Shown: positions 1 to 64,000 of the stretch, piece after piece
Layout of the letters: the number at the start of each line of letters is the position of its first letter
Position numbering within the stretch: the stretch's first letter is position 1
NCBI GenBank assembly: GCA_958446835.1
Contig: CAUCXT010000004.1
Coordinates: 11,770-75,769 of the forward strand
DNA from: an uncultured Eubacterium sp.
GTDB lineage: Bacteria; Bacillota; Clostridia; Lachnospirales; Lachnospiraceae
Direction: 5' to 3'
Length of the DNA: 64,000 nucleotides
Translations under genes and position numbers: made by a program
The notes under the pieces: model-generated
Seen by the model: only the letters and a program-made list of their open reading frames with translations
Databases searched by the model: none
What the model was told of the DNA's origin: nothing

Positions 1-1854
1 GCTGTAATGTGACGGGTCATAGGTCTGTATAATAACATTCCCTCGCTTATTGCCGCGTCCTGCCCTTCCCGCTGCCTGTGTAAGAAGCTCAAAAGTTCTC
101 TCCTGCGCTCTGAAATCCGATGAATACAGTGACAAATCGGCAAGAAGTATTCCCATAAGTGTTACATTCGGAAAATCATGTCCCTTTACAATCATCTGTG
201 TTCCGACTAATATATCGGCATTGCCACCGGCGAATTCCTCAAGAATCTTTTCATGCCCTTCCTTTCCCTTGGTTGTATCAAGATCCATTCGCAGAACTCT
301 TGCCTCAGGAAAAGCCTCCTTGACAGCCTGTTCTATTTTCTCTGTTCCCACCTTGAAACCACCGATATATTTCGAACCGCACTTTGGACATATCTTCTTA
401 TCAGGCTCGGTATATCCACAATAATGGCATACAAGTCTCCCATTATTATGTGCTGTCAACGCAATGTCACAGTGAGGACATTTTATCACATGTCCGCACT
501 CTCTGCAATTAATAAATCCAACATATCCTCGTCTGTTTAAAAAGAGCATAACCTGCTCCTTATTATTCAGACGCTCCTCAATCATTTTTTTCAGCTTTCT
601 GCTAAAGATTGATTTATTGCCACTCCTTAACTCTTCCCTTAAGTCAACTGTCTCAACCTCCGGGAGGGTGCTTTCGCCCGCCCTGTTATTCATGACAAAG
701 AGCTTATACTCTCCGCTTCTTGCCTTATAATACGCGTCCACCGACGGTGTGGCAGAACCAAGTATGACTGAAGCATTACACATGGCAGCAAGTTCGATTG
801 CCGTCTCCCTTGCATGGTACTTAGGCACACTGTCACTCTTATATGCACCTTCATGCTCCTCATCTATAACTATAAGTCCAAGCCTGTCAAACGGAGTAAA
901 AAGAGCTGAGCGCGGGCCAATCATAATCTTTATCTCTCCCCTTTTTGCACGGAGATACTGGTCATAACGCTCACCCTTTGACATCCTTGAATTGAGAATT
1001 GAAACCACATTCCCGAATCTTTTATAGAAGCGCATTACAGTCTGATAGGTAAGCGCGATCTCCGGTATGAGCATAATAACCTGCTTATCCATGGACAGCA
1101 CATGCTCAATTATCTCAAGATAGACCTCCGTCTTACCGCTTCCTGTGACTCCCTTTATAAGATACGTGCCATGTATGCCCTTATCATAATCCTCTATTAT
1201 CGAGTCAGCCACATAGCTCTGTTCCAGGTTGAGCACACATTTAGCAGCCGGTGCATACTCCTTATGGATTGGATTGCGGTAAACCATATTGTCACTTCTT
1301 ATTATAACTCCCTGCTTTACAAGTGCAGTGATTGTCGAACCTGCAATATTAAGCTTCGACCTTATGATTCCTTCATCTAAGTCCCCATCCTCAGCTAACG
1401 CCGTTACAAGCCTTCTCTTTGCGGTATAATGCTTTTTCTCACACTCCGCGAGCATACATTCAAGCTTATCCCTGTCATGCACATACTCAGGTGACAGCGC
1501 GATAATGCTCTCTTTCTTCTCCTTGACCGTCTCCTTAACCGGAAGCACGGTCTTGAGCGCCTGATTGATTGTAGAGCCATAATTATGCTTCATCCAGTAG
1601 GCAAGCTTTATCATGCGTCCGTCAATCGTAACCGCATTCTTCACCAGTGATTCAATCTTTTTCATTCTGTTCGTGTCAAATTCAGCCTCATCGGTTATAT
1701 TTACAACATAACCGGTTATCTTCCTGTTTCCAAACGGCACATTCACCTGTGAACCAATCTCCACGCTCCCTAAAAGCTCATCCGGCAGAATATACTGAAA
1801 TGTCTTATCAAGTTTATCAATAGATATATCAACTATGATATCTGCGAACCACAT
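1..1854 (-). CDS. priA: Primosomal protein N' (PriA helicase). Partial: the C-terminal ~50+ aa lie beyond the window start.
   Basis: ATG at 1854 preceded by GAGGAA 5 nt upstream. N-terminus MWFADIIVDISIDKLDKTFQYILP. DEAD/helicase core (GVTGSGKTEVYL). Cys-rich zinc-binding region (CRECGHVIKCPHCD...CHYCGY, CPKCGS). C-terminal GRAGRGNKRGNVIIQTYDPSHYS runs off position 1 in frame. Not in the ORF track because no stop lies in the window. Confidence 0.85.
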   Translation of the reverse strand, partial: MWFADIIVDISIDKLDKTFQYILPDELLGSVEIGSQVNVPFGNRKITGYVVNITDEAEFDTNRMKKIESLVKNAVTIDGRMIKLAYWMKHNYGSTINQALKTVLPVKETVKEKKESIIALSPEYVHDRDKLECMLAECEKKHYTAKRRLVTALAEDGDLDEGIIRSKLNIAGSTITALVKQGVIIRSDNMVYRNPIHKEYAPAAKCVLNLEQSYVADSIIEDYDKGIHGTYLIKGVTGSGKTEVYLEIIEHVLSMDKQVIMLIPEIALTYQTVMRFYKRFGNVVSILNSRMSKGERYDQYLRAKRGEIKIMIGPRSALFTPFDRLGLIVIDEEHEGAYKSDSVPKYHARETAIELAAMCNASVILGSATPSVDAYYKARSGEYKLFVMNNRAGESTLPEVETVDLREELRSGNKSIFSRKLKKMIEERLNNKEQVMLFLNRRGYVGFINCRECGHVIKCPHCDIALTAHNNGRLVCHYCGYTEPDKKICPKCGSKYIGGFKVGTEKIEQAVKEAFPEARVLRMDLDTTKGKEGHEKILEEFAGGNADILVGTQMIVKGHDFPNVTLMGILLADLSLYSSDFRAQERTFELLTQAAGRAGRGNKRGNVIIQTYDPSHYS

Positions 1855-3317
1855 TTTAATTCCTCAAGCACTTCTTTTATAAGCACTCTCTCATCCATAG
1901 GATACTTTACGCCCTTAATCTCCTGATAATCCTCATGTCCTTTTCCTGCAAGCACGATTATATCTCCTTCTCTGCCATTCTCTATGGCATAGCGGATTGC
2001 CTCCTTGCGGTCGGGAATTTCTATAAACTCTCCTCCGGTCTTTTCTATGCTGCTTCTTATATCGGCTATGATGTCAAGCGGCTCCTCATACCTTGGGTTA
2101 TCTGACGTTATGATTGTAAAATCGGCAAGCTTTCCCGAAACCTCACCCATCTCATAGCGTCGTAGCTTAGAACGATTTCCACCGCAGCCGAAAACGCTAA
2201 CAAGTCTCTTAGGATTATATTCCCTTAATGTCTCCAAAATACTCTTTAAGCTCATCGCATTATGCGCATAGTCAATCATCAGTATGAACTTATCGGAAAC
2301 CTTCACCGGCTCAACTCTTCCCTTTACCGCAACTGTGAGAAGTGCCTCCTTAAGCTTCTCCTCGTCAACATTAAGATGTCTTGTCACGGCAACAGCACAG
2401 AGTGAGTTATAAACGCTGAACTTACCCGGCAGTGAAAGCCTGATATGAAGATTCTCCCCATCTATATCGTACTCCGTGCTTATATGGCCCGGCTCATGTA
2501 CATACTGTATGTTCACTGCTCTAAGCTCAGCGCCCTCATTAAGTCCATAAGTCTCAACAGTACATGTATGACCTTCTAACACCTGCTCAGTATGTTCATC
2601 ATCGAAATTGACAATGCCGGTCTTACACTGTTTGAACAAAAGCCCCTTACAGTGCATATAGTCCTCAAAGCTTGCATGCTCGTTCGGTCCGATATGATCC
2701 GGCTCAAGATTGGTGAATACTCCGATGTCAAACATAATTCCCGCACATCTCTTCATCATAAGAGCCTGCGAAGATACTTCCATGACGACACACTTGCAAC
2801 CGTTATCGACCATCTCCCTGAAGTATCTCTGAACATCGTAGGATTCCGGCGTTGTATTAGCAGATTCAATATGTCTTGCTCCCGTTATTATCTCAATTGT
2901 TCCTATAAGACCAGTCTTATACCCACATTTTTCGAGTATCTCACGAACCATGAACGCCGTGGTGGTCTTTCCTTTAGTGCCTGTGATTCCTATAGTGAAA
3001 AGTTCCTTAGCCGGATGACCGAAATATGCCGCCGACACCATCGCAAGTGTATTTCTGCAATCCTCTGCTGCGACAAAGGTAGTATTCTTCCTGTTTTCGG
3101 TAATCTCCACCTTTTCCTCAGTTATAATCGCAGCCGCACCTTGCCTGATTGCCTCATCTATGAAAGTGTGACCGTCAAAAACAGTTCCTCTCACACATAC
3201 AAAAAGGCATCCCTTTACAATCTTTCTCGAATCACAGACCAGCTCTGTAATCTCAACATTCTCGTTTCCATTGTATAGCGTATAATCAAGCTCTGAAATC
3301 AATTCCTTTAATATCAT
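1833..3317 (-). CDS. murE: UDP-N-acetylmuramoyl-L-alanyl-D-glutamate--2,6-diaminopimelate (or L-lysine) ligase MurE
   Basis: ORF 1833..3341, start trimmed to ATG 3317 (MILKELISEL) with GGGAGG 6 nt upstream. Mur ligase P-loop GITGTKGKTTTA. MurE-specific DNPR motif (ITSDNPRYEEP). Overlaps priA start by about 20 nt. Confidence 0.9.
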   Translation of the reverse strand: MILKELISELDYTLYNGNENVEITELVCDSRKIVKGCLFVCVRGTVFDGHTFIDEAIRQGAAAIITEEKVEITENRKNTTFVAAEDCRNTLAMVSAAYFGHPAKELFTIGITGTKGKTTTAFMVREILEKCGYKTGLIGTIEIITGARHIESANTTPESYDVQRYFREMVDNGCKCVVMEVSSQALMMKRCAGIMFDIGVFTNLEPDHIGPNEHASFEDYMHCKGLLFKQCKTGIVNFDDEHTEQVLEGHTCTVETYGLNEGAELRAVNIQYVHEPGHISTEYDIDGENLHIRLSLPGKFSVYNSLCAVAVTRHLNVDEEKLKEALLTVAVKGRVEPVKVSDKFILMIDYAHNAMSLKSILETLREYNPKRLVSVFGCGGNRSKLRRYEMGEVSGKLADFTIITSDNPRYEEPLDIIADIRSSIEKTGGEFIEIPDRKEAIRYAIENGREGDIIVLAGKGHEDYQEIKGVKYPMDERVLIKEVLEELKCGSQIS

Positions 3318-3386
3318 GCAAAACCTCCCTGAATGTCGCAAATCGTGTATAGCTAAATTATATTTCCGTCAAATATCTATTATTTA

Positions 3387-4820
3387 TCAACCAAGCAGTG
3401 CGTCAACCACTTCGTTGAGCTTCATTCCTCTTGAACCCTTGAACAGCACCGCTGTCCCCGGTTTTACCTCTGCCTTAAGATACTCTGCGATATCACTCAG
3501 CGTATCAAAATGCTTTATCCTTCCTATATACTGTTCTGCGCCGTAGCCAATGTTCTTTGCCAGCTCTCCGTATAGAAGAAGCTCATCGACCCTGCTCCGT
3601 CCTGCATATTCACCGACCTGTCTATGATACTCCTTGGTATTCTCACCCAACTCCAACATATCTGCAAGAACAGCAATCCTATAGTCCGCCGGCATCTGGC
3701 ACAGTACATTTAACCCTGCCTTCATTGAATCGGGACTGGCATTATAGGAATCATCTATATAGGCAGCTCCGTCTTTTTTCGTTATATGCTGTCTCATGGC
3801 AACACCTGTATAGCCCTCAAGAGCTTTGACAGCCGCTCCTAAATCCACTCCGAAAAATTCTGCCACGGCAAGTGCCACAAGTGCATTATTTACATTGTGG
3901 CTTCCAAGTACGCTCAGCTTAACCGGCATTCTGACATCGCCGTGAACCATGTCAAAACCCACTCCGTTTTCATCGGAATATTCATTCTCCGCCTTATAAT
4001 CGCAGTCATCCGAATGACCGAATGTACATATTCTAAGCTTCCTGTTATCCTCTTTTCCAAACACACCGTCATAGTTATTCCTGCAAAGGTCTGCCCGCTC
4101 TTTTAGGAGCACATCATCCCCATTGAGAAAAATGCATCCGCCTAAAACAATAGCATCCGTTATATGCCACTTCTCGCGGAGTATATTCTCCTGTGAACCA
4201 AGCTGCTCAATATGGCTGACGCCGATATTTGTCATAACAGCGGCATTGAGGGAAAGCAGGGTGGCGAGACGCTTCATCTCGCCCTTCTCACTCATTCCCA
4301 TCTCAATAACTGCAGCCTCATCATCAGGTGCTATATTCATAATAGTAACAGGAACTCCTATCTGGCTGTTGGCATTCCCGGCGGTCTTAAATACCTTAAG
4401 CCCGCCGGACAGCGCACATGCTATCATCTCCTTGGTGGTTGTCTTTCCTACGCTTCCGGTTACTCCCACCTTATTAAGCGAAAGCCTGCTCTCATACTCT
4501 TTTGCGGTAAGCTGCATAGCCCTCACGGAATCCTCCACAAGCACTATCGGCTTAGGCTGTGCGCCTGCATTTCTCCACTTGTCAATCAGCCCTGCGACAG
4601 CCTCCTCATTCTGTGTCAAAGACGCCGACGCACCACAATCAAAAGCGCTCTCTATGTACTTATGTCCATCGACGCGCTCCCCGACAATTGGTGCGAACAT
4701 AAGTCCCGGCTCAGCCTTGCCCGAATTGGTCGCAAAATTATCTATCTGTACACTCTCATCTCCACAGAGCAATCTTCCACCTGCCGCCCTGACTATATCC
4801 CTGACACAAAAATCTTTCAT
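3387..4820 (-). CDS. murF: UDP-N-acetylmuramoyl-tripeptide--D-alanyl-D-alanine ligase MurF
   Basis: ORF begins with GTG at 4838. First ATG at 4820 (MKDFCVRDIVRAAGG) has a GAGGAA RBS. P-loop GVTGSVGKTTTKEM. FLNGDD motif. Mur ligase C-terminal domain. Length ~478 aa. Confidence 0.85.
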   Translation of the reverse strand: MKDFCVRDIVRAAGGRLLCGDESVQIDNFATNSGKAEPGLMFAPIVGERVDGHKYIESAFDCGASASLTQNEEAVAGLIDKWRNAGAQPKPIVLVEDSVRAMQLTAKEYESRLSLNKVGVTGSVGKTTTKEMIACALSGGLKVFKTAGNANSQIGVPVTIMNIAPDDEAAVIEMGMSEKGEMKRLATLLSLNAAVMTNIGVSHIEQLGSQENILREKWHITDAIVLGGCIFLNGDDVLLKERADLCRNNYDGVFGKEDNRKLRICTFGHSDDCDYKAENEYSDENGVGFDMVHGDVRMPVKLSVLGSHNVNNALVALAVAEFFGVDLGAAVKALEGYTGVAMRQHITKKDGAAYIDDSYNASPDSMKAGLNVLCQMPADYRIAVLADMLELGENTKEYHRQVGEYAGRSRVDELLLYGELAKNIGYGAEQYIGRIKHFDTLSDIAEYLKAEVKPGTAVLFKGSRGMKLNEVVDALLG

Positions 4821-4848
4821 CTTAACAAAATTCCTCACTTAACTATTT

Positions 4849-6516
4849 TTAGAACAATCCTACGATCTTATCATCTACGACATCTATATTCTCAGCCGCA
4901 GGAACCTTAGGAAGACCCGGCATTGTCATAACCGTTCCTGTGATTGCAACAACGAAGCCTGCACCTGCACTCACATATACCTCACGGATATTTACATTGA
5001 AGCCCTCAGGACGTCCGAGCGCATTAGGGTCATCGGAAAGTGAATACTGATTCTTCGCCATACATACAGGAAGATTTCCATAACCCATCTTTTCTATCTT
5101 CTTTAACATTCTTGAAGCCTCAGCTGAATAAGTTACTGAGCCTGCACCATATATCTTCGTTGCTATTGCCTCAATCTTATCCTTGAGTGGAGCGTCAAGC
5201 TCGTATGTGAACTTAAGCTCACTCTTCTTATTTTCAATAGTCTTTATAACCTTAGCTGCAAGCTCCTCGCCGCCCTTTCCTCCTTCTGCCCATACTCTGG
5301 CAAGAGCGAATTCACAGCCCATGTCCTCACAGTGCTTCTTAATAAACTCATACTCCTCCTCCGTATCGGTAAGGAAGGAGTTTAGAGTTACTACAACAGG
5401 CACACCGAAGGCATGAAGGTTCTCAATGTGCTTGTCAAGATTGACAATACCCTTCTTTACAGCTTCAAGGTTCGGTGCGGCAAGCTCATCCTTCTTCACA
5501 CCGCCGTTGTACTTAAGTGCCTTTACAGTCGCAAGAATGACCACCGCATCAGGTGCAATTCCTGCCTTACGGCACTTAATATCCATGAACTTCTCAGCTC
5601 CAAGGTCGGCACCGAAGCCTGCCTCTGTCACAACATAATCTGCCATCTTAAGAGCCGCCTTCGTCGCTCTTACACTGTTACAGCCATGTGCTATATTAGC
5701 GAACGGTCCACCATGTACGAGGGCAGGTGTTCCTTCAAGTGTCTGAATCATGTTAGGCTTGATTGCATCCTTTAAGAGTGCCGCCATAGCTCCTACCGCC
5801 TTGAGGTCTGCTGCTGTGACAGGCTCACCTGCATAATTATATGCTACAATTATCTTTCCAAGTCTGTCTTTTAAGTCATCCATATCATTTGCAAGACAGA
5901 GAATAGCCATTATCTCCGTTGCAACAGTGATAACAAAGTGATCCTCCCTCACAAAGCCATCCGCCTTGGCTCCAAGACCTACAACAACATTTCTTAAAAC
6001 TCTGTCATTCATATCAAGGCATCTCTTCCAGACAATCTGTCTTGTGTCAATCTGAAGAGCATTTCCCTGCTGGATATGATTATCGAGCATAGCTGCAAGA
6101 AGATTATTTGCTGAAGTGATTGCATGAAAATCACCTGTAAAGTGGAGATTAAGCTCCTCCATAGGTACAACCTGTGCATAGCCGCCGCCTGCTGCACCGC
6201 CCTTTACACCGAAGCAAGGTCCAAGTGACGGCTCTCTGAGCGCCACCATTGCCTTTTTTCCAGCCCTGTTAAGCGCATCAGCAAGTCCGATACTGATTGT
6301 TGTCTTTCCCTCACCTGCCGGAGTTGGGTTGATCGCTGTCACAAGAATAAGCTTACCATTCTCATTAATCTCAATGCTTTTAAGATATTCATCCGAAAGC
6401 TTGGTCTTGTACTTGCCATAAAGCTCAAGGTCATCCTCACCTATTCCAAACTTTGCTGCAATCTCCTTGATTGGACGCATATCAGCGCTCTGTGCGATTT
6501 CAATATCACTTTTCAT
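4849..6516 (-). CDS. fhs: Formate--tetrahydrofolate ligase
   Basis: ATG 6516 (MKSDIEIAQ) with AGGAGA RBS 7 nt upstream. FTHFS nucleotide loop [14 protein letters not shown]. ~556 aa, a typical Fhs length. Confidence 0.9.
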
Positions 6517-6558
6517 GTGTATTCTCCTTCTCACTATGTAATGTGTTTTCATTTATTT

Positions 6559-9500
6559 TCAGAGCTTCTGTAGAAGCTCCTCAAATTCATCCATGGTCAT
6601 AAGAACCTTTCTCGGTTTGGTTCCCTCCTCAGGTCCCATAACCCCTGCCTCTTCAAGCTGATCCATAATTCTGGCAGCTCTGTTAAAGCCTATGCGGTAT
6701 ACTCTCTGAAGTATGCTGACCGAGCCTTTGCCCTTCTCAATCAGATATCGTCCCGCCTCAGCAAAGTAATCATCATAATCATTTCCGAATGCCTGACTTT
6801 CTGCAAAAGCCGGATTATTAATCTTCTGTGCGACATCATCATGGTAGCCTCCGGACTCACCGCAGTTAGCCTTCAAAAACTCGACCACGGCGCTTACTTC
6901 ATCATCCGAAACGAATGCTCCCTGTATTCTCGCCGGCTTAGGATAACCCGCCGGTGAAAAGAGCATATCGCCCTTTCCTAAAAGCTTCTCTGCTCCGACC
7001 ATATCAAGAATGGTTCTTGAGTCCACACCCGAAGAGACCGCAAATGCGATTCTTGAAGGAACATTCGCCTTTATAAGTCCCGTGATGACATCAACAGATG
7101 GTCTCTGGGTTGCAATGACAAGATGTATTCCGGCAGCTCTTGCAAGCTGTGCAAGACGCACAATAGCATCCTCGACCTCATTCTTGGCAATCATCATGAG
7201 GTCTGCAAGCTCATCAATTATAATTACGAGCTGTGGCAGCTTCGTTGGCTTATTCTCCGCCTCTATATCCTTTAACTGCTCAACCTTCGCGTTATAACCC
7301 TTAAGGTCGCGCACGCCTGCCTGTGCGAACTTCTTATATCGGTCATCCATCTCAGCAACTGCCCAGTTGAGTGCACCTGCCGCCTTCTTAGAATCCGTGA
7401 CAACAGGAATCATGAGATGCGGTATTCCATTATACACACTCAGCTCAACAACCTTCGGGTCAATCATTATGAGCTTGACTTCCGATGGTTTGGCTCTGTA
7501 GAGAATACTCATAATTATCGTATTTATACATACAGATTTACCTGAACCTGTCGCACCGGCAATAAGCACATGCGGCATCTTGGCAATATCCGCAACAACA
7601 ACCTGTCCCGCTATATCCTTACCAACTCCAAAAGCTATCGGTGACTTACTCTCCTCAAACGGCTTGCTCTCAATAAGCTCCCTCAGGGTAACTCCCGAAG
7701 TCTCCTTGTTAGGAACCTCTATCCCGACTGCCGCCTTGCCCGGTATAGGAGCCTCAATTCTTATATCCGCCGCTGCAAGGTTGAGTTTAATATCATCGGC
7801 AAGTGACACAATACGGCTTACCTTCACGCCCTGTTCAGGCTGTATCTCATATCTCGTTACAGCCGGTCCGCAGCTCACATCGGACACCGTAACCCTCACT
7901 CCGAAATTCGACAAGGTCTGTTGAAGCTTCATCGCTGTATCGCGAAGCTCCTTCTGTGATGTCGAGCTTGTCGATTTTCCTCTGTGAAGAAGCTCCACCG
8001 GTGGAAACTCATAAGGCTTTTCGACAATCTCCTCACTAAGCTGCTCAGAATGTCTTACCTCTTCATTTATCTCAGCATCGACCTGCTCCATGGTCTTTTC
8101 CGGTTCAGCGCTTCTTCCTGTGTGAGCGCTTGAAGAAGCAGCCTTAGAGGCAGCTACAGATGTTCCCGCGTTGTCATGCTTCACTACAGTTCCCGGCGTC
8201 TGCTTCTGTATACCTTCAAGCACCGCTCTTCCCGCGGCATCCGTCTTTTCCTGTCTCTGCCACTGCTCTAAGCCATCATCCTCAGGCAGCTCCTGAAGGT
8301 GCTCACCATAAGTATAGTCTGAATCAGCACTTTCATTCCCGTATGAAGTCTGCTCCTGCGAGTAATCGGCATAGTCATCCACAATATCATCGTCAGCGGG
8401 CTCTTTTCTATAAGCTTCATCATCATAAGCAGCTTCCGCGTAAGCTTCATCTGCATAAGCGCTGCTATCATCGCCATGAATATCATGGAACTCTGCCTGC
8501 TTATCGTATCCCCTTGCAAAAAGACTGTCATCCACTGCTTGCGCATCTTCCTCCTTATCTGCCGCCACAGACCTTATATCATTGCTCTTAACTGCCACAG
8601 ATTTTTCCTTTTTACTATGGGCGGACTTAGGAAGATTAAATACGCTGCCTGTACTCTCATCCGAATTTTCATCGGAATCTATCTCTATAATATTCTCGGA
8701 ATACCTGTCATTTTGAAATACTTCTGTGACATCCGAACCTGAAAGCCTTCCTGTCGCTGAGGTTCTCATATTCTCAGCCTCCGGCTGCTTCGGTCCTAAT
8801 ATATCCTTTCTCCTGTTCGTCCCCGGTATCTCAATTGACAGATCGACTCCGCTCACCTTCTGATCAAAACGTCTGCGCTGTCTTTGCTGCTCCTCCTTAA
8901 GTTCACGCTGTTCCTGCCTTATCGCTCTCTTCTTCTCAGACTCTTCCTTGTATTCGTTGATATCGTCCTTCGCAGTGGTGATAACCTTCCTGCTTCCGTT
9001 TGTAAGGCTTCTGATTATCGAACGCTCTGAGATAATCAGTATAGCTATGATGATGAAAACGATAATAATAATATATGCTCCTACCTTGCCGACAGCAGGT
9101 GTGAGGAATGAACAGACCGCACCGCCCACGATACCTCCGCCCTTCTTAAGCGGCACTTCGAAATTATAGTAGTCCGACAGTTTCTCTATCTTTATGTAAC
9201 CGCCGCCCACCATTTCGATGAATGCACACACGAACATTGCACCGATAAACGCCGTTATGAACTTGACCCTTGCGACTCCGCTGTTCTTGCCCTTTCTAAG
9301 CATTATAACGGTGCCCGCTACAAGCACTATAGGGAATATGTATGCAAATATTCCGAAGGTTCCAAACTGGATTGCAGCAAAAAATGTTCCCACCTTACCC
9401 GCTAATCCAAAGTTACTTATAAACAGGATAAGCGCAACTGCCAATGCAATAAATAAGGCTGCTTCCGTGAACGCAACACTGTTCACCTTTTTCTTTTTTC

Positions 9501-9645
9501 TCTTTCTTGATGATGAACGCGCTGTACTTGTCCTCGTTCCCTTCGATGCTGCCGGCTTTGCAGCCGTTGTCCTCTGCTGTGAGGCTGTTCTCCGAGACTG
9601 TGTTGTCCTCTTCTTTTCAGGTGATGTATTCCCGGTTGAAGCCAT
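6559..9645 (-). CDS. ftsK: DNA translocase FtsK/SpoIIIE
   Basis: 1028 aa. Basic Ser/Thr-rich N-tail. Four predicted TM helices. Long acidic Tyr-rich linker. Motor domain with Walker A IAGATGSGKSVCIN and Walker B LVIIIDELADL. C-terminal winged-helix gamma domain (GSVSILQRVYRIGFNRAARIMDQLEEAGV). Confidence 0.9.
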   Translation of the reverse strand: MASTGNTSPEKKRTTQSRRTASQQRTTAAKPAASKGTRTSTARSSSRKRKKKKVNSVAFTEAALFIALAVALILFISNFGLAGKVGTFFAAIQFGTFGIFAYIFPIVLVAGTVIMLRKGKNSGVARVKFITAFIGAMFVCAFIEMVGGGYIKIEKLSDYYNFEVPLKKGGGIVGGAVCSFLTPAVGKVGAYIIIIVFIIIAILIISERSIIRSLTNGSRKVITTAKDDINEYKEESEKKRAIRQEQRELKEEQQRQRRRFDQKVSGVDLSIEIPGTNRRKDILGPKQPEAENMRTSATGRLSGSDVTEVFQNDRYSENIIEIDSDENSDESTGSVFNLPKSAHSKKEKSVAVKSNDIRSVAADKEEDAQAVDDSLFARGYDKQAEFHDIHGDDSSAYADEAYAEAAYDDEAYRKEPADDDIVDDYADYSQEQTSYGNESADSDYTYGEHLQELPEDDGLEQWQRQEKTDAAGRAVLEGIQKQTPGTVVKHDNAGTSVAASKAASSSAHTGRSAEPEKTMEQVDAEINEEVRHSEQLSEEIVEKPYEFPPVELLHRGKSTSSTSQKELRDTAMKLQQTLSNFGVRVTVSDVSCGPAVTRYEIQPEQGVKVSRIVSLADDIKLNLAAADIRIEAPIPGKAAVGIEVPNKETSGVTLRELIESKPFEESKSPIAFGVGKDIAGQVVVADIAKMPHVLIAGATGSGKSVCINTIIMSILYRAKPSEVKLIMIDPKVVELSVYNGIPHLMIPVVTDSKKAAGALNWAVAEMDDRYKKFAQAGVRDLKGYNAKVEQLKDIEAENKPTKLPQLVIIIDELADLMMIAKNEVEDAIVRLAQLARAAGIHLVIATQRPSVDVITGLIKANVPSRIAFAVSSGVDSRTILDMVGAEKLLGKGDMLFSPAGYPKPARIQGAFVSDDEVSAVVEFLKANCGESGGYHDDVAQKINNPAFAESQAFGNDYDDYFAEAGRYLIEKGKGSVSILQRVYRIGFNRAARIMDQLEEAGVMGPEEGTKPRKVLMTMDEFEELLQKL

Positions 9646-9669
9646 TGTTGTTACCCCATTTCTCTAATT

Positions 9670-9711
9670 TAATATAATTGTCATATTCTTTAATATAAAT
9701 GTCATATTCTG
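9670..9711. repeat. Tandem 21-bp direct repeat (2 copies, 1 mismatch) in the ftsK upstream region
   Basis: TTAATATAATTGTCATATTCT / TTAATATAAATGTCATATTCT, 25-66 bp upstream of the ftsK start on the minus strand. Confidence 0.7.
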
Positions 9712-9794
9712 ATTACAAAAGCTGTTATTACAAGATTTTCATTGCTATATTTCTTATCACACAATTATCTGTTATACCCCAATAAGCATACCTG

Positions 9795-10589
9795 CTATGG
9801 CTGCATGACTATCATAGAGGCAAGCATAAAGCCGCCGAGCGCAAGGCAGTACACCGCCAGTATGCGAAAACGGCGTCTTTTAAGTATCTGATTAAGAATA
9901 ACAAGTCCTATATAACCTGTTATTACAGCAAAAACCGATGCCAATATGTACCAGCCCGTATTTCCCACATCAGCTGCTCCAAATCCTGCAATATCAATTA
10001 TATCCAGTATCACAGCACCTATAAGCGAAGGCACGGCGCACAGAAATGAGAATCTCCATGTAAGCTTCCTGTCAAATCCCAATAGCAGGCATGTGGTGAT
10101 TACCATACCGCATCTTGACAATCCCGGAAGTGCCGAAAGTCCCTGAACACCTCCTATCACTACCGCCTCAAAGAAACCTGCATCCGATATCTTGACTTCG
10201 CCCTTTTTCACTCCGTCCGTGACAAAAAGCATAACGCCTGTCAATATCATGAATATTCCGGGAAAAAAGACCGTCTTAGCCGCATATCCCGCAAAACTTC
10301 TGCACCCCAGTCCAACTATACCTGTCGAAACAGTCGCCGCAAGTATCATAAGTGCAAGCTTGACATATATTCCACTCTCAAGCCTTATCATTTTTGCCAC
10401 ATCTTTTCTGAAAGCAAATACTATCACAATTATTGTTGCGAGCTTCAGACACAGGTCAAAAATTATGCTGTCTCCCTCTCCGAATCCAAATACATTCTTT
10501 AACATCAACAAATGTCCTGAACTGCTCACGGGAAGAAATCCCGTGAGTCCATCAATCATCCCACTGATTATAATCCTTAGCGCTTCCAA
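9795..10589 (-). CDS. uppP: Undecaprenyl-diphosphatase UppP/BacA
   Basis: N-terminus ALRIIISGMIDGLTGFLPVSSSGHLLM matches the UppP signature (GxxEGLTEFLPVSSTGH). 8 TM helices. Start appears to be TTG at 10589 with a GGAGGG RBS 6 nt upstream. An ATG at the ISGMIDGL position would truncate the conserved N-terminus. Confidence 0.85.
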   Translation of the reverse strand: MEALRIIISGMIDGLTGFLPVSSSGHLLMLKNVFGFGEGDSIIFDLCLKLATIIVIVFAFRKDVAKMIRLESGIYVKLALMILAATVSTGIVGLGCRSFAGYAAKTVFFPGIFMILTGVMLFVTDGVKKGEVKISDAGFFEAVVIGGVQGLSALPGLSRCGMVITTCLLLGFDRKLTWRFSFLCAVPSLIGAVILDIIDIAGFGAADVGNTGWYILASVFAVITGYIGLVILNQILKRRRFRILAVYCLALGGFMLASMIVMQP

Positions 10590-10653
10590 TACAAGCCCTC
10601 CACATATTTACACAATTAATGTGATTATAGCATTTTTTTACAATGAGGTCAAA

Positions 10654-11319
10654 TCAAACTGAAAGCTCCTTAATCTTGCCCAGTGCCATGTCAAGTCCTC
10701 CGACTTCGTCTATAAGTCCCGCTTCAACAGCCTGTCTCCCCACAAGCATTGTCCCCAAATCCTTTGACAGCATGCTGGTGTTCATCATCATCTTTTCAAG
10801 GCTTCCCTTTTCCGCCCTGCTGTGTTCCTCAATAAAGCTCACGATTCTGTCCTGTATCATCTTGAAATAGTCGTAGGTCTGTGGTGCGCCTATGACCGTA
10901 CCGCTCATCCTCACAGGGTGAATGAGCATTGTCCCGGTAGATACGATGAATGAATAATCTGCGGCAACAGCTAACGGCACGCCTATTGAATGACTGTCCC
11001 CTATGACAAGCGATACCGTTGGCTTACTTAATGACGCAATCATCTCAGCAAGTGCAAGTCCAGCTGATACATCTCCGCCTATCGTGTTTATAATTATAAG
11101 GGCTCCCTTTATCTTTTTGCTGTCCTCTATGCGCGCAAATATCGGGATAAGATGCTCATATTTCGTTGTCTTACAATTATTAGAGAGTACCTCATGTCCC
11201 TCTATCTCACCTATAATTGTAATCAGCTTTATGCTCTCATCGTCCTTCTCCGACAGCGATAGCTGCCCGAAGGACTCTATCTCATCGCGGTCCTTTTCCG
11301 ATTTATCCTTTTCCGACAT
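10654..11319 (-). CDS. ClpP-family protein, translocation-enhancing protein TepA-like (probably non-canonical ClpP)
   Basis: ORF 10654..11388 trimmed to ATG 11319 (MSEKDKSEK) with GGAGG 6 nt upstream. ClpP/crotonase-fold core (IIGEIEGHEV...INTIGGDVSAGLAL...). Acidic N-terminal tail. ~221 aa. Confidence 0.6.
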   Translation of the reverse strand: MSEKDKSEKDRDEIESFGQLSLSEKDDESIKLITIIGEIEGHEVLSNNCKTTKYEHLIPIFARIEDSKKIKGALIIINTIGGDVSAGLALAEMIASLSKPTVSLVIGDSHSIGVPLAVAADYSFIVSTGTMLIHPVRMSGTVIGAPQTYDYFKMIQDRIVSFIEEHSRAEKGSLEKMMMNTSMLSKDLGTMLVGRQAVEAGLIDEVGGLDMALGKIKELSV

Positions 11320-11630
11320 AATGACCTCCATATAAATATATTTCAGGTGATTGAGAAACGCAGTGTGTGGCAATTGCATGTTGTGCAATGTTATACTGCA
11401 CCGTGTTTTAACACCCGATATCTAATATCTCCCATAATAAAAAAAATATACCCTGTGCTGCACACGCAAAGTCACCCGGCTCACTTTTTTCAGCGGATAT
11501 GCAAAACAAAAATGCCGTAACACGCTATAATATATCTATGTCCCGGCATACAGTTTTATGCCCGGCACGGATAAATATAAGCCTGTTCCGGCACTTAATT
11601 AAATATAATGCTTAAACTATTGTTTTTATT

Positions 11631-12512
11631 TTACTTTGTCTCAATAAATTTCTTGAGAAGCTGTAGTCCTCCAAGTATCACACCTCCGAGAAGGAAATAG
11701 ATTATACTAAAGGTCTGAAATGTCATTGGCGGCTGTGAAACGTCAAGCGTTGCAGGACCCATAACAATCGCATACACGGAGCCGATAACAAGACCGAGGA
11801 TGAGAAACACCATCTGCGAACGGTATTTATCAAGACCTGTTCTAAGAAGCTTCACGCTTGTGAATATTCCGGTAAGTATGCCAAGTCCGAATATCAGCAG
11901 AATTGGAAAATACTTAAATTCAAGGTGCAGAAAGCCTCTGATTGCGCTCATAATCGGCACGTACAGCCCGAATATCAACAACATTGTCGACCCGGATATT
12001 CCCGGGAGAACCATAGCAGATATGGCTATTGCAGCTACAATGAAAACATATATGCCCTTTACAAGGTTGAGACTTGAAATATCCATGCTTCCTCTTGCAA
12101 GCCACTGGTTAAGATACGTTATAAGCGCCACAACAGCGATACCTATGAGTGTAAATATAATATGTGAATACTTTCCCTTGATTGTCTGCCATTCATCATG
12201 TACTATTATCGGAACGGCAAAAAATGAAAGCCCGATGAACAGCGAACACAGCACATAGATATGGCTGTCAAATATACTGCCAAGCGCAAGCACCGTACAC
12301 ACAAATCCAATTATCCATCCTGCCCCAAGCTTTACAAGAAATATAAGTGCTCTTTTTCTCTCCTCCCTTTTTCCTGAAATAATATTATCAAGCGACTCAA
12401 TAAATCTGTCATAAAAGCCCATCACAAACGCGATTGTACCGCCCGACACACCGGGAACGGCATCCGCCATCGCCATGCAGAAGCCCTGTATCATGTTCCA
12501 TATCAACCTCAT
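11631..12512 (-). CDS. DUF368-family polytopic membrane protein (PopT-like, candidate undecaprenyl-phosphate translocase)
   Basis: ORF opens with TTG at 12530. ATG 12512 (MRLIWNMIQGF) has a GGGGAGAG RBS. Two DUF368 signature repeats, VPGVSGGT and LPGISGST. About 8 TM helices. Confidence 0.7.
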   Translation of the reverse strand: MRLIWNMIQGFCMAMADAVPGVSGGTIAFVMGFYDRFIESLDNIISGKREERKRALIFLVKLGAGWIIGFVCTVLALGSIFDSHIYVLCSLFIGLSFFAVPIIVHDEWQTIKGKYSHIIFTLIGIAVVALITYLNQWLARGSMDISSLNLVKGIYVFIVAAIAISAMVLPGISGSTMLLIFGLYVPIMSAIRGFLHLEFKYFPILLIFGLGILTGIFTSVKLLRTGLDKYRSQMVFLILGLVIGSVYAIVMGPATLDVSQPPMTFQTFSIIYFLLGGVILGGLQLLKKFIETK

Positions 12513-12614
12513 TATCCACTCTCCCCACAAAATATCCTTATATCCGTAACCAGCCTGTTCACTGATATTATAATTATATTCTGTTTATCTTGTTTTATGT
12601 GGACAATTGATTTT

Positions 12615-13076
12615 CTAATCACAATCAATCAGCTTTTTAAGGTTTGGAAAACCCGCCCTGCTCTCCGTCTTGCTGAGCACATACAGCTTGTCAAGCGTCT
12701 TTACAAACTCATCACATTCTTCCTTAGTGAGCTTGTCAAGCAGCCACTCATAGTATAGCCCTTCAAGATATGCCTTTGAATTCTTAAGGCTCTCCGCCTT
12801 CTCAGTTGCATACAGATTGGCGCTTCTCTTATCCTCAGGATTCACCTTTCTTATAAGGTAGCCCTTGCTCTCAAGGCTTGCCGTCCTTCGCGCCGCAGCC
12901 CCCTTGTCAAGCTTTAACTGCTCGCGGATTGCAGCCTGTGTTATTCCCGGATTGTGTCTTACCAGATGTATAAAATCGAATTCTGCCGTGCCAATTCCGT
13001 CCTCCTTCATTGTCTGCACGGTAAATTTGCTAACCTCCCGCGCTATCTTTGTCATTTTTCTTTCTGATTTATCCAT
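12615..13076 (-). CDS. MarR-family transcriptional regulator
   Basis: ORF 12615..13163 trimmed to ATG 13076 (MDKSERKMTKIARE) with GGAGG 5 nt upstream. The rejected N-terminal extension is the translation of a terminator hairpin. Winged-HTH region (LVRHNPGITQAAIREQLKLDKGAAARRTASLESKGYLIRK). Confidence 0.75.
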   Translation of the reverse strand: MDKSERKMTKIAREVSKFTVQTMKEDGIGTAEFDFIHLVRHNPGITQAAIREQLKLDKGAAARRTASLESKGYLIRKVNPEDKRSANLYATEKAESLKNSKAYLEGLYYEWLLDKLTKEECDEFVKTLDKLYVLSKTESRAGFPNLKKLIDCD

Positions 13077-13107
13077 ATTAACCTCCGCTCCCAGCACCGC
13101 CGCCAAA

Positions 13108-13157
13108 CAAAAAGATGTAGTATCATCTAACTCGATGATACTACATCTTTTTTTCAT
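13108..13157 (-). terminator. Rho-independent terminator after the M16 peptidase/CNNM operon
   Basis: Perfect 14-17 bp stem (AAAGATGTAGTATCATC / GATGATACTACATCTTT) with loop TAACTC. On the minus-strand RNA it is followed by UUUUUGUUUGG. It starts 15 nt after the M16 peptidase stop. Confidence 0.8.
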
Positions 13158-13171
13158 TGTCAAACCATGTT

Positions 13172-14449
13172 CTAAGCAGGCGACTGGCTATTACTCCAAT
13201 GCCCTTTGAGTGTCGAAACAGGCACGTCCTTGACGTTTCCAACAAGACACACACTGCACTTATCTTTTCTAAGATATGTCCTTATGCATCTGTTGAACTG
13301 CTCTAGGGTCACCGCCTCATAGTGTGCCACCGCTTCATCAAGTGAAATAACACTTCCTGTTGACAGGAATGTCTTGGCATTATTCAGAACTGTATTGCTA
13401 GCCGCCTCACTTCCAAGCACAAGCTCTATGCGCGTCTGTTTTTTTAACATCGCAAGCTCCTGTTCATCGATCCCCTTCTCATTCAACTCATCTATTATCT
13501 CAAATATAAGCTCATATACTCTCTGCGTCTGCGCCGCGCTCATGGACGCATATATATGGAAAAGCCCTGCAAGGTCACACATGCTGTTGTATGAGTATAT
13601 GCTGTAGGTAAGACCGTTCTCTTCCCTCACCTTCTGGAAAAGTCTTGAGTTCAGATTGCCGCCTAGCATTGAGTTAATCATATACATGGCATATCTGTCC
13701 TCATCGGAGCTTCGCACATTGTCAAAGGCGATATTTAGGTGAACCTGCTCCATGTCCTTATATTTGGAAATAAAGCATCTGTTAAATTCCGGTCTGTCCG
13801 AAACAAGCTTCCTGCCCGAACCCGGCAAAGCGGCAAACAGAGGTTCAAGCACCGACATTATCTGCGCCTCATCGCATTTTCCCGCAACGGATATGAGGAT
13901 ATTATCGGCTGTGTAGTTAGCCTCCTTAAAATCCACAAGCTGCTGCCTTGTAAGCTTTTTGACATTGCTTTTGCTTCCGGATATTATAAAGCCCAGCGGA
14001 TTATCCTTCCAGACGCGCTTCTGCAAAAGTTCATGGCACATATCCTCAGCCGAATCATCGTAGGAATCTATCTCATCAATTATAACGCCCTTCTCCTTGG
14101 CAAACTCCTTCGAATCAAACACCGAATTAAAAAGCATATCCGCCATGATTGACAGCGCCCTCTCAAAATCCTCCGGTAGAACCTTACCGTAAAAAACCGT
14201 ATTTTCCTTGGAGGTATATGCATTTATTCCGCCGCCAAGCTCCGTCATTATATCGGCAAGCTGTCCGGCACTGTATTTATCCGTCCCTTTAAAAAGCATA
14301 TGTTCTATCGCATGTGCAACTCCATTATTTGAGACTGTCTCATTCTGTGAGCCGCTGCCGACATACACGCCAAAGGTTATGCTTCTTGCACCCGGCAGAT
14401 TTTCTATGATAACAGGAATATTATTCGTCAGTCTGTGTATTACTGTCAT
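13172..14449 (-). CDS. M16-family zinc peptidase (insulinase/pitrilysin-like)
   Basis: ORF opens with TTG at 14473. ATG 14449 (MTVIHRL) has a GGTGAGGAAG RBS. Inverted zinc motif HAIEHMLFKG. M16 N- and C-domains. ~425 aa. Confidence 0.8.
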   Translation of the reverse strand: MTVIHRLTNNIPVIIENLPGARSITFGVYVGSGSQNETVSNNGVAHAIEHMLFKGTDKYSAGQLADIMTELGGGINAYTSKENTVFYGKVLPEDFERALSIMADMLFNSVFDSKEFAKEKGVIIDEIDSYDDSAEDMCHELLQKRVWKDNPLGFIISGSKSNVKKLTRQQLVDFKEANYTADNILISVAGKCDEAQIMSVLEPLFAALPGSGRKLVSDRPEFNRCFISKYKDMEQVHLNIAFDNVRSSDEDRYAMYMINSMLGGNLNSRLFQKVREENGLTYSIYSYNSMCDLAGLFHIYASMSAAQTQRVYELIFEIIDELNEKGIDEQELAMLKKQTRIELVLGSEAASNTVLNNAKTFLSTGSVISLDEAVAHYEAVTLEQFNRCIRTYLRKDKCSVCLVGNVKDVPVSTLKGHWSNSQSPA

Positions 14450-15764
14450 TACTCTTGTCTTCCTCACCTTCAAGCTTTGTAATTTTAACCTTGCGTATCA
14501 CCCTGTTCTTTGCCTCTAGCACCTTAAAATGATAGCCCTCATAGTCGACCTCACCGCTCTCATCGTCCGCAGGAAGTCTATGCAGCTGTGCTATCATAAA
14601 TCCATTGATTGTCTCATAGTCTTCTGTATCAAATGTAATATCCAGTAAATCCTCAAGGTCATCTAACAACGTCAATCCATCAACCTCGTATGAATCCTCA
14701 GAGGTTCGCTCAATCTGCTTCTCCTCCTCATCGTACTCATCCATGATATTTCCGACTATCTCCTCAATAATATCCTCCATGGTGATGATACCGGAGGTCT
14801 GTCCATATTCATCTACAACTATCGCAAACTGAATCTTATTCGCCTGCATCTCCTTAAAAAGAGCGTCCACGTTGCGTGTCTCAGGCACAAAATATGCCTC
14901 TCGCATAAGCTTATTGATGTCCTTTATCGCTGGCTCATTGCTCTTGTCATTCTCATAGGCGACAATCGCATCCCTTAAATGTATCATTCCGACAATATGG
15001 TCAATGTCCTCATCATACACAGGATATCTTGAAAAATTATTGCTAAGCATTATCTTAAACGCCTCCTCAAGTGAGACGTTCTGATCTATACCGACAATGT
15101 TAGAACGGTGCACCATGACGTCATGTGCTTCCTTATCCCCGAATTCAAAGATATTATTAATCATCTTTGCTTCGCCTTCCTCAAGCACACCCTTCTCCTG
15201 TCCCTCATTGACCATCGTAATTATCTCTTCCTCAGTGACATTCTCAAGGTTCTCATGCGGATTGATACCGATAAGCCTTAGCACCAGATTAGAAAGCTTC
15301 GTCACCACAAAAGCTACCGGCGTGAGAATATAGATAAGCAATCCCGCCGGTTTAACCAGCCTGTAGAGTGTTTTCTCAGGAAATTTCATTCCGACACGCT
15401 TAGGAACAAGTACGCCGACAACAAGCAGAAGGATAATAACAACAACCGCAACTGCGAATATTATCCACATGGACTGAATCTTTGTCGCCTTTTCTATCGC
15501 CCTTGAAATGGCTCTTAATATATATCCTCCGACAGCGACATTGCTTATAAAAACTGTTATATCAAGCGCGTTTGACAGTACAGCAGGATTATCCGCAAGG
15601 CGCTCAAGCTTCTTTGCCTTTCTGTCGTTCTCATCCTCACGCTTTTTCTCAATAAATGAATCATTTACGTTCTGAAGTGCCGATGAAAACGCATACAGCA
15701 CAGCATCAATTATAATAAAGGCGAGTAAAAGTATCCCGCCCAAATAGGGGTGTATGTCTCCCAT
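14421..15764 (-). CDS. CNNM/HlyC/CorC-family transporter (DUF21 TM domain, tandem CBS pair, CorC_HlyC domain)
   Basis: 447 aa. N-terminal 4-TM DUF21 domain, CBS pair, then a transporter-associated C-terminal domain with an acidic tail. The 3' end overlaps the M16 peptidase start by 29 nt, suggesting translational coupling. Confidence 0.8.
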   Translation of the reverse strand: MGDIHPYLGGILLLAFIIIDAVLYAFSSALQNVNDSFIEKKREDENDRKAKKLERLADNPAVLSNALDITVFISNVAVGGYILRAISRAIEKATKIQSMWIIFAVAVVVIILLLVVGVLVPKRVGMKFPEKTLYRLVKPAGLLIYILTPVAFVVTKLSNLVLRLIGINPHENLENVTEEEIITMVNEGQEKGVLEEGEAKMINNIFEFGDKEAHDVMVHRSNIVGIDQNVSLEEAFKIMLSNNFSRYPVYDEDIDHIVGMIHLRDAIVAYENDKSNEPAIKDINKLMREAYFVPETRNVDALFKEMQANKIQFAIVVDEYGQTSGIITMEDIIEEIVGNIMDEYDEEEKQIERTSEDSYEVDGLTLLDDLEDLLDITFDTEDYETINGFMIAQLHRLPADDESGEVDYEGYHFKVLEAKNRVIRKVKITKLEGEEDKSNDSNTQTDE

Positions 15765-15767
15765 AAA

Positions 15768-16229
15768 CTAACCATCTTTCCTTTCTCTTAATAAACTTAC
15801 TATCTCCTCCATGGCAATGCAGTACCCATCAAGTCCCTTACCTGCAATCTGTTTCGTACACTCCGGAAGTGTCACCGATACATGACGAAAATCCTCCCTT
15901 GAACGTATATCCGATATATGTACCTCATACTTCGGGAAGTCAAGCGGAGCCAGCGCATCGCGGATCGCATAGCTGTAATGCGTATACGCACCCGGATTTA
16001 TGACAAGCCCATCAAGCTCCCCTCTCTCATGTTCAAAGTACGCTGCCTGAAGTCTGTCTATTATAGCGCCTTCATGATTGCTCTGCCAGGTTTCTATTTC
16101 AATCCCAAGCTCAGCCGCCTTATCGTTCAATAGCTTTATAAGATAGTCATAATTCTGTGTTCCATATATCTTCCTGTCCCTTATTCCAAGAAAATTAAGG
16201 TTCGGTCCGTTAATTACAAGTATTTTCAT
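15768..16229 (-). CDS. aroQ: 3-dehydroquinate dehydratase, type II
   Basis: MKILVINGPNLNFLGIRDRKIYG... with HEGAIIDRL and PGAYTHYSYAIRDAL motifs. 153 aa. Confidence 0.9.
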   Translation of the reverse strand: MKILVINGPNLNFLGIRDRKIYGTQNYDYLIKLLNDKAAELGIEIETWQSNHEGAIIDRLQAAYFEHERGELDGLVINPGAYTHYSYAIRDALAPLDFPKYEVHISDIRSREDFRHVSVTLPECTKQIAGKGLDGYCIAMEEIVSLLRERKDG

Positions 16230-16749
16230 AGTGTGCTATCCTTTCAAACATTTTTTCAAATGAACCATCATCGGTGTCTATTATGATATCGGCGCGTTTC
16301 TCATATATATCGGCACGTTTTTGCATAAGCTCAGTAATTTTCTGCTCGACATTGCCACCCGCAAGAAGCGGTCTTGTCTTATCATGCGAAAGTCGTTTTA
16401 CAAGTGTATCCACACGCGCCCTGAGGTACACAACCGTTCCAAGCTCCCTTAAAAGCCTTCCGTTTTCTTCGCGAAGCGGCAGTCCGCCGCCGACAGATAT
16501 CACTGTATCACTGATTTTCTCCGATAGCAGCTGCCTTAAGCAGTCTGTCTCGAGGTTCCTGAAATATTCCTCTCCATGCTCCGCAAATATGTCATTTATT
16601 GAGCATTTTTGATGTTCGACAATGAAATCATCCGTATCGATGAACCTTCTTGTCCTGTTCTGTTCTATCCATTTTCCGAATGTTGTCTTGCCGCAGCCCA
16701 TAAAACCAATGAGAATTATATTTTTATTGTCCCTGTGCTTTTCTTCCAT
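16210..16749 (-). CDS. aroK: Shikimate kinase
   Basis: Walker A GFMGCGKTT. LID and shikimate-binding regions. 179 aa. Overlaps aroQ by 20 nt. Confidence 0.85.
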   Translation of the reverse strand: MEEKHRDNKNIILIGFMGCGKTTFGKWIEQNRTRRFIDTDDFIVEHQKCSINDIFAEHGEEYFRNLETDCLRQLLSEKISDTVISVGGGLPLREENGRLLRELGTVVYLRARVDTLVKRLSHDKTRPLLAGGNVEQKITELMQKRADIYEKRADIIIDTDDGSFEKMFERIAHYENTCN

Positions 16750-16755
16750 CAGTTC

Positions 16756-17643
16756 CTACTCCTGCCCCATCTCTTTTTTCATAAGTGTATAAAGTTCCCT
16801 GCAAAGCTCATCCGGAACCTTGACATCATTCCACAGCTCAAATGCCTCAACGCCCTGATACAGCAGCATCTCAAGTCCATTGTAGGCTCTCGCCCCATGT
16901 TCCATTGATAGTTTCATAAAGCGTGTCTGTGACGGATTGAATATTATATCAACCGCCGCCTCTATCATGTCATAGAAGCTCCCATCCTCAACAGGTGTTC
17001 CATCCACATCCGGGTACAGTCCCTTGCTTGTTGTCTGGATGACAATGTACTTCTTATTGCCGCCCCCATATCCTTCAAGTTCCTTGTATCCATCAAGAGG
17101 CATTGCATACACGCGCTTCTCACCCACATAGGCGTTGACATCAGCTGCAAGACTTACCGCCTTGTCGACACTTCTGTTTAAAAGATATACCCGGGACGCA
17201 CCTGTGACGGCGCACATAAATGTAACTGCTCTTGAAGCTCCTCCTGCCCCAAGAATTATTACGTCACGTCCATCTATGTCAATGTCATCACATACAAGCT
17301 GTCTCTTTATGCCGTAATAGTCCGTATTATAGCCCTTATAACCGCCCTCAACGCGCACAAGCGTGTTGACAGCACCTATATTCCTCGCAAGCTCATCAAT
17401 CTCGACTACAGCCTCCATGACTTCCTGCTTGTGCGGTACAGTGACATTCATCCCCTTTATATTGAGTGCATAAGCTCCTTTTACCGCAGTGGCAACCTCA
17501 CCCTTCTCGACCTTGAAGGTCATATATGCAAGATTGATTCCAAGCCTTTCTGCCAATGTGTTATGAATAAACGGAGAAATCGAATGTCCCACCGGGTTCC
17601 CGATAAGACCACATACTGCCGTCCTAGCATCAATTTTTCCCAT
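16756..17643 (-). CDS. aroE: Shikimate 5-dehydrogenase
   Basis: N-terminus GLIGNPVGHSISPFIHN. NADP-binding GAGGASRAV. 295 aa. Confidence 0.85.
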   Translation of the reverse strand: MGKIDARTAVCGLIGNPVGHSISPFIHNTLAERLGINLAYMTFKVEKGEVATAVKGAYALNIKGMNVTVPHKQEVMEAVVEIDELARNIGAVNTLVRVEGGYKGYNTDYYGIKRQLVCDDIDIDGRDVIILGAGGASRAVTFMCAVTGASRVYLLNRSVDKAVSLAADVNAYVGEKRVYAMPLDGYKELEGYGGGNKKYIVIQTTSKGLYPDVDGTPVEDGSFYDMIEAAVDIIFNPSQTRFMKLSMEHGARAYNGLEMLLYQGVEAFELWNDVKVPDELCRELYTLMKKEMGQE

Positions 17644-18142
17644 GCTTTTTCTTATACCTCCTGTAAAAAATAAGCACTACCCACTCTAATCTTCTTTTTA
17701 AAATAATCTGTATCTCTTCCTTTGGGTGAATCGGCTTTACAAGTATGCTGTGTATGCCCGCCCTGTTAGCCCCCCATATATCTGTGAACAGCTGGTCGCC
17801 GATAAAAAGCGTGTTATCCTTGACTGTGCCACACAGCTCCACACCCTTTAAATAGCCGTCCGGTGACGGCTTTCCTGCTTTATACAGATACTTTGAGTCC
17901 ACCTGTGCCGCAAACGAAGCCACCCGCGGCTCCTTATTATTCGATATAAGACATGTCTCAAATCCCAGCTCATGCAGTCTCTTAAAAAAATCAATCACCT
18001 TCGGTGTCGCAGGTGCACCATGCTCTACCAATGTATTATCTATATCAAATAAAACGGCCCTGTAACCATTCGAAAAAAAATCCTTAAAATCTATCTCATA
18101 TATGTTATCTACATCTTCTGAGGGATATAACCTTTTAAACAT
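17630..18142 (-). CDS. YqeG-family HAD phosphatase
   Basis: HAD motif I VLFDIDNTL. Motif III-IV GDQLFTDIWGANRAG. 170 aa. This family usually sits next to aroE in Firmicutes. Confidence 0.65.
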   Translation of the reverse strand: MFKRLYPSEDVDNIYEIDFKDFFSNGYRAVLFDIDNTLVEHGAPATPKVIDFFKRLHELGFETCLISNNKEPRVASFAAQVDSKYLYKAGKPSPDGYLKGVELCGTVKDNTLFIGDQLFTDIWGANRAGIHSILVKPIHPKEEIQIILKRRLEWVVLIFYRRYKKKHGKN

Positions 18143-18150
18143 TATGCCTC

Positions 18151-18600
18151 CTATTTTAACATTTTTTTGAGCTCGTCCATAAAAGTATTCACATCTTTAA
18201 ATTCTCTGTATACGGAAGCAAAACGCACATAAGCAACCGCATCGATATCCTTGAGCTTGTCCATCACAAGCTCTCCAATCGTGCTTGTCGGAACTTCCCG
18301 AAGTTCCATGTTAAATATCGTATTTTCCACTTCATCTACAATTCTTGTTATCTCCTCAACGGAGACAGGGCGCTTATGGCAGGATTGTAAGATACCGTTC
18401 TGAAGCTTTTCCCTCGAATATGGTTCCCTGTTATTATCTTTCTTGATAACAACCAGTGGCATAGTCTCGACCTTCTCATAAGTTGTAAATCTCTTGTCAC
18501 ACACATCGCACTGCCTTCTTCTCCTTATGGAAAATGCGTCATCGGCAGGTCTTGAATCTATAACTCTTGTATTCTCCGCATTACAGAACGGACACTTCAT
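18151..18600 (-). CDS. nrdR: Transcriptional repressor NrdR
   Basis: ORF 18151..18684 trimmed to ATG 18600 ([17 protein letters not shown]) with GGAGG 7 nt upstream. Zinc ribbon CPFC...CDVC. ATP-cone domain. 150 aa. Confidence 0.9.
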
Positions 18601-18611
18601 AATCTCGCCTC

Positions 18612-18866
18612 CTACAATTTTACTACTATTTTCTCCGGACACACATTTACCAGAATCACGTCCGGCCCAACATTCACAATACATTCAAATGGTATAACAT
18701 ACTCACAGTCCGCACCAAAAAAACAGAAAAGCTTCGGTGGCCCCGGCACTATAATCGCCTTGATACAACCTGAACACAGGTCAAATTCCACATCCTGCAC
18801 ATAGCCTAATATCTTACAGTCTGCGGAATTGATTACCTGTTTTTCCCTCAGATTACATATTCTCAT
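18612..18866 (-). CDS. YlmC/YmxH-family sporulation protein (PRC-barrel)
   Basis: 84 aa. Pattern [39 protein letters not shown] matches the YlmC/YmxH consensus. Confidence 0.6.
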
Positions 18867-19419
18867 CCTTAAATCCCCGCGCAGTATGCTCTGCTCTATT
18901 ATATGTGACTTTTCTGCAAATGTACCTAACCAGAATTATAATTATAATTCCTGTAAATCCACCTGCAGTATCTATAAGCACATCCTTAAAGCTGCAACAT
19001 CTGTCCGGCACAAAATACTGATGAAGTTCATCTGTCCCCGCATACCCAAATACAATGACTGCCGGGAGAAAATACCGCAGTTTTACTATATTCCCAATTC
19101 TCAAGTCTCTGTCGAGTGCGTCTAAAAGTGTCCCAAAATTATTGGCAATCGCCATATACAGCAGAACTCCAAGCACAAGATATTCCGTAAAATGCGCCGT
19201 CTTTCTCACAAGAAATGATATGCTCTTGGAGAATCCCACCCGCTCTGCCTCAGACATATCAAGCCTGAACACCTTATCCATAGCGTTTGCCATCATATAT
19301 GAGACTTTTCCGCTCTGCATTGATGAAATATCGCCATTGTTGGACGAAAACCAGAATATAACAACCATCCACAAAATAACGGGTATAAAATACAATAATC
19401 TTAATCTCTTTTTCTTCAT
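18853..19419 (-). CDS. VanZ-family membrane protein
   Basis: 188 aa, 4-5 TM helices, VanZ-like core (FLVRKTAHFTEYLVLGVLL). Confidence 0.6.
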   Translation of the reverse strand: MKKKRLRLLYFIPVILWMVVIFWFSSNNGDISSMQSGKVSYMMANAMDKVFRLDMSEAERVGFSKSISFLVRKTAHFTEYLVLGVLLYMAIANNFGTLLDALDRDLRIGNIVKLRYFLPAVIVFGYAGTDELHQYFVPDRCCSFKDVLIDTAGGFTGIIIIILVRYICRKVTYNRAEHTARGFKDENM

Positions 19420-19451
19420 ACATGCCCCTTCTTAGAGCACTCATCAATTAG

Positions 19452-20582
19452 CTAATTCTGCTTATCAGTCTCCGGCTCTGCGTCAGTATATATGTAATTA
19501 TACAGCTTCTTCATATAGTAGCTGAAATCTATCGCAACAACATCATCGCCATCTATTGTCATGTACTTAAAATCCTCATCCGGGATATGCCATGACACAA
19601 CCTCATACTTGGAAATTTCCGGCAGCAATGTGATAAGCTCCATACATTCGTCAGTTGTGAGGTTCGTTGTTATCTGAGGTATAATACTGTCAAGAAGCTT
19701 CACAATTGTACCTACATCCATGGTCTTAACCTTATCAAAAATGTTCTGTACGACCCTCCTCTGTCTGTCGGTTCTCGTAAAATCTCCATTTCCAACATAT
19801 CTGAAACGAGCATAGGCAAGCGCCTGCTTACCGTTAAGGTGCTGGTATGAGCCATCCGCATAATCGACGTAATCGGAATCCTCTCTCTCTGGCGGCTCTA
19901 CAAGCAGATTGCTGGCATGGATATACTGATTGAACCAATATAACTCATCCTCATATACCTGAACATCAAGTCCTCCTAAAATATCTATCGCATCGATGAA
20001 TGAGAGGAAATCCACTGCAACATATTTATCAACCGAGACACCGTAATTATACTGAAGCGTCTCAAAAAGCAGCTCTATTCCTCCGTACGCATAAGCTGCA
20101 TTTAGCTTATGGAACTCATTCTTTATAGGTATCTTCACATAAGTATCCCTGAGAAATGATGTAGCAACAATTCTCTTTGTCTCCTTATTGATTGACACAA
20201 GAATCATCGTATCTGAACGTCCTACCTCCTCATCAGGGCGCACATCAGATCCCACAAGTAAAATATTGATAACATCCGATACGAGTTCTTCATCACCATC
20301 TGTTGTACTGTCTGCGCGGCTCTCCACATCGTTCTTATATGATTCAATTTCACTCTTATCCGTATCAGGTCCTGCCGGTTTAGAAGTAGGATTGAGAACA
20401 TCCTCAATAAATGAAGGTGTCTCATCAAGTATTGTAAAATTCTCGTCAGTAGGCACATAATTTCTCTTATTGATGTAGTGGAGCAAAATCAGATAGCAGC
20501 TTATACCGAATACTGCTACAGCCGCTACTATACATCCAGCAACTATACCTATAATTTTTCCTACAGATTTTTTCTTTTTCAT
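19452..20582 (-). CDS. LCP (LytR-CpsA-Psr) family glycopolymer phosphotransferase
   Basis: N-terminal TM anchor, low-complexity acidic spacer, LCP catalytic domain (LVGSDVRPDEEVGRSDTMILVSINKETKRIVATSFLRDTYVKIP). Confidence 0.8.
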   Translation of the reverse strand: MKKKKSVGKIIGIVAGCIVAAVAVFGISCYLILLHYINKRNYVPTDENFTILDETPSFIEDVLNPTSKPAGPDTDKSEIESYKNDVESRADSTTDGDEELVSDVINILLVGSDVRPDEEVGRSDTMILVSINKETKRIVATSFLRDTYVKIPIKNEFHKLNAAYAYGGIELLFETLQYNYGVSVDKYVAVDFLSFIDAIDILGGLDVQVYEDELYWFNQYIHASNLLVEPPEREDSDYVDYADGSYQHLNGKQALAYARFRYVGNGDFTRTDRQRRVVQNIFDKVKTMDVGTIVKLLDSIIPQITTNLTTDECMELITLLPEISKYEVVSWHIPDEDFKYMTIDGDDVVAIDFSYYMKKLYNYIYTDAEPETDKQN

Positions 20583-20629
20583 TTTCTGGTATCCTTCCGC
20601 TTTTTTAAATTACATAAAGCTTTGTATGT

Positions 20630-20666
20630 CAAAAGAGTGATTACAGATGCTGTAATCACTCTCTTT
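20630..20666 (-). terminator. Intrinsic terminator between the two LCP genes
   Basis: Perfect 13-bp stem AGAGTGATTACAG / CTGTAATCACTCT with loop ATG. UUUUG follows on the minus-strand RNA. Starts 8 nt after the upstream LCP stop. Confidence 0.5.
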
Positions 20667-20673
20667 CAGCCTG

Positions 20674-21801
20674 TTATTCTGTTGCAAATATTATATCCTG
20701 AAGTTTCTGATTGGTTGCTTCATAATCAGGAAGCAGGTTTCCGTTTATCGACTCATACATATTGTCAAACGGAACTCTGTACTGCTCAACGTCATATCCT
20801 AAATATGTCACAGCGTCTGCAACCATTCCAAGTATCTCACTCTCAGACATATTGGTATATACCTTAGGCAGGATAGAATTTGCAAGGGAATTCAACTGTG
20901 TAACACTCATCTTCTTAGCCTTAACAATAATCTGCTCTATTACAGCTCTCTGTCTGCCGGTTCTGTTAAAGTCCGAACCTGCGGTCTGTCTTTCTCTTGA
21001 ATATCCTACAGCCTGAACACCATTAAGGATAAGGTCTCCGCCACCGCTAAGTACATTGGCTGTCTCCCAATCCGGTACTCTTCTGTCGAAATCCATATCG
21101 CGGATATAGTTGTTAGCTGCCTCAGCCTCAGCATCGGTAAGAGTCATCGGAATACCACCGAGAATATCTATTATGTCAATAAGACTATAGAAATCTACGA
21201 GTATGTAATCATCAACCTTTATCTTGAAGTTACCTTCAATAATATCAAGCAGGAATTCCGGTCCACCAACAGCATTCGCTCTGTTAATCTTATCATAGCC
21301 ATCTTTGAGCTTGCTGTTCTTAGCTTTTAGCGCATCAGTATACTGAATATACGCTGCCGTATCTCTCATAACCGATGTCAGATAAACCTTATGTGTCTTA
21401 GAGTTAAACGATACGAGAATAATCGCATCTGAATTGCCCGGATTGTACAGGATGTTCTCAAAATGTCTGTTATCGACGCCTATAAGAACAATATTCTTAA
21501 CATAATCCTTCTCAAGTCCTTCACCATCACCGAAATTCTCGGCACCAGAGCTGTTAATCTCATCCGACATTGTAGCATCAGATATTATATTTCCATCATC
21601 ATCAGTCTGCACTTCATCGGTGTTGCTTGTTATATTGTTCCAATCATCCGGATTAACCTTATTGATTTTTCCTATGTAGCTCTTTAATACAAGGTACACG
21701 CACAATACTATAATAAGAATAAGTGCAAGTATTGAACATGTTGCAATTATTGCAATATTTTTGCTGTTAGATTTTTTCTTCTTTTTGTTGTTTGTTGCCA
21801 T
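20674..21801 (-). CDS. LCP (LytR-CpsA-Psr) family glycopolymer phosphotransferase, second paralog
   Basis: Lys-rich N-terminus, TM anchor, LCP domain (IVLIGVDNRHFENILYNPGNSDAIILVSFNSKTHKVYLTSVMRDT). Confidence 0.8.
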   Translation of the reverse strand: MATNNKKKKKSNSKNIAIIATCSILALILIIVLCVYLVLKSYIGKINKVNPDDWNNITSNTDEVQTDDDGNIISDATMSDEINSSGAENFGDGEGLEKDYVKNIVLIGVDNRHFENILYNPGNSDAIILVSFNSKTHKVYLTSVMRDTAAYIQYTDALKAKNSKLKDGYDKINRANAVGGPEFLLDIIEGNFKIKVDDYILVDFYSLIDIIDILGGIPMTLTDAEAEAANNYIRDMDFDRRVPDWETANVLSGGGDLILNGVQAVGYSRERQTAGSDFNRTGRQRAVIEQIIVKAKKMSVTQLNSLANSILPKVYTNMSESEILGMVADAVTYLGYDVEQYRVPFDNMYESINGNLLPDYEATNQKLQDIIFATE

Positions 21802-21824
21802 TTTCCCTTATTTTCCTCTCTTTT

Positions 21825-23249
21825 TTATCTTGAACCATCCTTCTTAAATACAACCAGAACGGTTTTAAACAGTATCTTAATGTCCAACGCGATTGACCAG
21901 TTGTCAATATACTCTAAATCAAGCTTGACAACCTCCTCAAAGTCCTCAATATTGCTTCTACCGCTCACCTGCCATAAGCCTGTTATGCCCGGCTTGATAC
22001 TGAGTCTTCTCTTATGATATCCGGCATACTGCATGAACTCATCGACCGTAGGCGGTCTGGTTCCTACCAGACTCATATCTCCCTTCAGCACATTAAAAAA
22101 CTGCGGAAGCTCATCTATACTTGTAGCTCGTATGAACTTACCTACTTTGGTAATACGTGGGTCATCTGTCATCTTAAACATAAGACCCTTCATTTCATTC
22201 TGCTCCATAAGTGCCTTCTTGCGTTCCTCAGCATCCTTATACATTGAGCGGAACTTATACATGTAAAAGTACCTTCCGTTCTTTCCCACTCTCTTCTGCT
22301 TAAAGAAGAGCGGTCCCGGAGATTCAATCAGTATAGCCGGTGCAACAAATATTGTAACAACCGCCGTAATCAGAAGACCGACTATCGCTCCAACTATATC
22401 TATAGCTCTCTTTATGAGCATCTTGTTCTCTTCAAATGTCTTTGCGCAGAACGAAATCACAGGGAATGAGCCGTACATGGTAACCTGCTTGTCAAACCCT
22501 TCGAATTTCTCAAGAATATTGATATTGAGATATACGGTAATTCCCATTCTCTCAAACTCCATTATAAAATCCTTGAGAGAGTTCCCTGTCACATACGATA
22601 CGTTAATATATACCTCATCGACAATATTGACCTTCGCATATTCAAGGGCATCATCATACGTTGCAACTACAGGAACACCTGCAATCTCCTTACCCTTTAA
22701 ATCATTATCGATAATTGCAATACCCTTAATGCGCCTTGTAAATTTCTCATCGCTGTCTTTAAGCTGCTTTATAATTCCCTCTGCCCTGTCGGTAGTTGTG
22801 ACCAGATATACATGCGTGACATTTCTCTTCTTATTATACCACCATCTGAGATACGCCTTGTATATGCAGTGAATGGCATACATCAGTACAACATTCATAC
22901 CCAGTGCGCCGAACAGCCCTCGTCTTGCCATAGTAGCGGTTGCCCTGCTTCCAAAGAGGAGAAGCAGTATAACCATCGCAAAAAGAAGATTCATCTTGAT
23001 AACATACAGAAGCTCTTCGAAATATCCTCTTTTCTGAAAATCCTGATTCTGATTAAAAAATATAAATACAATCGAATAAGCCAGAAAGATTGGTCCTAAT
23101 AGATCTAAGATAACCTCATAGCTCATATATATCTGTTTATCAAAAAAGTGCAAATTAAGGAAATCAATACTGAAAAAGCATATAAGTAAACTCACTAAAT
23201 CAAGCAAAAGCAATGCCATATTGATTCCACTATGCTTATTACGATTCAT
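21825..23249 (-). CDS. Polyprenyl-phosphate hexose-1-phosphate transferase (priming phosphoglycosyl transferase, WbaP/CpsE-like)
   Basis: 474 aa. 4-5 N-terminal TM helices. C-terminal bacterial sugar-transferase domain (KRAIDIVGAIVGLL...PGPLFFKQKRVGKNGRYFYMYKFRSM...PRITKVGKFIRATSIDELPQFFNVLKGDMSLVGTRPP). Start could also be the downstream ATG at MALLLLDL. Confidence 0.85.
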   Translation of the reverse strand: MNRNKHSGINMALLLLDLVSLLICFFSIDFLNLHFFDKQIYMSYEVILDLLGPIFLAYSIVFIFFNQNQDFQKRGYFEELLYVIKMNLLFAMVILLLLFGSRATATMARRGLFGALGMNVVLMYAIHCIYKAYLRWWYNKKRNVTHVYLVTTTDRAEGIIKQLKDSDEKFTRRIKGIAIIDNDLKGKEIAGVPVVATYDDALEYAKVNIVDEVYINVSYVTGNSLKDFIMEFERMGITVYLNINILEKFEGFDKQVTMYGSFPVISFCAKTFEENKMLIKRAIDIVGAIVGLLITAVVTIFVAPAILIESPGPLFFKQKRVGKNGRYFYMYKFRSMYKDAEERKKALMEQNEMKGLMFKMTDDPRITKVGKFIRATSIDELPQFFNVLKGDMSLVGTRPPTVDEFMQYAGYHKRRLSIKPGITGLWQVSGRSNIEDFEEVVKLDLEYIDNWSIALDIKILFKTVLVVFKKDGSR

Positions 23250-23296
23250 ATATTCTACGACCTGTCTACCTTTTAATTATACATTATTGTTTTATT

Positions 23297-24166
23297 CTAC
23301 AACATTTTTCTCAATACTTCAATGACAAATTTCTCAAAAAGTGAAAAGCCGCCACATAAATGCAGTATTAACATCATAAAACCATTTGCATTATTATATT
23401 CCTTCTGATAATAATACTTAGACTTAAGCACCGCTTTCCATATACGGATATTCTTCATCGAACGCCTTATGGAAACGGAATGGTTGTGAAGGTACGTTAC
23501 CCCTGTCAACAGACCGGTTTTATATCCTGCATTTTGCAATTTTTTCGCAAGAATAAGCTCTTCATAGTAGAGGAATATGTTCTCGTCAAGTCCACCTATC
23601 TGTTCGAACACCTTCGCCGTTATTGCAAAAAAAGACCCCTGCACGACTTCAACATTCATCAATGGCACTGTGTAATCCACCTTATATGTTCTCTTTTCAT
23701 ACACAAGACGCCGTACCGTAAGGAAGCAATCGCCTAAATCATGCGCATACGAATATAGGTTCCTGTAAGGTGCCGGATCTACGTTACCATCGGGGCGCAT
23801 CATAACACCTGTCAACACGCCATAGCCGGGATTTTCCTTGAAGCACTGTATAATATTTTCAATAAGGCTTTCCTCAAAAAGCACATCCGGATTTGCTATA
23901 AAAATAATATCCGTACCATATTGGTCCATCAAATATCTCGCTCCAAAATTATTTCCATACGAATACCCTCCATTTTTCCCTGAGGATATAACTGAAACCT
24001 TTTTGTTATCCGAGTATTTTTCGCCAAGAAGCTTTAATGAGCCATCCGTTGAGCAGTTATCAACTACTGCAATATGCCCTATCAGACTGTAGTCAATGAT
24101 ACTGTCCACAAGCTTTTGTGTTGACTCAGCATCATTATAATTAAGTATAACTATTCCTGTATTCAT
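23297..24166 (-). CDS. Glycosyltransferase family 2
   Basis: ORF 23297..24220 trimmed to ATG 24166 (MNTGIVILNYNDAESTQ) with AGGAAA RBS. GT-A fold with DNCSTDGS and DxD-like region. The trimmed start lies 6 nt downstream of the upstream GT4 stop. Confidence 0.75.
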   Translation of the reverse strand: MNTGIVILNYNDAESTQKLVDSIIDYSLIGHIAVVDNCSTDGSLKLLGEKYSDNKKVSVISSGKNGGYSYGNNFGARYLMDQYGTDIIFIANPDVLFEESLIENIIQCFKENPGYGVLTGVMMRPDGNVDPAPYRNLYSYAHDLGDCFLTVRRLVYEKRTYKVDYTVPLMNVEVVQGSFFAITAKVFEQIGGLDENIFLYYEELILAKKLQNAGYKTGLLTGVTYLHNHSVSIRRSMKNIRIWKAVLKSKYYYQKEYNNANGFMMLILHLCGGFSLFEKFVIEVLRKML

Positions 24167-24174
24167 AGCATTTC

Positions 24175-25293
24175 CTATTCTGTCAGATAGCCAAGTGTCT
24201 CCCTGGCACATTTTTCCCACGAAAACCTATCGCGCTGCTTTTTGTCATTATATGCAATAGTCTCCTTTTCTGCATCAGACAATCCTGCACATTTTTTTAG
24301 AAGTGCTGCCATGTCATCAGCATCCTTAGGTTCTTTTACATACATGACCGCATCCTGTCCAACCTCAGGCAGCGATGAAACATTGGTAGTAATTATCGGA
24401 AGCCCATAGTTCATCGCCTCAAGGAGAGGTATTCCGAATCCCTCATATAATGACGGATACACAAAAGCCTCCGCGCCTTCGAACAGACATTGTTTTTCCT
24501 TCTGTGAAATAAATCCGGTCATTATAATGTTAGCTTTATATTCACTGTTTTCAATAAGTCTTAGAACGCTCTCATACTTCCAGCCCAAGCCGCCTGCAAG
24601 TACCATATAATACTGCTCTCCTGCCCCACTTTGACCCGCCATAAATATGTCAAATGCCTTGATTATTGTCTCAACATTTTTTCTCGGCTCAATCGTGCTT
24701 ACATACAAAAAGTATCTGCCGGCTATTTTAAATTTATTTTTAACTTCTTCTATCTCTTTCTTATCTGCCTGCTCCGGTCTGTCCGTCCCTGCCAGATAGG
24801 TACATGCTATTCTTGCAGATTCTATGCCGAAAATGTCAATGATGTCATACTTGGTGGCTTCTGAAATCGCAAGTATTCTGTCGGCTTTTTTGCACGAACC
24901 TTTGACAAAAAATTTCTGGATAATCGTATTATAGCGGCTTCCTATATTCTTAATGCGGAACTGTGCAAGGTCGCATATTGTAAGAACATATCGCACATTT
25001 TCATGTTTTCCCCACGGAAGTACATGTTGTGTTCCCCAGAACACATCTATCCCATACTGTTTTATCAGTGCTTTCCCTCGATATGACAGCCACAATGTCC
25101 CTACAGGAAAATTTTCCACCACCGTGTGCCAGTTATGCTTTAATTCAAAGTCAACAATTATGTCTTTGTTTGAAAAAAGATAATACTCGTTTTCCGAATC
25201 GTTATCATTCAAATATTTGACAATATTATATACATAAGTACCAATGCCTGCCCTCTGTTTTTTTAAAGGTCTTGCATCTATTCCGATTTTCAT
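24175..25293 (-). CDS. Glycosyltransferase family 4 (GT-B)
   Basis: MKIGIDARPL N-terminus. C-terminal EGFGIPLLEAM motif. 372 aa. Start overlaps the upstream Wzy-like stop (ATGA). Confidence 0.8.
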   Translation of the reverse strand: MKIGIDARPLKKQRAGIGTYVYNIVKYLNDNDSENEYYLFSNKDIIVDFELKHNWHTVVENFPVGTLWLSYRGKALIKQYGIDVFWGTQHVLPWGKHENVRYVLTICDLAQFRIKNIGSRYNTIIQKFFVKGSCKKADRILAISEATKYDIIDIFGIESARIACTYLAGTDRPEQADKKEIEEVKNKFKIAGRYFLYVSTIEPRKNVETIIKAFDIFMAGQSGAGEQYYMVLAGGLGWKYESVLRLIENSEYKANIIMTGFISQKEKQCLFEGAEAFVYPSLYEGFGIPLLEAMNYGLPIITTNVSSLPEVGQDAVMYVKEPKDADDMAALLKKCAGLSDAEKETIAYNDKKQRDRFSWEKCARETLGYLTE

Positions 25294-26618
25294 TTTCTGT
25301 CTTCCTCCATAAAAAGGCTCATTTTATATCCAAGAGCAAGCACCATCCATAGATTTATTGCTGTAGGTGGCAGCCACAACGCTCCTTCCACAAACGCAAT
25401 AATTATATATACTACAACTCCATGTGTGATTCCTTTTAAAATCCTGGATTCTTTTATATGCTTTCCTATATATTTAATCAGAATAAACATAATCGGTCCA
25501 AGAAATGCAATCAGACCTGCAATTCCGCCAATCATCAATATACAGAAATATGCCATCTCATAGCTGCTTCCCCAATATGATGTAAGACCGTATGGGCCTG
25601 TAAGTATCCATTCCGTCTTGACGATGAAATAGTTAATAAGTTCATTCATAGACTGCGAACGCCCGGAGAGATCATTGATATTCTTGAAGGTGAACGAATC
25701 CTTAAAGCGTTCCATAATCTGCGGAAACATTCCGAGGAAAATAGCCGCAACCACAGGTATCATAGCAATTACAAGGCAGGCAAACTGCACCTTGCGGCCA
25801 TCTGCCCACTTCCTGTTAACAATAACAATACCCTTTATAAAAAGATAAATAAAAATTCCAACCCAGCATGTCTTAGACCCTGTTAATATACAGAAAAGTA
25901 TAAAGACAAGCATATAGATATTGCGCCACGTCTTATTCTCTATGCTTTCATATATCATCGGACAAAAAAGCAATATATTGACACCCAGCAGATTTCCGTT
26001 CTGGTATGTTGACACAGTCTTAGAATATGTGACCCCCTCCTGAACACCATTATACTTCTCGGCATACCAGTTGGTACTCGAAATATAATCTGTGTAATTT
26101 ACGGTAAGTCCTGGAATAGAGAATCTTTCTATCCCGAATGCCGCCTGCAAAAAGCCAAAAGCAAATACTATTACTGTTCCCCATAAAAGCATACGGATTA
26201 TAAAATCAATCTGCTTTTGTTCCGTTATAAAGTAATTCATTACTATAAAAGTAAAGGGATATATAACCAACGGGACAAAAAAACCTACCCAGTCCGACAG
26301 TCCAGCTCTGCCTCCCACCATGGTGAACATGAATCTTATGAGCCAGTATATACAGCCTAAAATGACATACTTCTCCGCTGTGGAAAATACAAAGCATCTC
26401 TTCCAGATAACGTAAAAAAACCACATCATGATTGTGAGCATCAAAAACACATTTCCTACGGTAAGAGGTATCCCACCCAGCTTGATACCCGCCTTAGGAA
26501 ATGTCACATTGATGAAAATCATTATAAAGAGAAGCACACAGCTCACCTTATAAAATATTGACTTTTCATATAATGTCCTTCCGGTTCTCTGCCGGAAGCT
26601 GTTCATATCTTTTAACAT
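25290..26618 (-). CDS. O-antigen ligase/polymerase-like membrane protein (Wzy_C family)
   Basis: 442 aa, 10-12 TM helices. Large loop near the C-terminal third is typical of Wzy/WaaL-type proteins. Sits inside the glycosyltransferase operon. Confidence 0.55.
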   Translation of the reverse strand: MLKDMNSFRQRTGRTLYEKSIFYKVSCVLLFIMIFINVTFPKAGIKLGGIPLTVGNVFLMLTIMMWFFYVIWKRCFVFSTAEKYVILGCIYWLIRFMFTMVGGRAGLSDWVGFFVPLVIYPFTFIVMNYFITEQKQIDFIIRMLLWGTVIVFAFGFLQAAFGIERFSIPGLTVNYTDYISSTNWYAEKYNGVQEGVTYSKTVSTYQNGNLLGVNILLFCPMIYESIENKTWRNIYMLVFILFCILTGSKTCWVGIFIYLFIKGIVIVNRKWADGRKVQFACLVIAMIPVVAAIFLGMFPQIMERFKDSFTFKNINDLSGRSQSMNELINYFIVKTEWILTGPYGLTSYWGSSYEMAYFCILMIGGIAGLIAFLGPIMFILIKYIGKHIKESRILKGITHGVVVYIIIAFVEGALWLPPTAINLWMVLALGYKMSLFMEEDRK

Positions 26619-26625
26619 ATTGTCA

Positions 26626-27705
26626 TTAACCCTTTATTTTTTCAAAAACAGCCTTGGTAGTCTCAACGATTTTATCAGGCGTAAACATAGCCGCACGCCT
26701 GTATCCCCTCTCAATCAGTTTTTCTGCCAGACTGCTGTCACTGAGCACCTTTTCCATTGCTTCCCTTATCTGGTTCACATCATAGGGATCGAACATATAA
26801 GCCGCATCACCCACAACCTCAGGAAGAGATGAATTATCGGAACATACTACCGGCGTTCCACATGCCATCGCCTCAAGCGGAGGTATTCCAAAGCCTTCAT
26901 ACAACGATGGAAAGACGAACAAATCAGCAAGGTTGTAAAAATCAACCAGTTCATCGTCCACAATTATCCCTGTCTTTACAACGCTGTCCTCAATGCCCAG
27001 CTTCTTAATTTCAGGTGTAAGGTCTTCACTGTCAAATGCCTTACCGACAAGGACAAGACATGTATTCTCCCTGTCCTTCATAGCAGAATACGCCTCTAAC
27101 AGCTTAGGAAGATTCTTGTGTGGTTTCAGATTACCCACATACATAATAACCTTTTTATCCCTCGGAAGATTGTATTTATCAATAAGATACTCAACATCTT
27201 CCCTCTGCCTGTGAATGAATCTGTTATCCACCGCATTATATACAACAGATATTTTTTCTTCCGGTACCCTGTAGAAACGCAATATGTCCTTTTTGGAGTT
27301 TTCCGATACCGTGAACACCACTTCAGCCTTATGTACTGCATAGCCTATAAGAAACTTTGCATATAAATATGCCAGCTTATTAGGCAGAAATTGAGGAAGT
27401 ACAAGATGTGTCAGATCATGAACTGTCACTGCAAGTCTTCCCCTGTAAAATACCGGAACATTGTAATGCGGAACATGCAGCAGATCAACGCCGCTCTTTT
27501 TTAACTCCTTAAAAGGAAAATGAAGCTGTTCACCTGCGCCATATATTTTTTCATCATAATTGATAACCTGTACACTCTCATCACATTTCAGAATGTCCTT
27601 ATCATCACCGAGTGCAACATCATATATTCCATGTCCCATAAGAGTCTTAATGTAAGTTCCTATGCCTGACATCTGAATCATGCGGGCATCAATCGCGATT
27701 TTCAT
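26626..27705 (-). CDS. Glycosyltransferase family 4
   Basis: ORF trimmed to ATG 27705 ([18 protein letters not shown]). Overlaps the upstream stop by ATGA. C-terminal [18 protein letters not shown]. Confidence 0.8.
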
Positions 27706-27706
27706 A

Positions 27707-28813
27707 TTATTCCTGTACTCCGTTTCTCTCATTATATTTTTCTTCGACAAACGCCTTTATTCTTGCCTTAAAAACTTCATCATCGAACTTCTCGGCATGT
27801 TCTCTGAGCTTATGCTTGTCAAAGGTCATAGTCTCAAATCTCTTGAGTGCATCTATAAGCGAATCTGTTGTCTGCTCTTTAAAAAAGGTTCCTGTAACTC
27901 CTTCAACAACTGTCTCTAAAGCTCCACCCTTTCCGTAAGCTATAACAGGTCTTCCGCTCGCCATCGCCTCAAGCGGTGTTATTCCGAAGTCCTCCTCGCC
28001 CGGAAAAAGGAATGCCCTGCAGCCTGCATAAAGTTCCTTGACATGTGCGTCATCAACCCTTCCAAGCAGTTCAACTGTAGGTCCTGCCATAGCCTTAAGG
28101 CGCTTATAGTCCGGTCCGTCACCTACAACCTTAAGATTAAGCCCAAGCTTATTGCACGCGTCAATCGCAATATCAACTCTCTTGTATTCCTGAAAACGAG
28201 ATACGACAAGGAAATAATCCCCATCATTTTCCGATATCTGAAAAAGCTTGCAGCGCACCGGAGGCGGTATCACTATAGCCTCGCGTCTGTAGTGCTTTCT
28301 GATACGCTTGGCAACATTTTCGGAATTGGCAATAAAATAGTCAACCCTGGCTGCACTTGCATAATCCCACACACGAATCCATGTAAGGAAATAATCCAAA
28401 AGCTTTCTCACAAGCTTTCCTTTGCCGGACATTTTCCCGGCATACTCATACGAGAACTCCCATGCATATCTCATAGGCGAATGGCAATAGCAGATATGAA
28501 TGGCATCAGGATGTGTGATAACTCCTTTCGCCACACTTGAACTGCTGCTAAGTACCATATCATATCCTGTAAGGTCAAATGACTCAATCGCAGTAGGCAT
28601 AAAAGGAAACAGCTTTCTATGATTGGTACATTCCTTCTTCTTCTGGAGATGTGAAGTTATAATATTGGCACTCTTAAGCGGCTCCTCCATCTTACTATGA
28701 TTACATATCAAAGTATATATGGGTGCCTCAGGATAAAGCTCGACAAAATCCGATAAAACTCTCTCCGCGCCTCCCATTGTCGGAAGCCAGTCATGCACTA
28801 ACGCAATCTTCAT
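27707..28813 (-). CDS. Glycosyltransferase family 4
   Basis: MKIALVHDWLPTMGGAERV N-terminus. EDFGITPLEAMASGRPVIA motif. 368 aa. Confidence 0.8.
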   Translation of the reverse strand: MKIALVHDWLPTMGGAERVLSDFVELYPEAPIYTLICNHSKMEEPLKSANIITSHLQKKKECTNHRKLFPFMPTAIESFDLTGYDMVLSSSSSVAKGVITHPDAIHICYCHSPMRYAWEFSYEYAGKMSGKGKLVRKLLDYFLTWIRVWDYASAARVDYFIANSENVAKRIRKHYRREAIVIPPPVRCKLFQISENDGDYFLVVSRFQEYKRVDIAIDACNKLGLNLKVVGDGPDYKRLKAMAGPTVELLGRVDDAHVKELYAGCRAFLFPGEEDFGITPLEAMASGRPVIAYGKGGALETVVEGVTGTFFKEQTTDSLIDALKRFETMTFDKHKLREHAEKFDDEVFKARIKAFVEEKYNERNGVQE

Positions 28814-28834
28814 TATATTCCACCTCAGTAATAA

Positions 28835-30100
28835 TTATTTGCAAAGTATATATCCTAAGATATTTCCATTCACAGTATTTACCCTTGCGAGGGCTGTCTT
28901 TATTGTATGAATCTCATCATATCCACCGTTCACCATAATGATGATTCCCTGTGCTGCTGCGATATCCCTTGATGTCTCTGCACACACTTCTATACCATCA
29001 ACACATGCAAACTTGACCTTATCTGTGGAAGCAGCCTCTGCAATTCGCTGCATAACATCTGCATTCTTCTGTCTGCCAACTGTTGTAAGCAGTACCTTAT
29101 CGACTCCGCTCTTCTCGCACATTGCACCTATAGATGCCGCTGTTATATTCTCTGAAAGCTGAACATTCTTCTTAAACTCTCCAAGGAATTCGCCTTCACC
29201 CTCGAAAAATCTCTCAAGCTCCTCCCTTGTGCGAACCTTTCTGTCACATATTGCAATAACGAAGATGATGAATAAACCTATCACGAAGCCCACGGCTCCC
29301 TTTATAATCGTAGACATCTTGAAAATATATGCAAACTGGAAATCAAACTTTTCAATCTGTCCTGTAACAATCTTATTGTACTCGGCATATTCGTCCATAG
29401 TAGCCTTTATGGAAGCATCATCAGGCTGAATATAAGTATAGAATCCGTTAACATACACTCTCAAAGTCACTGTCGGCTCTGAAGCAACATTGCATGTAAT
29501 ATATGGATATAACTTTTCCATCTCGCTTGCAATATATGAAGCCGCTGCCGCTGCACCTGTACGAATTCTTTCAATTCCACCGAGTCCTGTATATGACATA
29601 CTCATTGTCTTATCATTCAAAAGTGATATTGTAAAAGTATCATACTCATTATCAGTCGGTGTTCTCGGGCTGGTAACAAGCTCTGAATATCCTGCTTTTG
29701 TAAGTGCCGAATTGACAAAATCATAAAAGCCCTGAGATGTTGCGATAGAGCCTGCATAGCTCACAGCATTGGCATTGACGGTCTGATATATTGAAAAATC
29801 CGGTGTTCCCTCAACTCCGATACTCTCGTAATACTTCTCAACATTGATATTAAAAGAAATATCCACAAGACCGCAATGAATTCTGTCTGCTTCATTCTCA
29901 GCTATAGTAACCGGTGTCCTCTGAATCTTGCTCTCGTCATTCTCCGCTTCACTTATCTTAAGCGAGCTGCTGTATGTAGCTGCTCCGTATAACAGCATTA
30001 AAGCCATAAGCACTGCTGCAATCCACCAGTACTTCTTAAAATTATCCCATAAGCGGTCAAAGCTGACAAATACCATATCTTCTTTTTTATTATTTTCCAT
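28835..30100 (-). CDS. Polysaccharide chain-length determinant (Wzz/CpsC-like) fused to a degenerate BY-kinase-like C-terminal domain
   Basis: 421 aa. TM1 (WWIAAVLMALMLLYGAATY), ~230-aa extracytoplasmic domain, TM2 (IIKGAVGFVIGLFIIFVIAI), then a ~140-aa cytoplasmic tail ending IIIMVNGGYDEIHTIKTALARVNTVNGNILGYILCK. The tail resembles a BY-kinase C-terminus but has no Walker A GKS/T. Confidence 0.55.
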   Translation of the reverse strand: MENNKKEDMVFVSFDRLWDNFKKYWWIAAVLMALMLLYGAATYSSSLKISEAENDESKIQRTPVTIAENEADRIHCGLVDISFNINVEKYYESIGVEGTPDFSIYQTVNANAVSYAGSIATSQGFYDFVNSALTKAGYSELVTSPRTPTDNEYDTFTISLLNDKTMSMSYTGLGGIERIRTGAAAAASYIASEMEKLYPYITCNVASEPTVTLRVYVNGFYTYIQPDDASIKATMDEYAEYNKIVTGQIEKFDFQFAYIFKMSTIIKGAVGFVIGLFIIFVIAICDRKVRTREELERFFEGEGEFLGEFKKNVQLSENITAASIGAMCEKSGVDKVLLTTVGRQKNADVMQRIAEAASTDKVKFACVDGIEVCAETSRDIAAAQGIIIMVNGGYDEIHTIKTALARVNTVNGNILGYILCK

Positions 30101-30184
30101 GCCAAATCTCCTTATTATTATCTTACTCTCAACACACAGCTGTCTTATTAGCTGTGTATCTAATTAATTATAACATAGTTTTAA

Positions 30185-31009
30185 TTACTTTCCAACAAAA
30201 ATCTTAATATATGGTGTTATTGAGCGTACACACGCCGTCATAAATCCAAAGTTTCTGTTAAGATAATGAAACCAGTCCTTAAAAGGAAGACCCTTAAAAG
30301 ACTCTTTTAATTTAATTCTTTTAACGATTCCGAGGCTCCTGTCCTGCCAGCTTCCTTCTATAGGATTGTCATTGCACACTCCGACATACTCCGGCATAAC
30401 ATATATATCATTACCTCCGTGCGATATTCTGAAGCCCAGATCGAAATCACCCATGCTGTGCTTATAGTATGGGTCGACATTTTTTACAAGCTTCATTATC
30501 CCCATCGGTATCAACGTACAGTTGGCATTAAATGTCGTACACTTCACATCCGAGCCGTCAACGCCTATCATACTATAGCTTATGCCCTTCCCATACAGTA
30601 TTCCGCCATACGAAAAGTTTCCCGATGAATCACATGTCGGTCCTACAATGACGCTTCCTGCCCTATCCGGTTTTTTAGAATAATCTACCAGTCTGTCAAC
30701 CACACCCGGAACGAAGTCCACATCGTCATTTACCAACAGCATATAGTCATACATATCCGCATTTTTCATTCCGATTTCAATTCCGCGGTGCATCCCGCCG
30801 TTCCAGAACAAAGTCGGCTCCGCATGGACAAGCTCAACATCCTCATATCCTGCTTTTTCAATTTCTTCACAGGTTTCGTCGGTGCTTCCGGCATCCACCA
30901 CTATATAATGGTATTTATTATTGTTATTGCCGTCATGCAGCTTTTCAAGACATCTGGTGGTCTTTTCTCTTCTGTTGTGGCAGGTCATTACAACAACTAT
31001 TTTTGACAT
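30185..31009 (-). CDS. Glycosyltransferase family 2
   Basis: MSKIVVVMTCHNRREKT...YIVVDAGSTDET (GT-A fold, DxD region LLVNDDVDF). 274 aa. Confidence 0.7.
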   Translation of the reverse strand: MSKIVVVMTCHNRREKTTRCLEKLHDGNNNNKYHYIVVDAGSTDETCEEIEKAGYEDVELVHAEPTLFWNGGMHRGIEIGMKNADMYDYMLLVNDDVDFVPGVVDRLVDYSKKPDRAGSVIVGPTCDSSGNFSYGGILYGKGISYSMIGVDGSDVKCTTFNANCTLIPMGIMKLVKNVDPYYKHSMGDFDLGFRISHGGNDIYVMPEYVGVCNDNPIEGSWQDRSLGIVKRIKLKESFKGLPFKDWFHYLNRNFGFMTACVRSITPYIKIFVGK

Positions 31010-32079
31010 ATCTTCCTCCCCTTAATCAGCTTTGCAAACGGAACCTCAACCGCATGATGTAATAGCGCTGTCATAAGTGCGGTCACAGATAATACAATTA
31101 AAAGGAATGGGAAGTATCCAAGGTAGTGTACATGTTCACTGAAATACTCAGTCAGCTCTATAACCGGCATGTGCACCAGATATACGGTGAAGCTGTACCT
31201 TGCAAGAAACGAGAACACCCTTCCCACCCACTGTGTCTTATCACTGTATGAAAAATCTTTCATGGAGAGCATGAAAGCCACCGTAAGAAGCGACCATATA
31301 ATTCGGTTAAACGTATCCTCCCTCATTGCAAGGAAACAGGCAAGTGCGACGATAACCAGTCTCATATAATTCTTCTCTTTCCCATCCTTTATGGCATACC
31401 ATGCAACTGTTCCAAATACAAAGGATATCAAGTTAAACACTGCACAATCCCCGGCAGTTTCCGCCGCCCAAGGCACATTATTCCTATTAAGAAAATATGA
31501 ATATACCGCCTTATACCCGTATGCAAACACCACAACAGCAGCCAGAAAAACAAGAGAAGCCCTATAGTTCTTCACATACTTTCTTATAACAGGCGCCAGA
31601 ATATAATACAACATAAAGCAGCTCATCGTCCAAAGACCCCAGAGGTCATTCCAGTAGTAATACTGTGATGATGGGACGATTCCGTTTAAAAACAGGAAAT
31701 ATCTGATCCAGCCGATTCCAAGCATTGAGTCGGCAGGCATCTGCCCAAGAATAGCATCCCAGACAATTATGGCAAAAATAATAATCACATAGTATGCCGG
31801 GATTATTCTTGAAACACGCTTTATAAAATATTCTTTTATATTCCTGCTGTTCTCAACAGACTGCATTATAAGATAACCGCTCATCGCAAAGAAAACGCAT
31901 ACACCGAAATTAAAATGCCTGAACATGTTAAATACAAACTGAGGCTTAGGAAGATTTCTGAATCCGGCAAAATGAATCATGAAAACCATTGCCGCAGCCA
32001 GAACTCTCAGGATATCGAACACCGGTCTGTTTATTCCGCTTCCTTTTGATGATAGGTTCTGTCTGTCAGCCATTGTCAC
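30997..32079 (-). CDS. Acyltransferase family 3 membrane protein (polysaccharide O-acetyltransferase-like)
   Basis: 360 aa, about 10 TM helices. Acyl_transf_3 pattern (VFDILRVLAAAMVFMIHF...). Overlaps the flanking genes by 13-14 nt. Confidence 0.7.
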   Translation of the reverse strand: MTMADRQNLSSKGSGINRPVFDILRVLAAAMVFMIHFAGFRNLPKPQFVFNMFRHFNFGVCVFFAMSGYLIMQSVENSRNIKEYFIKRVSRIIPAYYVIIIFAIIVWDAILGQMPADSMLGIGWIRYFLFLNGIVPSSQYYYWNDLWGLWTMSCFMLYYILAPVIRKYVKNYRASLVFLAAVVVFAYGYKAVYSYFLNRNNVPWAAETAGDCAVFNLISFVFGTVAWYAIKDGKEKNYMRLVIVALACFLAMREDTFNRIIWSLLTVAFMLSMKDFSYSDKTQWVGRVFSFLARYSFTVYLVHMPVIELTEYFSEHVHYLGYFPFLLIVLSVTALMTALLHHAVEVPFAKLIKGRKICQK

Positions 32080-33043
32080 TGCCTTCCTTTCCTTCTGTTT
32101 TTACTTCCCAATAGCAGGCATTCTCAACCTTATCGGCGCCCGCCGGAATCTCACTCTTATCCGGGTACACCCAGTTTTCGTTATACATAAGATGTGTGTC
32201 CGACTCGTCCCATCTTCTACCCTTTATTCCAAAGAGTATCTGGAGCACTCCACCAAGATGTATCGCCTGTTTTCCCATCTTCTTTATATGTGCTGCAAGC
32301 GGAAATCCATACGCACCACAGCCTATCAGCGCCACATCAAAGTCAATCTTATCGCACTCATCGCACATATACTGTAATGCGTCGAACCATGTGGCAAATC
32401 TCTCATCCGTCGCACTTCCGCTTGTCTGTACAGCCTTCAACGTCTTTAGCTCAAAGTCAGGAAGAAGCTGTGGATTCTTAAAAAGTGCCTTTCTTTTTTC
32501 ATACTGCCTTTTAATTGAATCTTCGAATGGATGTATCACAAGAACCTTTTTTCCTCTGAGTGCTTCACTCCACGGCTCATCCATCATGTTCCACGGCTCA
32601 AGTCCCATAAGAACACCCACGTTCTTTATATCACCGCAATACCTTTTCACATAATACTCTTCGTAATTGACCAGCCAGCACCCTAAGATATCCACCTGTG
32701 AACAGGAATCCTTCATAATATCGTTGAATCTGTACAACAGCTTCTCATCCTTCGGGAAGAAGCCGGCACTCTTGTCGAGGAAATCTATCGCCCGCTTCAT
32801 CTTTTCCTCATCGCCAAATTCCGCGCTCTGCATTGCGAACACCTCAAAGCCGCCAAATCTCCCCGCCATAAAAGGTTTTCCGCTCATTATCTCCGATTTT
32901 ATAATAGTATTCATCTCGGAAGGCTCAACGATTTTTACACCGGCATACCTTTTTATGAACTTATGTTTAAATATATCAAAGTGCAGCTTATTGTACAGGA
33001 CACCCTTCGCACCATAATACAGCCTGTCAAGCTGATTCGCCAT
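32066..33043 (-). CDS. Soluble protein inside the glycan operon, possibly a DUF1792/GT-D-type glycosyltransferase
   Basis: 325 aa, no TM helix. Motifs AGRFGGFEVFAMQ and IGCGAYGFPLAAHIKKMGKQAIHLGGVLQILFGIKGRRW recalled as similar to DUF1792. The family assignment is from memory and is not certain. Confidence 0.4.
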   Translation of the reverse strand: MANQLDRLYYGAKGVLYNKLHFDIFKHKFIKRYAGVKIVEPSEMNTIIKSEIMSGKPFMAGRFGGFEVFAMQSAEFGDEEKMKRAIDFLDKSAGFFPKDEKLLYRFNDIMKDSCSQVDILGCWLVNYEEYYVKRYCGDIKNVGVLMGLEPWNMMDEPWSEALRGKKVLVIHPFEDSIKRQYEKRKALFKNPQLLPDFELKTLKAVQTSGSATDERFATWFDALQYMCDECDKIDFDVALIGCGAYGFPLAAHIKKMGKQAIHLGGVLQILFGIKGRRWDESDTHLMYNENWVYPDKSEIPAGADKVENACYWEVKTEGKEGSDNG

Positions 33044-33047
33044 ACTC

Positions 33048-34013
33048 TCACCCTCTGTTCTTAATTATTCTTTTAAGCTTAAAAAGCCATAAAAAATAGA
33101 CCGCTATAATATATTTATACTTTCCGGTGACATAGTCATTCTTCATTATGCACTTAAGCTGTGCCTTTAGCTGTGCCTTCAGCTCCGACATTATACGCTT
33201 ATAATCATCATATCTGTAATACTCACACTGGAGATACCCTGCCAGCAAAGAATCATAATAATTTGCCATGATTCTCTGTGCCTCATTCTCAAGCCCGATT
33301 GATAAATATATATCCGCCATCTCCCTCCACATTGGGATAAGGCTCAGTTTCTTTACCGAACGCGCCTGTGCCATGGCACTGTCCGGGTTGTCCTTCCTGT
33401 AAAAATACAGTTTTTCATCGATTACAACGGCACTATCCGACTTCGAAAAATAATCTGCATTTACAAGCAGATCCTCACCATAGAAGATGTTCTTTCTCAC
33501 CTTGTAGCTCTGTCTCATGCGTTCCGTGTCAAAAAGCTTTGCCCACAGTGCCCAGCCAAATGAAGCCTCCCTGTTGTCAAGCAGTGCCTTCATTATATCC
33601 GTTCCGTGATAGCGGCTTATAGCCGGGATATTCTTCCCCGATTCATCCTGGGCAATAACGGCGTCTGCTTTCTCATTATCCATAATCTTCACAAGACGTT
33701 CAACGGCCTCAGGTTCTAACCTGTCATCGCTGTCTAAAAACATCACCCTGCTTCCGCAGGCTCTCTCAAGCCCGGCCGCACGCGCCGCCGACACTCCCTC
33801 ATTCTTCTTTCTTATAAGAGTGCTCTTACTGTTTCTGTATTCATCGCAGAATCTGACCGTACCGGCATCCGTGCTGCCATCATCGACTATAATAAGTTCT
33901 ATATCGTCGTATGTCTGTGCCTCAACTGAGGCTGTACACTCTCTGAGATATTCAACCGAGGTGTTATACACCGGAACAATTATACTGACCCTGCTATCAA
34001 TTAAATGACTCAT
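33048..34013 (-). CDS. Glycosyltransferase family 2
   Basis: VSIIVPVYNTSVEYLRECTASVEAQTYDDIELIIVDDGSTD (classic GT2 N-terminus). DSDD DxD motif. 321 aa. Confidence 0.8.
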   Translation of the reverse strand: MSHLIDSRVSIIVPVYNTSVEYLRECTASVEAQTYDDIELIIVDDGSTDAGTVRFCDEYRNSKSTLIRKKNEGVSAARAAGLERACGSRVMFLDSDDRLEPEAVERLVKIMDNEKADAVIAQDESGKNIPAISRYHGTDIMKALLDNREASFGWALWAKLFDTERMRQSYKVRKNIFYGEDLLVNADYFSKSDSAVVIDEKLYFYRKDNPDSAMAQARSVKKLSLIPMWREMADIYLSIGLENEAQRIMANYYDSLLAGYLQCEYYRYDDYKRIMSELKAQLKAQLKCIMKNDYVTGKYKYIIAVYFLWLFKLKRIIKNRG

Positions 34014-35739
34014 TGCTCTTAGTCACCCTGCCTTCTTTGACCTCATATACTATATCACAATTCTTGATGGTTGAAAGTCTGTGAGCGATTATAATGAGCG
34101 TCATCTTTCCGTGTAGACTGTCTATGGCCTCCATGACGGCTCTTTCCGTCTCAGTGTCAAGCGCCGATGTAGCCTCATCAAGGACAAGTATCTCCGGCTC
34201 CCTGTAGAGCGCACGCGCGATACCGATACGCTGTCTCTGTCCTCCCGAAAGTCTTACACCCATCTCACCTATCACTGTGTCAAGACCATCATCCATATCT
34301 TTGACAACATTCTCAAGCTGTGCCTCCCTTATAACACGCCATACCTTCTCGTCATCAATCTCGCTCTCCGGAACACCGAATGCTATATTCCTTCTTAGAG
34401 ATTCATCCATAAGGTAAATATTCTGTGGTATATATCCGACCTTCTTATGCCATGCATCCATGCAGTCCGCTATATTGCTTCCGTCCACCTTGACACAGCC
34501 CTTCTGAGGCTTTAACACTCCAAGCATAATGTCAACCATTGTTGTCTTTCCGGCACCGGATGGTCCAATGAATGCCACGGATGTATTCTTTTCAATCTTA
34601 AATGAGGCATCGTTGATGACATTCTCAACGCCCTCCTCATAAGAAAACGAAAGGTCTTCAACAGATATTTCCTTATCAAATGTAATATCAGAGACTGTAT
34701 TCTCCTCAGATTTACGCTTAGATATGGCAATCATTCTCTGTCTCTCGGTATACACCGACTCAACAAATGCCCTGCTGTATAAAAGTGTACTTATATATGC
34801 ACTTATCTTATTAACCGAAGGTAAAAGTCTCATAGCACCCATCGCGAACACTCCAAGTGTTGTCGCAAATGCAATGCTTATGTCCCCAAGGCTCGCCTTA
34901 ATTATAACTATAATCATGAGGGAACCTATGCACGCCGCCTCCATGACAGGCTTCGGAATAGAATTGAGCAGCGCATTATCCTTCTGATTTTTTGCAAGGT
35001 CATAATTGATGGAATCAAATTCTTCTCCGAAGAACTTCTCTCTGTTGGCAATCTTTATCTCCTTGATTCCTCCGAATGACTGCTGCATGCATTTTACAAT
35101 GCCTGCATAGAGTCTTCTGTATTCCTCTCCCATATGTTTGAGCCTGTTTTTGTAAAAGCGCATGAAGAAAAATGTGAATGAACCGACAATCAGACCTATA
35201 CCGAGTGTGAGAAGCCCATCCTTCACAAAAAGATAAATTCCGATAGCAGTAATCGTGCAAAGCTCTGATACAAGCTGAATCACATTGAGAACCGCAACAT
35301 AGAACATGTTGGTATCGTTATAAACATTTCTTATTAAATCAGCGCTGTTGTTCTTTACATGGAAGAAATAGTCCTGCTCAAGGTAACTGTTCATAACCTT
35401 ACATGACAGCTCCTTATGTCCGAAATAGATGAACTTGTACGTCATGTTATTCTGCATGATTATGTAGACGGTCTTTAACACATAGGCCGCAACTATAAAC
35501 GCCGAACAGAAAATAACGACATTCCTATACCCGGATATGCCGAAGGTATTGCACATGAATGCTATAAACGCATTGTCCATATAGCTGTCCGGAAGCATAA
35601 TTGCCTCTATAAAGTTATTAAACGCATACAGAGCAACCAGCTCCATTCCGGCACCGCCTAAGATTACCAAAGACATGCCAAACAGCTTAAGCCTCTGTCC
35701 TGCATTGAACATGGAAAACATCTTTTTTAAAGCGCTCAT
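33997..35739 (-). CDS. ABC transporter, fused permease/ATPase (MsbA/PglK-like type I exporter). Candidate lipid-linked glycan flippase.
   Basis: 580 aa. 6-TM domain then NBD with Walker A GPSGAGKTT, signature LSGGQRQRIGIARAL and Walker B ILVLDEATSALD. Confidence 0.85.
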   Translation of the reverse strand: MSALKKMFSMFNAGQRLKLFGMSLVILGGAGMELVALYAFNNFIEAIMLPDSYMDNAFIAFMCNTFGISGYRNVVIFCSAFIVAAYVLKTVYIIMQNNMTYKFIYFGHKELSCKVMNSYLEQDYFFHVKNNSADLIRNVYNDTNMFYVAVLNVIQLVSELCTITAIGIYLFVKDGLLTLGIGLIVGSFTFFFMRFYKNRLKHMGEEYRRLYAGIVKCMQQSFGGIKEIKIANREKFFGEEFDSINYDLAKNQKDNALLNSIPKPVMEAACIGSLMIIVIIKASLGDISIAFATTLGVFAMGAMRLLPSVNKISAYISTLLYSRAFVESVYTERQRMIAISKRKSEENTVSDITFDKEISVEDLSFSYEEGVENVINDASFKIEKNTSVAFIGPSGAGKTTMVDIMLGVLKPQKGCVKVDGSNIADCMDAWHKKVGYIPQNIYLMDESLRRNIAFGVPESEIDDEKVWRVIREAQLENVVKDMDDGLDTVIGEMGVRLSGGQRQRIGIARALYREPEILVLDEATSALDTETERAVMEAIDSLHGKMTLIIIAHRLSTIKNCDIVYEVKEGRVTKSNESFN

Positions 35740-36575
35740 CTTAAATCCTCATTTCCTTTTAATTCAACAACCTTCCACTCCGGCAGGTAAATCTTCTTAG
35801 CATCTGGCGAAAACGGCGCATATACATCTCCGCCGCGCTCATCTAACAGTGCCGACCACCTTGAGAATGTGCTGTCGGACAAAATATGTCTCCTGCACGC
35901 CCTCATTACAAACATTTCCTCTATGTCCGAAAACTCTCCAAGCTCCCAAATGAACTCTGCCTCTATGCCAAGCTTCTTAACATATTCTTCTGCAAGCTCA
36001 TGGACATTGGAAAACACAACAATTCTCGGCTTTTCGTTCTTCTGTCTCAAATCCTCAAGCACATTGGCATAATAGCTGATTGGCAATGGTGGAATATCCC
36101 CTCCTCTTATATGGAGTGAGCATGAATTTCCATTCTCAAGCTCCTGTATAAGCTGCTGTGCCTTCTTTGAAAAAGGCTTCTTCGGCGTGAACTGTCTTAA
36201 TATATCCTCCCTGCAGGTATTAAAGTAATAGATATTCTGAAAATATCCTTTAAGATATTTATTCCTTATAAATTTCTTTCTGTATACATTCATGTCAAGC
36301 GGATTGCTCTCGCCACTTTTTTCGAATATCACATTATATTTTAAATCTCTTCTAAGTCTTTTATAAACTTTGTGAAAAAAACTCTTATTGCTAAAGCTCT
36401 CCCTCTTTGTGTAATCTATGTTGAACTCATCAAGACCGTAAGTTCTGAAGGTGGAGTTATCGACCTCTGTTGTATCTAAAAGCAGAGTATCGCCATCATG
36501 CTTTGCAACAGAATATCCACACACATAATTGTACATCTGATTTCCCAGTCCATCACCTATCTTAACAACTACCAT
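35736..36575 (-). CDS. Alpha-1,2-fucosyltransferase (GT11 family)
   Basis: GT11 motifs GDGLGNQMYNY (consensus GGLGNQMFQY) and HIRGGDI (consensus HVRRGDY). 279 aa. Confidence 0.7.
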   Translation of the reverse strand: MVVVKIGDGLGNQMYNYVCGYSVAKHDGDTLLLDTTEVDNSTFRTYGLDEFNIDYTKRESFSNKSFFHKVYKRLRRDLKYNVIFEKSGESNPLDMNVYRKKFIRNKYLKGYFQNIYYFNTCREDILRQFTPKKPFSKKAQQLIQELENGNSCSLHIRGGDIPPLPISYYANVLEDLRQKNEKPRIVVFSNVHELAEEYVKKLGIEAEFIWELGEFSDIEEMFVMRACRRHILSDSTFSRWSALLDERGGDVYAPFSPDAKKIYLPEWKVVELKGNEDLR

Positions 36576-36589
36576 ACTGCTCCTCGTTT

Positions 36590-37699
36590 CTATCTCCTAC
36601 TTAATGCGTCCTCTATCGCTTCAAGATATCCTACTGCAACATTCTCAAATCTGAACTTTTCCGTAGCCTCATAGCCTGCCGTGCCAAGTCTTTTTCTTGT
36701 CGGTTCGTCCGTAAATGTCATGTCTATCGCCCGCGCAAACTGTGCGGTATCATAAGGGTTGACTATATATCCATTTACATCCTCTGTCACAGTCTCAGCA
36801 GCACCATCGGAATACTGCGATACGATAATCGGCAGACCTGCACACATCGCCTCTATAAGCACAAGCCCGAAGCAGTCCTCCCTTGTAGGAAGAACGAACG
36901 CTCCCGCGGTTTTATAGCATTCTCTCAGTGCTTCCCCCGCAAGGAATCCCCTGAACTCTACCCTGTCCGATATGCCAAGCTGCCCTGCCAGGTTCACCAG
37001 ATTATCCTTCTCCTTGCCGTCCCCGACAATCACAAGCTTCACGGCTTTATTATCCGCTGCCGCAAACGCCTTAAAGAGAAGGTCTACTCCCTTGCGCTCA
37101 ATAAGGCTTCCAACATACAGAAGGTTGTCCGGATAGCCCGCCCTTCCAGCTATATAATATTTATCTAGGTCTACCGTAAGCATGCTTATATGACAATGTT
37201 TTTCATCAGCACCGTATCGGAGCTGATTTTCCATCGCCGCATGGCTGCTCCCTATAAAGGCATCCGCCCTTTTGAATATATATTTTCTTGAAAGCTTTTG
37301 CAGCTTTCCGATATTCTTCTCCGAATTGATGGTTCCGTCCGTCCAGCTCACATACGGCACCTTGTTCTTTCTGCACCAATGCATCGCCTGAAGTATTGCC
37401 GGGCTGTATTCCATCGCAACAACCACATCCGGCTCAAGCTTTGAAAGAAGCTTTCCGACCCCCACCGGGAACGAAATAAAATGGTCATCGAACCTTTTTT
37501 TAATCCTTATAGTCTTTGACGGAACATAGTATGAATTTAAAATTCTGTCCTCATCCGCCTTCCACTGCCGTGCCATGCTGTCATTGCAGTAATATATTAT
37601 CGAAAAATCATATTTTTCGTAATGTGTCTGCAAATGATAAAAGAAATCCACTCTGTACGGCGATGGAACATTAGTTATTATTGCAACCCGCGTTTTCAA
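36590..37699 (-). CDS. Glycosyltransferase family 4
   Basis: GT-B fold. C-terminal EDCFGLVLIEAMCAGLPIIVSQ. 369 aa. Confidence 0.75.
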   Translation of the reverse strand: MKTRVAIITNVPSPYRVDFFYHLQTHYEKYDFSIIYYCNDSMARQWKADEDRILNSYYVPSKTIRIKKRFDDHFISFPVGVGKLLSKLEPDVVVAMEYSPAILQAMHWCRKNKVPYVSWTDGTINSEKNIGKLQKLSRKYIFKRADAFIGSSHAAMENQLRYGADEKHCHISMLTVDLDKYYIAGRAGYPDNLLYVGSLIERKGVDLLFKAFAAADNKAVKLVIVGDGKEKDNLVNLAGQLGISDRVEFRGFLAGEALRECYKTAGAFVLPTREDCFGLVLIEAMCAGLPIIVSQYSDGAAETVTEDVNGYIVNPYDTAQFARAIDMTFTDEPTRKRLGTAGYEATEKFRFENVAVGYLEAIEDALSRR

Positions 37700-38870
37700 C
37701 TCTATTCTCCTTTACTGACCTTTTTCTCTCCTCGAGCATGCTGTACACAGCATACGCCGCAAGGAGCAGGAAAGGATTGACTATAGAGCTTATCAGGAAG
37801 TCCTCCATAAGCCCATATATGCACAGTGTATTTATGATAATTACAACATTATAATCTTTTTTCTTATGAAAGTACCACGAGGCGGCGACAAGAAACACTA
37901 TAAATATCATCACCGAGACAAAACCGTACTTATAAAACGAACACCAGTAGTTGCTGTCAAGGAAGCCATTGTTAATCTGAACTCCGTCCCATCTTGCAGC
38001 CCCTCTGCTTATATCCTTTCCAAGAAGAGAAAAACCATAGTTCAGCCAGTACTGGTGCTGTATCTTAAGTCTTCCAGATACAAGCTGGTCAAGTGTGAAC
38101 ATGAACTTATTATTCACATCAAAGACCGCCGATACAATGAATGTCCCTACAAAGCACCACAGACTGGTCGGAACAACCGCAGCACTTATAATCTGCTTAA
38201 TCTTGTTTCCCACATTTCCAAGCCTGTCAAATATCTTGAGGAATAAAAATACTACGAGCAAAAATACCCCCAGCATCATTCCCGTCATGCTCTTCGTCAC
38301 ACAGTACACCGCATAGAAGGCATACGCCGAAAGCAGGAAATACAGCACATTCAGCTTCTTATAATTAAGATAGAATATGAGTGCGACATTCACAAAAACA
38401 TTAACCATAAAATCATTAGGATTCTGAAAGCCGAACGAATATGTCAGACCATCATCGTACTGATCCTTGACAAAATTTCCCACGATTCCCGCCGTACTTG
38501 CGCTTATGAGCACAGTCATACATATAAGTCTCACAAAGAGCACCTTTTTCATAAGGTCATACACATCGATGTTCTTGGCACCAAGCAGTGTCACAACCGT
38601 TATAGTGAACGTGATATATCCTGTCTTTAAGTATATGAACACAGCATAAAGAGCAATAGCAGCCATCGCTATAATCTCTTTAAGTGTATACTTTGTCAAA
38701 ACAAGTTTAATTCCAAGGCACAGCATGGAAAAAACCATAATTATCCTGTATTCCGTATTACCCGAATAGAAACCGAGCGACTTGGCAAATACGAGGCTTA
38801 GAAAAGAAAAATAATAAAAGACATCGCTGTTGCGGTATGCCCATCCTATTAACCTCTTAACATTATTCAT
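37671..38870 (-). CDS. Polytopic membrane protein, putative polysaccharide polymerase (Wzy/EpsG-like)
   Basis: 399 aa, about 11 TM helices, no soluble domain. Located between GT4 and GT26 genes. Family assignment by topology and context only. Confidence 0.45.
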   Translation of the reverse strand: MNNVKRLIGWAYRNSDVFYYFSFLSLVFAKSLGFYSGNTEYRIIMVFSMLCLGIKLVLTKYTLKEIIAMAAIALYAVFIYLKTGYITFTITVVTLLGAKNIDVYDLMKKVLFVRLICMTVLISASTAGIVGNFVKDQYDDGLTYSFGFQNPNDFMVNVFVNVALIFYLNYKKLNVLYFLLSAYAFYAVYCVTKSMTGMMLGVFLLVVFLFLKIFDRLGNVGNKIKQIISAAVVPTSLWCFVGTFIVSAVFDVNNKFMFTLDQLVSGRLKIQHQYWLNYGFSLLGKDISRGAARWDGVQINNGFLDSNYWCSFYKYGFVSVMIFIVFLVAASWYFHKKKDYNVVIIINTLCIYGLMEDFLISSIVNPFLLLAAYAVYSMLEERKRSVKENRVENAGCNNN

Positions 38871-38880
38871 GTTGCTTCCC

Positions 38881-39657
38881 TTATCTTCTCTTTTTTATTT
38901 TACGATACTGCTTCCATAACCTGTAGTTTGCAATAAGGAACACCGTATTAGTGGAAAAATAACGCTTGTACAGTCTCTTAGGCTCCTGAACCAGCCTGTA
39001 AAGCCACTCAAGTGACAGCTTCTGCATTATCATAGGCGCTCTTTTTATATTTCCTGCAAAATAATCAAACCCCGCACCGACACCAACCATGACAGCATTT
39101 ATTCGTCCTTCATGCTTCGCCATCCAATTCTCCTGCTTAGGCGCGCCAAGACCAATCCAGACTATATCCGGTTTTGCCGCATTTATCATGTCAACAATCT
39201 CCTCATCCTCCTCAGGCGACAACGTCCTGAACGGCGGCGAATACATTCCGCATATCTGGATATCCGGATGTTCCTTTTCCAATATCCCGCGAAGCTTGTC
39301 CAGTGTTTCAGGCGTGCTGCCATAGAAAAACTGGCGCACTCCCTTTTCCTTGAATATCTCACCCATGAAATCCGGTCCTGTCACACGGCTGGCATTCTTG
39401 TAGCCCCTTAACCTGCACACAATACTTAACGGTCCTCCATCAGGAAATACCATCGCAGCACCGTTCTGGACTCTTCTGTAATTGCGGTTCTCATACGCAG
39501 TCACGGTTGTATGAACATTAGAAACACATATATACTTTCCACGCAGCTCCTCAATATTATCAAGCACACATTTTTTTATTGAATCCATGTTCCCGACTGT
39601 GACATGAACTCCCAATACGCTACAATATTCCGGTTGTTTAAAACTCATGCTATCCAC
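38881..39657 (-). CDS. WecB/TagA/CpsF-family glycosyltransferase (GT26)
   Basis: 258 aa. GT26 core (VLGVHVTVGNMDS...VSNVHTTV...DIVWIGLGAPKQENW...MVGVGAGFDYFAG). Confidence 0.8.
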   Translation of the reverse strand: MDSMSFKQPEYCSVLGVHVTVGNMDSIKKCVLDNIEELRGKYICVSNVHTTVTAYENRNYRRVQNGAAMVFPDGGPLSIVCRLRGYKNASRVTGPDFMGEIFKEKGVRQFFYGSTPETLDKLRGILEKEHPDIQICGMYSPPFRTLSPEEDEEIVDMINAAKPDIVWIGLGAPKQENWMAKHEGRINAVMVGVGAGFDYFAGNIKRAPMIMQKLSLEWLYRLVQEPKRLYKRYFSTNTVFLIANYRLWKQYRKIKKRR

Positions 39658-39725
39658 CTGTATTTTAACAATATTTTTGCAATATTCTATTCATTATACC
39701 ATTTTCCAATTCCAAGAGCAACACT

Positions 39726-40385
39726 TTATTCTCTAAAGGCTTCCCTCATTCTTTCAAGAGCCTTCTTTTCTATTCTGCTCACATAGCTTCTGCTTATTCC
39801 GTATTCTGCCGCAAGCTCCCGCTGTGTCCTTGGTCTGTTTCCGTACAGACCATATCTGTATATAACAATCTGCTTTTCCCTGTCCGTCAGTCTGTCCCTG
39901 AATGCCTCCATCATCTTTACAATGTCGGCATTGTTCTGCAGACGCTCCACGACATCCTCATCCTCGGAGAACGTGACATCCTGAAAGCATATTTTATTGC
40001 CTTCTTTGTCTGTACCTAAAGGTTCATTTAATGAAATTTCTTTAGAACGCTTTTTTTCGCTCCGAAACATCATCAACAATTCATTCTCTATACATTTGGC
40101 GGCATACGTCACCAGTCTGCTCCCCTTTTTCTCATCGAAGCTGTCTATAGCCTTTATCAGTCCGATTGTCCCTATAGAAAGCATATCCTCCGTTTCATAC
40201 TCACTGCACGCATACTTTTTCACCATGTGTGCAACAAGCCTCAGATTTTTTTCGATAAGAATTTCTTTTGCCCTTTTATCTCCTTTATGAAAAAGCTCAA
40301 GATAGCAGCTCTCCTGCGCCGCCGTCAGAGGTTTGTCGAATGCTTTCATCAGCCACCTTCCCCATCGCCCAAGGGTTACTATCAT
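39726..40385 (-). CDS. sigK: RNA polymerase sporulation sigma factor SigK (sigma-70 family). The gene is intact and not interrupted.
   Basis: Region 2-4 matches SigK closely: LIEKNLRLVAHMVKKY, SIGTIGLIKAIDSFDEKKG, LVTYAAKCIENELLM, ISRSYVSRIEKKAL. Alignment with B. subtilis SigK is from memory. Start uncertain: ATG 40385 (MIVTLGRWGRWL, a short pro-sequence-like leader), 40349 (MKAFDKPL, GGAAGGTGG RBS) or the ORF maximum 40433. Confidence 0.7.
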   Translation of the reverse strand: MIVTLGRWGRWLMKAFDKPLTAAQESCYLELFHKGDKRAKEILIEKNLRLVAHMVKKYACSEYETEDMLSIGTIGLIKAIDSFDEKKGSRLVTYAAKCIENELLMMFRSEKKRSKEISLNEPLGTDKEGNKICFQDVTFSEDEDVVERLQNNADIVKMMEAFRDRLTDREKQIVIYRYGLYGNRPRTQRELAAEYGISRSYVSRIEKKALERMREAFRE

Positions 40386-40472
40386 TCTATGCCGCAGACA
40401 AGTGTGCTGTGCATGACCAACCGCAAATTTCATTTAAGTATCGGAAACAATATTCGGGACTTTCCCATTAGG

Positions 40473-40488
40473 GCGCGCCATGGCGCGC
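40473..40488. repeat. 16-bp perfect GC-rich palindrome GCGCGCCATGGCGCGC, between the U32 terminator and sigK
   Basis: Exact self-complementarity read from the sequence. GC-only arms in an AT-rich intergenic context. Confidence 0.6.
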
Positions 40489-40490
40489 AA

Positions 40491-40526
40491 ACCAAAAAAC
40501 CGGTATGTCACAGCAACATACCGGTT
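40491..40526 (-). terminator. Rho-independent terminator after the U32 peptidase gene
   Basis: Stem AACCGGTATG / CATACCGGTT (10 bp) with a 9-nt loop. UUUUUUGGUUUG follows on the minus-strand RNA. Preceded by a second hairpin CAGGAC-GGAC-GTCCTG at 40535..40550. Confidence 0.75.
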
Positions 40527-40557
40527 ATATTGTGCAGGACGGACGTCCTGTTTCGGA

Positions 40558-41787
40558 CTATTCTTCCCTGCGTCTTAAAATATCATATTTATCAAGCTCT
40601 GTTCCAAGATCGATGTAGAGAAGCTCCTTAGGGTGTGGTGCACTCTCACGCTCATTTCCCTCAGCATCCTTAATGCGGCACACCTTAACAACAAGGTTTC
40701 TTCCGTCCGGCTTCATAACCTCAATCTCTTCACCGACACTGAACTTGTTTCTCTGCTCTATAGCATACATGCCTTCTGCGTTCTTATCGCCTACGATTCC
40801 GAGATATGTATACTCTCTCATATACACATTGGAATCATATATCTGGGTATTATGGTCAGGCTTTCCGAAGAAAAATCCGGTTGTATACTGCCTGTAGGTG
40901 CACTTAGCAATCTCCTCCTTGTACACAGGAATCCTGCTTGTGTACAGCTCCTCCGACTTCGCATAATCATCAATAGCCATTCTGTAGGTTCTTGCGACTG
41001 TCGCAACGTACAGAGCCGTCTTCATTCTTCCTTCAACCTTAAGGCTGTCGATTCCGGACTCAACCAGCTCCGGGATATGCTCTATCATACACAAATCCTT
41101 GGAATTGAAGATATATGTTCCTCTCTCATTCTCATATACCGGCATGTACTCTCCGGGTCTTGTCTCCTCAACAACCGCATACTTCCAACGGCATGGGTGA
41201 GTACACTCGCCCTGATTGGCATCCCTTCCTGTCAAAAAGCTGCTCAGCAGGCATCTTCCCGAATACGATATACACATTGCACCATGTACAAATGTCTCTA
41301 TCTCAAGATCATCCGGAATATGCTCACGAATCTCTTTAATCTCGGCAAGTGATAATTCTCTTGCGGTCACCACTCTCTTAGCTCCCAGCTTATGCCAGAA
41401 ATTATATGTTCCATAGTTGGTATTATTAGCCTGTGTGCTTACATGAAGCTCCATTTCAGGAAGTACTTCCTGCGCTATTGTAAATATAGCCGGGTCGGAA
41501 ATGATAAGTGCATCGGGATGGACCTTCTCTCCCAGCTCCTTAAAATACTCCCTTGCCCCCTCCAAGTCTCTGTTATGTGCAAGGATATTTGCTGTGACAT
41601 AGACCTTTACACCATGCTCATGTGCAAAGCTTACGCCCTCCGCCATCTCATCAATTGTAAAATTCTTAGCCTTTGCTCGGAGTCCAAATGCCTCTCCGCC
41701 AATATAAACCGCATCGGCACCATATATAACGGCAGTCCTAAGTACCTCAAGACTGCTCGCCGGTATCAACAATTCAGGTAATTTCAT
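40558..41787 (-). CDS. Peptidase U32-family protein (YrrN/YrrO, TrhP-like; candidate tRNA U34 5-hydroxylation factor)
   Basis: ORF trimmed to ATG 41787 (MKLPELLIPASSLEVL) with GAGGAA RBS. U32 core (AVIYGADAVYIGG...VKVYVTANI). Cys cluster (CISYSGRC, CTHPCRW). 409 aa. Confidence 0.8.
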   Translation of the reverse strand: MKLPELLIPASSLEVLRTAVIYGADAVYIGGEAFGLRAKAKNFTIDEMAEGVSFAHEHGVKVYVTANILAHNRDLEGAREYFKELGEKVHPDALIISDPAIFTIAQEVLPEMELHVSTQANNTNYGTYNFWHKLGAKRVVTARELSLAEIKEIREHIPDDLEIETFVHGAMCISYSGRCLLSSFLTGRDANQGECTHPCRWKYAVVEETRPGEYMPVYENERGTYIFNSKDLCMIEHIPELVESGIDSLKVEGRMKTALYVATVARTYRMAIDDYAKSEELYTSRIPVYKEEIAKCTYRQYTTGFFFGKPDHNTQIYDSNVYMREYTYLGIVGDKNAEGMYAIEQRNKFSVGEEIEVMKPDGRNLVVKVCRIKDAEGNERESAPHPKELLYIDLGTELDKYDILRRREE

Positions 41788-41795
41788 TGTATTCC

Positions 41796-42443
41796 TCATT
41801 TCTGTTTTTTCACGCTAAATGTTATCCCATCACCAAGGGGTATAACACTTGTCACCAGTTCGTCGCAATGCGTCACCGTATAAAGGTATTCTCTCATGCG
41901 CGAATGGATAGTTCTGTCACGCCTGCATACGGCAAAGCGCGACTGCACAAGATCTCCCTCCTGCAAAACATTGTCCGTTATAAGTATTCCGCCCGGTGAT
42001 AACAGCCTCAATATATCCGGCAAAATAACAATATACTGTGCCTTTGCCGCATCCATAAATATAAAGTCATACGATCCGGTAAGTGTTTTTAATATTTCAC
42101 CGGCATCCCCCTCTAAAAGAGTTATCACGTTCTCTTTTCCGGCTCTTTTTATATTCTCCTTAGCCTTGACAATGCGCTTGTCATAGTTCTCAATCGTGGT
42201 AATCTTCGCGTCTGCGTCAATATTCTCGCTCATAAGGATGGAGGAATATCCGACAGCTGCACCTACTTCAAGAATATTCTTCGGGTGTTTTTCAGCCAGA
42301 ATAGTCTTAAGAAAGCATCCCATCTCCTTGCGGATAATCGGGACACCTTCCGACAAAGCCTCTCGTTCAATCTGCATGCAGATATCACTGTCATTTCCGG
42401 CAAGAGAATGTATATACGATGTTATTCTGTCATCTGTAATCAC
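41796..42443 (-). CDS. Class I SAM-dependent O-methyltransferase (YrrM/TrmR-like; candidate tRNA ho5U to mo5U methyltransferase)
   Basis: 215 aa. SAM-binding ILEVGAAVGYSS. Cation-dependent OMT fold (DFIFMDAAKAQY). Immediately upstream of the U32 gene, as in the B. subtilis yrrM-yrrN-yrrO arrangement. Confidence 0.7.
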   Translation of the reverse strand: MITDDRITSYIHSLAGNDSDICMQIEREALSEGVPIIRKEMGCFLKTILAEKHPKNILEVGAAVGYSSILMSENIDADAKITTIENYDKRIVKAKENIKRAGKENVITLLEGDAGEILKTLTGSYDFIFMDAAKAQYIVILPDILRLLSPGGILITDNVLQEGDLVQSRFAVCRRDRTIHSRMREYLYTVTHCDELVTSVIPLGDGITFSVKKQK

Positions 42444-42838
42444 TTCGTCTCCTTCTCTGCCGCCTCTGCACGGCTCTGCTCGGTAATCGCCGCCATAATT
42501 TCCGTAGGCTTCATTCCCGTATTGAGTTCGAATGTGCCTCCCACGAAATATTTACTGTAATTAGACAGTGCAGCCTGAATTCTGAAAAGCAGTGTTCCGT
42601 CAATAAGTTCTGCCTTGTCAAGTGCCTGTGCCACATCCTCAATTGACGGATTATCCGGTATAGTAACCGTTTTCGTCCTTGCCATCGAAGGATCGCTCAT
42701 GGATGACTCATTAAAAACAGACACACCGAACCTGAACGCAGCACCGCCCGCGTAATAGATGAGAATTACTACAAGTGCAAATATTATCATCTTATATGAA
42801 ATTGTGATTACCGTTTTGACTGCATTTCTAGTCTCCAT
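42440..42838 (-). CDS. Membrane-anchored protein made only of the MltG/YceG N-terminal domain (truncated MltG-like)
   Basis: 132 aa. TM helix (MIIFALVVILIYYAGGAAF) followed by TVTIPDNPSIEDVAQALDKAELIDGTLLFRIQAALSNYSKYFVGGTFELNTGMKPTEIMAAI. This matches the N-terminal YceG-like domain of MltG. No room for the catalytic domain before the next gene. Confidence 0.4.
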   Translation of the reverse strand: METRNAVKTVITISYKMIIFALVVILIYYAGGAAFRFGVSVFNESSMSDPSMARTKTVTIPDNPSIEDVAQALDKAELIDGTLLFRIQAALSNYSKYFVGGTFELNTGMKPTEIMAAITEQSRAEAAEKETK

Positions 42839-42845
42839 ATAAACC

Positions 42846-43217
42846 TCACCTCAGAAAATCTATATCCAGCTCTACCTTATCCGATATTGTCCTTGTTATA
42901 TCCTGAAGCATTCTGCAGACAGACAGCTCAGCCTTAAGGAACTGATTAACCAGAGCATTCTTCCTTATAGCGGAATTCTCCATCTGAAATCTCATTACTT
43001 CGTCAAACATATTATCGTTGACATCCATATTCTGAAGTTCAAAATTGCGCTTTCTGTAGTCCCCTACGCGCTCATACAATTCAGGCTGCTCCTTTATCTT
43101 TGCAAGGCACTCCAAATACTCCCTGTATTCTTCACTCGCGAGTATTGCCTGCACCAGTTCCTCAGTCTTTATATCTATCGAACTATTGTCAACAGTTCTG
43201 TTTCTGCTGTCACCCAA
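42846..43217 (-). CDS. YlbF/YmcA-family regulatory protein
   Basis: 123 aa, helical, with an AILASEEYREY..ELQ pattern. Directly downstream of rnj, consistent with the RNase-associated YlbF/YmcA family. Confidence 0.5.
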   Translation of the reverse strand: MGDSRNRTVDNSSIDIKTEELVQAILASEEYREYLECLAKIKEQPELYERVGDYRKRNFELQNMDVNDNMFDEVMRFQMENSAIRKNALVNQFLKAELSVCRMLQDITRTISDKVELDIDFLR

Positions 43218-44885
43218 TTATGACACCTCCATGATGATAGGTAAAATCATAGGATTTCTCTTCATCTTCTTCCAAAGATAATCGCTGAGATCATCCCTGA
43301 TTATGTTCTTTATCTTTCCCCAGTCGCTTATATTGCGCTCGAGGCATCTGTCAACGGACTCACGCACAACGCTGGTTGCGTCCTCAAGCAGTGTCTCAGA
43401 CTCCCTCACATATACAAAGCCTCTTGTCACTATATCAGGTCCCGCAAGAAGCTCATTGGTGTACTTCTCAAGTGTAAGAACAACTATTATGATACCATTC
43501 TCAGCCAGATTCTGTCTGTCGCGGAGCACGATGTTTCCCACGTCACCTACACCAAGACCATCAACAAGAAGGCTTCCCGCAGTGACTGTGCCTGTCTTTC
43601 CTGCACTCTCCGCTCCAAGCTCAAGGACATCACCCGATGAGAGAATAAATACGTTCTCCTTAGGGATACCCATGGATACAGCTAAGTCCGCATGTGCCTT
43701 GAGATGTCTGTACTCACCATGTACTGGTATTGCATACTTAGGCTTTACTATTGAATACATGAGCTTAATCTCTTCCTGCGAAGCATGTCCTGATACATGT
43801 GTATCCTGAAAGATAACCTTGGCACCCTTCATGGATAGCTCATTTATAACCCTGGCAACCGATTTCTCATTGCCCGGAATAGGTGTGGCGCTCAGGATAA
43901 TAACATCACCCGGCTTGATTGTAACCTTCTTGTGAATCGAAGCCGCCATTCTTGAAAGTGCAGCCATCGACTCTCCCTGACTTCCGGTTGTGATAATCAC
44001 TGTCTGGCTGTCCGTATAATTTTTAAGCTCATCAGTCTCAACAAGCATTCCTTCCGGAATATCTAGATATCCTAATTCACTAGCCACATTGATTATATTC
44101 ACCATACTTCTGCCCTCAACGGCAACCTTGCGGTTATACTTAGCTGCAGAGTTGATAATCTGCTGTACTCTGTCAACATTAGAAGCAAATGTAGCTACAA
44201 TGATTCTGCTGTTCTGATTATCTGAAAATATATTATCGAAGGTCTTTCCCACTGTCTTCTCAGACATTGTATAGCCCGGACGCATGACATTGGTGCTGTC
44301 GCAGAGCATTGCAAGAACACCCTTCTTACCTATCTCACCGAATCTCTGTAAATCTATCGGTTCTCCGAATACAGGCGTGTAATCAACCTTGAAGTCTCCT
44401 GTGTGGATGATTATTCCCGCCGGAGTGTAGATTGCAAGCGCACATGCGTCCGCAATACTATGATTGATTCTTATAAATTCAATTCTGAAATCTCCAAGCA
44501 TAATATACTGTCCGTACTTTACAACCTTACGCTTGGTATTTCCCATAAGATTATGCTCCTTGAGCTTAGTCTCTATAATACCCATTGTAAGCTTGGTTGC
44601 ATATATAGGCTTATTAACCTCTTTTAAAACATAAGGGAATGCTCCGATATGATCTTCATGACCATGGGTTACGACAAATCCCTTTACCTTGTCTATATTA
44701 TCCTTTAAAAATGTAACATCAGGAATTACAAGATCAATTCCTAACATATCGTCATCAGGAAAAGACAGACCGCAGTCCACAACAATAATACTGTCTCCAT
44801 ACATGAAGGCAGTCATGTTCATTCCAATCTGCTCCAAACCGCCGAGTGGAATTATCTTAACCTTTTCAGTTGTATCCGTTTTCAA
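43218..44885 (-). CDS. rnj: Ribonuclease J
   Basis: 555 aa. Metallo-beta-lactamase motif VVTHGHEDHIG. Beta-CASP domain. C-terminal domain. N-terminus MKTDTTEKVKIIPLGGLEQIGMNMT. Confidence 0.9.
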   Translation of the reverse strand: MKTDTTEKVKIIPLGGLEQIGMNMTAFMYGDSIIVVDCGLSFPDDDMLGIDLVIPDVTFLKDNIDKVKGFVVTHGHEDHIGAFPYVLKEVNKPIYATKLTMGIIETKLKEHNLMGNTKRKVVKYGQYIMLGDFRIEFIRINHSIADACALAIYTPAGIIIHTGDFKVDYTPVFGEPIDLQRFGEIGKKGVLAMLCDSTNVMRPGYTMSEKTVGKTFDNIFSDNQNSRIIVATFASNVDRVQQIINSAAKYNRKVAVEGRSMVNIINVASELGYLDIPEGMLVETDELKNYTDSQTVIITTGSQGESMAALSRMAASIHKKVTIKPGDVIILSATPIPGNEKSVARVINELSMKGAKVIFQDTHVSGHASQEEIKLMYSIVKPKYAIPVHGEYRHLKAHADLAVSMGIPKENVFILSSGDVLELGAESAGKTGTVTAGSLLVDGLGVGDVGNIVLRDRQNLAENGIIIVVLTLEKYTNELLAGPDIVTRGFVYVRESETLLEDATSVVRESVDRCLERNISDWGKIKNIIRDDLSDYLWKKMKRNPMILPIIMEVS

Positions 44886-44913
44886 AAAAACACCTCCAAA
44901 AATTCACGCTCTT

Positions 44914-45204
44914 CTATTCTTCTTCATCATCCAAAAGCTGCTCAAATATCTTGAAAACAGCGTCAAGTTCTTCCTCATCATCCACGAACTCATATAATGC
45001 TTCCTCAGACTCCGGTGCAGCTGTATCCTTAAGGATAAATACTGCCTCGCTGTCATCGTCATCATTCTCACTATCATATATGGTAGTATCGTCTGTAGTC
45101 ACCAAAATATAGTCTGCACCATTAACTCTTGTAGACTCAATTATCTCAAATTCTACCTCTTTTCCATCATCTGTCTGAAATACAAGCTTTTCTGTATCTG
45201 CCAT
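44914..45204 (-). CDS. DUF1292-family protein (YrzB-like)
   Basis: 96 aa, acidic. Conserved synteny downstream of ruvX, as in the B. subtilis yrzL-yrrK-yrzB order. Confidence 0.6.
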   Translation of the reverse strand: MADTEKLVFQTDDGKEVEFEIIESTRVNGADYILVTTDDTTIYDSENDDDDSEAVFILKDTAAPESEEALYEFVDDEEELDAVFKIFEQLLDDEEE

Positions 45205-45207
45205 GTT

Positions 45208-45654
45208 CTAATTCTCCTGTTCCTGTTTTTTCTTAAATGCAAGACTGTCAAGATATCCCTGAAGGATAAACTGTGCCGCCAACATGTCAACGTATTCTTT
45301 TCTGTTTTCCCTGCGGATTCCCGCCTCCATCATAGTACGGTCAGCCGCAACAGTTGTGAGTCTCTCATCCCACATAACAACCTCAAGTCCAAGGCGGCGT
45401 TCAAGCTTTTCCTTAAACTCCATGGTACTCTCTACACGAATTCCTTCTGAATTATTCATATGCTTAGGAAGTCCAAGTACAATAAGAGAAATATCGTACT
45501 CCTCAACCAGCTCCTCTATGCGTGCCAATGTCTGGCGGAGCTTATTTTCTTCCTTTCTGCGGATAATCTCCACTCCCTGGGCAGTAAGCATAAGCGGGTC
45601 GCTCACTGCAATGCCCACTGTCTTTGTTCCATAATCCAATCCCAATATTCTCAT
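45208..45654 (-). CDS. ruvX: Putative pre-16S rRNA nuclease / Holliday-junction resolvase-like RuvX (YqgF)
   Basis: [20 protein letters not shown]-terminus. RNase H-like fold. 148 aa. Confidence 0.9.
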
Positions 45655-45656
45655 TT

Positions 45657-45917
45657 TTACAGTCCTTTAACTGAAATATAATTTTTGAGAAGCTCCTCAA
45701 CAAGTTCATCACGCTCAACCTTCATAATAAGGCTTCTGGCATTATTATGGCTGGTAATGTATGTAGGATCACCCGACATAATATACCCTACTATCTGGTT
45801 GATAGGGTTATATCCCTTTTCGGTGAGTGCCTTACATACAGTATTAAGAATATCAGAAACCTCTATATGCTGTTCATCCGCGACTCTAAAAAATTGTGTA
45901 TTTGTCATGTCCGACAT
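45657..45917 (-). CDS. UPF0297-family protein (IreB-like)
   Basis: ORF trimmed to ATG 45917 ([10 protein letters not shown]) with AAGGA upstream. ~87 aa. Motif [25 protein letters not shown] matches UPF0297. Confidence 0.65.
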
Positions 45918-45965
45918 AATCTTCACGTCCTTTGCACTATACATTTTATCATAATATAATTTTTT

Positions 45966-47330
45966 CTAATTTGCAATAGCTACCTTGGATATTACACTAT
46001 CTTTTCCAAAAATACCCGTTATTATTACCGGTATCTCAGCATTTATTTTTATATCCTTTGCCTGTTCACAATCAAGGGAAATATATACCTTGACATATCT
46101 TTTTGTGTGTCCTACCGCATATTTTATGCCATCGCACTCAACGTATTCCTCTACTAAGACTTCCTCCGTGCTGCCTATAAAGCTCTCCCTGTATGCTCTT
46201 GAAAGCTCCTCGTCAAGTTCTATAAGCACATCGCTTCTCTCACTCTTTACGCTGTCCGGAATCTGATTTTCCATTCTGTCCGCAATAGTGCCCTTTCTCC
46301 TTGAGTACTTGAACACATGCATCTCAAAAAAATTGATTTTCTCTAGATATTTCCTTGTAATTTCGAATTCTTCATACGTTTCCCCCGGGAATCCGACTAT
46401 AACATCCGTTGTAATCGCCGGCTTATCGAAATATCTCCTGATTTTTTCAACGCCATCATAAAATTCATCGGTATCATATCTTCTGTTCATTCTCTTTAAC
46501 GTGGCATCACATCCACTCTGGAGTGACAAATGAAAATGCGGGCAGATCTGAGGTATCGCCGAAAGTCTTTCAAGAAATGTGTCCGTTATGATTCTTGGTT
46601 CAAGCGAACCGAGTCTTATTCTGTCAATTCCTTCAACCGCGGCTATCGCTTCAAGCACCTGCAAAAGTCTTTCCGCATTCGGAACAGGCTGTGCATTGTA
46701 TTCTGTGTTGTCAAAATCAAGTCCATAGGAGCTAAGATGTATTCCTGTCACAACAATCTCATGGCAGCCACTTTCTGCAAGCTTCCTCACCTCATCAATA
46801 ATATCCTCAATTTTTCTGCTTCTGACTCTTCCTCTTGCAAACGGAATAATACAGTATGTGCAGAACTGATTACAACCGTCCTGAATCTTTATATATGCCC
46901 TTGTATGTGCCAGACTGGCATTGATTTCAAGATTTTCATATTCTCTGGTTTTATTTATATCAATAAACGAATCATCTATATTTCTTCCCTTGAAATACTC
47001 GTCAAGAACCTCGACAATCTGTCCTTTCCTGTTATTTCCGACAATTATATCTACTGCCTCATCCGCCAAAAGCTTTTCACCCGCTTCCTGAACATAACAG
47101 CCTGCTGCTACAACAACCGCGTTCGGATTATCTTTTTTAGCCTTATGAAGCATCTGCCTTGACTTGCGATCCGCTATATTCGTCACCGTACATGTATTTA
47201 TAATATACACATCCGCTGTCTCGCTTCCAAATTCCACTATCTCATATCCTGCCGCTTCTAATAGCTGTCTCATGGCTTCTGTTTCGTAAGAATTCACCTT
47301 GCATCCAAGGTTATGTAATGTACATTTCAT
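45966..47330 (-). CDS. mtaB: tRNA (t6A37) methylthiotransferase MtaB (radical SAM)
   Basis: MTTase N-domain Cys (NLGCKVN, INTCTVT, AGCY). Radical-SAM CNQFCTYCIIP. No recognisable TRAM-like tail. 454 aa. Confidence 0.85.
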   Translation of the reverse strand: MKCTLHNLGCKVNSYETEAMRQLLEAAGYEIVEFGSETADVYIINTCTVTNIADRKSRQMLHKAKKDNPNAVVVAAGCYVQEAGEKLLADEAVDIIVGNNRKGQIVEVLDEYFKGRNIDDSFIDINKTREYENLEINASLAHTRAYIKIQDGCNQFCTYCIIPFARGRVRSRKIEDIIDEVRKLAESGCHEIVVTGIHLSSYGLDFDNTEYNAQPVPNAERLLQVLEAIAAVEGIDRIRLGSLEPRIITDTFLERLSAIPQICPHFHLSLQSGCDATLKRMNRRYDTDEFYDGVEKIRRYFDKPAITTDVIVGFPGETYEEFEITRKYLEKINFFEMHVFKYSRRKGTIADRMENQIPDSVKSERSDVLIELDEELSRAYRESFIGSTEEVLVEEYVECDGIKYAVGHTKRYVKVYISLDCEQAKDIKINAEIPVIITGIFGKDSVISKVAIAN

Positions 47331-47362
47331 AAAATTTAGTACCTTCTTTCTGACATTTTGTA

Positions 47363-47391
47363 TTGACTTTTTTTGTCCAAAAATGTATCAT
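47363..47391 (+). promoter_or_regulatory. SigmaA-type promoter for the HPr-like gene
   Basis: -35 TTGACT (47363..47368), 17-nt spacer, -10 TATCAT (47386..47391). GGAGG RBS at 47412. ATG at 47424. Confidence 0.5.
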
Positions 47392-47423
47392 TGAGTTAAT
47401 AAAAATTATCAGGAGGTTGTACC

Positions 47424-47654
47424 ATGAAAACAGTTCAGATTTCACTTAATTCTATCGATAAGGTTAAGTCATTTGTTAACGATATCACTAAGTTTGATGT
47501 CGATTTTGACCTTGTTTCCGGCAGATATGTTATCGATGCCAAGTCTATTATGGGTATCTTTTCCCTTGACCTTAGCAAGCCTATCGACCTGAATATTCAT
47601 GCAGAGGAGAACGTTGATACAATTCTTTCAGTTCTCGCTCCATATCTTGTGTAA
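47424..47654 (+). CDS. HPr-family (PTS phosphocarrier-like) small protein lacking the active-site His15 but keeping the Ser46 region (Crh-like)
   Basis: 76 aa. GGAGG RBS 8 nt upstream. VIDAKSIMGIFSLDLSKPIDLNIHAEE aligns with HPr NLKSIMGVMSLGIAKGAEITISASG. The position of His15 (GIH) reads SID instead. Confidence 0.65.
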   Translation: MKTVQISLNSIDKVKSFVNDITKFDVDFDLVSGRYVIDAKSIMGIFSLDLSKPIDLNIHAEENVDTILSVLAPYLV

Positions 47655-47694
47655 GCATTTTATATATACCTACATAGGATACGTGTTTTCTTTA

Positions 47695-47734
47695 TAAAGG
47701 GGGTTCCGCATTGCGGAATCCCCTTTTGAATTTA
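47695..47734 (+). terminator. Rho-independent terminator after the HPr-like gene
   Basis: Stem AAGGGGGTTCCGCA / TGCGGAATCCCCTT (about 14 bp, one G-U). UUUUGAAUUU follows on the plus strand. Confidence 0.65.
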
Positions 47735-47750
47735 CATTCAATAATAATTT

Positions 47751-48929
47751 TTATTCAACCCATATTGTCTGTGTTGTCTCTATGGCTGTCTTTACAAGCT
47801 CATCTATCTTTTCCGAAAGCTTAAGCTCCGATTTTTCAATAACCTTTTTATTAGGCTTTGTTACAGGATGCTTTGCGACAAATATCGTACAGCAATCCTC
47901 ATACGGAAGTATTGATGTCTCATACGTTCCGATTTTCTCAGATATATCTATAATCTCCTGCTTGTCAAAGCCGATGAGTGGTCTGATAACAGGAAGCTCA
48001 CACACCGCATTGGTCACAAGCAGACTGTGCATTGTCTGGCTTGCCACCTGACCGATGCTCTCACCGGTCACAAGTCCAAGGCAGTCGGACTCTTTAGCAA
48101 AATGCTCCGCAATCTTCATCATATAGCGTCTCATAATTATTGTGAGCTCGTCATGTGGGCACTTCTCATATATATACAACTGAATGTCCGTAAAATTGAC
48201 TACGTGAAGATTTATCGGACCGGAGTACTGTGTTACGATTCTTGCAAGGTCGATAACCTTCTCCTTAGCCCTCTCGCTCGTATATGGAGGTGCATGGAAG
48301 TATACAGCATCAATCTTGACACCTCGCTTTGCAACCATATATCCGGCAACCGGGCTGTCAATACCTCCGGATAACAGAAGCATTGCCTTACCGTTAGTTC
48401 CGACAGGCATGCCTCCCGGTCCCGGTATAAGCTCCGTGTAAATATTTATTCTGCTTCTTATCTCAATATTTACATAGATATCCGGATTGTGGACATCCAC
48501 CGTCATTTCCGGCATTGCCTCAAGAATTTTCTCACCCATAGCCATATTGATTCCCATGGAGTCAAGCGGATAATTCTTTCTCGCGCGTCTTGCGTTGACC
48601 TTGAATGTCATCTTCTTCCCCTTGTACATGGTTCTAAGATAGTCAACAACATCCTCTGCAAGCTTGTCGAAGCCCTCATCCTTAACCTGAAGCATAGGGC
48701 ATATCCAGAGAATACCGAACACCTTCTTAAGTGCATTTATGGCATCCTCATCATCGAACTCACTTGTTCCCTCTACATATATTCTTCCGTTCTCCTTCGT
48801 CACATCAAAGGTTCCTTCAACCTTTTTGAGAGCGTGGCGTATCTGATGAACAAGCATGTCCTCAAATATATATCTGTTCTTTCCTTTTGTACCGATTTCA
48901 CCGTACTTTATCAAAAACGCTTTGTACAT
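47751..48929 (-). CDS. thiI: tRNA uracil 4-sulfurtransferase ThiI
   Basis: THUMP domain and PP-loop (LLSGGIDSPVAGYM). 392 aa. N-terminus MYKAFLIKYGEIGTKGKNR. Confidence 0.9.
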   Translation of the reverse strand: MYKAFLIKYGEIGTKGKNRYIFEDMLVHQIRHALKKVEGTFDVTKENGRIYVEGTSEFDDEDAINALKKVFGILWICPMLQVKDEGFDKLAEDVVDYLRTMYKGKKMTFKVNARRARKNYPLDSMGINMAMGEKILEAMPEMTVDVHNPDIYVNIEIRSRINIYTELIPGPGGMPVGTNGKAMLLLSGGIDSPVAGYMVAKRGVKIDAVYFHAPPYTSERAKEKVIDLARIVTQYSGPINLHVVNFTDIQLYIYEKCPHDELTIIMRRYMMKIAEHFAKESDCLGLVTGESIGQVASQTMHSLLVTNAVCELPVIRPLIGFDKQEIIDISEKIGTYETSILPYEDCCTIFVAKHPVTKPNKKVIEKSELKLSEKIDELVKTAIETTQTIWVE

Positions 48930-48953
48930 ATTTCCTCCTTCCGCGTGTGTCTT

Positions 48954-50114
48954 TTAGTGTCTTGTATATCTTCTAAGCATAGGCACCAATTCATTGAGCG
49001 CGTCAAGCGTTGCGTCAAGCTCCTCCTTGGTGTTCAGGGTGCACAGGCTGAAGCGGATGGTTGAGTCTAAGAGGTTATTCTTAACTCCGATTGCCTTTAA
49101 TGTACCTGAGAGTGCCGGCTTGTTGGATGAGCAGGCTGAGCCCGATGACACGTATATTCCCTTGTCCTCAAGGGCATGTAAGAGAACCTCACTTCTCACA
49201 TCCTCAAAGCTTATGCTTATGACATGTGGGGTGCCCTCATGTCCTCTTTTTCCGTTGAAGGTTGTTCCCGGAATTTCAAGCACCTTTTCCACAAAATACT
49301 CTTTAAGCTCATAGAGCTTTTCTATCTTTTCATCGAAGTTCTCATAGCACATCTTAGCTGCAAGAGCCATTCCTGCTATTCCCGGCACGTTCTCAGTGCC
49401 TGAGCGCATGCCTTTTTGCTGACCGCCACCGAATATTATAGGATTTATCTTTGTCTTGTCCTTGATGTACAAAAAGCCCACTCCCTTAGGTCCGTGAAGC
49501 TTATGTGAGCTCACCGACATAAGATCTATATTCTCCTTCTTAGGTATAATGCGGTACTTTCCAAACGCCTGAACCGCATCCGTGTGGAATATAATCTCCG
49601 GGTTATAATCTTTTACAATCTGTGCCGCCTCCGCTATAGGCTCAACCGCGCTCACCTCATTGTTGGCGTACATGATTGACACAATAATTGTCTCAGGGCA
49701 CAGAGCCTCCTTAAGCGCTTCAAGCTTCACACAGCCTGTAGAATCAACCGGAAGGTATGTTACCTCAAAGCCATTCTTTTCCAAAAACACGGTTGTCTCT
49801 AAGATAGCCGGGTGCTCAATCATCGTTGTGATTATATGGTTGCCACGTCTTTTATTAGCCATGGCGCAGCCTATCAGTGCTGTGTTGTCCGATTCTGTTC
49901 CACCGGATGTAAAAAGTATTTCCTTTTTATCACATTTTAGTATTGAAGCAAGAGTTTCCTTCGCCTGCGTTACATAGTGCTCCGCCTCAACGCCCTTGTT
50001 GTGCTTGGAGGACGGATTGCCATAATCATTAAGCATTATCCTGCTCATCAGCTCCACAACCTCCGGGTAAACCGCTGTTGTCGCCGAATTATCCAAATAT
50101 ATTTCCGATTTCAT
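48954..50114 (-). CDS. Cysteine desulfurase (NifS/IscS family; partner of ThiI)
   Basis: Class V aminotransferase. PLP-Lys SSHKLHGPKG. Active-site Cys loop SSGSACSS. 386 aa. Confidence 0.85.
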   Translation of the reverse strand: MKSEIYLDNSATTAVYPEVVELMSRIMLNDYGNPSSKHNKGVEAEHYVTQAKETLASILKCDKKEILFTSGGTESDNTALIGCAMANKRRGNHIITTMIEHPAILETTVFLEKNGFEVTYLPVDSTGCVKLEALKEALCPETIIVSIMYANNEVSAVEPIAEAAQIVKDYNPEIIFHTDAVQAFGKYRIIPKKENIDLMSVSSHKLHGPKGVGFLYIKDKTKINPIIFGGGQQKGMRSGTENVPGIAGMALAAKMCYENFDEKIEKLYELKEYFVEKVLEIPGTTFNGKRGHEGTPHVISISFEDVRSEVLLHALEDKGIYVSSGSACSSNKPALSGTLKAIGVKNNLLDSTIRFSLCTLNTKEELDATLDALNELVPMLRRYTRH

Positions 50115-50171
50115 ATTTTATCCCGATTCTGCTGCCTTACCGCAGCATATTTTTAAGCGTGTTCTTAAACG

Positions 50172-50927
50172 CTAGTTCTCCAATGCGTATGCAAGCATGG
50201 ACAGGAACGAAAGACCTGCTGTCTCAGTTCTGAGTATACGTTTTCCAAGCGTTATTGTATGCATGCCAAGCTTTCTTGCCGCCTCTATCTCATCGTCCTC
50301 AAAACCGCCCTCAGGTCCGATGAATACAGCCACACGGTTTCCCGGTGCAATTGAACCGACAAGTCTTCTCGTCTCAGCCATTCCGTTCTCATTCTCATAC
50401 GGAACAAAACAGATGTCGCACTCAGACGCCTCCTTGACTGCAAGTGCATAGCTCATCACAGGTCTGACCTCCGGTATAAGTGAACGCTTGCTCTGCTTTG
50501 CCGCGCTCTCGCTTATCGCATTCCATCTCGGAAGCTTAGCCGCAGCCTTCTTGTCATCAAGCTTTACAACAGAGCGCTTCATCGCAACAGGCACGATCTG
50601 TGACACCCCAAGTTCAACAGCCTTCTGGATAATCAGTTCGAGCTTATCGCTTTTAGGCAGTCCCTGATATAGTATTACCTGGCATGGAAGCTCCGTATCC
50701 GGCACATCCCTGTCAAGAATATCGAACACAACCTCACTGTCCGCATATTCGTCAAGTTCGCACATAAAGTTGCGCACTGCGTCACTCATCCGCGTGTTGC
50801 GCACGCTTATCATAACCTCGTCACCGTTTTTTAAACGTATCACATTCCTGATATGATTGAAGTCTGACCCGTCAACGTATATTTTATTGTCATTTATCTG
50901 GCTCTCTTCAACAAAAAAATGATACAT
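50172..50927 (-). CDS. rsmE: 16S rRNA (uracil1498-N3)-methyltransferase RsmE
   Basis: 251 aa. PUA-like N-domain. SPOUT C-domain (VAVFIGPEGGFEDDEI). Confidence 0.8.
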   Translation of the reverse strand: MYHFFVEESQINDNKIYVDGSDFNHIRNVIRLKNGDEVMISVRNTRMSDAVRNFMCELDEYADSEVVFDILDRDVPDTELPCQVILYQGLPKSDKLELIIQKAVELGVSQIVPVAMKRSVVKLDDKKAAAKLPRWNAISESAAKQSKRSLIPEVRPVMSYALAVKEASECDICFVPYENENGMAETRRLVGSIAPGNRVAVFIGPEGGFEDDEIEAARKLGMHTITLGKRILRTETAGLSFLSMLAYALEN

Positions 50928-50929
50928 TT

Positions 50930-51886
50930 TTATCTCCTGACAGCCGTAATTGAAACCCAGTCTCCCTGATGTGAGACATCGACAATCTCAAACTCAGGGT
51001 TCTCCATAATTGTCTTTTTTACAGCCTCTTCCTTCATATCAATGATACCCGATGTGATAAATACACCACCATGCTTGATATGCTGTGCAATCTCCTTTGA
51101 CAACGGCATAATAACATCTGCCAGAATGTTGGCTGTGACAACATCATATTTCTCATAGCCGACTTCATCCTGAACAGCCTTGTCATCTATTATGTTTCCC
51201 TGTATAACCTTGAAGATATCCGGTGAAAAACCGTTAGCCTCCATATTCTCAGCGCTCGCAGTTATGGCATTCTCATCAAGGTCGGTTCCTATAATGCTTC
51301 TCGCACCAAGCATCTTGGCTATGACGGCAAGAATACCGCTTCCTGTCCCGACATCAAGCAAGTCCGTCTCCGGTGTCACATACTTTTCGAGCTGCTTTAT
51401 GACAAGCTGTGTTGTCTCATGCATACCTGTTCCGAATGCGGTACCCGGGTCAATATTTACAACCATTCTCCCCTGCATGTCCTCAGGTACAGTCTCCCAT
51501 GTCGGCTTAATAACAATGTCCTTTACCATAAACGGCTTAAAGTACTCTTTCCAGTTGTTGACCCAGTCCTTGTCCTCCGTCTCAGACTCCTCTATCGTGC
51601 ATGCTCCGACATCGACAAAGTCCTTTAGCTCCTCAAGGCCATTTCTCACATTGTCAAGCAGCTCATCCGTGACGTCATCCTCATCAATATAAAAGCTCAC
51701 ATAGCCGATTCCCTCATCAGGAGGAAGCTCAGGAAGAATATCTATGAACATAGCCTTCGTGTCCTTATCGGAAAGCTGTACATTGTCCTCAACCTGAACA
51801 CCATCTATTCCAAGCTCGATAAGCATACCGCTGACTAAATCTTCAGCGGCAGTTGTCGTAGTTATTCTGAATTTTTTCCATTTCAT
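50930..51886 (-). CDS. prmA: Ribosomal protein L11 methyltransferase PrmA
   Basis: 318 aa. SAM motif LDVGTGSGILAV. PrmA N-terminal domain (MKWKKFRITTT...). Confidence 0.85.
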   Translation of the reverse strand: MKWKKFRITTTTAAEDLVSGMLIELGIDGVQVEDNVQLSDKDTKAMFIDILPELPPDEGIGYVSFYIDEDDVTDELLDNVRNGLEELKDFVDVGACTIEESETEDKDWVNNWKEYFKPFMVKDIVIKPTWETVPEDMQGRMVVNIDPGTAFGTGMHETTQLVIKQLEKYVTPETDLLDVGTGSGILAVIAKMLGARSIIGTDLDENAITASAENMEANGFSPDIFKVIQGNIIDDKAVQDEVGYEKYDVVTANILADVIMPLSKEIAQHIKHGGVFITSGIIDMKEEAVKKTIMENPEFEIVDVSHQGDWVSITAVRR

Positions 51887-51926
51887 AATCAGTTCTCCAA
51901 AACTTTAGTTACAATATAAGCCACAA

Positions 51927-53324
51927 TTATCCGATAAGAAACGCCTTGTATCCAAGCATTGTCTCATATACATCCGCTTTACTTACAATCTCCCATGGTG
52001 CATGCATTGAGAGAACAGGGATACCTGAATCAACAACCTCCATGCCGTACTGTGCAAGGATATATGCGATTGTTCCGCCACCGCCTACATCAACCTTGCC
52101 AAGCTCTGCTGACTGGTAATTTACCTCATGCTTCCCAAGTGTGCTTCTAAGCTCGCCTAAGAATTCTGCATTACAGTCATTGCTTCCTGACTTTCCTCTT
52201 GAACCTGTAAACTTATTAAATACCATACCTCTTCCAAGGAATGCCGCATTCTTCTTCTCGAAAGCTGCTGCATAGAGCGGGTCGAATGCAGCGCTTACAT
52301 CGGATGAGAGCATCTTGGAGTTGGTGAGTGCTCTTCTTAACTTAATCTCAGAGTAATCTCCGAGACAATTGAGTACTTCTGCAACCATATTCTCAAAGAA
52401 CTTTGAGTGCATGCCTGTTGCGCCGACACTTCCTATCTCCTCCTTGTCAACCAAGAGGCATACGCTTGTCTTGTCTACATCCTTTACGTCAAGCATAGCT
52501 ATAAGTGATGTGTATGCACATACTCTGTCATCATGACCGTAGCCCATAATCATGCTTCTGTCCATGCCATAGTCTCTTGCCGGACCTGCCGGAACTATCT
52601 CAAGCTCTGCGCTGAAGAAATCCTCCTCATCAATGCCATACTTCTCCTTGAAAATACGAAGCATTGCTGCCTTAACGCTCTCCTTTGCTTCCTTATCATC
52701 CTGCTTGCCATCTTCCTTCTCAGGTATGCTTCCGATAAGAATATCAAGATTCTCTCCTTCTACAACCTTAGCGCCCTTCTTCTCCATCTGCTCAGCAGCA
52801 AGGTGAATAAGAAGATCTGTCACTCCAAGTACAGGATCGTTTATATCCTCTCCGATAACCACATTGACTGTTCTGCCGTCCTTAAGCGCAACAACACCGT
52901 GCATTGCGAGTGGAAGTGCAACCCACTGATACTTCTTAATTCCACCATAATAATGTGTATCAAGAAGAGCCATATCCGAATCCTCATATAACGGATTCTG
53001 CTTTACATCTATTCTCGGGGAATCAATATGTGCTCCGAGAATCTTCATACCATTCTCAAGAGGCTCCTTGCCGATATTAAAGAGAGCAAGTGTCTTTCCC
53101 ATATGGCATGCATATACCTTATCACCTGTCTTTAACTTACCGTTCTCAGCAATAACCTTCTTTAAGTCTCTGTAGCCTGCGTTTTCAGCAATCTTAATTG
53201 CCTCTGCTGCGCACTCTCTTTCAGTCTTGCAATCTGAAATGTACTTCTTGTAGTCCTCACAAAATTTAAAAATCATTTCCTTTTTGGCTGCATCTGAAAC
53301 AGTCCATACATTCTTTCTTTCCAT
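51927..53324 (-). CDS. M18-family aminopeptidase
   Basis: ORF 51927..53438 trimmed to ATG 53324 (MERKNVWTVSDAAKK), which removes the overlap with scpB. M18 motifs GAHIDSPRID and YGHDDRVCAY. 465 aa. Confidence 0.8.
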   Translation of the reverse strand: MERKNVWTVSDAAKKEMIFKFCEDYKKYISDCKTERECAAEAIKIAENAGYRDLKKVIAENGKLKTGDKVYACHMGKTLALFNIGKEPLENGMKILGAHIDSPRIDVKQNPLYEDSDMALLDTHYYGGIKKYQWVALPLAMHGVVALKDGRTVNVVIGEDINDPVLGVTDLLIHLAAEQMEKKGAKVVEGENLDILIGSIPEKEDGKQDDKEAKESVKAAMLRIFKEKYGIDEEDFFSAELEIVPAGPARDYGMDRSMIMGYGHDDRVCAYTSLIAMLDVKDVDKTSVCLLVDKEEIGSVGATGMHSKFFENMVAEVLNCLGDYSEIKLRRALTNSKMLSSDVSAAFDPLYAAAFEKKNAAFLGRGMVFNKFTGSRGKSGSNDCNAEFLGELRSTLGKHEVNYQSAELGKVDVGGGGTIAYILAQYGMEVVDSGIPVLSMHAPWEIVSKADVYETMLGYKAFLIG

Positions 53325-53427
53325 TTTTACATGTACTCCTTTATTATAAAATATAAAATAATATATTTGATACTCTAATACAGTTGTTTCTGTTAAAAAT
53401 ATCTTTACCACAACCTTATTGCAGCTA

Positions 53428-54060
53428 TCAGATTCCAAGATTGATTACGTCATCATCTATTCCTGAATCTGCTTCGTTCCCGCCTGAGGCTTCCTGTTTC
53501 TGTGCTCCCTCAGTCTCACTCTCAGCTTCCTTTCTGAAATCCTCAACCTTATCCGGACTGATAACAGGAAGTTCATCCACATTTCTTACACCAAAGCTTC
53601 GAAGAAAGCTTTCCGTTGTTCCAAACAAAATAGGTCTTCCGGGAGCATCTAATCTTCCGACTTCATCTACAAGACCATACTCCACAAGCTTATTGACCGC
53701 GTGATCACAGCTTACGCCTCGTATGCCCTCTATCTCCTGCTTCGTGATAGGCTGCTTATATGCTATAATTGACAGTGTTTCCAAAAGAACATCCGTAAGT
53801 ACCTGTTTCTTAGGCTGCGCTGCAACCTTAATAAGATATTCATACGTCTCCGGCTTCGTGCACAGTTGAAAACTATCACCTAATTCTATGATTTTAATTC
53901 CTCTGTCTTCCGCCTCATATCTGTCCATAAGATTGTGTATCAACTTTACCGTTGTAGGCACATCCTGTTCAATAGCTGCTGCCAGCTTCGATGTCTCCAC
54001 CGATTCTCCCATGGTAAAGAGCACCGCTTCAATAACTGCATACATCTTCTCTATACTCAT
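53428..54060 (-). CDS. scpB: Segregation and condensation protein B
   Basis: Winged-helix pairs (AVIEAVLFTMGESV...PITKQEIEGIRGVS...). Acidic C-tail. 210 aa. Confidence 0.85.
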   Translation of the reverse strand: MSIEKMYAVIEAVLFTMGESVETSKLAAAIEQDVPTTVKLIHNLMDRYEAEDRGIKIIELGDSFQLCTKPETYEYLIKVAAQPKKQVLTDVLLETLSIIAYKQPITKQEIEGIRGVSCDHAVNKLVEYGLVDEVGRLDAPGRPILFGTTESFLRSFGVRNVDELPVISPDKVEDFRKEAESETEGAQKQEASGGNEADSGIDDDVINLGI

Positions 54061-54848
54061 GACTGTGCGTTATCCTCCCCGGCAAACATAGTTTCATCAA
54101 ATTCCGTACTCCTGACCGTTATCACAATATCGTCTTCACGGCTATCCTGCTCTACAGTGATATTTCCCATCTTGATAAGCTCAAGCACAGCAAGAAATGT
54201 CACAATCACCTGAACCTTGCTCGAAGCCGATGAAAGAAGCTCCCTGAACGAAAAATGCTCATGCTCCATGATAAAATCACGCACATACGACATCTTCTCG
54301 TCAAGACTTACTTCCTCCTTCTCGATTCTTCCGAACTTACTCCTTATCGGGTCAAGCTTATTTTCCTGACGCTTCATTATATCATCGAATATCACCCTCA
54401 GCTTTGCAAGGTTCATATCCCCCACAAGCTCCTCAAGGTTGACCGGCTGTCTATAAGCTGCCACCTCATCAGGAATGGTAGGCATTTTAAACAATGACTT
54501 ATCGGCATCCATATACATATCTTTGAGCTCATAGGACATATACTTATACATCTTATATTCCAGCAATTTTTCAACAAGTTCCGCTCTTGGGTCTTCCTCC
54601 TCGCCTTCCTCATTGACTTCCTTTGGAAGAAGCATCTTAGACTTAATATCAAGTAGTGTAGCTGCCATAACAAGAAATTCACTGACAACATTCAGGTCTT
54701 TCTTTTCCATTCTGTTGACATATTCCATATACTGCTCCGTGATAAGCACGATAGGTATATCATAAATATTAACTTTATTTTTATCAATAAGATGCAGCAA
54801 AAGGTCAAGCGGACCTTCAAACACCTCAAGTTTCACTGGAATTGCCAT
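54057..54848 (-). CDS. scpA: Segregation and condensation protein A
   Basis: MAIPVKLEVFEGPLDLLLHLI (classic ScpA N-terminus). 263 aa. Overlaps scpB by 4 nt. Confidence 0.85.
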   Translation of the reverse strand: MAIPVKLEVFEGPLDLLLHLIDKNKVNIYDIPIVLITEQYMEYVNRMEKKDLNVVSEFLVMAATLLDIKSKMLLPKEVNEEGEEEDPRAELVEKLLEYKMYKYMSYELKDMYMDADKSLFKMPTIPDEVAAYRQPVNLEELVGDMNLAKLRVIFDDIMKRQENKLDPIRSKFGRIEKEEVSLDEKMSYVRDFIMEHEHFSFRELLSSASSKVQVIVTFLAVLELIKMGNITVEQDSREDDIVITVRSTEFDETMFAGEDNAQS

Positions 54849-54926
54849 CTATTCTCTACCTCTTGTCAAGCACTCCGGGCAACATATACTCTGTGCCTAT
54901 ATTGACACAGCAACCCACATTAAATA

Positions 54927-54955
54927 ATCATACCGCAAAAAACGAACTATGACAA
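54927..54955 (-). promoter_or_regulatory. Putative sigmaA promoter for scpA-scpB
   Basis: Minus strand: -35 TTGTCA, 17-nt spacer, -10 TATGAT, about 70 nt upstream of the scpA ATG. Confidence 0.4.
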
Positions 54956-54986
54956 GTGGCAAATTAAAATCTTAAAAACTATCACT

Positions 54987-55784
54987 TCATCTGCGATGAA
55001 GCACAGCCGTCACAAGCTCCGGCGGATTATTTATGCGGACATTGATTGTGTGCGTCCCAAGCCCTCTGCCAAGCAGCATGGTACTGTTCTTCTCATGGTA
55101 CTCCCCTCCATCATAGTGTGGAAACATAGTGTAATCCGGATTGAGAACTCCGCCCACAAAAGGAAGCCTTATTATACCTCCGTGGACATGCCCTGAGAAT
55201 ACAAGGTCTGCTCCCCATGCAGCATATTGTTTAAAAAACATCGGATTATGCGCTATCAGTATTCCATAGCCATCAAGAGACATTCCAATAAGCCCTGATA
55301 TATAATCCTCCTTCATCGATGGTCTGTTCCTTATAAGAAAGAACTCCTTGCCTATCTCAAGCCCATATATGTGTATAAGCTCTCCGTTTTTCTTATAATC
55401 CACATGTCCGTTATTTAAAATCTTAACACCCGCTTTTTTAAGTGCCAGCATGAGATTATTGTATCTGTCACCATACTTTTCGGTATATACCTTGACTTTC
55501 GTCTCATGGTTTCCATTCGCAAAAAATACAGGATATCTGTCCGCTAATCTCTTTAAAAGTCCGACAACTTCATCCGAGCCATCCGAATGTTTTCGTGTGA
55601 GCAGATCACCCGCCACAATCACAATCTCCGGCTCCTGCTCAACAATCATTCCATATAACTTCTCAAGTGAAATTCCATACACATTATCGTGAAGGTCACT
55701 TAACATGGCTATCTTTATCCCGTCAAAGCTGCGCGGCAATTTTTCGGAATAAACATCATAGATTGAATTTACTATTTTTTTCAT
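54987..55784 (-). CDS. Metallophosphoesterase (calcineurin-like)
   Basis: Motifs MLSDLHD, VAGDLL, GNHE, SGHVHGG. 265 aa. Confidence 0.7.
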   Translation of the reverse strand: MKKIVNSIYDVYSEKLPRSFDGIKIAMLSDLHDNVYGISLEKLYGMIVEQEPEIVIVAGDLLTRKHSDGSDEVVGLLKRLADRYPVFFANGNHETKVKVYTEKYGDRYNNLMLALKKAGVKILNNGHVDYKKNGELIHIYGLEIGKEFFLIRNRPSMKEDYISGLIGMSLDGYGILIAHNPMFFKQYAAWGADLVFSGHVHGGIIRLPFVGGVLNPDYTMFPHYDGGEYHEKNSTMLLGRGLGTHTINVRINNPPELVTAVLHRR

Positions 55785-55899
55785 GTAATGTCCGCTTTCC
55801 TGTTTTCAATATTTATATTAAACACACTTTTTGATTGTCATTTTGTCCCAATTCGCATATACTGTATTTATAATGTCTTTTGGAAAAGGAACAAATCTT

Positions 55900-56715
55900 A
55901 TGATGAAACTCGTTTTAATGATAGCAGAAATTGTGGCAAAAGTGAAGAAGGACAAGGTAAATATGTACTCTGCGCAGTCATCATTTTTTATCATTGTGAG
56001 CTTTTTCCCTTTTATAATGCTGCTTTTGTGTATACTCAACTACACCAACATTACAGAAAGCTATCTGCTGACATTCGTGTATGAACTTTTACCTGCAAAG
56101 ACGCAGCCGCTTATCATTTCAATAATCAATGAAATATACCACAGTTCTTCTTTTACACTTCTGTCCGTGACAGCAGTGTCGGCAATATGGGCTGCCGGAA
56201 AGGGGTTCGTGTCAATCATACAGGGATTAAATGACGTATACGATACAGGCGGTGAATCCCGCAACTATTTTATTCTCCGCATACATGCAATGCTATATAC
56301 GATTGCACTTATTGTTGTCATTATTTTTTCACTGGTTCTTATGGTATTCGGAAACCGCATTTTAGAACTGATAAATCTGCATTGGCCGCTGGTCGGCTCC
56401 GCTATCCAGTTTGCACTCAGGTTCAAATTTATCATTTTTATCGGTGTGCTTACATTATTTTCTCTGGTACTCTACATTGTAGTGCCTAACCGCAAGTCAA
56501 GAATCAAATACGAATTACCGGGTGCCATTTTCACTGCACTGGGATGGAGCATCTTTTCGTATGTATTCTCCATATATGTAGATATGTCTACCGGATTTGC
56601 AATTACATACGGAAGTCTTGCAACGCTTGTATTCATAATGCTGTGGCTGTACGCATGCATGAATGTGCTCTTCATAGGCGCTGAGATAAACGCACATTTT
56701 CAGGGAATCCGGTGA
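55900..56715 (+). CDS. YihY/BrkB-family membrane protein
   Basis: ORF 55831..56715. Start chosen at ATGATG 55900 (AAAGGAAC RBS 7 nt upstream); 55873 is an alternative. 6 TM helices. YihY core (NDVYDTGGESRNYF...). Confidence 0.7.
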   Translation: MMKLVLMIAEIVAKVKKDKVNMYSAQSSFFIIVSFFPFIMLLLCILNYTNITESYLLTFVYELLPAKTQPLIISIINEIYHSSSFTLLSVTAVSAIWAAGKGFVSIIQGLNDVYDTGGESRNYFILRIHAMLYTIALIVVIIFSLVLMVFGNRILELINLHWPLVGSAIQFALRFKFIIFIGVLTLFSLVLYIVVPNRKSRIKYELPGAIFTALGWSIFSYVFSIYVDMSTGFAITYGSLATLVFIMLWLYACMNVLFIGAEINAHFQGIR

Positions 56716-56742
56716 TTGATTGTCAACCCGGGCTGCGATAGC

Positions 56743-56791
56743 ACCGGGCGAATATGCAATTTTACATATAAGGTTGCACATTCGCCCGGTT
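56743..56791. repeat. Long imperfect inverted repeat between the convergent yihY and spoIID-like genes
   Basis: ACCGGGCGAATATGCAA / TTGCACATTCGCCCGGT. 17-bp stem with one mismatch, 13-nt loop. No U tract on either strand. Confidence 0.5.
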
Positions 56792-56820
56792 AAAGCATAC
56801 ACTGCTGCAATGTCTGATTA

Positions 56821-59214
56821 TCAATATATATTCACAATATCTATATTGTTGTAGAAAAACTCCAGTATGTCATCATATCTCATTCCCCTTTTTACCATAG
56901 CCGATACTGCATTCTGGCTCATTCCTATTCCATGTCCGTATCCGCCCCCTGCTATGCGGTATCCTGTCACATTTCCCTCATCATAAAGCTCCTCGATATA
57001 TATATATGAACTTGGAAGAAAATCAAAGCTCGTTTCTGTCTGAGTATGTGTCATAATTTTATTTTCTCCCGGCCCTAACACATATCTTATATTCAATTCT
57101 CCTCGCACCATTGCATCGCCGTCCGTTCCGTGAATTATAATACTGCGCACCGCGCCCGAGGATATTCTCTGCTCTATCTCAATTGATACAAGTCTGCCGA
57201 TATAAGGATTTTCAGATGATATATATTCTCCATCCATATTTTTCATAAGTATATTTCCGGGTTCCGATAAATACCTCACCTTCAGGTACTCATTGATTCT
57301 GCTCTCAAGGTACTCTCTGTCGAGTTCAACACTCCATCTGTAAAACGGAAATTCGTAGTCGTAATCTTCTTCATTTTCGGAACATATAAAGCTTTTAAAG
57401 CGCTCATCATCCGACAAATCAATGTTCTCCCCGGATGGATTTACTGTTTTCTCCTCATATATTCCTCCCTTTTCTCCTCCCCACAATGATAAATCAGACA
57501 TATATCCACAGGATGTCGAGTAATAATACGCTGCAACAACACCGTCATCGCTTCTCATAACCTGACCGTAGGTTTCCTTGACAGCCTGTGTCGAATCGGG
57601 CTGTTCCTTGATATTGTTGTACACCTGATACCCCACGCTGTCATCCACATGTGCTCCATACGCCCTGTATGAGTTATTCATTATATGCCTGTAGGCATAG
57701 CTTCTTGCACACACCGCCTGAACCTTAAGCGCCTCCACACCGAAGCCGACAGGCATCTCGCTCGGAACAACATGGTAAAGATACTCTTCAAGTGGAAGTT
57801 CATTCACAATAACCAATCCACCGTCCTCCGCAGCTATCTCCAATATTCCGCTATAATACGGATTTCCATACGAGCGTTCAACACTCAGCACCGTTATAGT
57901 CGTATTAAGTCCGAGTGGTGCCACCTTCAACCTTCCATCAGACATATATTCGCTGTCCGGGTAAATATCTACCAGCTCTCCGCCGGCAATCTTTATAATC
58001 TCATCACCCTTTTGTATAGTAAATCCATTCTCGGATGTGAGCGTTACCCTGTCATGGAAAATCGAGCCAAAGCCTGTGTTCATTATAAGTACTCTTATAT
58101 TTTCTGCGTGAAGCTCCTTCTTTAACACTGCCGCACATATTCTGCCATCAGCTACGACAAAATCTGCAAGATCGTATCCAACCAATATATCGTTTATACT
58201 CTTTTCTTCAAGTATTCCATAATTTTTGTAGACACGGAAATTATCGGCTATCTCAACCTTACCGTAACCATCAAGTTCAACCGCTGTATTGCTCACCCTG
58301 AGCACCTTCCCGCTTATCGTGTCATTCTTAATCGTAAGCTGCCTGACTCTTCCCGACTCCATCCCGATATCCGCTATGGTATTCTGAAAAGTTTTATCAA
58401 GTCCTGATACGTCAAATTCCCTGTATACACCGGAAATATACGCTTCTATCTTTCTTCCCTGTGCACTGCACAGCCACACGTTATGATAAGTAACCGACTC
58501 GTCCACAACAGCGAGCACATAAACAATATTACTGCCTCTTGCATACACGCATATTTTTTTATCCGAATACGCATCCATATTCAACCCTTCAAAATTAAAA
58601 CACCCCTCCTCAGCAACGCAGCTCCACAGACCATACTGTCGAATCTGTGCTGAGGTCATATTAGCCGGCGTACCAACAATTGTAAGCTCACGTCTTACAA
58701 CTCCTCCCGCATTGCCATTAACCAGCACCATATAATCATATATCTTTTCAAACGACGTCTTCTTTACCCTCTTAGAAGCCTTATTTTTTTTCACGTCAAC
58801 CCCTGTATGCTCAACTATATCAGTTATATCCCAGTTTTTCTGTAAAAGATATTCCCTGAGTTCGCCATAAGTCAATGCAGAATATGCATATTCCGGCTGT
58901 ATGTACTCATCATTATCCCATGCTATTGCGGCTGTCTTTTCCAGTTCTTCCATATATTTAACATACCATTGGGAGCGGTTATCATCCTGTGATGGTGCCA
59001 TATCCGTGTCTAACAGCACCAACATCCTCGATGCCAATGCCCTGCTTATATAATTGTCCGTTTCCTTTAATTGAGCCCTTAAAGCAGCTATAAAACACCA
59101 TACCACAGCCACAGCAATCAAAAATAAAGCTATGACTTTCAGAGGATTGTGCGACCGAATACGCTCGACATAGCTCCTCTTATATCTGTGTTTTCTTCTA
59201 ACCTTATTCTCCAC
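56821..59214 (-). CDS. SpoIID/LytB-domain protein with a long N-terminal extension
   Basis: 797 aa. GTG start at 59214 with AGGGGGAG RBS 6 nt upstream. N-terminal TM anchor. C-terminal ~330 aa carry the SpoIID/LytB signature (VQAVCARSYA...GYRIAGGGYGHGIGMSQNAVSAMVKRG). The N-terminal ~450 aa have no motif recognisable to me. Confidence 0.75.
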   Translation of the reverse strand: MENKVRRKHRYKRSYVERIRSHNPLKVIALFLIAVAVVWCFIAALRAQLKETDNYISRALASRMLVLLDTDMAPSQDDNRSQWYVKYMEELEKTAAIAWDNDEYIQPEYAYSALTYGELREYLLQKNWDITDIVEHTGVDVKKNKASKRVKKTSFEKIYDYMVLVNGNAGGVVRRELTIVGTPANMTSAQIRQYGLWSCVAEEGCFNFEGLNMDAYSDKKICVYARGSNIVYVLAVVDESVTYHNVWLCSAQGRKIEAYISGVYREFDVSGLDKTFQNTIADIGMESGRVRQLTIKNDTISGKVLRVSNTAVELDGYGKVEIADNFRVYKNYGILEEKSINDILVGYDLADFVVADGRICAAVLKKELHAENIRVLIMNTGFGSIFHDRVTLTSENGFTIQKGDEIIKIAGGELVDIYPDSEYMSDGRLKVAPLGLNTTITVLSVERSYGNPYYSGILEIAAEDGGLVIVNELPLEEYLYHVVPSEMPVGFGVEALKVQAVCARSYAYRHIMNNSYRAYGAHVDDSVGYQVYNNIKEQPDSTQAVKETYGQVMRSDDGVVAAYYYSTSCGYMSDLSLWGGEKGGIYEEKTVNPSGENIDLSDDERFKSFICSENEEDYDYEFPFYRWSVELDREYLESRINEYLKVRYLSEPGNILMKNMDGEYISSENPYIGRLVSIEIEQRISSGAVRSIIIHGTDGDAMVRGELNIRYVLGPGENKIMTHTQTETSFDFLPSSYIYIEELYDEGNVTGYRIAGGGYGHGIGMSQNAVSAMVKRGMRYDDILEFFYNNIDIVNIY

Positions 59215-59285
59215 AACAAGCTCCCCCTGTCACTTCATTTCTTATGCAGGCATGACCAACTTCTGCATGCTCTATTGTATTACCG

Positions 59286-59321
59286 TAAACACAAAAGTAG
59301 ACCCCTTTCGGAGTCTACTTT
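59286..59321 (-). terminator. Rho-independent terminator inside the 392-bp intergenic region
   Basis: Minus-strand RNA AAAGUAGACUCCGAAAGGGGUCUACUUUUGUGUUUACGG. Stem of 9+ bp, loop of about 8 nt, then a U tract. Ends about 70 nt upstream of the spoIID-like start. Confidence 0.7.
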
Positions 59322-59562
59322 ATTTGAAAATTAATAGATTCTTATTCATATCCCAAAATGCCGTTTCCTACAGTTTTGACGCCCTAGCTCAAGCTAGGTG
59401 GGCGACCTCACATAAGCTTCAGCCATCCACTGCAAAGGAGGCTCGACATCCACTTATAAATGTTGGAATCCCATGAACGTAAATGTAGGTTCAAAAAAGT
59501 AAGATTGTCGTACACCCCAGGACTAAATCCATTAATCATCTGTTACTATTATATCTTGAACT
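59290..59562 (-). ncRNA. Candidate ~270-nt small RNA or cis-regulatory leader, bounded by a sigmaA promoter and an intrinsic terminator
   Basis: Promoter -10 at 59569..59574, terminator at 59286..59321. No ORF longer than 15 codons. Several internal hairpins (CCTAGCTTGAGCTAGG, a repeated AGTGGATG, GAGCCTCC...GAGGTCGCC). No tmRNA, SRP or RNase P motifs. Confidence 0.35.
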
Positions 59563-59568
59563 GGATAA

Positions 59569-59597
59569 AGTATACCACATCAATGAATATTTAGCAA
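59569..59597 (-). promoter_or_regulatory. SigmaA-type promoter with extended -10
   Basis: Minus strand: -35 TTGCTA, 17-nt spacer, -10 TGgTATACT. Lies 10-38 nt downstream of the stop of the 59607..61487 gene. Confidence 0.5.
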
Positions 59598-59606
59598 GAT
59601 TTTTCT

Positions 59607-61487
59607 TTACTTGCGATACAATATATAGTATGTGAGCGAACATGCCAATCCTTCTGACACAGTATATGGTCCATCTATATTATAACCCTCTCCAAGTGCC
59701 AGCAAAGCATCCTCTGTATGATTCCTGCTCCACGGTATTTCCACATATATGGCTCTATGGTCTAAGAAAACGACCTCCTCCATATAATAAAGACGCTGTA
59801 TAGCATGTAGGTTGACCTCTCCATCCGCTTTTTTGTAGGTACGCACCCTGTTAACAGAATCCCATAAAAGATCCGGATTTACAAACTGATCCTCCGTCTG
59901 TTCCACAAAGGATGACACTATCCTGTACCATCCCTGATAGTCAACTCTGTCAAGCATCTTGTCAACCGCTTTATCCATGTATGTATACTGATAATTATAG
60001 TACCCGAAATCGCCAACATTAGAATCCATATATTCCAGCTCATTTCTTGTCGCCGCTGTCCAGACCATTGGAATTTTACCCGTGTTGACTCTCGTAAATA
60101 CCGTGAGTGAAACCGGATCTATTGTAACAAACGTCTCCACAAATGCAAGCAGTCCCATTGCTGCCGATACACAGATATATGCTTTTTTCGCTTCAAGTGC
60201 CCTTATAACCATTACCATCACTATGAGCAGGAAAAGAGTATCCGACAAAATATTATATCTTGTCTGCTTGGCCTCCAAAAAGAATAAAAGGAAGAATGTG
60301 TATACAAAATACTGTATCAGTATGAATGAAAATACCCTTACATCTATTTCCTTGTTCTTTCGCACTGACGGAACCACAATACATATAACAATACACGCAA
60401 CCAATATCAGAATCCACAGCCATGAAAAATTTAACACGAAGAGCTGACGCACCTTCATCATAAAATGAGCACTGTTGAACTGAAAGTTCATAGTTCCCTC
60501 GCCACCAAGCTTCAGAACATCCTTAATCTTATTTCCGCCCCACATAGGAATATTGATTATTTTAATAAAAGCTGCTACACACGCAATCAGAAAAATTCCA
60601 AATCCAATATAGTGTCCCGGCTTAAGTTTTTTAATGAAGTCTCTTATTCCACCGCTTTTCTTAATATATGCCGCAATCTCATATATGACAATAAAAAACA
60701 GCATGGAAAAAGCCATCATTGCTCCGGTCTCTTTACACGTTCCGAGCATTATAAGCCAGAAAAACATCAATATATACTTTCGTGTAAGATATGCGCACAA
60801 TACATATATAAACAATACCGCTAAAGGATATTCCATATGTATAGTCGTGGACAAACCAAGAAAAATCGGATGAATCGACACAATAAAAGCTGCTATCGCA
60901 CTAACGTAATCCTTTTTCTTTGGAAATATCTTCTTAAATATATAGAATAGACATACCGCAGCAACTGCTCCCATTACCATATACGAATACTGGAACCCCA
61001 TGGCATTAGGCACATTAAGGAGCTGCCCCAACATAGTTACAAAAATAAAGCCGTGACTGATATGTCCGAAAATAAAGCCGCTTTTAAATGTATCAAACAA
61101 AATTCCATTCGGATAATATGCTATTCTATCCATCTGTGTATAATAAAGCTGTGCATCCGACCACTGGTATGTGCCAATCATATTAACTCTTATGACAATG
61201 CTCACCACAAAAATAATCACAGAGCAGACCATTGGCGAACCCGGTTTCCCAATCTTTTTCAACTTGAACGCACATATAAGCGTAACTGCAAGCAGAACTG
61301 CGAAAACAATAGGATTGATTATATTACAAGTATGCACAAACTTTAAAACATCATCCGTCCACTCCTGCCTGTAATATGAAAACGGTGCAATCGCAAACAA
61401 CCACACAAACAAAGCCATAATGACTGACAACTGTGCTGTAACGTTATACAGAGTATCAAGCGATTTTTTCTTTTTCATGTTATACAT
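59607..61487 (-). CDS. Large polytopic membrane protein (12+ TM) with a C-terminal extracytoplasmic domain; possible GT-C-type glycosyltransferase
   Basis: ORF 59607..61544. Start probably ATG 61487 or 61481 (MYNMKKKK, AAGGGAG upstream). Hydrophobic core followed by a ~170-aa soluble C-domain (WTAATRNELEYMDSNVGDFGYYNYQ...). No diagnostic motif. Confidence 0.5.
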   Translation of the reverse strand: MYNMKKKKSLDTLYNVTAQLSVIMALFVWLFAIAPFSYYRQEWTDDVLKFVHTCNIINPIVFAVLLAVTLICAFKLKKIGKPGSPMVCSVIIFVVSIVIRVNMIGTYQWSDAQLYYTQMDRIAYYPNGILFDTFKSGFIFGHISHGFIFVTMLGQLLNVPNAMGFQYSYMVMGAVAAVCLFYIFKKIFPKKKDYVSAIAAFIVSIHPIFLGLSTTIHMEYPLAVLFIYVLCAYLTRKYILMFFWLIMLGTCKETGAMMAFSMLFFIVIYEIAAYIKKSGGIRDFIKKLKPGHYIGFGIFLIACVAAFIKIINIPMWGGNKIKDVLKLGGEGTMNFQFNSAHFMMKVRQLFVLNFSWLWILILVACIVICIVVPSVRKNKEIDVRVFSFILIQYFVYTFFLLFFLEAKQTRYNILSDTLFLLIVMVMVIRALEAKKAYICVSAAMGLLAFVETFVTIDPVSLTVFTRVNTGKIPMVWTAATRNELEYMDSNVGDFGYYNYQYTYMDKAVDKMLDRVDYQGWYRIVSSFVEQTEDQFVNPDLLWDSVNRVRTYKKADGEVNLHAIQRLYYMEEVVFLDHRAIYVEIPWSRNHTEDALLALGEGYNIDGPYTVSEGLACSLTYYILYRK

Positions 61488-61577
61488 ATACTCCCTTCGT
61501 CTATCACATTTAGAATAAGACTTTGTAAAGAATATCATACCCATTACTGTTTGTCAAATTAAGCAGCCTGCCATTTT

Positions 61578-61614
61578 ATACGAAAAAGCCGGGTGCGAAT
61601 TATTCGCACCCGGC
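61578..61614 (-). terminator. Rho-independent terminator of pckA
   Basis: Perfect 12-bp stem GCCGGGTGCGAA / TTCGCACCCGGC with a 3-nt loop. UUUUUCGUAUAAAAU follows on the minus-strand RNA. Starts 45 nt after the pckA stop. Confidence 0.8.
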
Positions 61615-61658
61615 ATAATCTGCATTATATTCCTATTCTTTTGAACAGAAAATTCTGA

Positions 61659-63263
61659 TTAGAGCTGAGGACCAGCAGCAACTAATGCCTTACCAGCATC
61701 ATTTCCCTCATACTTAGCGAAGTTCTTGATGAATCTTCCAGCTAAGTCAACTGCCTTCTTCTCCCACTCAGAAGCATCAGCGTAAGTATCTCTTGGATCA
61801 AGAATACCTGTATCAACGCCCTCAAGCTCAGTAGGAACCTCGAAGTTGAAGTAAGGAATCTTCTTTGTAGGAACCTTGTTGATTGCTCCGCTAAGGATGC
61901 CGTCGATGATACCACGAGTATCCTTAATGGAAATTCTCTTGCCGGTTCCGTTCCAGCCTGTATTTACAAGGTAAGCCTTAGCTCCGCTCTTCTCCATCTT
62001 CTTAACAAGCTCCTCAGCATACTTAGTAGGATGAAGCTCAAGGAAAGCCTGTCCGAAGCAAGCTGAGAATGTAGGTGTAGGCTCTGTGATACCTCTCTCT
62101 GTACCGGCAAGCTTAGCAGTAAATCCTGAAAGGAAGTAATACTGTGTCTGTGCCTCAGTAAGAATAGATACTGGAGGAAGTACACCAAATGCATCTGCTG
62201 AAAGGAAGATTACGTTCTTTGCAGCAGGAGCTGAAGAGATTGGACGTACAATGTTCTTGATATGATCAATAGGATAAGATACACGAGTATTCTCTGTTAC
62301 GCTCTTATCGTCGAAATCAATCTTGCCGTTTGCATCAACAGTAACGTTCTCAAGAAGAGCGTTTCTCTTGATTGCATTGTAGATATCAGGCTCAGACTCC
62401 TTGTCAAGTCCGATAACCTTAGCGTAGCAGCCTCCCTCGAAGTTGAATACGCCGTTGTCATCCCAGCCGTGCTCGTCATCACCGATGAGGAGTCTCTTAG
62501 GGTCTGTAGAAAGAGTAGTCTTACCTGTTCCTGAAAGACCGAAGAAGATAGCTGTGTTCTCGCCGTTCATATCTGTGTTAGCTGAGCAGTGCATAGAAGC
62601 AATACCCTTGAGTGGAAGGTAGTAGTTCATCATTGAGAACATACCCTTCTTCATCTCTCCGCCGTACCATGTGTTAACGATAACCTGCTCACGGCTTGTG
62701 ATGTTGAACATAACTGCTGTCTCAGAGTTTAATCCTAACTCTTTGTAGTTCTCAACTTTTGCCTTAGAAGCATTGTAAACAACGAAATCTGGCTCGAAGT
62801 TCTCTAATTCTTCTGCTGTAGGTTTGATGAACATATTTGTTACAAAGTGAGCCTGCCAAGCAACCTCAACGATGAAACGAACTGCCATTCTTGTATCCTT
62901 GTTAGCTCCGCAGAAAGCATCTACTACGAAAAGTCTCTTGTTAGAGAGCTCCTTCTTAGCGATATCCTTAACTGCTGCCCAAGTCTCCTCTGTCATAGGA
63001 TGGTTATCGTTCTTGTACTCATCGGATGTCCACCAAACTGTGTCCTTGGAGTTCTTATCAACAACGATATACTTATCCTTAGGTGAACGTCCTGTGTAGA
63101 TACCTGTCATAACATTGACAGCGCCAAGCTCGCTCTCCTTACCTACTTCATAGCCCTCGTTAGAAGACTTAGTCTCCTCCTCGAATAAGAACTCATAAGA
63201 AGGATTGTAGACAACTTCTGTAGTACCTGTGATGCCATACTTGCTTAAATCGATCTTTGCCAT
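61659..63263 (-). CDS. pckA: Phosphoenolpyruvate carboxykinase (ATP)
   Basis: ORF trimmed to ATG 63263 ([13 protein letters not shown]) with AAGAGG RBS. Kinase-1a loop [19 protein letters not shown] fold. 534 aa. Confidence 0.95.
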
Positions 63264-63432
63264 CTTACATAAACCTCTTTTCTTATAATGTATCAGTAGA
63301 AATGGATTAACCACATTCTTTTGCTATTATACATAATCACTTTTCAAAAAGCAACAGTATAATCATAGTGTTTAGGTAAATTTTAGAAATAATACAGGAA
63401 AAAATTTACTGTTTTTATACCGTTATCCTATA

Positions 63433-64000
63433 TTAAACCAATATACCCTTGATATATTCTGCTATCTCAGCATTTTTGCAGTCCTTGAAGAAATACTCTG
63501 CAAAATGCTCGCCGCTAACTGCTCCCTTTAAGAGTTCTTTATCAATATTCTTGAGAATGTAGAGCATATCTGTGTGTGTTACCTTCTTAACCTCGTCTAA
63601 TATCTTCTTGTTGCGCTGCTCCGGCACAACTCTCTCCTTAGGATAACCACCGCCCGGCTCCTGCTCAAAAAGCTTCTCAAAGATGTATGTAAGGTTGAGC
63701 TCTGCGCCCCAGCCAAAGCCCTTTGCGAAAGGAAGAGCCACTGCATTGCCTGCATTAATCTGGCTGAACATAAATGCGTCTGAAGGATCAACAATATGTC
63801 CGCATAATACACCCGGGAATGAATTGAGCGCAAGCATAGCGCCCTCACCTGTTCCACAGCCTGTCACAACGAAATCCGCTGCTCCGCTGTTAAGAAGAAT
63901 GGCTGCTAAAATACCACACTGTACATAAGTAAGCTGTGCAGCATCATCCGCTGAATACATTCCATAGTTGACAACCTCATATCCCTTAGCGTCCGCAACC
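63433..64000 (-). CDS. RpiB/LacA/LacB-family sugar-phosphate isomerase (ribose-5-phosphate isomerase B-like). Partial: the N-terminus lies beyond the window end.
   Basis: Frame stays open upstream of the first in-window Met (...VADAKGYEVVNYG|MYSADD), matching the RpiB N-terminal region. GCGTGEG motif. The tail is longer than canonical RpiB. Confidence 0.75.
   Translation of the reverse strand, partial: VADAKGYEVVNYGMYSADDAAQLTYVQCGILAAILLNSGAADFVVTGCGTGEGAMLALNSFPGVLCGHIVDPSDAFMFSQINAGNAVALPFAKGFGWGAELNLTYIFEKLFEQEPGGGYPKERVVPEQRNKKILDEVKKVTHTDMLYILKNIDKELLKGAVSGEHFAEYFFKDCKNAEIAEYIKGILV

Follow-up and report, generated by a model that had tools for sequence, protein, structure and literature searches.

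What is encoded in a gap of several hundred base pairs that separates two open reading frames (ORFs) of the same strand and is itself free of genes? The gap considered here is a 392-bp interval on the minus strand of a 64-kb stretch of DNA, which is analysed as a whole and is referred to as the window. An initial annotation of the window described the interval as a self-contained transcription unit of about 270 nt with its own promoter and terminator, and offered two readings of it: an independent small RNA, or a long leader with a terminator/antiterminator switch that controls the gene downstream. It reported no match to 6S RNA and suggested that the element may be an undescribed RNA. The anatomy it describes is for the most part real, and its description of the surroundings holds. 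The flanking ORFs end at 59607 and start at 59214, which leaves the 392 bp between them, and they code for a membrane protein on the upstream side and a SpoIID/LytB protein on the downstream side:

59607..61544, minus strand: upstream ORF, coding for 645 aa with about 12 hydrophobic segments; no Pfam family matches
59215..59606: the gene-free interval
56821..59214, minus strand: downstream ORF, coding for 797 aa with a single membrane anchor at the N terminus and a SpoIID domain (Pfam)
55831..56715: a YihY/BrkB-family gene, just past the SpoIID-like gene in the window

The DNA stems from an uncultured bacterium of the gut that belongs to the Clostridia. Contigs that are identical or nearly identical to this one are human-gut metagenome assemblies, and the closest assembled genomes carry the labels Eubacteriales, Eubacterium sp. 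and Lachnospiraceae.

The identity of the element is given by a scan against Rfam, a check that the initial annotation had itself proposed. The scan covered the whole 64 kb and returned a single match at the gathering threshold, to RF00013 (6S/SsrS), which lies within the gap:

59346..59526, minus strand: core of the 6S RNA (181 nt), with the limits of the Rfam RF00013 match

The match runs from 59526 to 59346 and covers model positions 1-187 of 187, with a score of 67.9 bits (gathering score 46.4; E 2.8e-11 window-wide). The earlier statement that the region does not match 6S is contradicted by this full-length match. Other RNA families gave no match at E<=1 in 59150..59700 and none at E<=0.01 window-wide, and neither tRNA nor tmRNA genes were found within the 64-kb window. 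The lengths can be set beside the roughly 180-210 nt of 6S RNAs: the core has 181 nt, and an extended rod that we propose below has 215 nt. We therefore hold, with a probability of about 0.96, that the gap is the site of the 6S RNA gene, ssrS, which is predicted from the sequence to stand alone with a promoter of the housekeeping-sigma type. The element is an already described RNA, an ordinary ssrS, and the idea of an undescribed element gives way to a full-length member of the very family that had been excluded. This correction is the chief value of the analysis: the supposed undescribed RNA is a standard 6S RNA that any Rfam-based annotation can call, and its identity makes a discovery effort on the element unwarranted.

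Conservation of the region in related genomes, on which the initial annotation had made its proposal depend, is evident. Loci were gathered through orthologues of the SpoIID-like protein, with identities from 96% down to 39%. A search of assembled-genome contigs with this protein gave six loci, three of them usable; more distant relatives were reached through the contigs that encode protein homologues and through a scan of metagenome DNA for a sequence motif. In 10 distinct relatives RF00013 matches at full length, with 66-77 bits, directly upstream of the SpoIID-like gene and in the same orientation, so that 6S RNA occupies the equivalent position in all 10. The cores of the window and these 10 relatives, chosen through the neighbouring protein, form an alignment (A1) with a mean identity of 86% (n=11). 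Their RNAalifold consensus has the canonical rod form of 6S RNA, in which the closing stem and two short helices are followed by a central bubble and then by an apical stem. The bubble has an open 5' strand of 18 nt and carries a 6-bp hairpin in its 3' strand:

59473..59490, minus strand: 5' strand of the central bubble, ACCUACAUUUACGUUCAU, unpaired in the consensus
59380..59399, minus strand: 3' strand of the central bubble, which includes the 6-bp hairpin

The consensus is well supported by the pattern of substitutions. In A1, 98.3% of cells pair, compared with 39-48% after the partners have been shifted by 1-3 columns (slid controls); compensatory changes occur at five pairs. Because selection through a protein could bias such a set, metagenome contigs were also scanned for the invariant core motif TTTTGAACCTACATT-N7-10-GGGATTCC, which yielded at least 120 contigs. 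A covariance model built from A1 found a full-length 6S RNA in 100 of the 100 contigs searched, among the matches listed, at 92-200 bits; nhmmer started from the same alignment was weaker, with 24 full-length matches in the 120 loci listed. The 71 distinct sequences among the matches listed make up an alignment (A3) that was selected by motif and fitted to the model, which somewhat inflates its pairing statistics: 92.9% of cells pair (39-48% in the slid controls), 20 of 52 pairs show changes on both sides, cells changed on both sides number 325 as against 28-67 in the slid controls, and the observed values are not attained in any of 500 shuffles. A1, which is free of both influences and independent, agrees in direction with the larger set. 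The covariation that the initial annotation had wished to see is thus present, with 20 compensatory pairs among these 71 sequences. A by-product of the search is the collection itself, which comprises 71 distinct 6S sequences from gut Clostridia, among the matches listed, with strong covariation.

Folding of a single sequence is less informative. The core alone folds modestly better than its shuffles (z -2.11; 7 of 200 shuffles equal it), and its minimum-energy fold closes the bubble with alternative pairs, so that the central bubble is visible only in the comparative consensus. On its 3' side the bubble carries the hairpin CCUAGC-UUGA-GCUAGG, at 59398..59382. This helix (helix 9) is paired in 100% of the 71 distinct sequences among the matches listed, and includes one compensatory pair, G-C to A-U.

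The RNA appears to be framed by transcription signals of its own, as the initial annotation had proposed. The elements considered are:

59569..59597, minus strand: predicted sigmaA-type promoter, which recurs in relatives
59548..59553, minus strand: second -10-like element, TATAAT, recognized by its sequence and by positional homology to the promoter of relative L012
59288..59321, minus strand: intrinsic terminator, with a 12-bp stem and GAAA loop (59321..59294) and a UGUGUUU tail

The extended -10 promoter, TTGCTA-17-TGgTATACT, is found at 59597..59569 as had been claimed, with the -35 box TTGCTA at 59597..59592, a spacer of 17 nt, the TG at 59577..59576 and the -10 box TATACT at 59574..59569. 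The terminator that had been read from the sequence is likewise there, as AAAGTAGACTCC-GAAA-GGGGTCTACTTT followed by TGTGTTT. A consensus scan of the AT-rich 1-kb region finds promoter-like matches at a frequency not above chance (6, with 3.0 +/- 1.7 expected), and one terminator-like match where 0.5 is expected in the same region. Both signals are credible because they recur at the equivalent relative position in relatives. The promoter of the window is also found in L003, L004, L005, L009 and L011, and among the matches listed a promoter scoring at least 9 is present in 49 of 50 lineage representatives, almost always as TTGnnn-17-TATAAT. In these representatives, among the matches listed, 2-31 nt usually lie between the -10 box and the 6S core, as compared with 42 nt in the clade of the window. 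In each of the 10 relatives a hairpin with a U-run lies 3' of 6S, and so does a terminator in most metagenome lineages among the matches listed. The terminator stems of L012, L014, L016, L017 and L018 are unrelated in sequence, so that the structure is kept without its sequence. Transcription is expected to start near 59562/59561, and with the U-run ending near 59288 we infer a primary transcript of about 275 nt, in good agreement with the 270 nt estimated initially.

The second -10-like element, at 59553..59548, is homologous in position to the sole good promoter of L012, TTGAAT-18-TGaTATAAT. The window sequence has no acceptable -35 box for it. A start 7-8 nt past this TATAAT, at 59541/59540, would fall just where the extended closing stem described next has its base. 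The element may be a second promoter, or merely a conserved part of the leader.

Pairing of 59540..59525 with 59341..59326 lengthens the closing stem by about 15 bp relative to the Rfam model, and the full RNA can be proposed as follows:

59326..59540, minus strand: proposed full 6S rod, 215 nt, made up of the core and the stem extension of about 15 bp

The extension is found in six members of one clade, namely the window, L003, L004, L005, L009 and L011. Within it, one pair alternates between A-U and G-C (three sequences each), and three further pairs show G-U/A-U or G-C/G-U changes. The 215-nt stretch 59540..59326 is modelled as a single rod of -64.4 kcal/mol. An extension of the closing stem that is specific to the clade of the window is a second by-product of the comparison. 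By analogy with characterized 6S RNAs, the mature form is probably the rod of about 215 nt, either alone or still joined to the terminator hairpin. Some 20 nt of 5' leader would be trimmed off, as in B. subtilis pre-6S-1, where the leader is 11 nt long and is removed by RNase J1 (PMC10578484). B. subtilis 6S-2 is 211 nt long with its putative terminator hairpin included (PMC10578484). Leader trimming and the presence of several processed forms are normal among Firmicute 6S RNAs (PMC10578484, PMC3879012).

6S RNAs imitate an open promoter and bind the RNA polymerase holoenzyme of the housekeeping type; they are released when a product RNA is transcribed from the 5' strand of the bubble into the neighbouring helix (PMC3299989, PMC8876501). 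In the window, the block UUUUGAACCUACAUU (59496..59482) spans the 5' strand of the bubble and the adjoining helix strand, and is presumed, by analogy with B. subtilis 6S-1, to be the template for a product RNA. Its positions T31-T45 (U31-U45) are invariant or nearly so in the 11 sequences picked through the neighbouring protein. The complement of the block reads 5'-AAAUGUAGGUUCAAAAAAG, and the block would template 5'-..AUGUAGGUUCAAAAAAG, in which a GG and an A-run are present. As hallmarks of Firmicute product RNAs, a GG occupies positions 4/5 or 5/6 and an AA positions 9/10, and the base immediately before the start is an A (PMC8414754). The predicted product RNA shows these hallmarks only approximately, the AA 9/10 register being found for only one of two candidate starts. 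In B. subtilis 6S-1 the product RNA starts at nt 40 (PMC8876501). Here the start should be at 6S nt 42 or 43 (59485/59484 in the window), and the candidate 5' ends are predicted to be 5'-GUAGGUUC or 5'-UGUAGGUUC, antisense to 59496..59482.

Membership in the family suggests how the RNA would act. It would imitate an open promoter and sit in the active site of the sigmaA RNA polymerase holoenzyme, and housekeeping transcription would be damped in this way at nutrient depletion. Upon a nutrient upshift, the polymerase would use the invariant UUUUGAACCUAC as template, starting at about 6S nt 42-43 (59485/59484), and the resulting product RNA would be short, about 5'-(U)GUAGGUUCAAAAAAG-3'. Its synthesis would unzip the adjacent helix and refold the RNA, and the enzyme would be freed.

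Comparison with known 6S RNAs places the element closest to the B. subtilis 6S-1 type. Like 6S-1 (BsrA), it has a rod of closing stem, central bubble and apical stem, and a preformed short hairpin on the 3' side of the bubble (PMC8876501). The preformed hairpin points to the 6S-1 type rather than the E. coli type. The 5' strand of the bubble is open in both, with a start likely at nt 42-43 here as compared with nt 40 in 6S-1; the product RNA predicted here would contain a GG and then an A-run; and a sigmaA promoter is predicted for the RNA too, with leader trimming expected. Unlike 6S-1, the RNA has a longer predicted leader, of about 20 nt as far as the rod and about 35 nt as far as the Rfam core, and in the clade of the window about 15 extra base pairs in the closing stem. 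The neighbourhoods also differ: 6S-1 and the 6S genes of lactic acid bacteria adjoin rarA (PMC8414754), whereas here the neighbour is the SpoIID-like gene. B. subtilis 6S-2 (BsrB) resembles the element in length, with 211 nt compared with the 215 nt of the proposed rod, and a putative terminator hairpin is part of 6S-2; the hairpin at 59321..59294 may likewise stay on the mature RNA. The central bubble of 6S-2 is less structured (PMC8876501), in contrast to the conserved 3'-side hairpin here. The 6S RNA of Clostridium acetobutylicum (sCAC1377) is highly expressed and gives several processed bands (PMC3879012). It also belongs to the class Clostridia and has its own promoter and a Rho-independent terminator (PMC3879012), and comes from a different family of Clostridia; it is likened here by its description. 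The layout of leader and terminator in the window predicts processed bands as in C. acetobutylicum.

E. coli SsrS is a member of the same Rfam family, and open-promoter mimicry is presumed for the RNA of the window too. As in E. coli ssrS-ygfA, a co-oriented protein gene lies downstream and the linkage is conserved. The gene downstream of E. coli ssrS encodes a folate enzyme, whereas here it encodes an unrelated protein with a SpoIID/LytB domain. E. coli ssrS relies on Rho-dependent termination and processing, in contrast to the strong intrinsic terminator found here. The two promoter-like elements of the window may lie in tandem, as is reported for P1 and P2 of E. coli (PMC534622, PMC3012964). 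The 3'-side hairpin of E. coli 6S, which has 9 bp, forms only after product-RNA synthesis (PMC8876501), whereas the hairpin here is preformed.

The conserved linkage with the SpoIID-like gene raises the question of whether the RNA does more than serve as a 6S RNA. The order of 6S followed by the SpoIID-like gene is found in 10 of the 11 loci reached through the protein. In the remaining one, L020, where the SpoIID-domain gene has 38% identity and is preceded by an agr operon, 6S is absent from the upstream gap, so that the linkage has exceptions. Clustering of the motif-selected contigs by 6S sequence at 95% identity gives 54 clusters, among the matches listed. Among these matches, 29 of 34 assessable clusters have a co-oriented SpoIID-like gene no more than 3.5 kb downstream and the other 5 lack it; the start of the ORF with this similarity lies within about 125 nt of 6S in some 38 of 60 contigs; and in about 20 contigs 1.2-1.8 kb separate 6S from the ORF that bears similarity to SpoIID. 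In the five exceptions among the matches listed, a gene for a YihY/BrkB-type membrane protein comes next after 6S. The genes upstream of 6S differ among loci. Judged by gene order, 6S borders an old block that consists of 6S, the SpoIID-like gene, BrkB, metallophosphatase, scpA and scpB. Synteny of monocistronic 6S genes at the level of the family is known from lactic acid bacteria (PMC8414754), and for this reason the order here is most simply regarded as inherited. None of the papers searched links 6S RNA with SpoIID.

The linkage could also have a functional basis. If the terminator were leaky, the 6S promoter would feed transcripts of the SpoIID-like gene, and 6S would form an operon with it. 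Such an arrangement would supplement the 6S identity rather than replace it; it resembles E. coli ssrS-ygfA, and would make expression of a cell-wall or sporulation enzyme depend in part on the 6S promoter. The position of 6S, directly upstream and co-oriented in 10 of the 11 protein-reached loci, is in keeping with an operon, as is the retention of the order in 29 of 34 motif-reached 6S lineages (among the matches listed) while the upstream genes vary. There are precedents as well: termination at E. coli ssrS is reported to influence ygfA expression (PMC3012964), and 6S-1 influences the timing of sporulation in Bacillus (PMC7726162, PMC3624594). Against these stands the strong hairpin with its U-run (12 bp in the window), which intervenes between the two genes here and likewise in most lineages. 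Past the terminator, moreover, a conserved -10-like motif could belong to a promoter of the gene itself:

59274..59281, minus strand: -10-like motif AATACAAT, between the terminator and the start codon of the SpoIID-like gene

As a raw count, 10 of 11 loci have the form AATA[C/G/T]A[A/C]T in this interval, 16-82 nt ahead of the start codon. A convincing -35 box, of the sigmaE or sigmaA kind, was not found for AATACAAT, which may, as a weak inference from its sequence and place, be a candidate promoter of the SpoIID-like gene that lies outside the RNA. The separation of about 1.2-1.8 kb in some 20 loci (among the matches listed) also speaks against read-through, and the BrkB/YihY gene that follows 6S in the five exceptions fits plain retention of an old order, as does the normality of family-level synteny for monocistronic 6S genes (PMC8414754). 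We consider a leaky operon unlikely on balance. The wider proposal, that 6S and the SpoIID/LytB-domain gene make up a functional unit in a large group of gut Clostridia, is slightly more doubtful still. Were it true, the 6S terminator would be read through in a regulated manner, or a joint transcript would be processed, and the growth-phase-controlled 6S promoter would thereby be tied to an enzyme of cell-wall remodelling or sporulation; the unit would be the Firmicute equivalent of E. coli ssrS-ygfA, with sporulation as an added connection.

The other readings would deny the element its role as 6S RNA. As a cis-acting leader or attenuator, it would be a 5' UTR of about 270 nt on the mRNA of the SpoIID-like gene, with the terminator switched by an antiterminator fold, a ligand, a tRNA or a protein. 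A co-oriented gene does follow the terminator, and the linkage is conserved. The body of the RNA, however, is a full-length 6S, and riboswitch, T-box and leader families have no match at E<=1 in 59150..59700. The best complementarity that upstream sequence shows to either terminator arm amounts to 7-8 nt, G-U pairs included, and lies inside 6S helices. The terminator stems differ fully among relatives, with no matching change in a near-invariant 6S body, and five lineages among the matches listed hold 6S without a SpoIID-like gene. An attenuator is unsupported because a family match, an antiterminator and conservation of the terminator sequence are all absent and because of the five lineages that lack SpoIID, and we regard it as very improbable. 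Of the two readings offered initially, the independent small RNA is thus borne out by its own promoter and terminator, and the switched leader is not. Even less probable, to the point of being negligible, is a gene for a small protein. The initial annotation had stated that there is no ORF of 16 codons or more; there are in fact a 43-codon ATG ORF on the transcribed strand and three ORFs of 44-74 codons on the opposite one, and none of the four ORFs that overlap the element, on either strand, has a Pfam match. Translation of the 43-codon ORF (59539..59408) would give a product beginning MINGFSPGVYDNL, and the ORF is intact in the window, L003 and L004. No Shine-Dalgarno sequence precedes its ATG, which is lost in L005 and L011; L005 and L009 have a 1-nt indel that leads to a stop once 28 codons have been read, despite high nucleotide conservation; and substitutions track base-pairing, not codon structure. 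The ORF was rejected as a gene and is taken to be a by-product of the RNA sequence:

59408..59539, minus strand: spurious 43-codon ORF that overlaps 6S; not a gene

With the element read as 6S RNA, the order of 6S, SpoIID-like gene and BrkB offers a possible synteny anchor for the recognition of divergent 6S genes in uncultured bacteria.

The order of a 6S RNA gene followed, in the same orientation, by a gene for a SpoIID/LytB-domain protein (window 56821..59540) is widely kept in gut Clostridia, both at relatives' loci (L003-L018) and on metagenome contigs carrying the 6S core motif (L022-L141). Of the 11 loci collected by way of the protein, 10 have this order. Searching with the RNA motif instead gave, among the matches listed, 34 6S lineages that could be assessed (clusters at 95% identity with enough flanking DNA), and 29 of them have it. 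A literature search found no paper connecting 6S RNA with SpoIID. Gene content on the upstream side of 6S differs between loci, unlike the conserved downstream SpoIID-like gene. The upstream gene of the window (59607..61544) encodes a 645-aa polytopic membrane protein with about 12 hydrophobic segments and no Pfam family; among the relatives, only the closest ones (L001, L011) carry it ahead of 6S.

Five 6S lineages without the SpoIID-like gene, among the matches listed, have a gene directly after 6S that was assigned by eye from the sequences to the YihY/BrkB-type membrane proteins. Beyond it lie pheS and pheT, or a peptidase M18 gene. The window has a BrkB gene as well, just past the SpoIID-like gene and convergent with it:

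BrkB-type genes (coordinates on the five L contigs given with 6S on the + strand)
L064:320-1222, directly after 6S
L044:4148-4990, directly after 6S
L137:2716-3645, directly after 6S
L027:1782-2741, directly after 6S
L097:4220-5194, directly after 6S
window 55831..56715, just past the SpoIID-like gene, convergent with it

Since BrkB adjoins 6S in the five SpoIID-less lineages and lies past the SpoIID-like gene in the window, it looks as if 6S and BrkB formed an older neighbourhood that the SpoIID-like gene was either inserted into or lost from.

The closing stem of the window 6S is about 15 bp longer than in the Rfam model, with 59525..59540 pairing with 59326..59341, and includes one compensatory switch, from A-U to G-C. 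The extension was found only in the close clade of the window; in more distant relatives the core runs straight into the terminator.

Two further promoter-like elements flank the 6S gene:

window 59548..59553, minus strand, a second TATAAT, 16 nt 3' of the main -10 box, without a -35 box
window 59274..59281, the -10-like motif AATACAAT, after the 6S terminator and ahead of the start codon of the SpoIID-like gene

The window 6S gene may have tandem promoters, because the second TATAAT is the positional homologue of the sole promoter in the relative L012, and because transcription initiated there would begin with the first base of the extended stem. The arrangement would then resemble that of E. 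coli ssrS, which has tandem promoters. The stretch 59598..59609 of the window consists of the stop codon of the membrane-protein gene (59609..59607) and the 9 nt that separate it from the 6S -35 box, with no terminator in between. Transcription of the membrane-protein gene probably continues into 6S; such transcripts would need processing, or would end at the 6S terminator.

The sigmaE -10 consensus is CATACAnT, which the candidate motif AATACAAT resembles in sequence. The relatives' form is AATA[C/G/T]A[A/C]T, and the motif occurs at 10 of 11 loci, as counted without a shuffled control. No clear -35 box was found for it.

At the distant locus L020 (1-3000), an agr-like quorum-sensing cluster (LytTR response regulator, histidine kinase, AgrB and a 42-aa ORF) lies ahead of a SpoIID-domain gene of 38% identity. 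The 440-bp gap upstream of the SpoIID-domain gene holds no 6S; at about 2597..2700 it has a long, AT-rich stretch resembling a hairpin, with only sub-threshold Rfam matches, to miRNA and sRNA families. In the 64-kb window there are no tRNA genes, and Rfam recognises no RNA other than 6S. The minus strand holds 51 of the 53 large ORFs of window 1..64000 (180 aa or more, not overlapping a longer ORF).
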